A DNA stretch of 64,000 nucleotides from Trichodelitschia bisporula. Taxonomy: Eukaryota. Below are positions 1 to 64,000 of the stretch, piece after piece (positions within the stretch are counted from its first letter, which is position 1; every line of letters starts with the position of its first letter). The stretch spans positions 368,153 to 432,152 of the forward strand of contig ML996697.1 of assembly GCA_010356995.1 (NCBI GenBank). The letters are read 5' to 3'. The notes under the pieces are model-generated. The model did not search any database, was not told the DNA's origin, and saw only the letters and a program-made list of their open reading frames with translations. A program made the position numbers and the translations under genes.

Positions 1-2378
1 ACTTTCTCCCCGCGCTATCAATGGACGTTGGGTAGGTCTAAGGTCCCGGCCGCCGGCGACGCTTAATTGCAGCTTCACGACGCGCCCGCAGCCCCTCGCC
101 TGACCCTCTCCCCTCACCCCCTCCTCGGAGATGAACACTGGAGCCGAGCGAGCAGCGCTTGCGCCAGCGCCGTTCGGCCTCCAAACGGCTTTTCTCCACC
201 GACCATAAAACAACGACATCCGTTCGTCCATCTCCAGGCCTGCATCAGGCCATTTGGATCAGGTGCTGTTCCGCTAAGGTTAAGCCCTCAACAACGTGAA
301 TCGGCGTCGCACCCCTCTCATCCCCTCCCCCCTCACCCAACCCCCACCCGCACGTGCCCCCCCAGTACTCACCCCCCAGCCCCATCGCAGCGCCGCACCC
401 GCGCGCGCCCGGGCGCCCATGCGGGGACCCCGCGCATTACGTGTTAACCGTGCGTTTGGCAGCGTGACGCCATCGCATCCCCGGCGCGAAGTTGAACCAC
501 GAAGTATCAGCAACATCTCCCAACTCATCTCCGTATCAACTCAGCAATCCAACTCGAATCTCAGTTTTCACAACCATCCCCGCCACCCGGTTCCCTTGGA
601 CCCTTCCCGAGCCTCACCAGGGGTCCCCCGTCCCTGCACCGCCACGAAGAAGTCTTACACCCACATCAAGGCATGATAGACACTGCCCTATCCAGGGCGA
701 CGACACACGTTGTCCGAAACACGCGTGCTGCAAGGCTCGTCCCACGATCGGCGGGCACAGCCATCCGAGTTCCGGGCTAACCAACCCGAACCGGCGGCGT
801 GGGGTGTGGCCGCGAAAGTTGAACCCGGCGTTGTGGCCGGCGCGGGTATTCGCGGGAGCGCCCGTGCCGATCGTGACGTAGCTGGGGATACGGGCCGTGG
901 AGCCGGGGGGCGATGGGGGATTTGCGTGGTGTGGGCTGTGGGTTGTGGTTGGATGGTAATAGGTGAGTTGTGGTTGGTGATGCATGAGTTGAGCCGAGGT
1001 TGAGGATCGAGGGGGGGAAAGGTGAGCGGATTCGGTGGTTGGACTTTGCGGATTGTTGGAGCCAGTTGACAATTGCTGGCAGGCTCGCGACCATGAAAGG
1101 GCGGTTACGCTGCGGTATGGCTGTTCCTAGACGTCCTCGATGGCGGCTGATATCGTGCTAAGATTCCTCATATAACTCATATAACTCATATAATGGGAAG
1201 TGCGTGCTCCGGCAACGGGGTATCGTCAAACGTGTCTGATATGCCGGGTGAGGTTGGAAAGGCCACGGAGTTTGATGGAAACCCGCGAACACTTGAAAAC
1301 GCGTACTTGCGCGTACAATCAGTCCTTGATGACGGACAGGCCGAGCCCAATTCGATATCAGAGGGCTTAAGATTCACTTCTGGTATGCATATGACGGCAT
1401 ATGTCTCCACGCTGGCGGATGAGGGTGACACCAGCATCACCACAGCATGTGTACAGAACAATGGTGCACGATTGACAGAAATGCGAAAGACAAAGACTGG
1501 AATGGCGGAGCACTCATGTCTGCATATAATACTTCCACATATCCTCCTTCCGAGCTTACGAAGGGTCCCTTCCAGTCTTGCCATATGTCACTTCCTCGGG
1601 TAAGAATGCTCCTTTCTTGATACACATCAGAGATACCCGTCACCTTCATATCACTGCATCCAGTACAGCATCCGTACCTCACCATCCTCGAAAAAAAATC
1701 GTCGCATGGTTTCATTCCCCTCAAGAAGCCCCGCAAAGTCGGGCGGCCGCAAGAGAGTGATTCGGCCCACCTTCACGACATTACTACGCCGCCCTGTTCT
1801 CAGCATCAACAACGTACCTGCAAGCAACCGACGTTACCGACCCGCAAACCCAAGCATTCAATTCCCCGCCGCAGCCAGTCAATCTTTCGCACCGTTTCGG
1901 ACTGATGAAGTCCTCGATCCCGACCTCAGCACGGCCCCGAGGCGTACGAGCCGGGCCGTGACCTGGGTGCTGACCCGCATCGGCCTGGGCGCTCTTGATA
2001 AGAATTCTGTATAGAGAAAGGGAGCCGTTGCTTGCCGGACGGTGTCCCGGAGATGATGGACGGTGACTCGGCTCGAGCAACGCCCGACAAAATTGTGGCG
2101 CTGCCCTCGTGGCCTCTGCATATGTTACACAGCATAAATGTGGCGCACTCTAGGTAAGGCTGAGAGGGGCGACACGGTAACGCTGAGGCTCGAAGGTGCA
2201 GCACTTGCGGCATGTGGAGATCCGATGCGCGATTTTTGCGTGCGAACCATTGATGGTAGTATGGTGATTCGGAATTTGTGGTCTATTCGGCTGCCTGTAG
2301 GTATCCGTCGTGCAGCTGTGGAGAAGACGTTGGATTGCAGATATAGTCTGCAGGTGTCACTCGTTGTAGGCCCTTTTC

Positions 2379-2903
2379 TTGAACTCCACGCTCAATTTCT
2401 CTGTCCGACGTATAGCAGCCGTTGTGAGCTTCACTCCGACATCCGACATCCCTTCTGAGCTTTGCTTCTACAGCCCCCCTCTCTGGTCTTCATACTTGGC
2501 TCGGCAAGGCTCCGCAGCCCGCACCTTACAGCCCGATTTCGTATCAACAGTATCCCCCGAGCAGAATGGATACCCAGGAAGAGGCCGATATCCAGGGAAT
2601 TACCCACGGGCACCACAGCAAGCATATTTTGGCGCGGGGGGCGGACGTCCGAACGCTCCACAAAGAGGGATGAACTATGGACCGCAACGAGGATTCCGAG
2701 GTCGTGGTCCCTACGCTCCACAAAGAGGGATGAACCATGGGCCGCAACAAGGATACCGAGGTCGTGATCCATACGCTTAAAACCGCGGACCGGGTATGGT
2801 GTATCGACAGCAGCAGGCGTATCAACAGCAGCAAGCGTATCAACAGCAGCAGTATCAGCAAGGAGCCTACCGAGATGACGACTGCTGTGGTTGCTGCTGC
2901 TGA
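2379..2903 (+). pseudogene. CYSTM-like small Pro/Gln/Gly/Tyr-rich protein with Cys-rich tail, interrupted by one in-frame TAA (true start unresolved)
   Basis: Frame reads ...GYPGRGRYPGNYPRAPQQAY...RGMNYGPQRGFRGRGPYAPQRGMNHGPQQGYRGRDPYA*(TAA 2778-2780)NRGPGMVYRQQQAYQQQQAYQQQQYQQGAYRDDDCCGCCC*(TGA 2901-2903); internal 60-nt duplication. Confidence 0.55.
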
Positions 2904-3351
2904 TTAGCTACGCACAAATTGCGTCAGTTGTTTCTGTCTGTCATGCCCGTTTTTCCTCACTGAGGATCTGTAGCTTGTCATTTGATTGATCTGTCTTGAG
3001 CTCGATGCCACGTCCGAGAGTTAATGGCAATACTAACTTCACAGAAGTGCATCAGAATCACTTCGCGCTCTTCTCATGATGATTCGCCGTTTACGATTCT
3101 TCTACCTCTCTGCAGACGCTCACTTGGTGGAGCGTGTGAAAGGCGCTGAACCGTACAAATACTCCGCGGCCGCGGGCCGTAACCGATCCTCACCCTTGAA
3201 CACCCCCTCAGCCGTTCTCTCCGACTCGCGATAACCGTTTTGAACTTCAGACTCACTTCCTTCAATATTCCATTCTTTACTTTTCGAGCACTGGCCGTGG
3301 ATCTCCATACTCGGTTCTGCAGACTTCGGCAGACCACATCTCGCCAGCGAA

Positions 3352-4053
3352 ATGGAACGGAACAGGCCTCCGGGTAGAGGAGGCCATGCCGCCAGGTTGG
3401 ACCGGGGGATGGAGAGAGATCGGCCTCTTGGGGCCGCAGCCGGAATTCCTCCTCCGGCAATGGATCCTAGAGGTAGGCTTCCTCAGGGAGGAGGCAGGCT
3501 TCCTCAGGGAGGAGGCAGATTTCCTCAGGAAAGGGATGGAGGTCTCTAGGGGAGGGGCGAAGATCTCCCAGCACCTTTCGGGAGAGGGATCCATGATATT
3601 CTCCAGAGAAGGCGCGAAGAGATCCAGTAAAGGAGCGGCGATCCCTAAGAGCTGAGAAGGCTCGAAGCTCTTCAGAATGGAAGGAAGGAGAGGCGGAGAA
3701 GGTTCCCAGAGATTTACCAGATAATCGATGACAGGCAGAAAAGGCGCGCAGATGCTCGCCAGGGAAGGGCCGGGGATCCTCGTGGGGGTGAAGCCGAAGA
3801 CATGTCATCCATGCAACGGCCACAGGGCCATATCGGCGGGCAGGGTGGAGATCCCATGGGAAGGCGCGATGAGCTCCGGAGAATGCACGAAGGACACCTG
3901 GCAAGGGGCGAAAACCCTTGGCAGCCGCAGAACTGGCTCGGAGAGTGGCCGAGGGAGGGTCCTAGGCAGCTGGGGGGTTTCGACCGCAGTACGATTACAG
4001 CGCCGGGCGCCATAGGCGTCACAGCGTTTGCATTTGCATGTAATCTGGAATGA
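3352..4053 (+). pseudogene. Orphan R/G/E/Q-rich ORF broken by three in-frame stops
   Basis: ORFs 3352..3549 and 3802..4053 are in the same frame; the intervening sequence reads in frame except TAG 3547, TAA 3628, TAA 3646; GRLPQGG repeats. Confidence 0.4.
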
Positions 4054-4257
4054 TTGGGTGGTACTAGTTATTTCTGGAATGCCTGTTCTTTCTTAGTGAA
4101 CTCTGTTACTCTTCGTTTCCTCTTGACTGCCCATGGTGTACAAATGTGTTTTCAGATCCATGATAACTGCCATTTAGGAGGTATCAACCAACGCCTCATC
4201 ATGCCTGCCACCCGCCAGCCCATTTCCCATACAGTTACATAGCCCATATCCCAAGCA

Positions 4258-6786
4258 TTATACCCCATCAGAGCTTCCACCGATCACCCCCGGCGACGCC
4301 GGCGCCGGATACGCCCTCCTCACCACCGGACCCTCCGTCCCGTCCCCCCTTCCACCCTCCTCATCCTCCGCCCCTGACTCCGCAAACGACGACCCCCGGC
4401 TCCGCGCCTCCAACAACCCCACCGCACCCCGCGCATCAATTGAACCGAGACTCGTCACACGGTCAAAATACCCCTCCTCCACGGCCCCATCCTCATATGA
4501 GTAGCGCAGCTCAGGCAGCGGGCCGGGGTAGGTCGGGAGCTCAATACCTGCCCCAAGATCTTCCGGCCGGTCACCCACCGCCCAGTCCCCACCTCCCTCG
4601 CCATCACTCTCCCGCCGCACTCCCCCGCTCAAAAGCTGGCCCTGCTCTTCGCCTCGATACGTCACATTCTTCGTCCACACTAGCGTCTTCTGCGCCATAT
4701 GCTCGCCGCGGCGCTGCTGCCTGAGCACCAAATTCAGCACCCACGAGGACCAGGCCGTCGCGAGTAGTAGCGGGTACCGCGCAGGATACGTCCAGGCGCG
4801 GAAGACGCGGGTGCGGTGCAAGCCGCGGGCAGCGGCGTTGACATCGAGGGTCGAGAGGTGCGACTGGAGGCACCACTGCTGCCGCTTAGCCCCTAATCAC
4901 CGGGAGAAAAATGGGAGTGATACTGACCTCAGTGACGATATACGCCATCCCAACCCCCAAAATCGCGCAACTCAGCGCCGTCCCCGCACTCCAGTACCAC
5001 TTAACCCACGGCGTGCGCGTTACGCTGCGCTGACTGAAGTCGATGTACCCGCCTCCTCTAATACCGTACATGCTGCTCTGGCAGTAACAAGTGTTGTACA
5101 GCCCGATCGTCTGCGCGAAGGTTATGTAACATAACCAGGCCGTGTTGGCGATCTCGCCTGGCGTGAAGAATACCCGCTGCATCCATTGTCGCAGCGTGTA
5201 GGCCCGCCACTTGGCCACGTGCCGCGCGAGGATCTCCCGGTGCTGGCGGATATGCCTCTGGTGCGAGGGGCTCAGGATGAATATGGCGGCCGTGATCTGC
5301 GGGACGATAGAAAGGAGTTCCTCCTCAATCTTGTCGGCAAACCTGCTCCTCCAACCTCCGAGCCTCGCTCCGCGCACCTCCCCCTCCCTCCTCGCAGCAC
5401 TAGCCCACCAAACCCCAAACTCAACCGCCAGCAACCCGAACGCATTCACCGCAAAAATGAGGTACCCAAGACTCCGACAACCCAGCCCAACCGTCGGTGT
5501 AAAAAAGCTCAGCACAAAAGCGCCGGCACAACTCCCAACCACCACCCCGACAGCAGCACAGACCTGCCCCATCTCCCGCGCATTAAACCAGAACAAGCCC
5601 CTCTCCGCACTCCCAAGCACAAGTTTCGTCCTTGCCAGCGCCTCGTCTGCTGACCACCCCCGTCCCCGTTCCGCCACAAAGCAGTTCTCGATATCCGATA
5701 ATATGGGATGCGCGGCACCGTAGTGCCACCTAACCCTCGCCTGCCCCGCAAACCCCTGAAAGAAACCCCCGCGCAGCTCCGGCGCCGCGTCCGCAATTGC
5801 CCTCACGCGGTTCGCCATCGCAGCCCGCTCCTCGGCCGACGCATAGATGGTATCGAGATACACGCGCACAGTTGGCCGGTCCGCGAGCGCTTCGCACACA
5901 TCGTCGACCAGGGCATTGAGATCGCGGCGCACGGCGCCCTCGGCGGCTGGATTACGATCCACGATTCCGCAGAGGATGAGCAGGGGCAGCCAGGCAAGCA
6001 GCAGGCCAAGGGCGAGGTCGTGTGCGGTTGCGTTTTCGCCGATTTGCCCGAAGGCGGCTTGGATGCTTATGCCTAGCGCGACGATGAACCACAGTGTGGA
6101 GATAAAGACGGGGACGACGCCGCGGCGCCGGTATTCGCGCATGTTGTGCGCGAGGCTGGCGCGCCGGGTGCTGAGGGGCGGAGAGGGGGGTGCGAGCGCG
6201 AGGTCTCGACTGAAGAGCGCTATGCGGAGGAGGGATTCGGCGGCGGCGGCGCTGGCGGAGGGGAGCGGTTTGATGGTGTATTGGTTCATGTTGGTGAGGA
6301 TATAGAAGCTGTCGCGGATGCTGGCGAAGTCGGAGTCTGGGTCGATGATGTGCTCGTCGTAGCGCGTCGCCATATCCACTGTCCCTATCAGCCGCCGCCG
6401 TCGCGAGGACACGCCCCGCACTCACCCATCAGCGCGCACTTTCCGCTCATCGCGATGTTCCAAAGTATGTACGCGAGGCTGCTTATCGGCGACCCGATCC
6501 AGCGCGCGAGCGCCTGCACCGTCCGTAGAAACGCATTGCTCTCAAACGGCGCTTGCAGCAGTATCCCCACGATCGGCAGCAACCACGTCGTCAGCGTGCC
6601 CGCGATGTCTTTCCACGGATACCCCGCCCAGCCCGTGCCGCACAGTGCAACGCACCCCGCATACGTAATCGTCGTGCTATCATTATACGGGATGCCCTCC
6701 ACCGGTCCACGGTAAAGATACAGTTCCAACGCGGTCTTGTTGTTGACAAAGTGCGCCGAGCACTCGGTGAAGTTGGCATGGTGCAT
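4258..6786 (-). CDS. Conserved fungal multi-pass membrane protein of unknown function (3 exons: 6786-6426, 6378-4928, 4875-4258)
   Basis: GTGAG/GTCAGT donors and CAG acceptors with branch sites join three ORFs in frame (SGKCALM|VDMA; IVTE|WCLQSHLS); many hydrophobic segments; start codon uncertain. Confidence 0.8.
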
Positions 6787-7746
6787 CGTCGCCGTCGCAT
6801 GAAGTGCAGCTCAGACAACTCAACGCTTGCGACCCGCGACCCGAGAGACAAATAGCTGCTGGTGCCTGGGAGTTCACAGCACGGTCAGTGAATCGCGACG
6901 TGGCAATTGTGCACGCGACGGGGCGAGCGAACGCTTTCAACCCCGCCCCGCGGTCTAGGAGGCTGTGCCTGCGCCTCATCAAGCATGCAATATGATTTGC
7001 ATGCAGCTTGGCGAGGGGCGTTTGAGCGACGAATGGAGACGCGGGGAAGCGCAAGGCTGGTGCTTGGCTGCATGGGCCGGGTGTGGGGGCTGAAAATGAC
7101 GTGCGCGGGGAATCGAGCCGCATCTCGTGTTCATTGTTAATCCGATGCGGGTGGACCGAGAATGGAGCGGTAGGCCATATTCAGCCTTGTTATACGTCAC
7201 CGTTCGATGTAGTCGTACAGGCCTGAGAGAATGGGACACGGCCCCGGGTTGTGTGCGACGTGTCTCGAGATCGGGATGGCCGGGAACTGACCGGTTCGGG
7301 CGGCTTGCTGTGGATATCGGAAATCTTTTGGACTGGTTGACTGAACAGCAAATTGGGGATTTAAGTGATCGGATAACGGCCGAGTACTATATTCAGTCAG
7401 AAGGACGACCAGACGGCATCTCTCGACCGCCTCACATATCTCCCAGTTAGTGCCTTGAGATGATAGAGCAGTTCGCTAACGCCCTGGATCGTCGGAATAC
7501 GGTTCGCACACACGTGTTTTGACAAGACTTGACCGGAAAAAAAGCTTCGAGGCCATCAGCCAGAGTTCCTTGGATGCAGCTCGGGCGATGGTGGCTGGTA
7601 GCCCTTGGAGTCTAACTGGATAAAATTAAATCCCTAGCTGCTACCTGTAGCCGACCGTTAGCTATGAAGGCAAAGGCTTTGTTAAGTAGCAGTCCAAAGG
7701 GTGGTGGGAGCAGAGCTCGTATACAGGCAATAACATCTGTGTAAAC

Positions 7747-7907
7747 TGAAGATTGAAGATTGAAGATTGAAGATTGAAGATTGAAGATTGAAGATTGAAG
7801 ATTGAAGATTGAAGATTGAAGANNNNNNNNNNTGAAGATTGAAGATTGAAGATTGAAGATTGAAGATTGAAGATTGAAGATTGAAGATTGAAGATTGAAG
7901 ATTGAAG
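7747..7907. repeat. (GAAGATT)n heptanucleotide tandem repeat containing an assembly gap
   Basis: Perfect repeat on both sides of the N-run at 7823-7832. Confidence 0.97.
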
Positions 7908-8382
7908 ACGAAGAGAGGAAGAGAGGAAGAGAGAAAGAGGCTCTCGAAACTTGAGGACACGACACCAAGTATCCTCCTTTGCTCATTCCTTCTATCATAC
8001 TCACATTACATCATGTCCCTTGCTTACATAAGAATGCTCCTTCCATAACCACATCAAAGGGCCACGGCTGTTGAGTCTCTCGTGTTAGTCATGCAGTCTG
8101 CAGTGCGCATTTGGACGCTATTATAGTGTGGTGTAAGCTATAGTATGAGCGATTCGGGCCGATTCGGAAATGGGGCAGGAGACAGGGGACGACAAGCGGA
8201 TGACAACAGCTTAAGGCCGGGGTTAGTATGCATAATGAACGATATCCCCTCAAGAGACTTCCGGGACGAGCAAGTTTCGGCAGGAAGCCTTTGCCATCAG
8301 CTAGCCCGGACTCACTGTTAATCTCTGAGGTCGTTGTGATGTCCATAACGGCTTTGAAGGCTGCAAGAGCTATCTCAAATGC

Positions 8383-8651
8383 GGAGGTGATCAACTGGGG
8401 TTGTTCAGCGTTGGAGGGCTTCGGAGGGCATGAGAGGACTTGAGACTAACGTTCTGCGTGGAGGATATGACCCTCGTGTACCACCAGAGTTGTCTCCTCA
8501 GTCGTCTCAGCCTGCTGCTAAGGTCCAGACGATCGAGGGGACGACCTTGGCGGTATATGAGGATTATATTGTCCACGCAGGACGTTAGTCTGAAGCGCTA
8601 TCTTGCCCTCTGATACCTCCAAACGCTGGACAACCCCAGTTGATCACCTCC
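8383..8651 (+). repeat. Long imperfect inverted repeat (fold-back hairpin), about 131-bp arms with a 7-nt loop
   Basis: 8383-8513 is the reverse complement of 8521-8651; terminal 22 bp perfect (GGAGGTGATCAACTGGGGTTGT); loop GCTGCTA. Confidence 0.92.
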
Positions 8652-8991
8652 ATCATAGACGGACGTTCACATAGAAACCCAACTAGGCTTCTAAAAATGT
8701 ACAAATGCAGAATGATAATGGCGAGCATAACATATCGATTGCGCAAGCCACGAAGCGTCCCAATGAGCGACTAGGTTAAAGGAGCAAAGATGACCAGTCC
8801 GCAAGCAGAAAGGCCTTCATGAACGCAAGCAAAAGGCCGCCAGCAGTCGAGACCGCCGCCAACATAAAGCAAAAAGCCACCGACGCGGACAGTAAGTCAA
8901 AAAAGCCACCAACGCGGACAGCAAAGCAAAAGGCCACCACAGGCAACCACCAAAGCAGTATTCCACCCGACCATATCATGAGTCCGCCCGT

Positions 8992-9573
8992 TTACTGAGC
9001 CGGCTTCCCAGCGGAACCAGCACCCCCCTCACCAGCGCGCGACTTCAGCATGCGAACAATGTGCTCATTGAGGTAGTACCGGCCAAGCACCTGCTCATCG
9101 ATATCCTTAGCCCCATGGATCCACCCAAGGCACTTCTCCGCGCCGCACGAGCACTCAAACGGCTGAGCCATATCCCACTCGGTGCTGGGGTAGAAAAAGG
9201 TGAGCGAATCGCCCTTGCGGAGTGCACGCCCCTCCCCAACGCGCACCTCCATCGCGCCCATGTCGAACACGAGCGAGGGGTCGCAACTGTGGTTGCAGTA
9301 CAGCAGCTCGCTGTTCAGCTCAATGTGTGCCGACTCGGCCACCTGCACGCTCGAGTACGCCTTGGTGCCCGGCGTGGCGGTGGCGATGCGGGCGAAGAGG
9401 GCGCCCGCCGGCAGATCCACCAGCGAGACGGCGCGCGAGCCAAAGGCTACATCGGAGCGCTCGACGCTCAGACGGCTCGCGAGATCGGGGTTCGCGTGGG
9501 AGGCGGAGGACTTTGTGGGGGTGGGGCCGGCGTCAGCGGCGTTGACGGCGGGGGAATCGGCTAGGACGGCCAT
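8992..9573 (-). CDS. Small SET-domain protein with post-SET Cys motif (putative lysine methyltransferase)
   Basis: CNHSCDPS, LTFFYPSTEW and CSCGAEKC (CxCx4C) motifs; ATG at 9573. Confidence 0.88.
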   Translation of the reverse strand: MAVLADSPAVNAADAGPTPTKSSASHANPDLASRLSVERSDVAFGSRAVSLVDLPAGALFARIATATPGTKAYSSVQVAESAHIELNSELLYCNHSCDPSLVFDMGAMEVRVGEGRALRKGDSLTFFYPSTEWDMAQPFECSCGAEKCLGWIHGAKDIDEQVLGRYYLNEHIVRMLKSRAGEGGAGSAGKPAQ

Positions 9574-12500
9574 GTTTTTTGGTAGTGGGACGTTGGCTTT
9601 TGATGTTGGGTTAGAATTGAGGACTCTCAACGTATCGACTTGAGGAGCAGTGAAAAGAATTCCGGCACAAAGTCCATGTGCTTGGGGGCTTGAGCAGTCA
9701 GTGTCTCGGAATCCTCGAAGGCGTGGGTAGCTGTAGGTCGACGCTTCTGGCAAGGCACATAGTCAACTTTAAAGTGAACCTCATGCCTTGGCATTATGCT
9801 CGATGGGGCGGACTAGGAGACATCGAGCAATGCCGAGGCGGTCCGAGGCCGGCGAACATACCGTAGCGGCGCAGACACGCGGGATGCAGATTTTTCAACC
9901 ATCCCGTCATGCCATTGTGTGGTGTCAGGGGCTACTTGGCGGAGGTTCTTTCAGTCCGTTTGCGTCTTCACAAGTAGGGTTGCCGGTAGTGGTGAGAAGC
10001 GGAGAGTCGGCGATTGGCCAGCGGAGTCGCAGCCTCGGGAGGTACCAATACACCGAGCTCCCCACCCTCTGGAAAGTGCTCCGGTACCGCGACAATGCGG
10101 CATGACTGCCAGTAATATTCGTGTGCAGCGGGCCGGCAAGGGTCGATCAGGGCACTATCCGGAATCCTGGATACTACGATGGTAGTTCTAGCCCCCAGAT
10201 TCTGCAGCGAAGACGGAAGCCAAGTTGGCTGCTCCCTCTACCGGTAAGAGCCGCCTTTCACTAGAGATCCATTTAGCAGAGCTATGAGGTCCCGGATGAG
10301 ACTTTCAGAACGGCTACGGTACTCGATGGTGACCAGCCAAGGAGGGGCCGAAAACAGATCCGCCGGCATGTGAGAAAGCATGGAAGGCTTCCGACGGGTT
10401 TAGACGATCGCGGCTGAAGGGAGAAACCCTCAAGCCAGGGCCCCAGATCCTTTTGCACCTTTTTCGCGCTCCGATACGAATACGTAAACTGGATCCGTGG
10501 GGTGGGAGGATAGATGAACCCCGCTATGCACCTAAATAAGTTGCTATGTTATTGGACACCACTTGCAGGACTAGCAAACGGTGCGGGGCCGACCCCACCA
10601 TGGCATATGAGATAGCTTGTGTACCCCGCACCGAGAGCCCGGGGAGTGTTTTGCAGAGGTGGTGTACAGCTTTCGAGTAGGGCATTATGGAATACCTGGC
10701 GGCTGCAGCGGGTTGAGGTATTTAGGAGGATGAATTTGTTACATATGGCGTCGAAAGGACGTGGACGACGTGGAGCTGAAGTCGGTAAACGTAACGGAGG
10801 GTGTTCCGTGTGCGGCGCAGGACGATATCGGAGGCTCTTAAGAGGTACCCGTACGGTACGGAGTAGAAGGTGATTTGAAGACAACAAGCAACATAGTGCG
10901 TACACGCTCTGAGCCCTTTCGCAAATCGGGTGCGCGATATAGACTCGTTTTCACGTCAGAGAGATGTGTTCTCGTCTCGCGCCTCCCGTCGCGGCGGGCG
11001 CAGTTCGACGTGCGACGAAGTGCTGCCTTATTGATGCCTAAGGCATCAAATTCTCAAAGCTGAGTCATCCATGGAATGTCGTGAAAGTGGCCACTGCTCA
11101 GTTCCATCATCTCCACATCTGGTTGCCTGCATTGAAATAGCGGCATCGATCGACGCTTCACAACCGACCTCAGTTCTGCAGGCGATTGCAGGCGAAAGGT
11201 AGAACAAAGGGTCTGTCCGATTTGCTCATCTCACTGACACAGAGCCCTCTCTTTTATCCTCATCATCACGTTCTCGTAACAGTGAGTTGACGTTTCCGGA
11301 AGGGAGGTCGTGGTACAATTCCCGCCTACCAGCCGCCATATCATCCTTTGACAGTCCAATCACTTTTTCGCATCAAGCACCCCGCAATCTACTCGTTGGT
11401 GGAGTGTGAACTCCGGAGCTCCGCTAATGAGGGAGTCATCATCCTTTCGCCCATCCCAACGCAACGACATCTTTTGGGAAGGAGGTAGCCGGAAACCGCT
11501 GTCCGGAGTGGGAAGAACGCCAAACGCCCCCATGACAGCCTCGTCGTTTCCTTTGAATCGTCATGCTCGGCATCTGGCTGCTGCTGAAGTACGCTACTGA
11601 TAAAGATACCAGCCACTGGCCAAGAATGAGCGATAGGGTAGGATAGGCCCAAGGCTTGACGGTGGTAGTCTACTTACCACTGAGAGCTTGAAAGCTTCCT
11701 TTCTCGTACCTGAAGCTCTCATCTTACGCAGCAACTGTGAGATATCGGTACAAGTGTACACGGACTCTATTGCAAGCCTCACCGTCATACTCCGCGCGCT
11801 CGGTCTTGTGCAAACGGGCACCCGACCCCAACACCCATCAGCAAAGACGTGTGATACGCTCATAGTCACAAGTCACCTGGGCCTCCCCCTCCCATCCTTC
11901 CTTTACATGACACCAGCACCCCGCACCCGCCGAAACAGGACAGCAGGCCAGATGACGGCATCATTTCAGTGACTGCGTGGCGTAGAGGGTGCGGCGCTGA
12001 GTGATGAGAGGACGACGACACCGCAGACAGCAAGGGCCATGTGGGCGCAGCGCAACATATCGCGTTTTGACAGCGCAAGCCGCTGGAGAACGCGCCGAAT
12101 GCTGTTCTGTAGTTTCTCCGAGTTGGTTAGTCAATGGTTGGGTTGCAAAGTGTTCGACGGTGTTTCTGTAGCCTCTTCTCTGTCCATACTGCGCCGCTCT
12201 AGGCCTTGACGTTGGTGGGGGTCGGAGGGGGCCCCCCGCTGGCATGGCGCAGGACGTCCGTTCCAACAATGCAAGTGGCTGTGATGTCTCCTTCTTCCGG
12301 AGTAGGCTGTCTGGTAAGGGAAAAGGCTGGCGCTTGGGTCAGAAAGAGACATGGAGGCTGGCTGCGTTTGGCTCCCGCTGTCGCCAGGTGTTTCTCAATG
12401 CGCCCCCGCCCAGTGCCTCGCCCACCCCCCCCCCTCTACTCTACCGTACCCCCCACCCTTAGCGTTCTGCCTGAAGGGGAGAGTCGAAGCTGCGAACTCC

Positions 12501-13056
12501 AAGTTACAACTCAACTCTCATAGAACCGCCGGGTCTTTTCCACCGGTTCTACAGCCAAATCGTCCCTAGAAACAGCTTACGCCTCTTATTCCTGCTTTGT
12601 GAAGCTTCCGCATCGTTCTGGTGCTCTCTATTGTCTTCTGTTGTATCGTCGTTGCCCTTCGCAGTGGTCCCGCGTTTACCCCAGCTCTCCGCCCGGCCCC
12701 CTCCACCCTCCATCACTGCCGACCGCGGCCTTGCGTCTCGACAACCCGTCCACCCGCCGTTCTCTATCTCCAGGACATTCAGTCTCTGGACCCTTCTCCC
12801 GACCGGAAAACACTCTACAATCTATCTCTCCTTACGTTAGTACACCTTTCGGCCGGCATCCGCCACGCGCACCGGGGACCGACACGAGGCCGCTTATCGG
12901 CTTTGTGACGCATTGTCTCACGCTCCCCAAAGCGACTTCAGGTACCCATCCGTCGTAAGCTTCCATTCTTCAACCCCTCAAACCACTATCTCTATCCCTC
13001 TAACGACCAACGGACAGCCGCAGCCCTTGCGGGAACAATCTCTCTTCAACCCCTTA

Positions 13057-16000
13057 ATGACACCTTCGGCCGACGATACCCCGCAGTATACTTCGCCAAA
13101 CAACTACAACTATCAAAGAACCCGCGCCCACGGCCATCCGTTTGACGGGATCGTCCAGCGTTCGCACGGCCATCATGAAGCTGGTCGAAGGGAAACGTAC
13201 GGGGAGAAGTTGCCCAAAATATATCCCAGGGAGTTGTAAGTAGCCCTCCTTCCATCTCGTCTCTAGACCACTTGTCGTTGGAACCCTCACCAAATGTACT
13301 GCGCGGACGGCGCAACCGCAACACAGCGCTGACAGCGACTCAACAGAAAAAAGTCGTCGGCTGCTGCATCGCGCTATCCTTCTCCATCCTCACCCCGCCC
13401 CATCACATCGCCACTTCTCTCTGCACTCGGCACCACTACCAGCACCGCCGCGCAGTACACCAGTGACTGGACTAAGTCCCTCCCATTCTTTGCATCGACT
13501 TCGCCCGGCAGCAACGCCAGCTCCCCGCCCACTCAGATTCCTATCCAGGTTCGTGATGGTGGGCTAGGATTCACAAGCGTGTCCCCGTCGCCACCGTCGC
13601 TTCGTACGCAGAGCCACCCCAACAACCCGCACCACGGCTTTGGGGGTCGCCAGCACCCATCGCCACACCATCGCGACCGTCGATCGTCCATGTATGCGCA
13701 CCACGCGGGTAGACCGGCGCACGGTAATCACATTCCGCTGCCGCACGAGGACCAGGCGCACTTCCACCCGGGCGGCCTGCCCGACTTCAACAGCATCGGC
13801 ATGGCCAAGACGGGGCTCGTCCCCGGCGAGAAGGGGTACGCTTGCGCCTTTGACTCGCTCGGCACCAGTGGACACGTCCCTTCGTCGTCGGCGGAGAATG
13901 TCCTGCATGTCGGCTATGAAGGCGGCGTGCTCGTCTACCGCATCGCTCGCAAAGGCGCTGACGTAATCGGGCGTCTGGATAACCTGCGGGGTGCCGTGAT
14001 CGGAGCTAAGGTCCTGCCGTGGACCTGTCGCTCGGATCCCGGCCGCGCGTCGCGCCCCTACATTGCGCTTGTCGTTCACGGGCCTGTGTTTGCGGACGAC
14101 GAGGTCTCCGACTCGAGCAACTCGTCGGCTGGGCAGAGCGATGCGGAAAGCCCGACTCCGTCGAGCCGTCCGTCGTCAAGCAAGGGCAAGACCTTCAAGG
14201 ATGTCGTCACTCATTACCAGACCACGGTGGAGGTGTACTCGCTGTCCGCGAAGAAGCATATCGCGACACTCTATTCTAGCCCTCGCGTCGAGGTCGAGTA
14301 CACTTCAGTCGGCGAGTGCAAGATCCCGCCCCCGGTGGGAGACTTGCGCGTAGACGCCAACGGCAAGTTTGTAGTGGTCGCGTCTGGCATTAGCGGCGAG
14401 ATCTTTATCTTTTCGCCTTACACCAAGCAAGGCGGTGATGATCTCGATTCTGTCCGTTGCATCGGAAAGCTGTGGACCTGTATCCAGCCGCGCGAGCCCA
14501 AGGCGTCGTCAAATACGTCAAATGCGACCGAGCCGTCAAGCCCCATCGAAGAGGATGTCCATGGCGTTCCGCTCTTTTCATTAAGCAACCGCTGGATCGC
14601 AACGGTGCCCCCGCCCTCCGCCTACAGCTTCTCGCTCGGTGGCACGGCGCTGCTTGCGAGCCCAGATGCCCCCCGCCCACCTGGTATTGCCATGCACATG
14701 TCCCCGCCGCCGCCGTCGTCCAACTGCGCCGTCGACCTTCCTGGCGACGATGACTTCGTCAACCGCGTATCACGTGAGGTGACGCAGGGCGTCATCAAGG
14801 GTGCGAAGTGGATGGGCGAGCAGGGAATGCAAGCGTGGAACAGCTACTGGAGCAAGGGTGAACAGAACCGGTATCCGACCAACGGCCATACCCACCCAGA
14901 GCCTCCGACGCAGCAGTTCCCGCCGACGCATGCGTACACCCCGCCGGTGCAGGCCGAGCCAACGCAGGTTGCTATCTTCGATCTCCAGCGTTTCCTCGAC
15001 GCGGAGGAGGTTCGCATCCGGAATGTCCTCCAGCCTATTGCTACCTTCGAGCCTCCTTCCGGATGTAGCTTTGTGTCGTTCGCGCCGAGCGGCCTGGCGC
15101 TCCTCACTGTCAGCAAGAAGGGCGATGAGCAGTTTGTCTGGTGCCTCATGCGAACGCATAATACTCGCTCTCCGACATGCTCAGGCGTGTCACGCCTCGG
15201 CCCGTACGTGCGGCAGATTGCCAAGTTCACCCGCATGACGGTGTCCAGCGTAGTGGACGTCGCGTGGCTTTCGCCACAGGGCATCCGCTTCGCGGTCGTT
15301 ACGGAGCGGGGCACAATCCATGTGCACGAGCTCCCGGCGTCTGCCTTCCAGTGGCCGCCGTTCCGCCGCGGGCGTCGTCTTAAGCAGGCGCGCAACGTGC
15401 CGCAGGATCCCAAGGGGCCACCGTCGCCAAAGGGCGCGCTCACGTCCGCCATGGATACAATCAACGGGACGAGCACCTGGCTTCGGTCGGTGCGTCAACG
15501 GAGTGGCAGCGGTAGCGTGGGCCTCGGCGGACTCGCCATGGCGCCCGCGAACGTTGGGAGCAAGGTCGTCAAGGCAGGCTTCAGCAAAGGCTTCAGCGCC
15601 GTCGCGAGCTCCGCAGAGACCATCTACCACGCCGGTGAAAACAAGCTGCACCTCGAGGCGTCAACCACTCGCGTCGCACCGGGATGCATGCGCTGGATGT
15701 CGGGCAAGGACAAGGGGTCGCTGGCCATCGTCACGTCGGGCATCGTCTGCATCTACTCCGTGCGGCAGACGACGACGGCGCGCAAGGGGAAGCCTCCTCT
15801 GCTACGGGCTAAGATCTCGAAGAAGGCGATTGAGCTCCCTCTGCATACGATCCCGAACGATCAGTTTGCGCCGGCGACGCGGGCGGTTGTTGAGGCGAAG
15901 ACTCAGGGCGCGCCGGTTGAGGGCATTGCGCCGGTGGCGGGGATGTGGAATCTGCGCGCGCCGTCTGCTGCTACGCACACACATGACGATAGGGAGCATG

Positions 16001-16452
16001 ATAATTGGCATGTGCCTGTTGAGGCGGAGTCGGACCCGCCGTATCCGCCGTTCCACACCGACCGGCGGGTGAGCCTGTTCGCGTACCCAGAGCCCGAGGA
16101 GGTCGTTGCACGACCAGTACCAGACGCAAACGATGCACTCGAAGACTTCGGTCACTTCGAAGATACGCTCGAGGAGTGGAAAGTTGAGTCCCTAGAGCCG
16201 TGGCTGCGTTCGGTACACCATGTCGATGACGACGAGGGTGCGTGGATGTACGGTGCTGAAATCAAGGATCTTAAGCTGCTGCTCGAGGGGACGGGAGTTG
16301 TGGATGACAGCGCCGACGAGATGGAGATGCGCGTGTCAAGGGGTGAGGACGGGACGCAGCTTGTCGTCACGACGGTGCGCAAGGCGGGCCGGGAGGAAGA
16401 CTTTTTCGAGGATGATTGTGATGTGATTGATTTTGCGGACGAGCGGGTGTAG
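13057..16452 (+). CDS. BCAS3/PROPPIN-like WD40 beta-propeller protein (2 exons, intron about 13236-13347)
   Basis: 957-aa ORF extended upstream via GTAAGT...CTGAC...CAG intron; motifs SFVSFAPSGLALLTVSKKG and FTRMTVSSVVDVAW...VTERGTIHV typical of Atg18/BCAS3-type propellers. Confidence 0.72.
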
Positions 16453-17408
16453 CTTGTGAGCGTCTTGGGAGGGGTATGCATCGGGTGAACCACGACTTGT
16501 GTGCCTTGCGGTCAGTGTGCGGAAATCGCACTTTCTACTTGTCTGCCAAAGGCATTCATTGGGATGGCAGGGCGGATTAGGCGTTTTGCGCGTTCGCTTT
16601 GCATTCTCTCCACGCTGTGCTCTATCCATGGCTTCTTTCATCCGCGTCCGCGTCCGTTGCGCACACCTCCGCTTTGTTGTTGGTTGGATAGACGGGCTGA
16701 GGGACGGGATTCAGTGAGGATTTCGAGTGTATGCCATTTTGGTAGAATATTACGCTCCTTCGAAGGACTGTGTGGTGACTGGCGTGATGAGTGTACTACG
16801 AGTACAGTACCAGTGGGTGGAGGGGATTGTGCCCCAGGAAAAGGACCAAAGGCTACGTTGCTTAGAATTACTACGTAGACCAAGCGTAAAACATAGCTAG
16901 CTGACTCGATCCTGATAGATTGCAAGTGGCACTCGATGTAGGAGCCAGCTCGTCGACAAACTAGCTTGGTGCTGATGATGATACTACGAACTGCTTTTCA
17001 ATGAGGGGCCATCCGGAAAAGTGATGGCCCGCACCCTTACTGTGGTAGGCAGGGCCCAGGCGCACGACTTTTCCGCATGCCCTAAGGCGCCGGGTGGGAC
17101 AGATTAAATCTCCGAGCTACCCGCAAAAGTGATTGCTGGGTTGTCCAGGAAATCAGTAGCAAAAGAGTAGCAGGGACTTATCGAGGATCTCTTCCGCATG
17201 CAAGCCACGTCGTATTTATAAGATCGAATTGTGGGGCATCAAAGATCGACCTTGGGACCTCACTTGTGGCGCACAGGAGCTATTTCGACCTTGAGATTCC
17301 ACTGCCAGAAGTCCACATTGCATCGCGCCGCGGACGAGGCAAAGAGCTTCCCTCCCAGCGCTGGTCCCCTTCAACTTAGCGTTCCACCACCCACATTACC
17401 GAGTTGCG

Positions 17409-18084
17409 ATGGCTTCCGTCCGCCCCATGACGACGCTCGATCTGTTAGCCTTCAACCCGTGCAACCTGGACCATTTGACAGAAACATACAGCATGCCATT
17501 TTATTTGGAGTATCTATCGAAGTGGCCGCATCTGTGCCGCGTCATTGAAGGACCCAAGGGTCAAATCGAAGGCTACAGTATGCATTCCTCAGGCGACTGA
17601 ACGTCACCATCTCGTCCCCGTTACCCATCGTCCCCTAACCCACAACCACAAAACCAAATAATACTAACCGCCGACAGTCCTCGGCAAACTCGAAGCGTCG
17701 CCATACCCAGCCCCCGTCGAGCCATACTCACCACACACAAATCCAAACCCAAACTACCTCCCTTGGCACGGGCACATCACAGCGCTCACGATAGCGCCAG
17801 GTGCACGCCGACGCGGCTACGCGTCACTACTCACCGGAGCCTTGGAAGCGCAGTGCGAGGCCCGGGACGCATGGTTTGTGGATTTGTTCGTTAGGACGGA
17901 TAATGCGGTTGCGCAGGAGTTGTATCGCAAGCTTGGGTACAGTGTGTATCGGAGGGTGGTGGGGTATTATAGTGATGATGGGGATGCGTTTGATATGCGT
18001 AAGAGTTTGAAGAGGGATGTGGGGGGGTTGCATGTTCGGGAGGGGGGGGAGGCGGTTCGTGTTGAGCCGAGTGAGGTTTGGTAG
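17409..18084 (+). CDS. NAT3: N-terminal acetyltransferase B catalytic subunit (GNAT), intron 17578-17676
   Basis: NLDHLTETYS..FYLEYL.KWP, PWHGHITALTIAP, FVDLFVR..N.VA..LY.KLGYSVYRRVVGYY..DAFDMRK. Confidence 0.95.
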
Positions 18085-18647
18085 GCTTGCGTGTGGGTTA
18101 GGGGAGGATGGGAAGGGCAGGTGGCGGTGAGGAAGGGTTGCGCGGCATCGGGTGTCGGGGTACGGAGACGTTGTCATTGCCTTGCTGTCTGTCATATCGC
18201 CGACGGTACTGGTGTACCATGGTTTATCACTTGGTTCGGGTGTCGGTAACTCAGGAAGGGGGTCGGTGTGAGTGAAGCTTACGTCTCGAGTACGGACATG
18301 CCGTCATCCCCTCCGTAAACGTATCCGAGCTAACCCATCCAGTAACTTGAGTACGCAAGAAGTACGGCTAGGACCCTTCTACCAAAGGGACGCTATGGAA
18401 TATCTACCACAATTCCTCTGAGGATCAGGCTATCAGGCCATGTAGTTACGTTGCCTTGCACATTGGGGTCCTCACCGTCGGTCGTAAGCACTGAAGCCAA
18501 ATCCCTATAAATACTCTCTTCCCCACTTGTCCACTTTGCTTCTCACCCCAAAAACAACTCGTTTCAGTCAGTCAGTCAGTCAAGCACAACACCAACCAAC
18601 CTTGATCCACCTTCATCTGACTCCATCAACCTTCATCCACCTTCATC

Positions 18648-18755
18648 CACCTTCATCACCTTCATCACCTTCGTCACCTTCATCACCTTCATCACCTTCA
18701 TCACCTTCATCACCTTCATCACCTTCATCACCTTCATCACCTTCATCACCTTCAT
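18648..18755. repeat. (TCACCTTCA)n 9-nt tandem repeat in putative 5' UTR
   Basis: About 11 copies between a TATAAA near 18506 and the ATG at 18806. Confidence 0.92.
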
Positions 18756-18805
18756 CCCTTTCACCCCTCCATCCACTTCTTCCACCTCTCATCCCAGATC
18801 CACCA

Positions 18806-20005
18806 ATGTCGCTCCACTTCCCCGTCGACATGCACGCCCCGGATTACACTTGTCCCGAGTGCACCGCCCCCCGTCCCTCCCCCCCGGGCGCCGTCATGGA
18901 CCCAGCCAGCACCGCCGACCATCCCTTGGACGACTTCGTGATCGATGCCTATTCCGATTCCGATTCCGAGACTGAGACCGGACACATGCAACTAGACCTA
19001 GACGACCTCCCGCGGCCTGCCCGCGCGCCCTCCTCCCGGCCCCTGCACGTCTCTGTGATCGATGCCAATGCCAATGCCAATGCCGATTCCGATTCCGATT
19101 CCGATTCCGAGGCCGAGACCGAGACCCTACTAGTTCTAGGCGACCTCCCGCGGCCCGCCCGCGCGCGCCCCTCCCGGTTCCCTACCACCGGGCGGTCCAG
19201 CTCCTCGCGGCGCGCCCGCCGCCCCGATCCAATCCGGCCCAACGGCGTCAGCGCCCCAGTCTGGCCCCGCCACCGCCCCGTGCCCGCCTCCGCGCCCTCT
19301 ACCGGCCTTGGCACCTGTCGCACGCCGCTAAACGGCCTCCGGCGGCCTGCCCGCACGCCCCCCAGCCGAATCCCCACCACCAGAGGGTCCCGCTTTCCGA
19401 GCCCCTCCCGCCGGGCCGTCTCTCTTGCCACCATGTCACGGCCTATCGACGACCCGGCGGATGTCGCTCCAAATACGTCCGTTTCTCGGCAATTCGAGCT
19501 CGATGTTGCCGCGGCCGCCGCGCGGGGGGTGGACCCAGGTTCCATACATGATTACGGAGTCGCCATCGCCCCCATCGACGCCTCGTCGGAGGGTGGAGGA
19601 CGCGAGGACACCTGGTCACCAGCCGAGGAGCAAGGCTGGGGCGCACTGCACGAGCTGTTTTATGAGGCGGAGTTGCAGATCCATGCCGACATCCGCAGAA
19701 TCATACCCATCGCCGGCCTAAACGATGCCAACCGTGTGTCCGCGGACGCGCGTTCGACCTTCCCGCGGTATCCTACGACTCACTTGGCCCTTATGATCGC
19801 CGAGCTCGGACAGATGGGCGTTGAATTGCATGACCAAGCTCACCGGCGACTCGGAGAACTGCGCCGGGATGTCGAAGCCGAAATTTTGGAGCTTGAGGTC
19901 TCGCCTGCACAGATGGCCGTTGATACGGTCGCTGGCTTGGCGGAGTGGCGGAGGGATTTCCTTGAGGAAATTATTGATAGCTTGAGGAACGAGACGTTGG
20001 GTTAG
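18806..20005 (+). CDS. Orphan hypothetical protein with internal duplication and C-terminal helical region
   Basis: Intronless about 399 aa; duplicated VIDA..SDSDSE.ET..L.DLPRPARA segment; upstream TATA box; CPEC motif near N-terminus. Confidence 0.6.
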   Translation: MSLHFPVDMHAPDYTCPECTAPRPSPPGAVMDPASTADHPLDDFVIDAYSDSDSETETGHMQLDLDDLPRPARAPSSRPLHVSVIDANANANADSDSDSDSEAETETLLVLGDLPRPARARPSRFPTTGRSSSSRRARRPDPIRPNGVSAPVWPRHRPVPASAPSTGLGTCRTPLNGLRRPARTPPSRIPTTRGSRFPSPSRRAVSLATMSRPIDDPADVAPNTSVSRQFELDVAAAAARGVDPGSIHDYGVAIAPIDASSEGGGREDTWSPAEEQGWGALHELFYEAELQIHADIRRIIPIAGLNDANRVSADARSTFPRYPTTHLALMIAELGQMGVELHDQAHRRLGELRRDVEAEILELEVSPAQMAVDTVAGLAEWRRDFLEEIIDSLRNETLG

Positions 20006-20276
20006 CTCGGGTGTGGGATGAGGAAGGCTCCTGTCCTTCCCATGCAACGCCAGCGACATAAGCGACAATACTACAGCCCGGCCTCAACTTCATGAGGATG
20101 GCTCTCGCCCACCTAGTCCTAAATTCGGAGAGACAAGGGCCTGTCAGCGGAGCATCCTTGCCTTCGGCCGACACGGACTTTGCCCGACGCTCATCGACTC
20201 CGCAGCTCACCCTACATCTATCTTTTTCCGCAAAAACTGTGCATCAATCCACACTACGACGAGCCCAGCTCGCCCA

Positions 20277-20348
20277 TCTTCCGTAGTCTAGTGGTCATGA
20301 TTTCCGCTTGTCACGCGGACGGCCCGGGTTCGATTCCCGGCGGGAGAG
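20277..20348 (+). tRNA. tRNA-Asp (GTC), intronless
   Basis: Acceptor stem TCTTCCG/CGGGAGA, anticodon arm TCCGC-TTGTCAC-GCGGA, T-loop GGTTCGATTCC, followed by a TTTTT Pol III terminator. Confidence 0.96.
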
Positions 20349-21419
20349 ATCTTTTTGCCGGTCTACGACACCACGCTCCCCGTGATAGGAAGGAACGTCC
20401 AACCCAGCTCGCAACGGAGATTTGCGGCTCTGGCTGGGCGGGCACGGGCGCAGGTTAACTGGCTCTCGATGCGATCTCCTTTTTACTGCATCCCAAGGAG
20501 CGATGGCGCTGAGTCCTGTTCTGAACCTCATCGGATATTTGGAAAATTGGTGGCCCTTGTGGCCTGTTTCGCTCCTCCTTCCGATACTTAGAAGTCACCC
20601 CAATGCCCCTCTCTTGTCTCAGCGTTGCGCTTTCGTTCTCGCGTTGCGGTGGCGGCATCACTTGACGCACCACGGAAGGGATAGGGTGCTCAGCGCTGGT
20701 TTTACGGAAGCGGGTCTGGTGTGGTTTTTGGATTCGGGTGTTGATTTGGCTGCGGATTTGGCTGTACATTTGGTTGTTGATTTGGCTATGGATTTGATCG
20801 TGGATTTGGTTGTGTATTTGGCGTTGGATGTGGCGTTGGATTTGGATAACTTTGGCTGTAACTAGGCTCTCTTACCGGCTTCTTGAAATGTCTCTAGAAT
20901 ATACACTTCAACCTTTTACAGTCCATGTCCGTGTACACTTTAACAAGCTTCTGCCGTTAAGCCACCGTAATTTCCTACGGGATAATGATTCTAGCGATGG
21001 CAGGGCAGATCCAAGGGTAGTTAGGGCCAAGTGAGCGTCACGTGTGCTCCGAAAGGGGAAGGTAGGGTTGATTACGTCACGGCATGCAAACTCAGCAGTC
21101 GATGGAGATCTTTTTATGGGAACTAGCTAGATGAACTCATGCATATTCCTCAACCCTCATCGTAGTCGTCATCAACTCAATCGTCGTCTTCAAGCGTAAC
21201 AGAACCATCGGCTCAAACAAGCATCTCAAGTCAGTACCGCAAATCTTCGTCTCAAAGCCTAATGTCGAAAGCTTTAAGACCCATAACATCACAAACGCCC
21301 TGTAACCAGCATCTTAAACCACATCGCAGAATCTCATCATGTCGTTCACAATCCATCCATCTCGAAATCACAAGCCCAGTTCAGTTCGCACAATCATCTC
21401 CAATCTTCCATCGCCCAGT

Positions 21420-23158
21420 TTACTCCGCAAAGTGGACACGCTTCGGGGAGCTAAACGCACGCCCATCACCCCCACGCAGGGCACTCCGCAATCCCACCTC
21501 AGCACTCGAATGGCGCCTCTGACGCTGGCCACGCAAACCAGACGCGCTCGCCTCGGCCCGAGGACCGGCAGGACGCGTCTGGGTCGGCTGGACGCGCTGG
21601 CTCACCTCAGCCCGAGGACCGGCCGGACGCCCCTGGCTTGACTGGGCGCGTTGGCTGGCCTGACGTACCGGAATCGCCGCCGGTGCCTGTCTGTGATGGT
21701 GCTCCTGAGCTTGTGCCTGCCCATGGCGATACTCCGAAGCCCGCGCCTGTCTGTGGTGGTGCTCTGGAGCCCGCGTTTGCCCATGATGTTGCTGCGTCTG
21801 ACCATGATGCTGTATCTGACCATGATGCTGCGTCTGACCATGATGCTGNNNNNNNNNNNNNNNTGCTGCGTCTGACCATGATGCTGTATCTGACCATGAT
21901 GCTGCGTCTGACCATGATGCTGCGTCTGACCATGATGCAACGTCTGGCCATGGTGCTGCGTCTGACTATGGTGCTGTGTCTGGGCATAATGCCGCTCCGG
22001 AACCGGCACGCGCGGAATAGTGTGACGCGGCGCCTGGGGGGTGGACTCACTGCGACTGTGCTGAGCCACGCGATAAGCAGAAGTCGGCATCTCCGTACGC
22101 GGAGTCGGATTCAGCAGGCCTTCGAGCTGATGATGAAACCTCTGCCAACGCCTACGCAGCCGGTCAACTTCCGCTTCAAACTCTTCTAGTTCGGCATTGT
22201 TTGGAGGCGAGGGATAGGAAGCCGCGCTGCCGGAAACCGTGCTATGGCAATGACGGTGCGCGTGTGTGGTGCCGGAGCCAGTGCCTTGAGCCGAGATGGC
22301 ACCACGACGCTCACGAGGTGTGCTGTCCAGGATTTCAGTGCGGGTCCTCTGAGCAGCAACGGGGACATCGAGGGGGGTGCAGTGCTCGCATGTGCTGGCG
22401 GGTGACGGGCGAGAAATGCCTGCCGAAGGGTGCGGGATGTCGGCCCAGAAGTTCATCGTAGGATTCGCCGGGTGAGCGGACGCCTGGCCCGGGCGCGGCA
22501 GGTAAGGCTGCTGAGCACGCATCGCTGGATCCGCCGGAGGGAACGCATGGCCCGGCCGCATCGGGAGAGGCCGCCGAGCACGCATCGCGGCCGTAGCAGC
22601 GGACGGTGGCTCTTCGTACCACCCGAGCGGCTCACCGCCAGCCCTAGCGACAGGTGGATTCACGGGAAGGGGAACGTGCCTATGGTACTCTGGGATTGCG
22701 CCAAGTCCGTCGGGGGCGCGCACCGGGGCAAAGGGCACCATCGGAGGAGCCTGGGGATACCCGAAAACTGGAGCCAGCGGATGGTGCCAAAAGGATTCAG
22801 GCTGTGGGGGTGGGAAGGCCGGAAAAACTTGAGGCGGCGGGGGGACCGGAAGAGCTGGAGGTGGGGGCGAGGGTCCCCAGTGGCCATGTATCTCCGTGGC
22901 ACGCTGAAGAGTATCCCTACCACCAGGTGGGCTGACAGTCAAGGTGCCATCCTCGCGAAACCTCAAGTTCAACTCCTCGGGGGTGGGAGGCATGGCCAGT
23001 ACATCCTGAAGAATCTGGATCCGCAGAGCCTGAGATTCCGCATCGTAAGCGGGGACAATCCGGGCGCGGTCAGCTCGACGTTGCCATTCCTGAGTGTACG
23101 CGGGCGAGTCATTTGAGTAGGAGAAGTATATCTCCATGGGGAGGAGAGGGTGATGCAT
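21420..23158 (-). CDS. Pro/Gln/His-rich disordered protein, paralog 1 of the KRVHF family (spans assembly gap)
   Basis: After the N-gap the QHHGQT repeat frame continues ...AAIPVRQASQ...RRHSSAEVGLRSALRGGDGRAFSSPKRVHFAE*; the apparent frame change is a gap artefact. Confidence 0.7.
21780..21990. repeat. 18-nt coding tandem repeat (QHHGQT)n with gap at 21849-21863
   Basis: Unit TGCTGCGTCTGACCATGA on the + strand. Confidence 0.93.
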
Positions 23159-24203
23159 GATTGCAAGTCCCCGTTGAAGTTCAAGCAAAGGTATTGGGTA
23201 AGGACGACCGTGGCGTGTTAAGGTGAGGTTGCCGAAAGCAGGGGGAGTTGTTGGAGCCCGGTGTGCGAAACGGTGCCAGATTGACTGCGGACTTGAGCGC
23301 TTGGCTGTGGACGTCCTGGTATCGCAGGCGGCAAAACTCGTAAGCCTTGCCTACGGATCGCTCAGTTCGCACGTCGCTAGCCTGACAGTTCTGCGCCGTA
23401 CTCAACTTCACTTCTGAACGCCAGATAGGTCAGCTTCAAGTCGCGACGCCGAGCTCAGAGCATGGCTAGCTCACCGCGCAATCCAGCTTTCAATGTTTAC
23501 CAATGCGGCTTTGAAAGCCACGAGAATCGCCAGCAAGGGGCAGAGCGCTCTGCATTCGAAGCTGAGACAAAGCGCGCTTGGATGTTGTGGGGATCAACAA
23601 AGAGTGGTAGGGAGAGGAAAAGATTGCGGGGAGAAAGAGTTGGAGAACCAGAGAGAGCTAATGGCGAAGTTCCTCTGTGGCGGCTGGAGTATTTTCGGTA
23701 CGGTGAGGCTGTGCAGAGGGTAGCAATGGAGAATGGGGAAGGAGTGCCAGATCGTGCCTGCCTGTACGATGAGTGTGGCTCCTATGTGTGGCTCCTATGT
23801 GTGGCTGCATCACAGGTTGTGATGTCGCAAGGCTGTTGAGACGAGGGAGTTTGTCTAATCTCCATGATAAGGCTGAGGGCAGTTGGGCACGTGAGAGCCG
23901 AGAAGGGAAGGCAACGGTGATTTGTCACGGCATGCAGAACTCAGCAGTGGATGAGATTTACCGTAGTCTGTCGTCTCAACACTTGTCCGAAATCATTGCA
24001 GTTATCAGCTCAAATGCAACCATCTCACCCCTGGGCAAGCGTACGACTCATCCCAAAGCCCAATACCATAGGCTTCACGATATCCTCATAGCCAGTATCT
24101 CCAGACCACACTTGCTCTACGGCATCAGACGCCCACAAGCCATCCACCTTAAAACCACAGTTTGGTCCAGTTCGCAACACCGTCTCAAATCCCCTGCGCC
24201 AAC

Positions 24204-24908
24204 CTACTCATGCTCGAAGTGAACCCGCTTCCTCGGCCCACGCCCATGCCCAGCTCCTCCACGCATCGCACTCCGCAGTCCTTCTGCGCCAGACGAATGG
24301 CGCCTCGAACGAGGGCCCGGCGCCCCCTCAGCCCGAGCAAAAGGCCGCGCCTCAGACCGCGCATCGGCGGGACGTCCTTTCGTCGGCAGGACGGGGCGGC
24401 TCGCCTGGCGCACCGGAGTTGCCGCCCGCGCTTGGTCGCGATGAGTCCCGTCGCGGAGCTGTGTCTGGCTGCGGTGCTGTGTTTGGCTATGCTGCTGCTC
24501 CAGACGCGGCTCCGCCGGCGCACCCGTCGGGACGCCATGCGGGCCCGGGGGGTAGGAGTTCCGACGCGAGCGCCGAGGCAAATGCTGAGGCGGAGCCGGC
24601 ATCTCGGAGCGCGGAGTCGGCGAACGACGGGCGCCTTCGCGACTGTGGCCGTGCTCGTCGACTTTGTGCATGGACATCGGCCCGCCCAGTTCGTTGAAGC
24701 GCCGGTTTCGCTCTTCGAAAATCCCGTCTCGCTTCTGGAAATGTCGGTCTCGCTCCTGGAAATGTCGGTCTTGCACCTCGAGACGCCTGTCTAGCTCCTC
24801 GAGACGTTGATCTAGCTTCTCCTGAGCGCGCGCAGCGTCAAAGCCACCTCTGGCACGATGCAAATCCTCCATCGCATAGTCGCCCATGCCCCGGAAAGGA
24901 TGCGACAT
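24204..24908 (-). CDS. Disordered/coiled-coil protein, paralog 2 of the KRVHF family (234 aa)
   Basis: MSHPFRGMG...RDRHFQ heptad repeats...ATPVRQASR...RRHSSGAEGLRSAMRGGAGHGRGPRKRVHFEHE*. Confidence 0.7.
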   Translation of the reverse strand: MSHPFRGMGDYAMEDLHRARGGFDAARAQEKLDQRLEELDRRLEVQDRHFQERDRHFQKRDGIFEERNRRFNELGGPMSMHKVDEHGHSREGARRSPTPRSEMPAPPQHLPRRSRRNSYPPGPHGVPTGAPAEPRLEQQHSQTQHRSQTQLRDGTHRDQARAATPVRQASRPVLPTKGRPADARSEARPFARAEGAPGPRSRRHSSGAEGLRSAMRGGAGHGRGPRKRVHFEHE

Positions 24909-25169
24909 GTCGTTCGAGTGTATGCCAAAGTCTTGGTAAAGGTAGGGTGTAGGAATGGCCACAATACGGCGACTTAAGTTCGCCGAAAGGGGGAGCGGTG
25001 AGGTAAGGATGCGAGTTGTCGGATACGGTACTGTGGCTGGCTGTGTACTCCTGAGCACCGGCCAACTGAACCTCGGATTGTTGTCAGTGTCGGGCTGAGT
25101 GAGGTCTTGCCGAAAGGTAGCAGTTTTTGTGTTCCAAGCTTGAGGATGGACTCCACTTGTGAAAGGTAG

Positions 25170-26775
25170 AGAAGTCAGGCTTTGATCGCGATATCGAGTC
25201 TTAGGGCGTGTACTAACCGATCGCTGATGCAGCGTTGTGGTAGAGGGTGGAAGTGAAGATTCTGCAGTAGATGGAAAAAGGGTGGTGCAAAGAAGAAAAG
25301 GGTTGAGAGAACTGAAGGGAGGATAATAGTGCGAGGTCCTGTGTCGTCGCTGGTGTTGTCCCGGTGACCTAAGCGGTGCACAGTGCGGCAGTAGAACTAG
25401 AGAATGAGGAAAGCACGCTGCATACCTGCCCACACAATAGGGTGGACTCGGCGTGTGCGCCGGCATTACGTCGTTGTTCATATCGCAACTCTATTAAAAC
25501 CGCAGCTTATATCTGATCTCAAGGACAAGGCTGAGGGCAGCCGGGATGTAAGACTGGGTAGAAAAGGTTAGTCAGCATCATGTACTACCCCAACGGGAAC
25601 CGGAAGCCGCCTGACTTAACTGGGGAAGAGGATACTTGCACTAACCATATATCACGGTTGATCTTGTTTGTTGGTCTTGGTTGTAATAAGGCTGTCTTGC
25701 TGGCTTCTTAAAATGTCCACAGAATCTCAAGCATCCTTCAACTCGGCCGCACTCTGTCGTCTTAAATCCCACTTACGCCAACCCGAACATCCCTACTCAT
25801 CTTCAAAGTGGACCCGCTTCGGAGTCCCAGCTGCACCCCCATCTACCCCGCGCATCGCACTCCGCAGACCCCCCACGACAGACGAGTCGCGCCTCGCCCG
25901 CTGGCCACTCGGGCCCGGCTCCCCCGCCTCAGCCCTCGTAGTTGGCCGCGCCCCAGCCCGCCCATCAGCGGGATGTCCCTCCGTCGGCAGGCGGCTCACC
26001 CGACGCGCCGGCGTAGCCTGACGCGCCCGCCCACGATGATCTTCATGAATTTTTGCCCCTCCGTGGTCGTTCCCCGCCCCCCGCGCCTGGCCGTGATGAG
26101 TCCGGCCGCGTAGCTGCTCAGCCTGCGCTTTGATCTAGTCGCGCTCCTCCCTCGCGCGCGCGGTGTCGACGTCATTGACTGTACCATCTAAACCCATGCC
26201 ACGGAAAGGACCAGACATGTTTGTTTGAGTTCAGGGAGAGGCGTTTGTGAAGGGAGGATGCGTTCTAAGCTTAGGGATGAGGTGCGACTGTGGACTCTGC
26301 TTCTGAAGGTTAGATAAGTTGGTCTCTGATTGAGATACCGAGTCTAGGGGCGTATGCTAGCCGCTGCTCAATAGAGTGTCACCATTTGATAATAGGACGC
26401 GCTTGGTTGTGGGTGGAGGGTGGAGGTGAGGATACAACTGTACGTTGTGGATGAGAAAAGGGTGGTGCGAAGAAGAAAAAGGGTTGGCGAACCAAAGGGA
26501 GGATAATAGTGCGAGGTCCTCTGTTGTCCCGGTGACGCTGAGCGGTGCGCAGTGCAGCACTGGAGAATGAGGAAGGCACGCCCGCACAATGGGGGAGGAC
26601 CCAGCGCGTGCGCCGGCATTGCATCGTTGACGTCGCAACTCCGTTGACACCGGCGGCTTGTGATCTGATCTCAAGAACAAGAACAAGGCTGAGGGCAGTT
26701 GGGACGTAAGGCTGTAGAGAAAGGTTAGTCAGCATTCGTGCACTACCCACGGGAACCGGAAGCGGGCCCGTGTTT
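25170..26775. repeat. Direct duplication of about 450 bp upstream block (about 25170-25620 vs 26320-26775)
   Basis: Shared GGGAGGATAATAGTGCGAGGTCCT, ATCTGATCTCAAG, AAGGCTGAGGGCAG, AAAGGTTAGTCAGCAT, ACGGGAACCGGAAGC in the same order. Confidence 0.9.
25793..26218 (-). pseudogene. Paralog 3 of the KRVHF family with premature TAG
   Basis: MSGPFRGMG...DTARAREERD*(26135-26137)IKAQ...RRDSSVVGGLRSAMRGVDGGAAGTPKRVHFEDE*; the stop aligns with Gln of paralog 2. Confidence 0.68.
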
Positions 26776-27355
26776 AATTAGGGAATGGGAATGCGGGCAC
26801 TAACCGAATATTCTGGAGGGGATGTCTTTTTGTTCCCCTGTACACCTACGGTATCTCCGGCGTGGGGTCCTTGATATTGGGGGGTTGATGATATATACCC
26901 GTACTCTCTTCACAGAACCGGGGATAAGGGTGCTGTGTGTCAACCATATACCCAGAAGGTCGATATATATCTGCTCTCCCACCCGCCCCATCATCCACCT
27001 CGCGCCATATATATCCGCCCCGGATTGGCGTCGCTGTTTGACGCAAGCCTGGAAGAGGAAGAATCAGCGGATTGTCCAAACAGGAGAACAAAGGCACATC
27101 CATGGAACCGGAGACCAGAATGATGGCCTCAACCATATATTCAGAAGCTTACATCTACCCCCCAATGGCCATTAAACGCACCGTGTATCTCCCGCCGCGC
27201 GTGCATATACATGCCTATATACCTCATCTCCAGCATTACCCCCCTTCTCCGCGCCCAGCAGCCGTAACAGCATAATCATACCGCGTTACCAGTGATACCC
27301 TTAAACAACAAACGCCCAGTCCATGTATACCAACCGTTTTCCCGCCCAACTACCC

Positions 27356-30300
27356 CTACCCGCAAACAACCGCCACAACCGCCGCCCCAACCCCCAAACC
27401 GCCCCATCCAACCCGCGCCCTCCCAGCACCGCTCTTCTTCTTCGTAGCACTAGCGGCCGCGCTCCCCGTCGGCCCCGACCTCGCCGCCGTCGGGCCGGTG
27501 GGCGTGCGCGTCGCACTTGCGCTTCCAGTTCGGGACCCAGTGGCCGTAACCCTCGCGCCCGCACTCGCACCCCTACTCCCGCCGGTCGTCGTCGCCCCGG
27601 CCGTCGTCCTCGCCTCGAGACCCACAAACGTCGTCCCCCCCACCACAATCCCCACCCCACCCCCGCTCAGCGTAGCCAGGGGGGTAAAAATCCCATCAAC
27701 AACCACGCCCCTCTGCCCCTCTCCACCCCCACTATTAACACCCAGCGCATAAACAACCGTATGCCCGCCCACCACCACCGTCCCCCCAGGAAACAGTGTC
27801 TGCCCACCAACAATAAAGCTACCCCCGGGCAACAAGGTCTCCGTCGTCCCGTCGAGCACAAAGCCTAGCGTGCCCGGGAAGGACACGAGCGGCGTGACGA
27901 CGCCGTTGATCGTCGCGCTTGCGCCGTTGGGGGCGAGGATGATGGTAGAGCCGCTGACGGTTATGGTGCCGCCGGGGGTGAGGGTTTGGCCTGCGATCAG
28001 GAATGTAGGCGCGGCGGTTATGCCCGGCGGGAGCGGGGCCCCAGGCGAACCGCCCGAGCCACCCGAGCCAGAAGCGCCCGTAGGCGAAGGCGCAAACAGC
28101 GTCGTCCCATCAACCACCAGCGCCGTGCCCCCCGGCGCAAGCGACACAGTCACCGGCCCCGCGCCACCGGCCGTGGCAGGCAGCGTAATTGTGCCACCCG
28201 GTGTAAGCGTCTGACCTGCGATGGTGAAGGCGGAGGCAGTTGGGGTTATAGTCGTGCCGCTGAAGACGAGGAGGGGGAGGGGTGTAGCGGCTGGCGCGCC
28301 AGGTGCACCTGCTGGTGCCTGGGCGCCGGCGTTGCCGTTGTTTGGAGCGGGTGCCTGGGCGCCTCCGGGTGCCTGGGCGCCGCCGCTGCCGGCGTTGCCG
28401 CTGTTCGGGGCTGGAGCACCGGGGTTCGGAGCTGCTGCTCCGCTGTTGGGGGCTGCTGCGCCGGCATTCGGTGCGGGGGCGGGAGCGGATCCGGGCGCTG
28501 GTGCGGGTGCGAAGCCGAGGCCTGCTACCGTGGGAGGATTGGAGGTGCTTGTGCCAGAACCCGAACCCGAGCCTGATCCTGCTCCAGCTCCTGACCCTGA
28601 ACCAGAACCAGAACCAGAACCGGACCCCGAGCCAGACCCTGAACCGGAACCCGTGCCAGATCCAGATCCGGAGCCAGTGCCCGAGCCAGACCCTGACCCA
28701 GACCCTGAACCAGAACCCGACCCCGCTCCAGTCCCAGAGCCAGAGCCACCAGCGCTTCCACTGCCACTTCCACTCCCACTTCCAGTCCCGGCCCCGGTCC
28801 CACTTCCACCTCCACTACCAGTCCCGCTGCCCGCTCCACTCCCACTCCCGGTAGCACCTGACGTCGAGCTCGGAAACAGCGCCGCGAGGATGTTGCTCAC
28901 AAGTTGGTTGCCGGAGCTGGCGGGCGTGCTGGTGGTTCCGCCTACACCCGCGATTATGGCGCTGGCGACGTTGGCGCCGGCACCGTTTCCTCCACTTCCG
29001 CTTCCGCTCCCACTCCCGCTCCCACTCCCGCTTCCACTGCCGCTTCCACTGCCGCTTCCGCTCCCGCTTCCTGCGCCACTTCCACTTCCTGAGTCACTCC
29101 CACTCCCACTCCCACCCCCACTCCCCCCACCCCCAACACTCTCCACCCCGACCTCCCCCCCTCCACTATCAGCCGTAGGCGTCGGCCCCACCAACCCCCC
29201 CGTATCCGTAACCTCATGATGCACCAAAAACACCTTAAACCCGCGCTCATACGTCACCTCAACAACAACATACATCGTCGGGCGCGGCGCCGTCCACGTA
29301 CCCGGCACGCAGGAATCCATCGGCGGCACGACATCCGGGAGCACCGACGGGAACGGCGGTGGTGGATCGTCGCGTTTTCGCCACCTCGGCGGTAGGCCGC
29401 CGGAGATGCGAGGTGGCGGAGGGGCGGGGTCCGGCGTCCCAGCCAGCAACGGCAGCATGTCTGCGCCCAGCGAGCCCGTGAGCGGAAGCGCAGACTGCAC
29501 GAGTGCACCCTCATCATCGACGAACATCGATGGCACGGGGCTGCTCAGCGTGACGGTCGTGGTGCTCGTGGCGCAGGCGGGGGAGCCGGCGGCGTCGCTG
29601 GTGGGCGCGAGATAGGTTACTTCGTAGGCGGTGAAGTAGATGAGGTCGGTTGTGGCGGTGCTGTTTGATTAGCTTCATAAAAGTAGGTAAGACTGGTAAC
29701 TTACGCCGTGAGGACAGAGTCGCCGACAGGGACGGTAAAAGTAGGGTCCGCGGGATCGGTGAAAAGGTCGTTCAGGACTGCGGTGCCGAAGGTGCCGTTT
29801 GGCGCGGCGCGGACGGCGCTGATGGTGCTGACGACGGTTTCGACGGCGGCGGGGGGTGGCGGCGTGGTAGCGACGAAGGAGTCGACGGTTTCGCCGGTGT
29901 CGTCCACGGTGGTGGTGAGGATGAATTGCACGTTGCCCTGGGCGATTTCGGCGTCGACGTCGACGCTTGTGGGCTGCGGGACGACGGAGAAGGCGGTTGA
30001 GCCGTTTTGAGTGAGGGTGGTGATGGAGCCGACGGCGGCGAAGATGGTTTGTGAGTACCACCAGTTCAGGCCGCCGTAGGCGTTGATCGTGCAGCCGGTG
30101 CATTGGGCCGTGGCGTTTTTGATGGGGGTGTCGGAGTCGGGAGAGGTGGTGTTTTTGAGGGGATTGTCGATGTCGGTGCCATTGTTGTTCGGCGTGTCGA
30201 TCGGAGTGTCGGCATTTGTGTCATCTTTGATAGGTACCTCGATGCCGGTGGCATTGTTGTTGGGTGTGCTGCTATCCGTACCATCCTTGCTGGGTACCTC

Positions 30301-30885
30301 GCTGCCGGTGCTGTCCTTGCTGGACGCGTCGGTATTGGTATCGTTCTTACCACCATCTTGGACGGGTACCGTGACGTCGGTACCATTGTTGTTGGGCGTA
30401 TTGACATCTGTGCCATCTTTGCTGGGTACCTCGGTGCCGGCATCATGACTGTTGGTATTGTTCTTACTATCATCTGTGCTGGACGCTCCGATGACGGTAC
30501 CATTTCTGACAGGCGCGACGGCATTGGTGTCGTCCCCACCACCATCCTTGCCAGTCGATTTAGAGTCGGCCCCATCCCCGTTAGACCCCGAACCAACTCC
30601 CTTTGCATCCGCCGACGGGCTTAACGACGGATTCGGCAGCGGCGAGTTGACAGAAGCCGAACTGGACGTAAAACTCGAGGCTGATACAGAAACGGATGCC
30701 GCCTCGGCAACGGGCCGGGCGTCAGCAACGGCGGAAACGAGCGACGGGATAACGAGTGCCGAGGACGGTTGTTGGGCGTCAGACGCGCCAGTATCATTAA
30801 CGAAAGGCGTACGCGCGGCAAACCTTGCATGAACAGGGAGCGTGAGCGCGAGGGCGATCGCAAGAGTCAGGCTCTTGGATCGCAT
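27356..30885 (-). CDS. Large secreted, probably GPI-anchored Gly/Ser/Thr-rich cell-wall protein (2 exons, intron 29704-29661)
   Basis: Signal peptide [23 protein letters not shown]-rich repeats; (GS)n linkers; repeated [13 protein letters not shown] motifs; C-terminal [30 protein letters not shown]-like signal; GTAAGT...CTAAT...CAG intron joins ORFs in frame. Confidence 0.85.
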
Positions 30886-32155
30886 ATCTGCGTCTAACGA
30901 AGCGACCTAGCGAGGGAGGCGAGGCGAGAGCGGACTGGGCATGGTCCGGCGTGTGTACGGCGCGGTGCGTGTGGGAGCTGGTGGTGCGGGATAGAGTGCT
31001 TGCTCTCTTGGAAGAGCATGGCATGGGGTTTGGGGGTAGGGGCTTCTTCAATCTATTTTGCTGGGTGGGGAGGATTTGCTTGGGGGGGCGAGAAGGCAGG
31101 TCCTGCGGGTGCGGCTGCTGGGTCCGTTGCGCGACGGTGCGCGACGGTGCCACAGTCGGGATGTGGTGCGCGGGTTTAGGGTTCAGAGGCAACGCGGTGG
31201 GTGGGACGGCGGCGTGTGAGTGGACCACTCGGCAGATGAAGGTGGGTGGGGGGGGGGAGGCTGGGGAAGAGGAACATCACTTGCGGAACGCGGACGTGGT
31301 GAAGATGCGGCAAGGTGTGTAAGGCTGGAGGAGATTGGCGGGCGGAGCTGAAAGGCAATCGGCACGCAGGACAGACACGAAAGGGCTAGAGAGGCGGAGA
31401 GAGGCGGCGAGAGGCGGCGAGAGGCTCTTTGTTTGCTGGCGACTTCTTGGGAGGTTGAGAGGAGAGGGTTGGTTGGCGATGACTGACGCCCAGGCAAGGG
31501 GCGCTTTTCATCGACTGGGGGGCGGGATGGGTTTGACAGGGCGAGAGGCAACCCACCGAGGAACTCTGCGGAGGTTTGTGGCGTTGGCCTCTTGCGCGTT
31601 TTTGGCTTCATGGTGGTTTAACCCATGAAACTGGGCGCTTTTTGGCGGCGGCTGGAAGATGCTTGTTTTGTGCGCTGTCGTCGTCGTCGTGTCGATGGTG
31701 GTGGTGCTGGTGCTGGTTACCCTATTTATTGGGGTGATGGCAGAAGAGACTGCGGAAAGAGACTGCGGAACGAGAGCCTGAAAAGGCCCGACGATCAGTG
31801 GATGCAGCATGTGGGGGAGCAGAGAATGCTGCGTATGCCGAGTGGACACGAGCAGAAGATCCGCAAAGAGGCGAAAGCATGGAAACGAGCTGTCGGACCA
31901 CTGGCGGATGGACGATGGTATCGGATAAGGATATACCGCCAATCTCTCTTGTATGGTTGGCTGCATTTACGGATAGAGAGCGAAAGAGAGTGGAGACTTG
32001 CCGCTTTTGTATGTCACGACAACGTAGAAAGACTGGGGGTATTCATTGAAATCTGCAATGCAATGCAGGACGCAAGTACACGCATTCAATGGTGGTGGCG
32101 GTGCTTGCTGCTTTGCTTTGCGTGCCATCGCTGGGTATCTCGGCTTCAACTCTGC

Positions 32156-32230
32156 GAGAGTCGGGATGGACCACTGTGAGAGTCGGGATGGACCACTGTG
32201 AGAGTCGGGATGGACCACCGTGAGAGTCGG
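32156..32230. repeat. 22-nt tandem repeat, 3 copies plus partial
   Basis: GAGAGTCGGGATGGACCACTGT. Confidence 0.93.
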
Positions 32231-32243
32231 AATTGGCCATTTG

Positions 32244-32324
32244 TGCTGCCATGCTGCCATGCTGCCATGCTGCCATGCTGCCATGCTGCCATGCTGCCAT
32301 GCTGCCATGCTGCCATGCTGCCAT
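32244..32324. repeat. (TGCTGCCA)n octanucleotide repeat, about 10 copies
   Basis: Direct reading. Confidence 0.95.
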
Positions 32325-33230
32325 ACCTCGCCTCGATAACCACTGTGCTGCCACGCCTTGTGGACCCAATCGTCAATCATTGTGCTCCGATGACTTGTTG
32401 ACCACCTTGTCGACGACTGTGCTACCATCCACACACCTCCATCCATACTACCACACACCCCGAGTCCCCATGTTTCTTCATCGCTTGCCGGTCCCATCGC
32501 TTGAGGAGGAACGTATCCGCGGATGTATGCTCTCACTCCAGGCCAATTTGCCCTCTTCACCCCTCACCCTCTCCCTTCCCCTCCTCCATCCTTTTCCGCC
32601 CCTCCCCCCCTCCTTCTCTAACCCTCTGACTGCCAATGCAATATATCTCTGGCCAAAGCCGGCCAATTGGGGATCGGCCGGGGCAGGATGAGCCCTGCGT
32701 CGGTGATAGAGTAGCGCGGTAAGAGAGAGACTTCTGCTCAGTACGGATTGTGCATAGTGTGGGGCATGTACCGTAGTAAATGCTGTTTGGGTGCAGGAAG
32801 AGGGAAAGGGTGTCGTGCGCCTGGTGTGCATAGAGTGTGTGGGTGTCGTGTGGGTGTGGGTGAATGCCGCATGTAGGATAGTGTGGGCGGTGGTGCACAA
32901 AGTGCCGTGGTCTGGTGGTGGGACGGCCTCTTTGGCCCGATTGCCCTCTTTTCTCTCAGACTTCGTTACTCTCTTTCTACTCTCGGTCGCTCGACCTTCG
33001 CTCTTCCTTGCTGTATCCGTGGACCTCTCGGCTCGTCTCCTCTCGTTTCGAACTTCTCCCTTCCCTCGCTCTCTCTTCCCCACTCTCCCTCACACTCTCT
33101 TCCTCACCCTCGTCTATCGTCACTCTCTCCCTCCGCTGCCGTTGTCACTTTCCTCCTATACCACCAACCACCACGACTACCACCCTACACACACCCACCC
33201 GCGATGCGCCCTCGCTAGCCATGACCAGCC

Positions 33231-35459
33231 ATGCGACTCCTTCGTCTTCTGCTGCTGTCGTCGCTGTCGCTGTCGCCGTCGCCCTCCCTCTGCGACGCTC
33301 TCCCTCATAGCGACGACCGGCCCCGCCTCCAAGCCCGCGCCGCCACCCCCTCCACCCTTCCACCGCCCATTTCCTTCGCTCCCGCCCAAAATTGGGAAGG
33401 CATCAACGGACAATGGAACACATTCGCTCTGCGCATCGGCTCGCCAGAACAAGTCGTGCGCGTCTACGTCTCCACCGCCAGCCAGCAGACTTGGGTGGTG
33501 GACCCGCGCGGCTGCCCCGACGACACTCCCACAAACACCACCTGTACCGACTCGCGCGGCGAGACCTTTGATCTGAACAAGAGCAAGACGTGGCGCCCCC
33601 AGGGCCTCTACGATCTGTGGATTGAAGGAAACCTTGACCTCTATGGCAATGGAGAGTACGGCTTTGACACCGTCGGCCTCGGCTACCCGGGCGAGGGAGG
33701 CCCAGTTATGACGGGTCAAATCGTTGGCGCCATCGCTACTCCCGACTTCAACTACGGACACCTCGGCATCAATCCCAAATCAACTAACTTTACAAACTTT
33801 ACCACCCAGTCGCCGAGCTTCATCACCTCCCTCAAGGAGCGCAACCTGATCCCGAGTGTATCGTGGGGCTACACGGCGGGAGCAGCCTATCGTATGTTGA
33901 AGCGCAGCATCTCAATCCAATCCATTGGCCACATTGACTAACACTTTCTAGGCTTCGCAAAGGTCCTGTCCAGCCTCACCCTCGGCGGCTATGATGCTGC
34001 TCGTTTCGTGCCCAACAACGTCTCCTTCAACTTCTTCCCCGACAATGAGCGCGACCTGCTAGTGAGCATCGTCGGAATCACGGCCGACGCCTCCGATAAG
34101 AAACGCACGTCGCTGTTTCCCACATACAAAATTATCTACTCCTACATCGATTCGACCGTGTCCGAAATCTGGTTGCCGATAGAAGCCTGCAAGGCCTTCG
34201 AGGACTATTTCGAGCTGACATGGGACCCAACCACGGAACTCTATCTCGTCTCAGAGGCGCAGCACGCGACGCTGCTCCAACGCAACCCGAACGTCACCTT
34301 CACCATACAGCCGTGGAGCGATCCCAAGTCTCGGCGGGTTGACATCACGCTGCCGTACCGCGCCTTCGATCACTATGCCAAGCCGCCGTACCGCGACCTC
34401 AACCGCACGAGTCGCTACTTCCCTCTCCGGCGTGCGGCCAATGACACCCAGTACACCCTGGGTCGCACTTTCCTACAGGAAGCGTACCTGACCGTCGACT
34501 GGGAGCGGCAGAACTTTTCCGTTGCGCAATGTTCGTGGGAGACGGCGATGCCCCAGCAGAAAATCGTCGCCATTCCACCCTTTAGTAACAGCACTAACTC
34601 CACTAACGGCGGCTCCGCTCCCGGTGCCGCGACGGTTAGTCCGACTAAGCTCGGCTCGGGCGCCATTGCGGGCATCATCATCGCCGCCGCTGCTGTTCTC
34701 ATCGCCACAACCACCGGCCTGTACTTCTACTTCAAGCGGCCAAAGGCCGAGTCATCGCCGGATAAGGACGAGCCCAAGACGGTCGACACCGAGGGCTCGA
34801 AGGAGGACGGCAAAGATGAAGCCACAGGCACAACGCTCGTTTTCCCCAAGGCCGAGCTGGACGCATCCAATCCGCTGCGCCACGAGGCCGCAGGCGGAGA
34901 GTTCTACAAGCCGGGCAGCGAGCCGACGTCCCCGTCGGAGACCCTTCCAGTCATCCGCGTCGAGGCCGACTCCAAGGAGCGCCAGGTGTTCGAGATGGAA
35001 GGCGATTATCCCGAGCGGCAGGAGGCCGACGGCCGCATGATGACGGAGAAAGAGGCGATGCGAGTGCGCGAGGAGCGGTACAATGGCGTCGACAGCTCGC
35101 CCGTTACGGAGACGGCGCGGACGGGGAGCGCGCGCGATGTGTTGCCCGGGTATGAGCCGAGCGATGTGAGCGGACACAGTCCGACGGGCCTGAGTGCGCC
35201 GGGCTTGAGTTCTACGGGAGTCAGTCCCACGGGAGTCAGTCCTACGACGCCCACGAGCAGTGCGCCTGGTGTGAGTCCTGTGCGTGTGAGGCCGGGCCAT
35301 GTGGTCGAGCTGGTGTCGCCGCTGGATGGCACGCTCGGGTCGCGCACGATGGGCTTTTTGCCGCTGAGTCCGTTGGAGGGAGGGACGCTGGCTGTACCCA
35401 GCGGGGAGAGACGAAGGTTTTCGTTCGAGGAGGGGACGCAGACGCAGCCGCGGGAGTGA
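33231..35459 (+). CDS. Type-I membrane pepsin-fold (A1, yapsin-like) aspartic protease homologue, intron 33892-33951
   Basis: Signal peptide; WEGINGQW, GEYGFDTVGLG, LIPSVSWGYTAGA, SLTLGGYD, IDST, YTLGRTFLQEAYL; TM helix GAIAGIIIAAAAVLIA; long cytoplasmic tail. Confidence 0.9.
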
Positions 35460-36468
35460 GGAGCGAGTGCCGCGCCGTATATACCCCAGTTTTGAGCGCG
35501 ACGGACCGGGTTAGTATTTGATGTGTAAAATAGACGACAGGGACGGGGACGGAGGGGGGATGAGTATGGTGCATTGACGCTCTCTTGGTCGATCTCTCGC
35601 TCTTTTTTTTATACTCTTGTCATGTTGTGTTGCTTGGGATAGGCGTTGCTGCGGGATTTCATGCAGCTGTGTTTTTTGGGTCTTTTGGGAAGGCCGGCGG
35701 GTCTTGGGGATATGAATACAGACGTAATTGCTCAATAGTGCTGAGTGCCCCGAGTGTTAGTGCTGAGGATTTCGTGCTAGTGCTGCTAGTTTTGTGGACG
35801 ATGTTGGATGGTTGATCCTCTCGAGAGGGGACTTATTTTGGTGGTGAAGCGCTGTGGCGCTCGCGGCGCTTAGGGGCGGGGCAACTGGGAGGCTGAGTCT
35901 GTGGGTTTTGGCCATCTGGGGCTCTGGGTGTTGTAGAGCTTTGCGGAGAGAGTATTTAGGTGGAATCGTTGTCTGCATTGTACTTCTTCATCATTACTTG
36001 TGTCTTCATCAGTTTGTCATTTCTTTCCTTAAGAGGTACGTTCTTTTCTCTTCTTGAGTGAGATCAGACCCGCTAGGCCCTCCCGCTCGGCCCCGCCTCC
36101 ACGCAACCACCCACCTCTGCTTACTTGCGCTCCCGCGTGCGGGGGGGGAATGCGGTTTTCTTGGCGTTGGGAGGGGGCGAGTGGGGAGTCGAGTGGGGTG
36201 TTGCGAGGGAGGGGGGCCTTGGGCTTGGGGTTGGGGGTTTTGCGGGACCCGTGGAGGGGCTGAGGGGCAAGTGTGTCGGGTCAGCTCGTTGACAACGAAC
36301 TCCAGGCAACTATCGCACGCCCTCTTTGCACGCTTTGCATCGCTACATCGTCCGTCTTGCCATATCGCGGGTTTTCTGTCTTCGGCTGAGTTTTGAGTTG
36401 AGCTACTGCTTGTGATGTGAGTGTACTTCTTTTGTGGGGGGGGGGGTGAGGGCTGACGGGTGCGCAGT

Positions 36469-37869
36469 ATGGCGCTTTCTGACCTCAATGGCCGTAAGGT
36501 CTTCAAGGTTTTCAATCAGGAGTTTGTGGTTGATGAGCGGTACAATGTGACCAAGGAGCTGGGACAGGGCGCGTACGGCATCGTGTGGTGAGTGTGGGCT
36601 ATCGAGCACAAGGAGCGTCGACGGCACCAATTCCTCGAGGGCGTGCACATGGCTAACCTTCTGCAAGTGCCGCCGTACACACGCAGACGGGCGAAGGCGT
36701 CGCGATCAAGAAAGTCACCAACGTGTTCAGCAAGAAGATCCTCGCAAAGCGCGCGCTGCGCGAGATCAAGCTGCTGCAGCACTTCCGCGGCCACCGCAAC
36801 ATCACCTGCCTGTACGACATGGACATTCCGCGCCCGGACAACTTCAACGAGGCTTATCTGTACGAGGAGCTCATGGAGTGCGATCTGGCCGCGATTATCC
36901 GCTCGGGACAGCCGCTCACGGATGCGCATTTCCAGTCCTTCATTTATCAGATCTTGTGCGGGCTGAAGTATATCCATTCGGCGAATGTGCTGCATCGCGA
37001 TCTCAAGCCCGGGAATCTGCTTGTCAATGCGGATTGTGAGCTTAAGATTTGTGACTTTGGGCTTGCGCGTGGGTTCTCGGTCGATCCGGAGGAGAATGCG
37101 GGGTATATGACTGAGTACGTGGCGACGCGGTGGTACCGCGCGCCGGAGATTATGCTCAGCTTCCAGAGCTACACGAAAGCGAGTACGTCGCCCCCCCCCC
37201 CCCCCCCCCCCCCTTACATACCCATCCTCAACTCACTAACCATCCCTCACAGTCGACATCTGGTCCGTCGGGTGCATCCTCGCCGAGCTCCTGGGCGGCA
37301 AGCCTTTCTTCAAAGGCCGCGACTACGTCGACCAGCTAAACCAAATCCTGCACTACCTAGGCACCCCCAACGAAGACACGCTCGCGCGCATCGGGTCCCC
37401 GCGCGCACAGGAGTACGTCCGCAACCTGCCCTTCATGCCCAAAATCCACTTCGCCTCGCTCTTCCGCGGCGCCAACCCCGACGCCCTTGACTTGCTCGAC
37501 AAAATGCTCGCCTTCGACCCATCGGCGCGTATCAGCGTCGAGTCCGCGCTCGAGCACCGCTATCTCACCATCTGGCACGATGCGAGCGATGAGCCCGTGT
37601 GCCCTACCCCCTTCGACTTCCACTTTGAAGTCGTGGATGAGATCCCCGAGATGAAGCGCATGATTTTGAGTGAGGTGCAGGCGTTTCGCCAGCAGGTGCG
37701 TGTGCAGCCGAGTCAGGCGGGCGGCGGGCAGATGGTGGCGCCTGTGGTGCCGGTGCCGGAGGGGTATGATCGCATGGCGTATGAGGAGCCGCGGCCGCAG
37801 GAGGTTATTGGCGGGGTGGGGAGCTTGGAGGCGGATTTGGCGGTTGGGGCGGATGGGCTGAGGAAGTAA
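36469..37869 (+). CDS. SLT2: Cell-wall-integrity MAP kinase (Slt2/MpkA/Mps1), introns 36588-36667 and 37183-37252
   Basis: [71 protein letters not shown]. Confidence 0.97.
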
Positions 37870-40202
37870 GGATGTGGGGGGGCTTGATCGGAGATTTGGT
37901 TGGATATCACGAGGGATGGGGCGGATGGGTCATGATTTACGTTATGCTTAGCTGTTGAAAAGGTCGTTTTTTAGGAGGTGATGCCGTGAGATGCGTGCCT
38001 GGACTTGGACGTGGAGCGTTGCCCCGGAGCTTCGCCCGTGTTCCGACCCTTTGTTCAGGGCTGGTGACGCTGTCGGTAGTCTGGTACCCTGTGGTATCCC
38101 GTGGCGGGCGTGCCGTGCCGCTGGGCTACCGTACCGTACCGGTCCACCGTCGCGGGTTACACAGTCATTACCGGAGGTAGGCGCAGACAGCCGATGGCCA
38201 CTTACATGAACGACCATCGGGGCATCGTATGGGGTTCAGCCTACAGGTCCCCACCTCTCTCTCTCTCTCTTCTCGGCGTTTACGGTACTTAAGCGCTCGG
38301 GTCAAGTACTATTTACGAAAGCCCCGCTTGTGGCTTTGTGCCCACGACGCTGAATACGAGCGGGAAGTGGGCCAGCCACGTGCGCCACGTGTGACGGGGT
38401 GGATGCGCCGGGGATGGCTCCGGGGGAGTGGGGCGTGGCGTTGTGGTGGAGGAGTGTGGCGCCGTTTGTGGGGTAGCGCGTGGTCGCGGCGTGGGCGGCA
38501 GGATTGAGGATGGGTGTGGGGAGGGGGCGCGGGAGGTTGTTTTGACGTCGTGCTATGATGCTGTCGTGCTGTCATACTGCCGTGATCTCATGCTAAGCTG
38601 TCGTGCTGGATGGGCTTTGTTCGTCGACGTCAGGGAAGGGAAGGGAAGGGGGTGAGATGGGGTTTGTGTGGGGTGGAGTGGAGATGGGATGTGGGAGGAG
38701 GGGATGGGTTGGGGATGGAGTGGATGTTCAAGGGGGACGTGTGGGGAGGGACGTCACTTCCTCCGCCGGAAATGGACGTCGCTGCCCTCGCCGGAAGAGA
38801 CGTCGATTCCCTCCACCAGGAGACCTCACCTCCCTCGCCCGCAATCTCACGCCAATCGCTCTTCGACGACTTCGACGCACTGAAGTAAGGAGCGGAGGTG
38901 TGAGTTGAGTGAGAGGTACTGAAGAAGATGAGGCCGTGGTGAGTTTTTCGAGTGATGATGGGAAGGCGATCTATTATTGAGCAGACTGTCATCAAACTCG
39001 GCTCGCTGTTCAATATCGGCCTTTCGCGACGCCGTCACCGCGACTTCCTTCGTTGTCCCTCGCAGTGCCGAGCCCGTATATTCCCAGGTGATGTTCGACA
39101 CTAGAACTAGTTCTAGCCCCCACAAATCCCCCGCAATCTATCAGAACATGGCTTTTCCGTTGCTGGTAATGGGTACTGATGGTAGCAGATCTCGCATTGA
39201 ACTGCCTCTCTCAGAGACTCAAGTCCCGAGTTCAATGTCGGGTTTCACGCCATCGCAATGACATCCTCCTCTCCTCACGATGGCAGTGCCGTGCCCATAT
39301 TCCACAGTACCTCTCTCCACCAGCCCCCACAGTCGATCAGGACACAGCCTCGACCTCCCCTCCATCCACGTGCACCATCCCGGCAGGATCGGGAGCTCAA
39401 ACGCGTCCCCAACCAAGATCTCGGCATCCGAATTTTGGGCTCAGACGTCGTGTATATATTGCGCCAACCCGCTAACCTCGTCCAAGGCCCCAAATTAGCC
39501 CACACATAAGAGCACCGCCTAAGACCAGACCTCCGGCTCGGTCCGACTTTCCCCCCATCCCGGTAGCAGATCTCGCGTTGCCGAGATTCTCTCACTCTGA
39601 ACTCGGCTTAGCCTTTAATATCGGCCTTCCGAGGTGCCGTGCTTGAATCCTTCCGGCTCTCATAGCCCTCACCAGAGTCCAGAGATCCATGGCGCTGACG
39701 TCTGCCTCCACCCACGCGTTTCATCGCCCCCAGGATTGTGTTCTTAAACGCGTACCGACCTTGTTCCAGGTCATATCACTCCCATCTGCGAAGTACACAA
39801 CCATCATACCTATATTGTGCCAACCCTGCCAAAGTACTGCCAATATGTGTACATTAGCGGCTTCCGCAGTTAGGCTCTAAGACTACGGAGCTAGTGAGCG
39901 TTGAAATAGGACTGTACTAGGCGATGGGGGCGGAACCTCGCGAAGGATTTGCGAAGGATTCGTCTTGATACAGCGAGTGAAGATGTCGGGCTATTGGGCT
40001 AATTTCGGAGGATGTGTTGTGATCATCGGGTGCCGAAGGGGACGGGAACGGGTAACCGGCGGGAGGAGGGTATAAAGAAAGCGACGACGCGCTGAACGGT
40101 CATCATCGCAACAACAGCATCACATCCAGTCTTCACTACTCAGTCTTACATCTCTCACTTCAGCACTTCAATCCAACCACCACCACCCCAACCACAACAA
40201 CA

Positions 40203-40574
40203 ATGTTCATCCTCAAGACCCTCACGACCCTCCTCCTTACCTCCCTCGCGCTCGCCGCGCCAGCCGCCCATCCGAACGCCGAGCAATCCACCAACCTCGC
40301 CGCCGAATCCATCTCCGCAATCCAGGGCGGCCCGGCGTGGTGCACGGAGTCGCCCTCGGGCGGGGGCCGGGCCAACAACCGGCTGACGAAGGACTGCTGC
40401 GCGGCCACCAGGCACAAGGCGTACTTCAACGAGGCGCAGCGCGTGTGTATGGGCTATGGCGGGACGATGGATAATGCGGTCGATCATGGAAAGTTTGGCA
40501 AGTGCTGCGATAGCCGGGGTGGGGGGAGCCATGGTGTGAATCCGACGATGGATATGGTTACGGCTCCGGTCTAG
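40203..40574 (+). CDS. Small secreted cysteine-rich protein (6 Cys), copy 1
   Basis: Signal peptide; WC...TKDCC...C...CC pattern; TATAAA at 40071. Confidence 0.9.
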   Translation: MFILKTLTTLLLTSLALAAPAAHPNAEQSTNLAAESISAIQGGPAWCTESPSGGGRANNRLTKDCCAATRHKAYFNEAQRVCMGYGGTMDNAVDHGKFGKCCDSRGGGSHGVNPTMDMVTAPV

Positions 40575-41711
40575 AACTAGGCGGTGAGACGCGGAGGTGG
40601 AAGGCGTTTGAGGAGATGGGGCTGAGATTGGTGGATGATGGTGGGAGAGGGGGGTGCGGTAGTGACTAGAGGCACAAATGTCGAGTTCTTAGTGCCTTGC
40701 GCATTTCCCAGAAAGCTGTTTGCCGTGACTATCAACAGTGTGGTCAATCGGGTCGCTCGCGGTCGGGCAAGTGAAGCCACCTGAAGTCGTGTAGATACCC
40801 GGCTTACTCATTCCCGGACCGAAACAGTACTCAGCAAGTCTAGACGGTTACCCGACGAAGCCCAGCACTGACTACGGGTATCACACGCCGCTCCCGAACC
40901 CGCATGCTTCTCCCCTGCCCCCTCAGCCTTGCGGCACAGCAGCCCCAATCCATCCCCCGCCCACCACCCCCAGTCCCTTGCCCCAAAATCCATTGCATAC
41001 AGCGTTACAAGCGGTACAGCGTTACAAACGGATCACACTCCCGCTCGCGCTCGCCACCCGTGCCTGATCCTCCGTCTCAGCTCTCGCCGCGATCCTCCTC
41101 CGCATCCGCACATCCCTGCGCCGATCCATATATCCATATTACCCAGACCCCAAATTAGCCTTCAAATACCACCAAGTTTAAGTGTTAATCTATCCACGCC
41201 CCAAATAGCGCCCCATTGGGATTGCTTGGTTCGGCTCATCTACCCAACGCCCCAAATAGCGCCCCATTGGGATGCTCGGCTCATCTATTTGCGACCCACA
41301 TAGCGCGTCGCCCGGACACCCGGCTCGGACCGGCTCCCGCACTTAAAAAAAGGCACGTATACCGGTCTCGATGATCCGGATGCGTTGATAGGTGCGGTGC
41401 GGCGATGGGATTCCTGTTGATCTGAGCGGGATCCTGATGATCCTTTTAGGCTGTGATCCTGACATGGACACATGATCGGATCGGCTTGCGGGATCTTTTT
41501 AGAGCACCTTGGCTACGTTCGCGATGAGGCTGATGGCGGGGGGACCTGGTGAGAGGCCATCCTTTGGGCTAATTGAGATCGCATTTGCGGCGTGGTGGTA
41601 GGAGTTCGAGAGGATCTCTAGAGGATCCATCTGGCGTGGTCGGTGTGGAGGATAGGTATAAAGAGGACCGCGACGACGCGGAAGTCAATCATCATCAACA
41701 ACAGCAGCTCA

Positions 41712-41855
41712 TTCAGTCTTCAGTCCTCCAGTCCACACTTCAGTCTCCAGAACTCCAGTTCACACTTCAGTCTTCAGTCTTCAGTCTTCAGTCCTCCAGT
41801 CTACACTTCAGTCCTCGGAACTCCAGTTCATACTTCAGTCTTCAGAACTCCAGCT
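41712..41855. repeat. Degenerate (TCTTCAG)n repeat in 5' UTR of copy 2
   Basis: Multiple CTTCAGT/CTCCAGT units between TATA box and ATG. Confidence 0.75.
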
Positions 41856-41898
41856 CCACACTCCAACACTTTAAACCTCAACCGCCGCCACCGCAACT

Positions 41899-42285
41899 AT
41901 GCTCGCCCTCCAGACCTTCTTCCTGGCCCTCGCCTCCTTGGCCATCGCCGCCCCAGTCGCCGACATGTCGACCTCTGAAGCCACCTACTCCGACCTGGCC
42001 GTCGAGTACAACTCCGCCCTCCTCGCACCCGCCGGCGGCCCAAACTGGTGCACATTCGATCCCAATGGCAACGGCAAGGCCAACAACCAAGTGACAAAGG
42101 ACTGCTGCGCGGCTGTGAGGCACAGGGCGTACTACAACGAGGCGCAACACACGTGCCAGGGCTACGGCGGGAATGCTGATAATGCGGTTGATACTGGCGC
42201 GTTCGTACGCTGCTGTGGTTCCCGGAACTCGGGAAGCAGAGGTCACGGCACGACGAGCAACCTCGTTTTTGCGCCTCAGGATTGA
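41899..42285 (+). CDS. Small secreted cysteine-rich protein (6 Cys), copy 2
   Basis: Clear paralog of 40203..40574 (GGP.WCT, ANN..TKDCCAA..H.AY.NEAQ..C.GYGG..DNAVD.G.F..CC.SR); TATAAA at 41658. Confidence 0.9.
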   Translation: MLALQTFFLALASLAIAAPVADMSTSEATYSDLAVEYNSALLAPAGGPNWCTFDPNGNGKANNQVTKDCCAAVRHRAYYNEAQHTCQGYGGNADNAVDTGAFVRCCGSRNSGSRGHGTTSNLVFAPQD

Positions 42286-42774
42286 TTGTGCTGAGGTGGA
42301 TTCTAGAGGGGGGCCTTGTTGCTGATGCTGCGGGATGGGGATTGCTTTTCTGACTTACTTGGATCTAGAATAGAAGGTCGTTTCGTTCTCTTGCAGATGT
42401 TCAATGGAAGCTGTGACCCGTGATTATCAAACCCGATCCCGATCCACTTACCCATGTACTCCGCGCCCCTGGCTCCTCTCAGCCTTGCAGCATAAATCAC
42501 TCCATGTGTGCCTGACTCGTCCACTTCAACTGCACTAGAAGCTGGCAGGCATCATGAAACAGCGTCAGAGTTTACTGCAGGATTAGAGATACTCTGAGAA
42601 TTCGCGCTAAACCGCGTTGAATTAGCAGTGCAAGGCTCATGGCGTGCGGTGGATCGCCGATCGGAATTCAACACCAATTCCTGGAAACCCCACGCGAACA
42701 GCATCATAAACGCACAAGTATCGACGATCAACAAGAACAAATTCGCTCAATTCGCTTCATTCTCACAAAGAACC

Positions 42775-43270
42775 CTAAACTCGGAAGTCATCCCACCATT
42801 GCGTCTTATCCATCAACATCCCCGCCTCATCGAACAACACGCCCTCCTCCCGCAGTAGTTGCTGCTTCTTCGCGCAATTCACTCCACTCGGCGCCTTCTG
42901 CCAATCGCCCTGGAAACCACCAATATACTGCTCGTCATCAGCACTGCCCTTCCTCAACGAAGTTCAGCCCGCTTACTCCTGTGCTCGAAATCACCCGGTG
43001 ACACGGCACCCCCGGCGCAAACGGATTCGTCCGGCACGCCCCGCCAACGGCCCGCGGACTCGATTGTAGCGCCCGGGATAGCGCGGCGTAGGACGCGATT
43101 CGCCCTGCGGGGATCTGGAGGAGGAGCGCCCAGACGCGGGCTTGGTAGGCGGAGACCGGTTTGTTGGTTTTGGGGTTTATGGAGGGTAGGGGGAGGGTAG
43201 TGTAGTCTAGCGGATCGGCGGGGACTTCGATTGCTGTGACTTCCATCGCGGGGGTCTTGGTGATGGCCAT
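42775..43270 (-). CDS. O6-alkylguanine-DNA alkyltransferase (MGMT family, DNA-binding/active-site domain), intron 42976-42928
   Basis: IPAGRIASY..L, SPRAVG, NPFAPGVPCHRVI (catalytic Cys retained), K..LL.EEG. Confidence 0.92.
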
Positions 43271-43503
43271 TGTGCTGGATTTTCTGGTGCGGAAGGTTTG
43301 TAGAGGAGGAAGTTGGGATGAGTGGCGGTGTCGGGGGGGTTAAGTACCACGCGTCTGAGTCAAACGCGCAGACACGAGGTCACGTGGGTGCGCGCAATGC
43401 GGGGAAGTTTCGTATTCGGCCGTCTCGTCATTTCTAATCATCTCGAGTACCAGTACATTTTCATCGCTCAACGCAGCAGGGTATCAAAAGCGCACTCCTC
43501 CCG

Positions 43504-44429
43504 TCAACCAGCTAGCTCAGCGTACACCTGCGGCCCTTGCGGGGCTCGCTTCCGACCTTCCCGGCCTCCATCGCTCGCCGGCACCTCTGACGGCAGTTCC
43601 GCGACGTACTTCATGGGTTGTGCTTGTGGTATTGCCACCGGTATGCCGTCCGCACCAAACACGTACTGTGGCCGCGCTGCGGCGTGGAAGCCGTACGCGG
43701 CGGCTGGGTCGGCGTACACCGCGCCCTTGTCCGCGCCATCCCACCCGCCACTCCAGCGGCGCACGCCGGTCGGATCCGGGCTCGCGGGGCGCAAGAAGGG
43801 GCTACCGGGGAGAGAGGAGCCGGCGAGGGAGCCGGAGTAGACGGAGAGGCGGTCGTTGGTGGCCTCGACTTCGAGTAGTGTGGCCTTTTCGAGGAGTCGG
43901 GCTACCAGGGTTGAATGCGCCTTTTTGAGTGTCTTGCGCACGAAGGACGTCATTACGATGTTGCACTTCATGTCGACGTCTTCGCGGAGGTAGAGGCCTG
44001 TCTTTGGGATCCCCAGGCCCATTTCTACGGGCTGGATGGGCTCGCCGGGGAGGGAGCCGCCGAGCCGCCACTTTCCGCGGATGTCGAGGCCGGCGGGCGC
44101 GTAGACGTGTGTTTGTAGCCCGTCGACGAGGTCGTGGAAGCAGCCGTGGTAGCTGACTTTGGACTTGCCGATGACATAAGGCACTGTGTCGGTGATGCTG
44201 TACCACTTGACGTGGTACTCCTCGGGGCCGGCGAAGGAGGGCGGCTTGCAGAGTTCGCGCTTGATGACGAGCGGGTTTAGGTCAATCATCTCGATGTGGT
44301 TGCGGAGCGTGGACATGACTGATTCTGCGGGGTTGTTAGCGTGGTCTTGGGGAGTGGAGCAGTGCGCGTACCCCGCGTGATGCCCGCGGGCAGCGGCGTG
44401 ATGGTTGTGAAGACTGAGCGTTTGGACAT
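43504..44429 (-). CDS. Conserved fungal hypothetical protein (DUF7053-like), intron 44371-44325
   Basis: MSKRSVFTTITPLPAGITR|ESVMSTLRNHIEMIDLNPLV; GLQTHVYAPAG; YLREDVDMKC. Confidence 0.85.
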
Positions 44430-45733
44430 GGTGATGGTGATGGTTCTACGGTAGGGTGACGATGCTGGATGGGCGTAATTGCGTACACCTGCGACCGGGG
44501 CTAGTATTAATATTCGGCGGCGAAAGCATTTCCAACTCGTGCTACGATGTGTAATGCGCTGCGCCGAGCGCGGCGTCAGATTAGCAAGCTCCGCCTCTCG
44601 GGGGGGTATTTTTAGGTGGCTTGTTCCTGGATCGGGCGTAGCGGCGCAGAGGGTAGGGCTGATCTGGGCTGAGGGGCAAAGGCTGAGTAAAAGGTTTGTG
44701 CCCGAACTCCAAAGATTATGGCCGGCTTTTGCCAGAAACTCTACGAAGAAGGAAGCAGAGACTATCCAAATCATGGGCCACCACTTATTTTGCCCAGCCC
44801 TAGGGGGCTGGGCGTTGGTGCTGATCGGCTGGGGATCATCCGGGGTGGACCAACAACGTCAATTCCTTGTGCACCTGTTGGCATTTGGCATTTTAGCAAG
44901 CTCTTCATCTGGTCTTGATGGACGTTGGCTGCAGCACTCCGCTTGTCTTTTTTGCGAGTGCCGTGATGTTGGTTTTCGAGGAGAGGGTGTGGCTGAATGC
45001 GGTAGATGCGGCAAGTGGTACAGTTCAAATGGACACCGATTTCCCTTCGCTGACATTTGACATCGCATTGCGCTTCGTGCTTACTATTTATCCATACATG
45101 ACCTCCGAGAGCAGGATGAGTCGACGGGTATGTAATAGGACGTATCGTCGAGCGACGCCTGAGTGCCGCTCGGAGACGTGCTGATTCCACAGCGCATATC
45201 AGTGCGGAGAGCTTACTCCCTCTGGTTGTTATCATGCACCGCCTTTGCAGTATCCTCGCTGGGTCTGTGACTACAGAAAATGGAGCACTGAATCTCGCAA
45301 TGGGGACCGCTCGGTACTTCCCTCGAGTTCGCTGTCGATGCGCGCCTGCATCGCGTCGTCGTTGATGGCTTGCCGTAACGTACCTCTGAACTGCCAAATG
45401 GACAACTCCTCCAGTACTGGGCGTCACAGGTACCAAGCGACTATGTCGATTTGTCTATCACTCAAACCAGAACTGTCTTACTCATAGTGAGCGACAGCCA
45501 CTCGATCCTACCATCTCCTGTATAGTGAGCTACAGGATACACTCTTTTACCAGACATCTTCACAAAGAAGTCAAGAACAATTATTTTGTTAACGCCGAGC
45601 TTCACTATTGTTCCCTCACACGCTCACTCTTTGTTATGGTCATTCACGAACCGGAACGCACCTTGGGTTTAAAATCTCTCACTCTGCAGTCTCAAGTCAT
45701 TCTCCACTCAACAACATTCTCGACTCAGCAACA

Positions 45734-47242
45734 ATGGTCTTCCCAAGCTTGTGGAGGCCTTTGAACATGAACGAGTTCGAGATGCTTGACCTCAACGACC
45801 CAGGATCTCGCCCCTACACCGGTGAGTTTCTCATCCCCACCGCCACCAATACGGACTCCGCCCAGGCCGACGTCCCCTCCGCCTCCGATCCGGAATGGAC
45901 GTCGAGCGATCAGTGCGAAGAGCCTGAGCACAGGAGCAGCTACATCGCTTGCAACGCTCGGAACTGCACGAGTCTCCTGCACCCCCGGCGCGTCGTCTGC
46001 GAGGCCTGCGTCACCAACACGCAGACCCAGCTCAAGGGCCAAGAGGGTGAGATCTACGACCAGGGCGCCTGGCGTGGCATCTGCGACGCGTGCACGCAAG
46101 ACCAGCTCGCTCGCAGCCCAGACAACGTCTGTGGTAATGCCACGGCTTGCGAGTGCCCGGTCATCAAGAATGCGCTTGGCCAAAAGGAAAACTGGCTCTG
46201 CAGCGACTGCCAGTACATAGCGCTGCGAGTCATGGCCGACCGCATCCGGAAGCACCGCAACCTAGAGCGCGAGGTTGCGAGGGACAGGGCCATATGTGCC
46301 TGCTGCCACCGCGACTGGAGCCCCGGAGCCTCCAAGGCTTTGGCAACGATGTGCCTCGGGTGCAAGGTGGTGGTCCTGCCTGGGACAGAGGCCCGGCGCA
46401 AGAGCCTGACGTCCCACGCGCGGGTCCGGTTTCCTCCTCCCCGTGAGTCGCGCATCAACCCCTTCAACTGCTTGCCAGTTCCGAGTTGGCCGATTTGGCT
46501 AGTTTTGATCTCCCTGGTCATGTACCTCTTGGGAATAGGGGCGGGGAGTGATGAGCGGACGCCGGTATTCCATCCGATGGATCCCATTAACCTGGTTCCG
46601 ACAAGCACGCCTGCGAGCGACTCAGTAATCATCAGCATTCGGACCTCGACCTTTGGTCGGTCGGAGTCGCAGAGGGCGCCGGGCCGCGAGCCGGGATTCG
46701 GTGATCGCCCAACTACGCCGGCGGAGACGGGCGCAATGCCTAAGCCGCCCCCCAGGCCAACCTCCACATCGCTGTTTGGCTACATCCGGACCATCACTCT
46801 GTTCCGGCCCGAGGCGCTGACTGTCAGCTGCCAAGGGTCGGTGGAGTACGCGGTCAATCTTCCGGAGGAAATGCCGGCTCCTGGCGATGCCTGGAATCCC
46901 ACGGTAGTACTGGCTCAAGGGAACGCTGAGGCTGAGGCTGACGGGAAACTCCAGCAAGCTGTGCGCTCCATGGAACTGCAGGTCCAAAAGGACCAGGAGC
47001 GTTCCAAGGAGCAGGAGCTTCAGAAGAAGTTCCATGAGGCCATGGAGCGCGCCAAGCACATCGCGTCGGACAGTGCGGAGCGTATGGAGCGTGTGGAGCA
47101 GCTCGGGCGGGAGGTTAAGGGGGATCTGGAGCGCATTGAGTTGAAGGCTCAGAATGGACGTGGGGGTCTCACGACCCCGCACTACACGAGCTCGAAGCAG
47201 ATCGGCGCAAAATGGACTAGAGTGTTGAGCAGAGGGATCTAG
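45734..47242 (+). CDS. Orphan protein: multi-CxxC N-terminal region, single TM helix, C-terminal coiled coil
   Basis: Intronless 502-aa ORF; CEAC, CDAC, CEC, CSDC, CACC, CLGC; IWLVLISLVMYLLGIG; E/K/Q-rich tail. Confidence 0.7.
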   Translation: MVFPSLWRPLNMNEFEMLDLNDPGSRPYTGEFLIPTATNTDSAQADVPSASDPEWTSSDQCEEPEHRSSYIACNARNCTSLLHPRRVVCEACVTNTQTQLKGQEGEIYDQGAWRGICDACTQDQLARSPDNVCGNATACECPVIKNALGQKENWLCSDCQYIALRVMADRIRKHRNLEREVARDRAICACCHRDWSPGASKALATMCLGCKVVVLPGTEARRKSLTSHARVRFPPPRESRINPFNCLPVPSWPIWLVLISLVMYLLGIGAGSDERTPVFHPMDPINLVPTSTPASDSVIISIRTSTFGRSESQRAPGREPGFGDRPTTPAETGAMPKPPPRPTSTSLFGYIRTITLFRPEALTVSCQGSVEYAVNLPEEMPAPGDAWNPTVVLAQGNAEAEADGKLQQAVRSMELQVQKDQERSKEQELQKKFHEAMERAKHIASDSAERMERVEQLGREVKGDLERIELKAQNGRGGLTTPHYTSSKQIGAKWTRVLSRGI

Positions 47243-50200
47243 TCGGTCCCTCTAGTCCTAATAAAAAAAAAATCTTCAGCTTATGAGTTTTGATGTGAAG
47301 TGATGAATAGCCTGGCTTGACTCTCCCGTTTCAGTACGCATGTGATATAAGCCCGGCCTTGTGACGACATCAGATTGGGGTCGATGCCTTGCCGGTATGG
47401 TTCAGCAAAGGGCAGCAGCAAGTTCTTGCATTTAAGGAGCTGGTGTCCGGGACGTCGGAGCTAGGCAGAGACCTTGACTCGGCATAAAAAGATTGATAGG
47501 AGATGACGACCACGGCCGTTATAGACCCAGACACTGGAAGATAAAGAGGATAGTATATGAACCGCACTGGAGCATTGCAAAATGTCATTTACTACAGGTC
47601 CGCTTTATATAGCTCGGCCGCGGATGTCGCACCCCTAGAACCTGTTCCCGTACTGACGCACATGTGAATCAGCCAGCCTTGCGGACAATGACGGGTCTCT
47701 GCGTTCATTCCAGTTTCCACACTAGAAAAAGACTTGTCAAGACAGCCCAACTCCTTCCTATGCCGGTCAAAGGCATAAGCCAGCTTCACTCCGTGTTTAA
47801 AGTTCGACGCGGCAAAATTATCTCGCCCAGACAGACCGCGGACCGGCCGGCGGTCTCTGCTAGGCGGCGGAGCAATGCTAGAGCACAGCCAAATCCCGTT
47901 CGGAGCGCCTGACGGTTGGGTTCTATTGAAATCATCCTAGAAACCGATGCCGAATGGTCCAGGCAAACTTCTCTCCGCGACAGGAAGCGCACAGAGCGTC
48001 GAGGTATCCGCGAATTTCGAAATAGACCCAATAGTTCTAGAAAAACAATTCAACAGCGAAGTTTTGGGCTGCAGAATAACGTAACATTCTCCCCGTTTAG
48101 TTATTGTACGGAGCGACTACGGCCGCCAGTTTCATTCTGAGGTCGCCACACTCATAGCAGACCTGGATTCAGCTTCTATTAGCTAGCGGCGTACGTCTAG
48201 ACGAAAGGACGAATAACTGCCTCTAATGGGGACGGTGCAGAGTCCTTGGTATGAGAAGCGGCCACTTTGGTTGCGTGTCGACGGGTGCTCTGAAGGAGGC
48301 CGCCCCTGGGCTGCCAGAAGCGGCGCCTCGTTCAGACCATCTATTGGCACGCAACTAAAGCGGTCGCCTCTAATATCGAGGAGTCTGTTTCGTCCCCTTA
48401 AGAGGCATACATGGTGTGTTCCGCGTTGGTGCAATGTTCTGCGTGAACGGGACGGGAGGTCCCTACTGGAACTGAACGGGAACGAAGTCAATGGCGACTT
48501 ACCTCAGCTCTCCTTGCTCCAGTTCTTAGTGGAAAGACAGGCAGGATACGTCGGTGAGCTTCCACAGTGTGAATGTAGCCACCTACCTCCACGCCAGAGC
48601 TCCATGTTGCAGCACTTGATGGTGCCGTCTGCTGTGGAGGCTGCCCCAGTTGAAGAGTACGGATGTATAGAGCTGCTGCGAAAGACTGCGGTTGCATTGT
48701 CGGGGAGAAAATTTTGGGTCTCGTGGAGATGATTCCTCGCTTATATCGGCACTTCGCGAACCGCAAGTACTGTGGATCAGTAACCCAAAAGTGGGTCCCT
48801 CGTAGCATTGTGACAGGGCGGTAACGACTTTCTGGGCAGCCCTGCGCCCTATGGTGGCGAGCGAATAATATTTTGCCTGCGGGAAGGGGCCCGCCTTCGG
48901 CTTGCCGCGGCCGGATACCAAAGTACTACAGCAGCAAATGGTTGATTCACAGCAGTTTTGTAGCTGCTACAGCGCCGGTCTTCCGCAATAAATGCATTAA
49001 ACGTCAGCTTCTCCTTCTTCTGACGTCTCGAACTGAGCCATGAAGTCTCACCGCCAAGACGCGCTAAAATCTCCACCAACGCCTCTCTCGCGCATTCATC
49101 CTTGCTCTCCCGCCGTCACCAACTACTTGGGAATAGCGCACGAAGCCTACAACAACCATCGCGCTTATCATGATGACCTCAGAAGATAACTCTACATCCA
49201 AAGTTTTCAACAGCCGCCCAGATACCAAGACAATCAGATGCAGCTTCATCTCGCGAACACACCCTCACTCAGCACCGAGGCAGCACCTGATACCGGTGCC
49301 CAACTAGACCGATCACCCGTATCCAGAACGCGGAGAGCGGAAGACTCCAGGGAGTACCCGGGAGACGGGCACGCGATGTGGGATGCGTGCGACGCGGTCG
49401 ACGCGGCGAAGCCGACTCGGCGGGCTGGGGTCGGACAGAGACGACTGACCGGTCAAGCTGCAATGGCGGGGTGGCTTGACCCAGGTCGGTGAGGCCGAGG
49501 TGATTCTGAAGCCTCGCAGTCCTTGGAAGCCCGTTCTGTGAGCATTGCAGAGAAATCATCTCGGCTGTGATTCGGCTGCATTGTTGACGAAGCCGAAGAA
49601 TTGTCTGACGATCCTTCAATCAACACATACAAGAAGGAGTTGATTCCCAGTAGGCGATGGGAGGCTAATTAGGTCTAATTAGGGCCACGAAACGGCTCCA
49701 GTTATGATTGCCTTGGCTCTCGAACGGGAAGCTGGTAAGTGATCGCTGCTACATTTAGGTATATTTAGTGACATTCGAGAAGCTAATATACACGGTTGGA
49801 GGCCCTGACAAGCACGACTCCTTGCGAGAATCTCCCGCTCCCGAGTATCCATAGTGCTATCTGCAATTAGCCATCTTTTTTCGCGACGTTTTTGGAAGTG
49901 ACGGACCATCCTTCTCTGCAAAAATGGCACCAAAATACTTAATCGCCGACCGTTGAGAAGTGTCTCCACTCAAGCTTAATGCATCCTGCAGGCCCCAAAT
50001 CCTTCCCGCACGGGCGGAACGGGGAAGAGTGGGACCCCGTTTTGGTGCCTTTTTTCCCGATGAGGAATCGACAGCGGTGCTCAAGAGGTAGTGTAGGATC
50101 ATGGACATTCAATCCAGAGCGTGCTAATTCCAGAAGATGCTGAAACTGCCCGGAAAATTCTCTAGAGAAACGGGGCGTAACGGCATCGAAATGACGGTCG

Positions 50201-52603
50201 AACGCCCCTTCCTGACTGCCCACCCGCAGTCCGGGGAAGTTGCGCTGCGGCCGCTGGCTGAATCGCGGCGCTGGTGGCCCGGTTCCAGTAGCAAGCGCTG
50301 TGACGTTGCCAACAACTTTCATCAGCCTATTCATGGGCTATATTTCGCTCATCATAGCCTCGCAGCAACGGTGCAGTCCTGGCCTCTGCCGTCCATGAAC
50401 TGGGTAAGGCCTCTCAGGGGTGCATGGCCTAAAGCCCTCAGATCGTAGCCGGATTCGCCGACTCTCGGATACGATGTCAACGGTTTTAAGTTACATTGCC
50501 CGATCTAGCGTCCTGCATCGGAGAATATGCCAAACAGCGGATGAAGTCGCTGTTGCCCCTAGGCTGCGCATATTCTTCTGCTGGTCTCTCCACTTGCTCA
50601 GTTGTTTTTTGACGCCAATGCATCATCGGGCCCGCGTGCCTATCTCCATATCAGCATTGATGAAGAGTATACGTAACCCGTATTTCCATGCCAGACCATG
50701 CGTCTCCTACTTCCTCTTTCGCATATTGAAGGCCGAGAGCGCCAATGGCATTTCGAAGGTATGGTCCGATCTGTCCACCTCATATATCTCAGGGATGGTG
50801 AATATACTCTCTTCATCCTGGTACCTGTCTGGCTGGACTCGATAAATGGAATATTAGAGATTTGAAGTCTGGTTGACGCAACCTTACCTTGATGAGCACA
50901 CAGGGCTGACTATGGGGAAATCCTGTCATCGAAATTCACGTGGACGTCCATGTACAGCATGTACAGGAAATCAAGCGAGTTGATACGAATATTGTGATAT
51001 AGGTACGTCACGCACGTACTGCCTGAATGTCACAGCTGGTTTCGACAGAGATTGGTGGATAGTGGGTGAACGAGGGTGAGAATCCTACACCTCAAAACAA
51101 AGTCTGAGGATGCTTTGAGAAAAGACACCATCCAGTCGGCTCTCCACGTCGAAATGTTTCCGAGATGTACGCAGGGGGGGGGTTCTGGGGCTTTGCTCAA
51201 TCCTAAGCCGGATTCGAAGCAAAGTGCCGAGGAAAAGGCCACAGGGGCAGCCAAAGATAGGTTAGAAATGGCCCAGGTATTTGCCCTGCCACGTCCACGG
51301 TCCTGGTCATCGGCTTGCGACAACATCGGCGGTTATCCATTCCGACTGACAACTGACGTCTTCTTTCGCGGGGACTCAGAATCGAGCGGTGTCGTTGTGG
51401 CGATTCTCTCGAGGCTGCGCATGGTTCGCAGGAGCGCGCGTTCTGCGCCTCGATGTGGCGTGTTGGCGCAGGCGCAGCAGAGTGGTAGTCTAACTGCAAT
51501 GATGAGGTTCCAGACGAATGAGAGAATGAGAAAATTGACTGGGGAAAATGTGTCGCAGGACGACACCGCGAGGAGGATGACACCGCGAGGAGGATGACAG
51601 GGAGTGGAGGAGGGTTGACAGGGGGGGGGGATAGTTTGGTGGGCAAGTGGGCCAGGTTTGCGGGAGCGGACCGCCAGTTTGTCTTCGACTACCCCCCCTA
51701 GCAGATACTGGGGAACAGTGCCCCGTGGTGACTCTTGCGGACTCTTTTGCACCTAAATCACCCAAATTTAGGCGGTTACCCCCCTGGAAACATATTGGGA
51801 TTCCGGGGCCCCAGGTGTTGAGCTTCTCGCCGAAAGTGCGGTCGGGTTTGGGGTGCGAGCGAACAGCCACCAGTTTGCCGGTGACCACTCAGTCGAAGGC
51901 GGTTTATGCCGATGGCTTCTTTGTGGATGTTTCCTGCTCCCTTGCCCAACTTTGCAAGCCCTTCAAGCCCTCACTCTGCCTCCGTTACTCCCATCATCCA
52001 TGCCACACACACACACCCACACACCACACAGACAGCACCACCCCCTCTCCCCCACCCCCATCCCCATTGAGCGATGGCTGGGCACTTGCGCACTTGCAGG
52101 CACCGTTGCTTGGTGCCTGGGTCTTCCTCACCCTAGTAGTCCAAGCTCTACTCCTTCAACCTCGAAAAAAAGGCCATGTCAACCTCCTCCCTTCATCAAT
52201 CCTCCCTCCCTCACCTTTCTCGCTCCCGTGCTTCTCTTTTAGCTGGATATATTGCAGTCGCTAATCTTAGCCGATATCTCCCCGCGTCTTCTCCCACGCT
52301 GAATCCAGAAAATCCCATTGTCGTTTCCATGCCCGTTTCGTGAATGATCGCCCTTATCCCTCCCACTTCTAAATCCAAAAGCGACGAAGCTTCGACACCC
52401 CGAAATATCTCAGACGATGCCCTTGGTCCCTGCCATTGACGTTCCAAATCGCTTCCACCCAGAACTGCGGGTACGCAATTTTGGGAAAGGTTCGTGCGCG
52501 TCTTTCTTGGTGTTTGCGCACCGGTATCGCGGTCTCCTTTGCTCGGCCATCAATCTGTGCACGGCACGTCCATTCAATATAAGGCTCCAAGACTTCGCCC
52601 ACC

Positions 52604-55600
52604 ATGGACCGACCAAACACCACGACCGGACCAGGTACGGCCCCCAACGACTCCCAGCCGCAGGAAAATCAGCAATCCCCCACCAGCACTCTTCAGCTTC
52701 GGCAGCGCCGACCCCGAAAACGAGCCGGACCGGACCCAGGCAGTCATCGTAGCCTGGCCTCACAGAGCGAGTCTTCTACCGCACGTCCACGGCCCCGCAA
52801 GCGTTCTAGTAGTAGCGCCCCCATCGTCCTTTCTCCTCGTACTGCTCCTTCTGCCCTACCAAAGTCGGAAGCCACAACTGAATCACCTGGTCGCCCCACT
52901 CGGGCAAAACCCGCCATGTCGACCGCCACCTCCACCATCACCTCGAGGTCTGACCGCACCCGCGACCTGAACTCGAGCATCACCTACACCAGGACCGGAC
53001 GCATCAGTAAGGCCCGTAAGGGCATTCGTGGCGCCCATGTGTGCTCGTGTGGAAAAGTATGTCCTCCTTGTGTGTCAGCTTGTCAGCTGCCTCTGGTCCC
53101 GAGTTCAAAAGCGTCCTCACCGCGCCGTACATCCTCCCGCCCCCTCTTGCCTTCCTTCCTTCTATTGCTACGCCGCTCGCCACTTGCTACCGTAACAGCT
53201 GCTAACCCTTGCCGACAGGACTACTCGCGAGCTGAGCACTTGCGGTCAGTATCGCCGCTGAACAGGATCAAGGCTCCTAGCTAACGTGCAAACAGACGCC
53301 ACCAGCAGAATCATGAGTATGTCCTACCGTGTCCCGTGGCTGGCTGTCCCAAGATCTTCCACCGACACGATCTTCTGGAACGTCACAATGCTACCAAACA
53401 GTATGACTCTGCAACAATATCTCAGACGGTAGCTGACTGCAGTAGCAACTCGAGACGACCATCTGTCACCAATAGCAATGCTTCATCCTACGGCACCAGA
53501 GTTTCTCTGGACCGTGACGAGACGGGAAGCAATACGGGAGCCTTCAATAGCCCCCACTGCACTCCGCAACCACAGAAGGCAGCCCTCGACAACGTCAGCC
53601 TGCACCAGCAAAGGTATTCACAATTTCAGTCTTCTCAATATTTCTCAGACTTTAACCCTTTCATTTGCTTCGGTGGGAAGTGAGTCTTGTACTGTCCAGC
53701 ATCTTTTTTTTCACTCTTCTCATCCTTCACCGGCGGTGCTAACCCGAGGTAGCCCGCAACCTAGCGCCCCCGTAATCAAAGACGAGCTGGAAACTGCGCC
53801 ACCAACGGTCTTGGTGCCTTGGGTGCCAGAACAGGTAGCTGCCGAAGCAACCCCCTCACTTTGCTCACGTTCGCCGTCTCCTTCTCTCAACTTCGTTCCA
53901 ACGACACTTTCGTTTGAAGATTTTTATCCGCATCCTACCATCGACTTTTGGCCGGCTCCCGTGTCTACGAGCGTGTCACCAACCTCTGTCACACAGCAGG
54001 TGCAGTGGATGTCCTACGATTCAAGCGGCTTCGTCTCGATGGCTTCTACTCCGGAATCTGGAGCAAACTTCATGGGGCCCTCTGTTACGTCCGGCTCAGT
54101 GCCATATCCGCTGCCATGGACCGGAACCCGGGATAGGTACGGAACTTTGAACATCGAAGGCCTGCTCGAAAACCAGCAGTTGGGCCTGTCACTTAACCTG
54201 GGCACGAAGCAGCACTATGTGAAGGCCTACTGGGAGCACTTCCATCCGCTGTTCTCGATCCTTCATAAGCAGTCCTATCGCTCCCACACACCTAGCCCTC
54301 TGCTCAGTGCTGCCGTCATGGCTATCGGTGCACAGTACACAGACGAGCCGGCTGCGCGCCACGACTCTCGCATTCTGCACGAGAAGTGTCTTGAGCTGAT
54401 CGCAAAGTGCAAACTGGAGCTGTCGGCGACTCCGCGGCTGGATTACATGCAAGCCGTCGTCCTGGTGGAGTTTATGTCGCAATTTAAGGCTAAGCGTGCC
54501 GCATCGGCACTGTCCGATGTGTTCATGACGACCTACCCTAGGGTAAGACGCGCAGCATTTGCCATTTGCAGGCCGTAAGCTGACATGACCCAGCTTTGGC
54601 ACATCCATGACACCACTCCACGCTCTCGTTTTGACGAACTGGCTCAGCTGCCAGCTCAGTCTACTGAAGGTCTGCGCCACCAATGGGGTGAGTGGGTTCA
54701 GGCGCACTCTTTTGAGCGCCTTCTCTCTGCGTGCTTCATCCTCGAAGCCCAGCAAGCCCTCCTCCTAGTTCGTACCAACACCACCAATCCCGACGCCGGC
54801 CTGTCACTGTACGTCCCCGCTTCGACCAGCCTCTGGGAAGCCCCCTCGCACACGCGCTGGGCGCAAATCGCCTCCGCCGGCGTCTCACGCACGAGCGACA
54901 TGTTCCAGCTCCTCGACGAGATCTCCTCCCCCAAGCCGCCCACCCGCCTCGAACCCTTCCCCTCCACCATCCTCACCGCCCTCCAAGCCTCCTTCCTCTC
55001 CTCCGCGCAATCGAAGCAGACACCCTACACCCATCCCCTCCTCGACCCCTCCAACGCGCCCCTCCTCCAGCGCGCCCTCGCCACCCACCCCTCCGTGCTC
55101 ATCACCCACCACGCCGTGCTCCTTGCCGAGGCCGCGCCCCTGCGCGCTCTTCTCGCCGCCTCAGGCCAGTCCTGGGTGCTCAGCCGCCGCCTCGCGGACA
55201 CAGCTGCCGTCGCGGTGGCGGAGTTTGAGACCCTGAAGGCCGTGCTGCGGGCCTGGGCCGAGGGTGCGCAGGAGGGCGCCGAGCGGGATGCCCCTGGCCT
55301 CGTGGAGCCGACACCTGGCCCACAGTCAGCCCCTCGCGCACTCCACGCCGCATTGACGATTCTTGGTCTTGCGCTCGACTCGGTTCCCCAGCCGGCGGCT
55401 GTGGCTGCCGGGCGTGAGCCGCGTTTGCCGGCACTGGCGTTTGGTGCGCCCGAGATGGCGACGTATCTTAGTGCGTTGGCGCTGTGGGCGGCGGCGCTGG
55501 AGGGGGTTAGGGGGGTTGAGGGGGATGAGGATGGGGAGTGGGATGCGGGGAGAGCGGAGGGCGAGGCACGAGTGTTTATCCGTGGTGTGTTGATGGGTGT

Positions 55601-55826
55601 TGCTGGCTTGGGACTTGGGGATGGGGGGCGCGGAGTGCGTGTTCCCGAGGGGGTGGGTGCTGAGCAGTGGCGTGCAGGAGTTGGGGGTGTGGTGCGGTGG
55701 ACGGCGTGGTTTATTGGTGGTGCGGGGGTGGGAGGTGGGAATAGGGATGTGGGGGAGTTGATGGAAGGGGGTGTTGGGGTGCTGGAGCGGTTGGCGAGGG
55801 GTGGCTGGGTGGGAGAATGGTTTTGA
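52604..55826 (+). CDS. C2H2 zinc-finger plus fungal-specific transcription factor domain protein (multi-exon)
   Basis: TRTGRISKARKG..HVCSCGK|DYSRAEHLR|RHQQNH..CPVAGCPKIFHRHDLLERH (introns 53057-53218, 53245-53295, from 53401); YWEHFHPLFSILHK, LLSAAVMAIGAQY; middle exons only approximately resolved. Confidence 0.9.
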
Positions 55827-58332
55827 GCATACTGTATCTTGGGCTGGCCTGGAGGTGTGATGAGGGCGTTTTTGGGTTGATTTTTGTGCATTTGCCTGGA
55901 TTTAGCGCGGAGTTTTGGCACTCGGGAAAATGGTGGGCATGATATCCGCGTTGAACGCTTGGGCATGGCTGTACACGATCTGTGGGACTTGTACTTGGTA
56001 TCATTCGGCATTTGACTTGGTTGTGGGATGGCTTGCTTGCGAATAGATGCACTGCTCAGCCTTGTCTAGTTTTTTTTCTTTTTTAGCGCGGTTCTGTGAA
56101 CTCGACTAGCGGTATAGCCATCAGACTTTTTACATGTGCAATGGTTCAGCATGTACTCAAACTATAAATTGTATAATCCTCACCTGCTCTAGTTACAGAA
56201 AGAACGGTTCAACGCTTCCCAGTACTCGTTATCCCGCAATGAATGCCCCGCCCATGTCCAAAATTATATTCACCCCTGCGACCTAGGCACTGAGGCGGAA
56301 CCTCCCGTCCAACGCCCCGTTACGAACCAGGTCACGCTTTCCCTCTTCCCTCCCTGTCTCGGAGCATGCCGTAGAGCCATATACGATTAGAGAGTCTAAA
56401 GCAGGCGCCTCTAACCGCTGGAGCTGGGTTTCCAGCCACCACGCCACGACATGGGAGGCGTTCGAAGTGAATGAGGCGGAAGATGGGAGTTGCAGGCGGG
56501 AGTGGATTCGAAGGCATAATCACTCCACAGCCATTCCGGTAGGTACGCCATCCAGTAGCAGCTGGAACAGTGAGGTTCCCCGCATTTCTCAGACGGCAGT
56601 CACCATGGACCCGGTGCTACTCCTCCCCTTCACGGCGCACGACACATCATACACTCAACCCAATCACCACTCAATGAATGTGCATTATCCCACTACCTAT
56701 TCACCATCATTACACCCCAAACCGGGCCTCTCCATCTCTTATAAACCCCGCTGAACTAGTGCTATCCCCCATAAATTAGCTACGCAAGCCTGAATGAACA
56801 GCAACATACCGAGCACCCATTGCACGTGCACGCATTGCCGCAGTTGCCCGCGCACTGAGGGCAGGAGGAGCAGGTGCTATCCACGTCAGATCCCAATCAT
56901 CCCCCTTCTTCATTCCCAGTACGTACCAGGGAGCCATTTTTGGTGGTTTGGTTGTTGGTCGTGGGTAGGGCTGAAGTGCTTTGTAGATTCAACTGATGAT
57001 CAGATTGGTGTGAGCTTGCTATTCCGACTTTGTGAGCAGGAAGAAGGGGGTATATATACCCCCCCTCATCCCCCTCACCCTCTACCCCCGCCCTCCTCCG
57101 CCCTCCTCCGCACCAAACACGCACAGCATGACGTCCCCGAGCGGGCTCATTGGCGTCCACATGCTGGTTGCTCTCCTCGAGATTGAAGCAATGCGGCGTG
57201 GAGCCAAACCTCCTCCGCAGTGGCTGCGATTGGGTGATAATGAGGGAGGCGTGAGGTCATGGAGATGGATCCGGAGGGATCGGCGGCGGGGGAGGCTGGG
57301 GCAAGGCTGATCGATTTCTCCTTTGACTTCTCGTTCGACCTCATGGTAGCCGATTCTCAGGGTGACAAACGGATTAACTGCTGGGGATAGGAGACGCCGG
57401 GAGTCCTGACCCAATTGCCGTGGAGCATGTGCGATTGCGGGGTACTGTGATACCGTAGACGTCGCTGTCGACGACGGAGGTGTGTTCGGTACGTACGGTA
57501 CTACGTACCCGGGACGGAACATGCCGTCCTCCTCCTTCTCACCTGCCGACGACACTCCACACTCATACATCACTCACTCCACCTTTACTTCATTCATGAA
57601 AACGCACGGCGATATCCACTCATGACGTCCATCCCGCGTGGGTTAGGTGTCAGCAACCCCAGCCTGCATCCAGCCAGCCACTCAGCGCCACCAAACCTCC
57701 GCCCCTCCCCGCTCCATGCCCTCCCGGCCGGCTTGCACGGCATCATCGCCATGCGGTACCGGTGGGCGGACAGCATCACCGTACGGTAGGCCCGCAGTAC
57801 TACGTACTGTATCATCATAGCCCGCAGCATCCGGAGCGGACTGCCCGGAAAGGGCAAAAGGTGCGGGTTGGTGGTTTGATGTTGCTCTCGGCGCCAGGTG
57901 GAACTGAGCTCCCAACGGAGGACTTTATCTCCCCCTCGCTCCCACCCTGCTCGGCTGAATCTAGCATGCAGAAACAGAAGCAGCATTTGACATATCTCAT
58001 TCCCTACAACTACCCTACCAGCTCGCATCCCATCATCTGCAGTCAGACTCTACGCCCAACCGTGGGCTTACACCGGCCGGACCCTCCGGTCCCCAAAAAC
58101 CGGCGGTCTAAATCCCCGCCAAAATCTCCCGATCAGCAGCCCGGCCGCTCACCGTCGCGCACTAGTCAACGCCACGCTCAAAGAGCGTTTCAGCTCCCCA
58201 TCGCAGCAAGGCCGTCGGTGGCAGGAGACCGTTTGCAAGAAAGAAAACCCCCCGTCTAGAACACCAGCTAACACCTCCCTCATCACCAGTTTTCCAACCC
58301 AGCGACATCATTACCCCGCGCGTATGAAGCCT

Positions 58333-59878
58333 TTACAACTTCTCCTTGAGCGACGTGCGCAGACGACGCTCAACCGCATCCATATACACACTCGTCACGA
58401 CCCAGGCCTCGCGGTCCTTGCGGCCGCACGCCAGGGCCAGATCCTTGGTCATGATGCCGTCGATATCGACGGTGTCAATGCAGGCGCGCTCCAGTGCCTC
58501 GGCGAAGGCGACCAAGTCCGGCGTGCCGTCCAGCTCGCCGCGCTTGGCCAGACCACGGGTCCACGCAAAGATGGACGCAATCGGGTTTGTCGACGTCTCG
58601 TTGCCCTTCTGGTGCTCGCGGTAGTGGCGCGTAACCGTGCCGTGCGCAGCCTCCGACTCGAAGGTCTTGCCGTCCGGCGTAATCAGCACGGATGTCATCA
58701 GGCCCAGCGAGCCGAAGCCTTGGGCGATGATATCGGACTGGACGTCACCGTCGTAGTCTAGGAACTGTTAGTTTTATATCGAAAGCAGATTTTAACAAGG
58801 TACGCACTCTTCATGGCGATGATGTAGCCACCCTCGCTCTTGATCATCTGTGCCACCATGTCGTCGATCAGACGGTGCTCGTACCAGATGCCCGCGGCCT
58901 CAAAGTCAGCCCTGTACTGGGACTCGTAAATCTCCTGGAAGATATCCTTGAAGCGGCCGTCGTAGCGCTTGAGGATAGTGTTCTTGGTGCTCATGTACAG
59001 CGGCATCTTCTTGTCAAGCGCGAGCTTGAAGCTGGCGTGCGCAAAGCCGCGGATCGACTCGGCCGTGTTGTACATAGTCAGGGCGACGCCGCCGTCCTCC
59101 TGCTCGAAGTTGTAGACATCGACAACCTGGGGCTCGCTGCCGTCCTTGGGCTTGAACACCATCTGCAGGGTGCCGGGGCCGGAGAGCACAGCGTCCTTGG
59201 CGCGGTACTGGTCGCCAAAGGCGTGGCGGCCGATGATGATGGGCTTCTTCCAGCCCGGCACGAGGCGGGGCACGCGCGGGATGACGATAGGCTCGCGGAA
59301 GACGGTACCGCCGAGGGCATTGCGGATGGTGCCGTTGGGCGACAGCCACATCTGCTTCAGCTTGAATTCCTCGACACGCGCCTCATCTGGGGTGATGGTG
59401 GCGCACTTGACGCCGACGCTGTACTTCTTGATCGCCTCGGCCGAGTCAATCGTCACCTGGTCGTTGGTCTCGTCACGGTACTCGAGCCCTAGGTCGTAGT
59501 ACTTGAGGTCGATGTCGAGGTAGGGGTAGATGAACTAGGATTCACAAATTAACGTGGGGGTTCATTTTTTGCTTAGACGATCCAGCAGCGTACCTTGTCC
59601 TTGATGTCTTTCCAGATGATACGCGTCATCTCATCGCCGTCAAGCTCCACCACGGGGTTTTTGACCTTGATCTTCTTGATTCCAGTAGTAGAGGCCATTG
59701 TTCGTCTCTGTAACCGCGCAGCGGTGTTTTGCTGAGTGAAAAGGTGGTAGGCTGCGGGGGAGGCAAAGGTGCGACGGGAGGGATGAGCAAAGCGGGAAGT
59801 TGCGACGGTTGATGATGTGAGGCGAGGAGTAGCAGAGGAGAAAGAGCGGGCACACCGGAGAGAAAGGGCGATGCTCAT
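58333..59878 (-). CDS. IDP1: Mitochondrial NADP-dependent isocitrate dehydrogenase, introns 59593-59535 and 58807-58758
   Basis: R/S-rich presequence; [53 protein letters not shown]. Confidence 0.98.
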
Positions 59879-62574
59879 GATGAAGGAAAGAGAAGAAGAA
59901 GAGGAGCGGGGTACGCGGGCGGAGGGCGGGTTTTGATAGGAAAAAAGGAAGTAGCGGCCGTCTCGGTCGGGAGGACCCTTTCACTGGTCCGGGTATGTGC
60001 TTGCGCTTTACCTTCCCGGCCTCCTCCCGGTCCCGCGAGGGTTCGTGCGTTGCTGATGCTTTGGTCTCCAGGGATACCGGTTTTTAGTGCGATCAATGTC
60101 GGGGCAACTGGTGCCTTGCCGTCTGTGTTTGCGAGGGGTAGAATCGCCAATTGGGCAGATTGGACCGGCAAACAGAGCCTTGCAGTTCGTAATTCGGGGG
60201 GGTCTACTGAAATTGGGGTGTGGGAGGGGTTGAGAGGAGGGGTTGAGAGGCACAAGGCCGAAGGGAATCCGGCACGGCGCGCGGCAAGGTCGCCTTAGTT
60301 CGACTAGCGGCTATCCTAAGCAGTCGATGCTACGTATGGTATGTTTGCTCGCGTGCGACGGACCAGTGAGAAGCAATTGATGGCAGCGGCAAGCGTCGGG
60401 AGTAAGATGTTAGGCCTCAATCTTGTTGGAGGCGTCTTTTTTTTTCTGTTAGATTGCGGGAAATGGAGGATCGTGAGTGGTGGGATTGAAGGGATGTTGC
60501 TTTGAGGCAGCGCCGAGACGCAGCTTAGACGGGTTGCTGGGGTGGTGGTGGGGTAATCGTATCCGCTGGCCGGCGGGCGGAAGAGAGGAATGCGGGATGG
60601 GCAAAGAACGAGTCGCAAATACGTAAGTGTCGAGGGTGAGAGCTTGCAGCAATTGTGCAGGAAGCTGGGGGAGGGATCTTGGGGGCTGAGAGAGGTGGAA
60701 GGGCGGAACTTTTTGTCGGCAGTGAAGGGCTTGATTTGGGCGGTAGATGCTGCGGGAACAAGGGAGTCAAGGCAGGGCTGGCTGGCTACCACAGTAGGTC
60801 ATCTGGAGAAGATGGTGGTTGGTGGTTGTATTGTGTAGCGAATGGTGGCGGTGATGGTTGGAAGGATTTAAAAGAGAATTGAAGCAGAATTGAAGAAGTG
60901 GGGTTGAGAGAGTGGAGGGGGGAGGGTAGGGGTCGAGATGCGAGGAAAACGACAAGGTTCTTGATGCTCTTTTGAAGTTATCGGAGGTGGGGGTTGTCGT
61001 CGTCTGGCGTCTAACCGTCCTTCTTTTCTTCTTTAAGGCGAGATGTAAGAAGAGAACGGAAGAAACGAGCAACAAGCATATTCTATCAGCCATGGCCTGC
61101 TCGAGACCCGCAGGTGGCTTCAAAGCGCGTAGAATAAAAGGTCGTTCCCCAGTTCGGAACCCGCAAGTCTACCGTTCGCCGATGAACACGAAGCTTTCCG
61201 CTTTCCGCTTTTCTGTCCCCTTGTCACTCAATCCTGCGAATGTGCCCAGGCCAGCCTCGAAGCAGCAAGCCTGCATGCTGGAGGACAGCGTTACGTGGTT
61301 GAGAGCGAGCCGAGGTGTCAAGAACGGCGGCGACGGCGGAGCGAAACCGACGCGAGATGGAATAGAGTGCCGGACAGCGGCCGACCCAGATCCTGAGGGA
61401 GGGGGGTGTGAGCGGTCCGTGAAGCTCGCTTCCGTCTCTCTTGTTCTCCATCCTCTATCTTCCTCGGCTCAGTTCTCGCTCCAGCTCAGCATGGCATTCA
61501 GCATCAGCTTCATCGCAAGCTTCATCGCCAGCTCTTCGCTTTCTTCCCCATCGCGATGGCATCATCGCCGCTCCGCCCGTTGAGACATTTTACCCCACCC
61601 CCAACCAATCTGCCCCGCTCCTCCCCGGCGCCATTCCGTCATGGTGGGGCAGCGCCCCGCCGTTGATGCCTGGTCGCCTGCCTCGCTTGTGGTCGAACGC
61701 TCTCGGCGGCGGCGAAACTCTCTTCCGGTAGACCGACATTGCAACGTTGTCCTGGGAGACGGGTATTATCGGAGCGAACATCGGAGGCTTGCGGCGTCAA
61801 GTCGGGTTCCCAGGTGCTCTCGTCGAAACGGTCGCGTGCGGTGCCATGTTGAAGTGTAGGTGCAAAAGTTGGAGAAGAAGGCCCGAAAACAGCAGAAAAA
61901 CCACCGCGTCCCCCGTCCTACCTATATACCGGAGCCCAGCGCGGGTCTTTTCGGAGCCCTGATGCACATCTGGGCCATGGCAGAGAGGGTCAGGGCGGGT
62001 ATATACATGGCTTGCAAGGGCTTCAAGGGGGCTCTGGCCTGCTTGCACGACAAGGCCGCAATCTGGGTAGCTGCAGAGGGGGAATTTGACGGGGTTGGTG
62101 GTAGGACGAAAGCCGCCAATTCGGGAGATATATCCCAGGCGGACGGTTGCGGGACCAGGCCGTGTACATGGCATGGTGTGAGCAGCGATGGCGTTGGCTA
62201 TCTCCTGTCGATATTGTTAGTGTTGGTCTGCCAGTGCTTCGCGGCGACGGCCCGCATTTGCCAGTCTGCTCACCTTGCCTTTTCAAGCTTATATCGACAA
62301 TTCCGACCCGCTGGCCTGCTCCCGCCCTCGAACACTTGGCTCAGCCTTGCCTGGCAGCGTGCCTCCGATATCGCCCGTCCACTCCAGGGCCGTTGGATAT
62401 ATGAGCCCCCGCAGCAGCAAAGCCGCTCAAAGCACAGGGGGACGGGCGTGCTCAGTCGTGTTGTCGCTGCCTAACTGCGTTGGTCCTTCTGGTCGGGTCT
62501 TTCACTGTCTTACTCGTTTTGCAAGAGGATCATATGAGAAGCATGCTAGTTGTAAGTGGAGATTTTGAAATTCT

Positions 62575-64000
62575 TTACCCATCCTTTCCAGCAGCCACGG
62601 ACTCCTTTGCTTCAGGCTCCTTTGCTTTGGACTCCTTTGCTTTGGACTCCTTTGCTTTGGACTCCTTTGCTTTGGACTCCTTTGCTTTGGACTCCTGTGC
62701 CTCGGACTCCTTTGTCTGAGCCACCTTTGCCTTATACACCTTAGTACAAACACACGGACGTACGAGACTCCTCGTGGGATCGACACCAAGATTCCAAAAC
62801 CTTACCGCCTCCCACCCAAGAACAGACAACTCCGGGGTCGTAGCCTCTATCACAACCGCATGCATGGGCTCCAGATTCCAACTCGCGGGTATGGCTAGCC
62901 GCTGCCCGGACCCAGTCGGTACCTCCCGGTTGACCAACTCAAGCTTGAGAAGGTAAGCGTTGTTGTTAAACGGCTTTATAAAGCGGTGTTTTTGGGTGTG
63001 GATGCCGAACAGTCCGGTCCGAAAGTCCTTGGGGATTGCTAGCGTGGTGTTCTGATTGCCTGAGTCGATGACTACGTCCTGTTCTGCCGTTAGCAGCCTG
63101 CTATGGAGTGGAGGTGTGACGGAGAAGCACATACGACTTCAAAAGACGTCTTCAAGATTTCATCGGTCGCCCGGACGCGGACCACGGCCCTTGGGGCAGT
63201 TTCGCGGGGCAGAACATACTGTCGGTAGAGGCTTGCCTGCGCCTCCTTACCAAACATTAGTATCCTTTCTCGAAGGCTGAAAACAGTCATTTACCTTGTA
63301 CCCCTCGAGATGGCTGATCTCGAAACGAGTGAGAGGGGATTGTACGATCATATTGCGGTCCTCATCCGAGATCACGGTCTTCTGGAGTCTCGAATCGTTG
63401 ACCTGTACGACGAAGTTCTGCCAGCCTTCGGGTCCGTCGACGCCTAGCTTGGCCTTCTCCACGGCCGGGTCATTCTTCTTCTCCACGGCCGGGTCGTCCT
63501 TCTTCTCCACGGCCAGCTCGTTCTTCTCCACGGCCGTGCCATCTTTCTCCTCCACGGCCGGGCCGTCCCTCTTTCTCTTCCTTCCCTTCATTTCCTTCCT
63601 GGTATTCTTTCCCTTCCTCTCCTTCTTTCCCTTCCTGCCGTTTTCTGGACAACGTCAGTTGAGAACTTGCTTCCATGAAATGGTGGCAGAACTCACTTTG
63701 CTCAATGACCGCTCTTATACTATTGCTTCCTGGCTTATATGTGGTCTCGCGGTCCAAAAGGTCTTTCAAGTCAATCAGGTCGGCCATATCCGGACCCGTC
63801 ACCTTTTCTCTCTTTCTTGTCACGTCAGCAACATCCCGAGCAGCACCGTCATGGATGAGTGCAGAGCATACTTAAACGCGAGCTTGAGCAAGTGCTTTAT
63901 AGTCCTTGTCATGCCGTCAAAGGATGTCGTTATAGTAGATGTTGTGGAGAGAGTTTTGGATTGCTGTTCGGACAGGAGTTGCGACTTGTCCTGAGGAAAC
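62575..64000 (-). CDS. 5'-truncated multi-intron gene ending in a clan-AA (retropepsin-like) aspartic protease domain plus ESKAK repeats
   Basis: Four canonical introns join the ORF pieces in frame; spliced ...AVVRVRATDEILKTSFEV|DVVIDSGNQNTTLAIP...VVIE...SVLGWEAVRFWNL. Confidence 0.65.
62598..62715. repeat. 15-nt coding repeat (ESKAK)n
   Basis: Unit GGACTCCTTTGCTTT on the + strand, about 7 copies. Confidence 0.93.

Follow-up and report, generated by a model that had tools for sequence, protein, structure and literature searches.

Three tandem paralogues ending in an RVxF-type peptide in Trichodelitschia bisporula, a putative family of protein phosphatase 1 interactors

A cluster of three neighbouring paralogous genes in the filamentous fungus Trichodelitschia bisporula encodes proteins that share a C-terminal cassette, RxRRxSS...GLRSA[LM]RG...KRVHF. 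We tentatively propose, with slightly less than even confidence, that they constitute a lineage-restricted and largely disordered family, whose C-terminal RVxF-type peptide would make them putative interactors of protein phosphatase 1 (PP1). The three genes map to the minus strand (copy 1, 21420-23158; copy 2, 24204-24908; copy 3, 25793-26218) of the window, that is, the whole stretch of 64,000 nucleotides of contig ML996697.1 that was analysed, and the three same-strand tails described by a first-pass annotation were all found there. The similarity among the copies is far above chance (blastn E of 2.5e-29 for copies 2 and 3, and 8.9e-10 for copies 1 and 2), and a six-frame translation of the window (127,996 residues) contains exactly three instances each of KRVHF and GLRSA, all within these genes. 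Searches by tblastn with copies 1 and 3 recovered just the three copies below an E of 1e-4. A weak further tblastn match lies at 6152-6268 (E 1.8e-4).

The conserved block, initially described as the C-terminal 35 residues or so, is indeed present in the three proteins, but the homology really covers about 100 C-terminal residues, with 37 invariant columns in the three-copy alignment. Moreover, residues 343-401 of copy 1 and 88-150 of copy 2 form an extra homologous block upstream of the tail (E 7e-6), so that the idea of interchangeable low-complexity N-termini is too simple, since copies 1 and 2 have more than the tail in common. Copies 2 and 3 result from the tandem duplication of a whole unit, comprising the end of exon 1, the intron, the leader, the coding sequence and the 3′UTR. 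As anticipated, protein databases contain copy 2 alone; the two defects pointed out in the other copies, an assembly gap in copy 1 and an in-frame stop in copy 3, are both real. Copies 1 and 2 both appear intact.

Copy 1 starts with a Pro-rich (16% P) N-terminal part of 431 codons (21864-23158, from the ATG at 23158), which runs into QTQHHG repeats at a gap of 15 N (21849-21863) and is followed by a C-terminal part of 142 codons plus stop (21420-21848) that bears the cassette (RQRRHSS, 21504-21524; GLRSA, 21480-21494; KRVHF, 21429-21443). The gap falls inside an 18-nt tandem array encoding QTQHHG (21786-21982, 10.8 copies), and the reading frame at 21420-21965 ends in ...RRHSSAEVGLRSALRGGDGRAFSSPKRVHFAE. 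Because QTQHHG is read in its own frame on either side of the gap, copy 1 is likely one continuous open reading frame across a collapsed repeat, and the protein would then consist of the Pro-rich extension, the QTQHHG array and the same tail as its paralogues. Copy 2 encodes 234 residues (24204-24908), from MSHPFRGMG to ...KRVHFEHE, with its cassette at 24291-24311 (RSRRHSS), 24267-24281 (GLRSA) and 24216-24230 (KRVHF). An AlphaFold model predicts a helix at residues 10-73 (24690-24881), whereas residues 74-234, tail included, are modelled without secondary structure (pLDDT around 50), which suggests that a long helix at the N-terminus precedes a flexible, basic tail.

Copy 3 (25793-26218) spans 141 codons and ends in ...KRVHFEDE, with the cassette at 25880-25900 (RARRDSS), 25856-25870 (GLRSA) and 25805-25819 (KRVHF), and its frame is interrupted by a TAG (26135-26137) after codon 27. 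There is no ATG between this TAG and the cassette, and this duplicate, with its recent premature stop, is probably dead or dying. Two ways around the stop were considered and rejected. The lone candidate intron that would remove it (GTACAG...CAG) measures 62 nt, which is not a multiple of three, and a contig at 26127-26300 is colinear with the genome over the TAG, but terminates 8 nt beyond it. As for readthrough, the TAG-ATC-AAA context presumably bears no resemblance to known leaky contexts.

The reading of KRVHF as a match to the RVxF consensus for PP1 docking holds in the three copies. All of them also fit a stricter five-residue RVxF pattern, [HKR][ACHKMNQRSTV]V[CHKNQRST][FW], which has ten matches among the six-frame residues of the window, three of them being these tails. 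Shuffling the sequences at matched composition produced the strict pattern somewhere in 0.3-1.3% of the cases and within the last 10 residues in at most 0.05%. The general consensus [RK]x0-1[VI]{P}[FW], fitted by KRVHF in three out of three copies, is a short and loose one that is found in about one quarter of all proteins, and an extended version, [KR][KR][ACHKMNQRSTV]V[CHKNQRST][FW], is matched by copy 2 only (RKRVHF), copies 1 and 3 having Pro at the first position (both patterns as given in PMC4794898). KRVHF is flanked by basic residues on its N-terminal side and acidic ones on its C-terminal side, as described for most RVxF sites (PMC3795061, PMC8262944). A published scan that varied RVxF peptides position by position reported R, V, H and F as the best residues at their respective positions, and RVHF displaced Inhibitor-2 from PP1 with an EC50 of 69.7 uM versus 234 uM for RVTF (PMC7613447). 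The most potent natural pentapeptide of that scan, with an EC50 of 1.5 uM in its Table 1 and 8 uM in its text for the same displacement, is KRVHF itself, identical to the tails found here, and the same report notes a His at the x position of RVxF in Inhibitor-2 and spinophilin (PMC7613447).

In the mechanism that we propose, KRVHF and the acidic residues that follow would occupy the hydrophobic groove for RVxF motifs on the catalytic subunit of PP1 (the Glc7/PPP-1 orthologue), and the C-terminal tail would thus tether the phosphatase, whilst the helix of copy 2 or a Pro-rich N-terminal part may provide localisation or partners. The RRxS basophilic kinase site noticed in the first-pass annotation is real and can be defined more strictly as an invariant RxRRxSS, which corresponds to the consensus for basophilic AGC kinases of the PKA and Akt-Sch9 type (R-x-R-R-x-S-S). 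This serine site, around 24 residues N-terminal of KRVHF, might be dephosphorylated by the docked PP1 or might modulate the complex. Other motifs of the initial proposal fared worse: the CDK-like S/T-P-K-R site is missing in copy 2 and present in two of the three copies, and the reading of SALR/SAMR as a SILK variant finds no support, as [GS]IL[RK] (PMC6035837) is absent from all of them. No second PP1 motif, either SILK, MyPhoNE or other, was found beside the tail in the three copies.

PP1 accounts for just one of the three conserved blocks (RxRRxSS, GLRSA[LM]RG and KRVHF), and GLRSA[LM]RG fits none of the PP1 motifs tested, which speaks for an alternative in which these are real proteins whose tail serves another partner, such as the nuclear import machinery, a kinase or a 14-3-3-like protein that reads RxRRxSS, the RVxF match being incidental. 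The tail presumably resembles a basic nuclear signal of the c-Myc type, but none of the copies contains the simple monopartite signal K[KR]x[KR], and an incidental match is disfavoured both by the rarity of the strict pattern at the very end of shuffled proteins and by the published scan, in which every residue of KRVHF was the optimal one for binding PP1. We regard this explanation as unlikely. The three proteins remain plausible, albeit unproven, new partners of PP1.

A second question is whether the tails are maintained by selection or merely inherited. The dN/dS comparison suggested in the first-pass annotation indicates a moderate constraint at the protein level, each of the three pairs having an NG86 value of 0.35 over the tail, compared with 0.42-0.55 directly upstream. 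Amino-acid identity is higher than when the same substitutions are placed at random (p 0.001-0.013, 92-103 codons), and invariant residues amount to 37 out of 90, against 25.8 +/- 3.2 expected (18 out of 32 versus 11.7 in the tail, p 0.001). Synonymous differences are located within GLRSA.RG and KRVHF. Around 100 codons lack any frame-breaking indel in the three copies, and all of them stay open in this region, where 63-87% of neutral simulations gain a stop. Repeat-induced point mutation (RIP) was rejected, because transitions (39) and transversions (44) are about equally frequent. This conservation is nevertheless shallow (dS 0.6-0.9), as it is based on three paralogues from one genome.

On the other hand, the test of whether the motif is better conserved than its flanking DNA gave a mixed answer. 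The tail exceeds the 3′UTR, whose identity of 59-72% is near that of random 100-mers (58.7 +/- 6.3%), but not the 5′ leader and the intron: between copies 2 and 3, the leader (247/287 bases) and the intron (75/87) are both 86% identical versus 74% (73/99) for the tail, so that other parts of the duplication are better preserved than the tail. With the intron as a yardstick, non-synonymous change between these two copies is not slow either. These data fit young and weakly constrained duplicates, either proto-genes or genes in decay, of minor function if any, whose common tail would mostly reflect common descent. A dN/dS of 0.35-0.55, only moderately below 1, the premature stop of copy 3, the change of the region through gain of tandem repeats and indels, and the failure of the homology searches described below go in the same direction. 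However, each pairwise test, as well as the one on the three copies together, gave a significant protein-level constraint, the 100 or so codons have stayed open and in frame, and copy 1, which diverged at a dS of about 0.85, still retains 18 of the 32 tail residues. Overall, we consider this reading rather doubtful.

Searches for relatives were negative. A database of 1.84 billion representative proteins, which itself lacks close relatives of T. bisporula, contained none, and neither did metagenome contigs (597 pattern matches, 0 relatives). A word-based protein search with copy 2 retrieved only itself, an exhaustive profile search added one unrelated repeat protein (P0002), and the N-terminal part of copy 1 had no protein-database match, not even itself. 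No feature match of use came from the ESM Atlas, where every structure match was below a TM of 0.35. None of the four protein pieces matched a Pfam family at E up to 1, including the models of Inhibitor-2, Inhibitor-3/Ypi1, DARPP-32/Inhibitor-1 and the CBM21 targeting subunits. As a control, a conserved neighbouring ORF with a DUF7053 domain had 1437 homologues, the best of them 65-73% identical over 50-60% of the ORF, and since even these are so distant, the empty searches are no proof of species-specificity. The family is likely restricted to the lineage and has so far been seen in one genome.

The specificity of PP1 comes from its partners, which number in the hundreds, are mostly disordered and have little in common except a docking peptide, and to our knowledge, few partners of the RVxF kind are known in filamentous fungi outside the yeast set. 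Like spinophilin, Inhibitor-2 and the yeast Glc7 regulators, the three copies have a disordered stretch in which [RK]-x-V-x-F lies between a basic N-terminal and an acidic C-terminal flank. However, they have no sequence homology with those partners in Pfam or the protein database, their motif lies two to three residues from the C-terminus, and they lack SILK, MyPhoNE or a downstream secondary motif. The layout of Inhibitor-1 and DARPP-32, small disordered proteins with an RVxF motif and a basophilic-kinase site some 23-25 residues apart, is similar in organization, although here the kinase site is N-terminal of RVxF (the reverse order), the phospho-acceptor is Ser instead of Thr, and the Pfam DARPP-32 model does not match. 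A further parallel are the SILK and RVxF pairs of KNL1 and Rif1, which resemble the second conserved block located 12 residues N-terminal of RVxF in our proteins, but GLRSA[LM]RG does not match [G/S]IL[R/K] (PMC6035837). Lastly, synthetic PP1-disrupting peptides contain an identical KRVHF preceded by a basic flexible stretch; according to their report (PMC7613447), they were designed and assayed in vitro on PP1 and Inhibitor-2, whereas here the motif forms the natural ends of predicted fungal proteins.

A more specific scheme, which we find quite improbable, would make the cassette nature's own version of these synthetic PP1-disrupting peptides, with an abundant floppy protein that ends in KRVHF, a near-optimal binder of the groove, and displaces PP1 from its other regulatory subunits or buffers free PP1. 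An AGC kinase would gate its grip or inhibition at RxRRxSS, in the manner of an Inhibitor-1 switch with reversed order, and the dosage would be adjusted through tandem duplication and expansion of the repeats. If the PP1 reading is true, a family so far seen in one genome would end in the best PP1-binding pentapeptide of peptide chemistry, would show how new phosphatase partners originate from repeat-rich orphan genes, and would offer a compact natural tool to perturb PP1 in T. bisporula. Otherwise, the family would be an example of fast-evolving orphan paralogues.

Upstream of their coding parts, copies 2 and 3 share two conserved leader blocks, confined to them, and copy 1 has no leader elements. 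In copy 3, a non-coding exon 1 reaches upstream at least to 27006 (26805-27006) and is followed by an intron of 93 nt (26712-26804, GT..AG in minus-strand polarity) and by the leader part of exon 2 (26219-26711). Copy 2 has a leader, or promoter plus leader, at 24909-25553, whose upstream part (25234-25553) is the one 86% identical to the copy 3 leader, and a predicted intron at 25554-25645 (GTTAGT...CTGACTAAC...CAG), deduced solely from homology to that of copy 3. The copy 2 coding sequence also shares its frame with an ATG at 25481, with no stop in between, which gives an open frame of 425 residues. A coding role for the leader, as an N-terminal extension or a conserved uORF, was rejected for copy 3 and is unlikely for copy 2, because frame-breaking indels separate the two leaders (10 of 13 indel events have lengths not divisible by three) and GC content does not vary with codon position.

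Conservation at the nucleic-acid level, as an RNA element or an antisense gene instead of a minus-strand protein, could also be suspected, given that the homology extends around 70 nt beyond the stop codon into the 3′UTR and that the plus strand has open frames too. Yet variation in the minus-strand frame is highest at third codon positions (61, 49 and 38 invariant bases by position), GC is periodic in the coding sequence in that same frame, Rfam finds nothing but one tRNA over 19500-27500, and the 3′UTR identity is close to that of random sequence. The splice polarity also agrees with the minus strand, all of which makes this alternative highly improbable. The splicing of the copy 3 leader intron was observed in one contig per run of two public runs (one sample, one study), available as contigs whose RNA nature is a guess. 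They reach neither the coding part of copy 1, nor most of copy 2 (24539-25606), nor the predicted intron of copy 2, and have no bearing on expression. For copy 1, a little depth is seen only close to the 3′ end (bin 21335-21601). Within run X1, one contig spans 24165-24379 of copy 2, and those over copy 3 (25682-25838 and 26127-26300) show zero differing letters.

Copies 1, 2 and 3 form a genuine tandem family, whose orphan proteins are for the most part disordered and under moderate protein-level constraint. The window is fungal (G+C ~58%, Fungal_trans domain present), and one neighbouring gene has its homologues in filamentous ascomycetes. The three paralogous genes lie on the minus strand (21420-26218), exactly where the first-pass annotation had placed them, and share a C-terminal cassette, RxRRxSS...GLRSA[LM]RG...KRVHF. 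In copy 1, which starts at an ATG at 23158, a Pro-rich part is followed by an 18-nt tandem array that codes for QTQHHG (21786-21982, minus strand, 10.8 copies) and contains an assembly gap of 15 N (21849-21863). Since QTQHHG is read on either side of the gap, each side in its own frame, a collapsed repeat is the best explanation for the frame change; the post-gap part (21420-21848, minus strand) ends in ...RQRRHSSAEVGLRSALRGGDGRAFSSPKRVHFAE. A second short gap, of 10 N, lies at 7823-7832. Copy 2 (24204-24908, minus strand, 234 aa) is the only copy present in protein collections, as its self-match P0001. Copy 3 (25793-26218, minus strand) has a start resembling that of copy 2 (MSGPFRGMG vs MSHPFRGMG), followed after codon 27 by an in-frame TAG (26135-26137), with no ATG between this stop and the cassette. 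The breaks in copies 1 and 3, both anticipated from the sequence, are thus confirmed.

The best-conserved block had been set at the last ~35 aa; this tail is indeed shared, but the homology is wider, covering ~100 C-terminal residues in all three copies, with 37 invariant columns. Over this part, copies 3 and 1 are 58% and 51% identical to copy 2, respectively, and copies 1 and 2 have a further upstream block in common (PTPRxEMP...QTQH, E 7e-6). Copies 2 and 3 go back to the direct tandem duplication of an entire unit, which comprises the last exon 1 bases, an intron, a long leader, the coding sequence and ~100 nt of 3′UTR; the helix region of copy 2 is largely missing from copy 3. The family has been shaped by internal tandem repeats. 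Those of copy 1 have units of 18, 30 and 54 nt; in copy 2, a 21-nt tandem repeat (24701-24821, minus strand, 4.7 copies) encodes the helix that is modelled with confidence, whose heptads are thus a product of repeat expansion. A cassette search of the window returned these three copies only.

Judged by its sequence, the invariant C-terminal pentapeptide KRVHF is an excellent candidate for an RVxF-type docking peptide of protein phosphatase 1 (PP1), an enzyme nearly identical in fungi and mammals. The stricter five-residue RVxF pattern appears anywhere in 0.3-1.3% of composition-matched shuffles, and at most 0.05% of them have it within the last ten residues. As first proposed, KRVHF fits the consensus [RK]x0-1[VI]{P}[FW], which in its loose form is found in about 25% of proteins according to the passages cited from PMC4794898; the extended six-residue form given there is matched by copy 2 only. 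Basic residues usually precede RVxF peptides and acidic ones follow (passages in PMC3795061, PMC8262944), and the tails end in G-P-R-K-R-V-H-F-E-H-E (copy 2), T-P-K-R-V-H-F-E-D-E (copy 3) and S-P-K-R-V-H-F-A-E (copy 1). The most telling item on the tail is a published peptide scan based on Inhibitor-2 displacement from PP1: in the sections cited from PMC7613447, Arg, Val, His and Phe are each best at their own position, RVHF reaches 69.7 μM vs 234 μM for RVTF in the same assay, KRVHF, with Lys added, reaches 1.5 μM in Table 1 and 8 μM in the running text, and the His at x contacts Thr288 of PP1, as in Inhibitor-2 and spinophilin. The AlphaFold model of copy 2 (three-sequence alignment) has one long helix (residues 10-73, pLDDT >90) and no secondary structure in residues 74-234 (pLDDT ~50), which agrees with KRVHF being an exposed linear motif. 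PP1 binding would be the most likely function of the family, if still a tentative one, and its members could act as targeting subunits, substrates with a dock or competitors of PP1; they are candidate PP1 partners of the RVxF type, short of proven PP1 regulators.

The predicted basophilic kinase site holds, as R-x-R-R-x-S-S is invariant (3/3 cassettes) and fits the PKA and R-x-R-x-x-S consensus; such an AGC-type site near the docking peptide may regulate the putative PP1 binding. Copies 1 and 3 have a CDK-type [ST]-P-x-[KR] site adjoining the docking peptide; copy 2 lacks it. The suggestion that SALR/SAMR is a variant of SILK, a second PP1 motif, finds no support: neither [G/S]IL[R/K] (PMC6035837), MyPhoNE nor a simple K[KR]x[KR] nuclear signal is present in any part of the three copies, so that GLRSA[LM]RG remains a conserved block without explanation. 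A partner other than PP1 may read the tail, a rather improbable reading to be weighed between this block on one side and the RVxF match of KRVHF on the other.

The dN/dS (NG86) analysis proposed in the first-pass annotation points to moderate protein-level constraint, the value being 0.35 over the 32-33-codon tail whichever pair is taken, and 0.42-0.55 upstream of it, at dS values of 0.61 for copies 2/3 and 0.85-0.88 vs copy 1. In alignments made at the protein level, which somewhat favours identity, copies 2/3 keep 56 identical residues vs 46.8 ± 3.1 under random placement of the same substitutions (p 0.003; other pairs 0.001-0.004, or 0.013 with copy 3 as template; tail alone 0.01-0.04), a stop being gained in 63-87% of the simulated sequences, while column shuffling yields 25.8 ± 3.2 invariant residues vs 37/90 observed, and 11.7 ± 1.9 vs 18/32 in the tail (p 0.001). 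RIP was rejected as a shaper of the copies, transitions being about as frequent as transversions. A three-taxon split of the NG86 distances gives omega values of ~0.39, 0.56 and 0.41 for the branches of copies 3, 2 and 1, which suggests that the copy 3 stop is recent. Whether the motif outlasts its flanking DNA received a divided answer: the tail of copies 2/3 (74%, 73/99 bases) stands above the 3′UTR (59-72%, close to random 100-mers at 58.7 ± 6.3%), but below the leader (86%, 247/287 bases, 13 gap events, 10 of a length not divisible by three) and the intron (86%). These leader and intron identities weaken the case for tail constraint, and would suit near-functionless young duplicates, as would the copy 3 stop; set against the excess of identical and invariant residues, that reading is unlikely, though worth keeping in view. 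Synonymous differences are present within GLRSA.RG and KRVHF. Conservation at the nucleic-acid level is highly improbable. Two explanations may account for the leader and its intron being more alike than the tail: this tract could be constrained in its own right, as a promoter or regulatory leader, or it could have been homogenised by gene conversion.

Contigs from two small public runs, both of a single sample in a single study and guessed to be RNA, were compared with 20000-28000; their depths are unfit to rank expression, and uncovered parts carry no inference. In one contig per run, 26711 adjoins 26805; the 93 nt left out have GT..AG ends on the minus strand and are a spliced intron of the copy 3 leader; exon 1 upstream of it measures at least 202 nt. 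Contigs over copy 3 (26127-26300 and 25682-25838) and over the tail and 3′UTR of copy 2 (24165-24379) show zero differing letters, and the first of them carries the TAG, stopping 8 nt past it. A homologous intron is predicted in copy 2 (25554-25645, 75/87 aligned bases identical to that of copy 3), its spliced form occurring in no contig of the two runs. Leader and leader intron occupy 25234-25645 and 26406-26804 (minus strand) in copies 2 and 3, and these stretches contain exact blocks (15 and 25 nt) absent from the rest of the window. An upstream ATG of copy 2 (25481, minus strand) is in frame with the coding sequence through 191 stop-free codons, giving a 425-aa open frame. In 24909-25481 GC is flat by codon position and the open frame is not shared by copy 3; this stretch is probably non-coding, and an extended 425-aa isoform may exist.

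Searches with the copies returned zero Pfam families, and a three-tail profile run against 1.84 billion representatives recovered copy 2 and, besides it, just one repeat protein (P0002), which is unrelated. Zero matches were obtained for the N-terminal part of copy 1 in protein collections, zero relatives in metagenome contigs and zero usable matches in the ESM Atlas. As a control, a conserved neighbour gene has 1437 homologues, none above ~73% identity over half its length, indicating that close relatives of this fungus are absent from the collections; a disordered family that evolves fast could extend across the genus and still escape notice in them.

The neighbourhood (13333-35459) is rich in genes without Pfam assignment, with long ORFs at 13333-16452, 18488-20005, 29701-30906 and 33942-35459. 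Directly upstream of copy 3, a 723-aa ORF (27356-29527, minus strand) that consists mostly of Gly-Ser/Gly-Ala/Gly-Thr dipeptide runs and matches no Pfam family is covered by long contigs of both runs. A tRNA-Asp (GTC) gene at 20277-20348 (+) explains a contig depth peak and loose ends there. One contig skips 49 nt at 21229-21279 (+), with GT..AG on the plus strand, which suggests a spliced transcript convergent with copy 1 at its 3′ end. Finally, two nearby ORFs (40056-40571 and 41875-42282, +) each contain a DUF5948 domain and thus make up another local paralogue pair.
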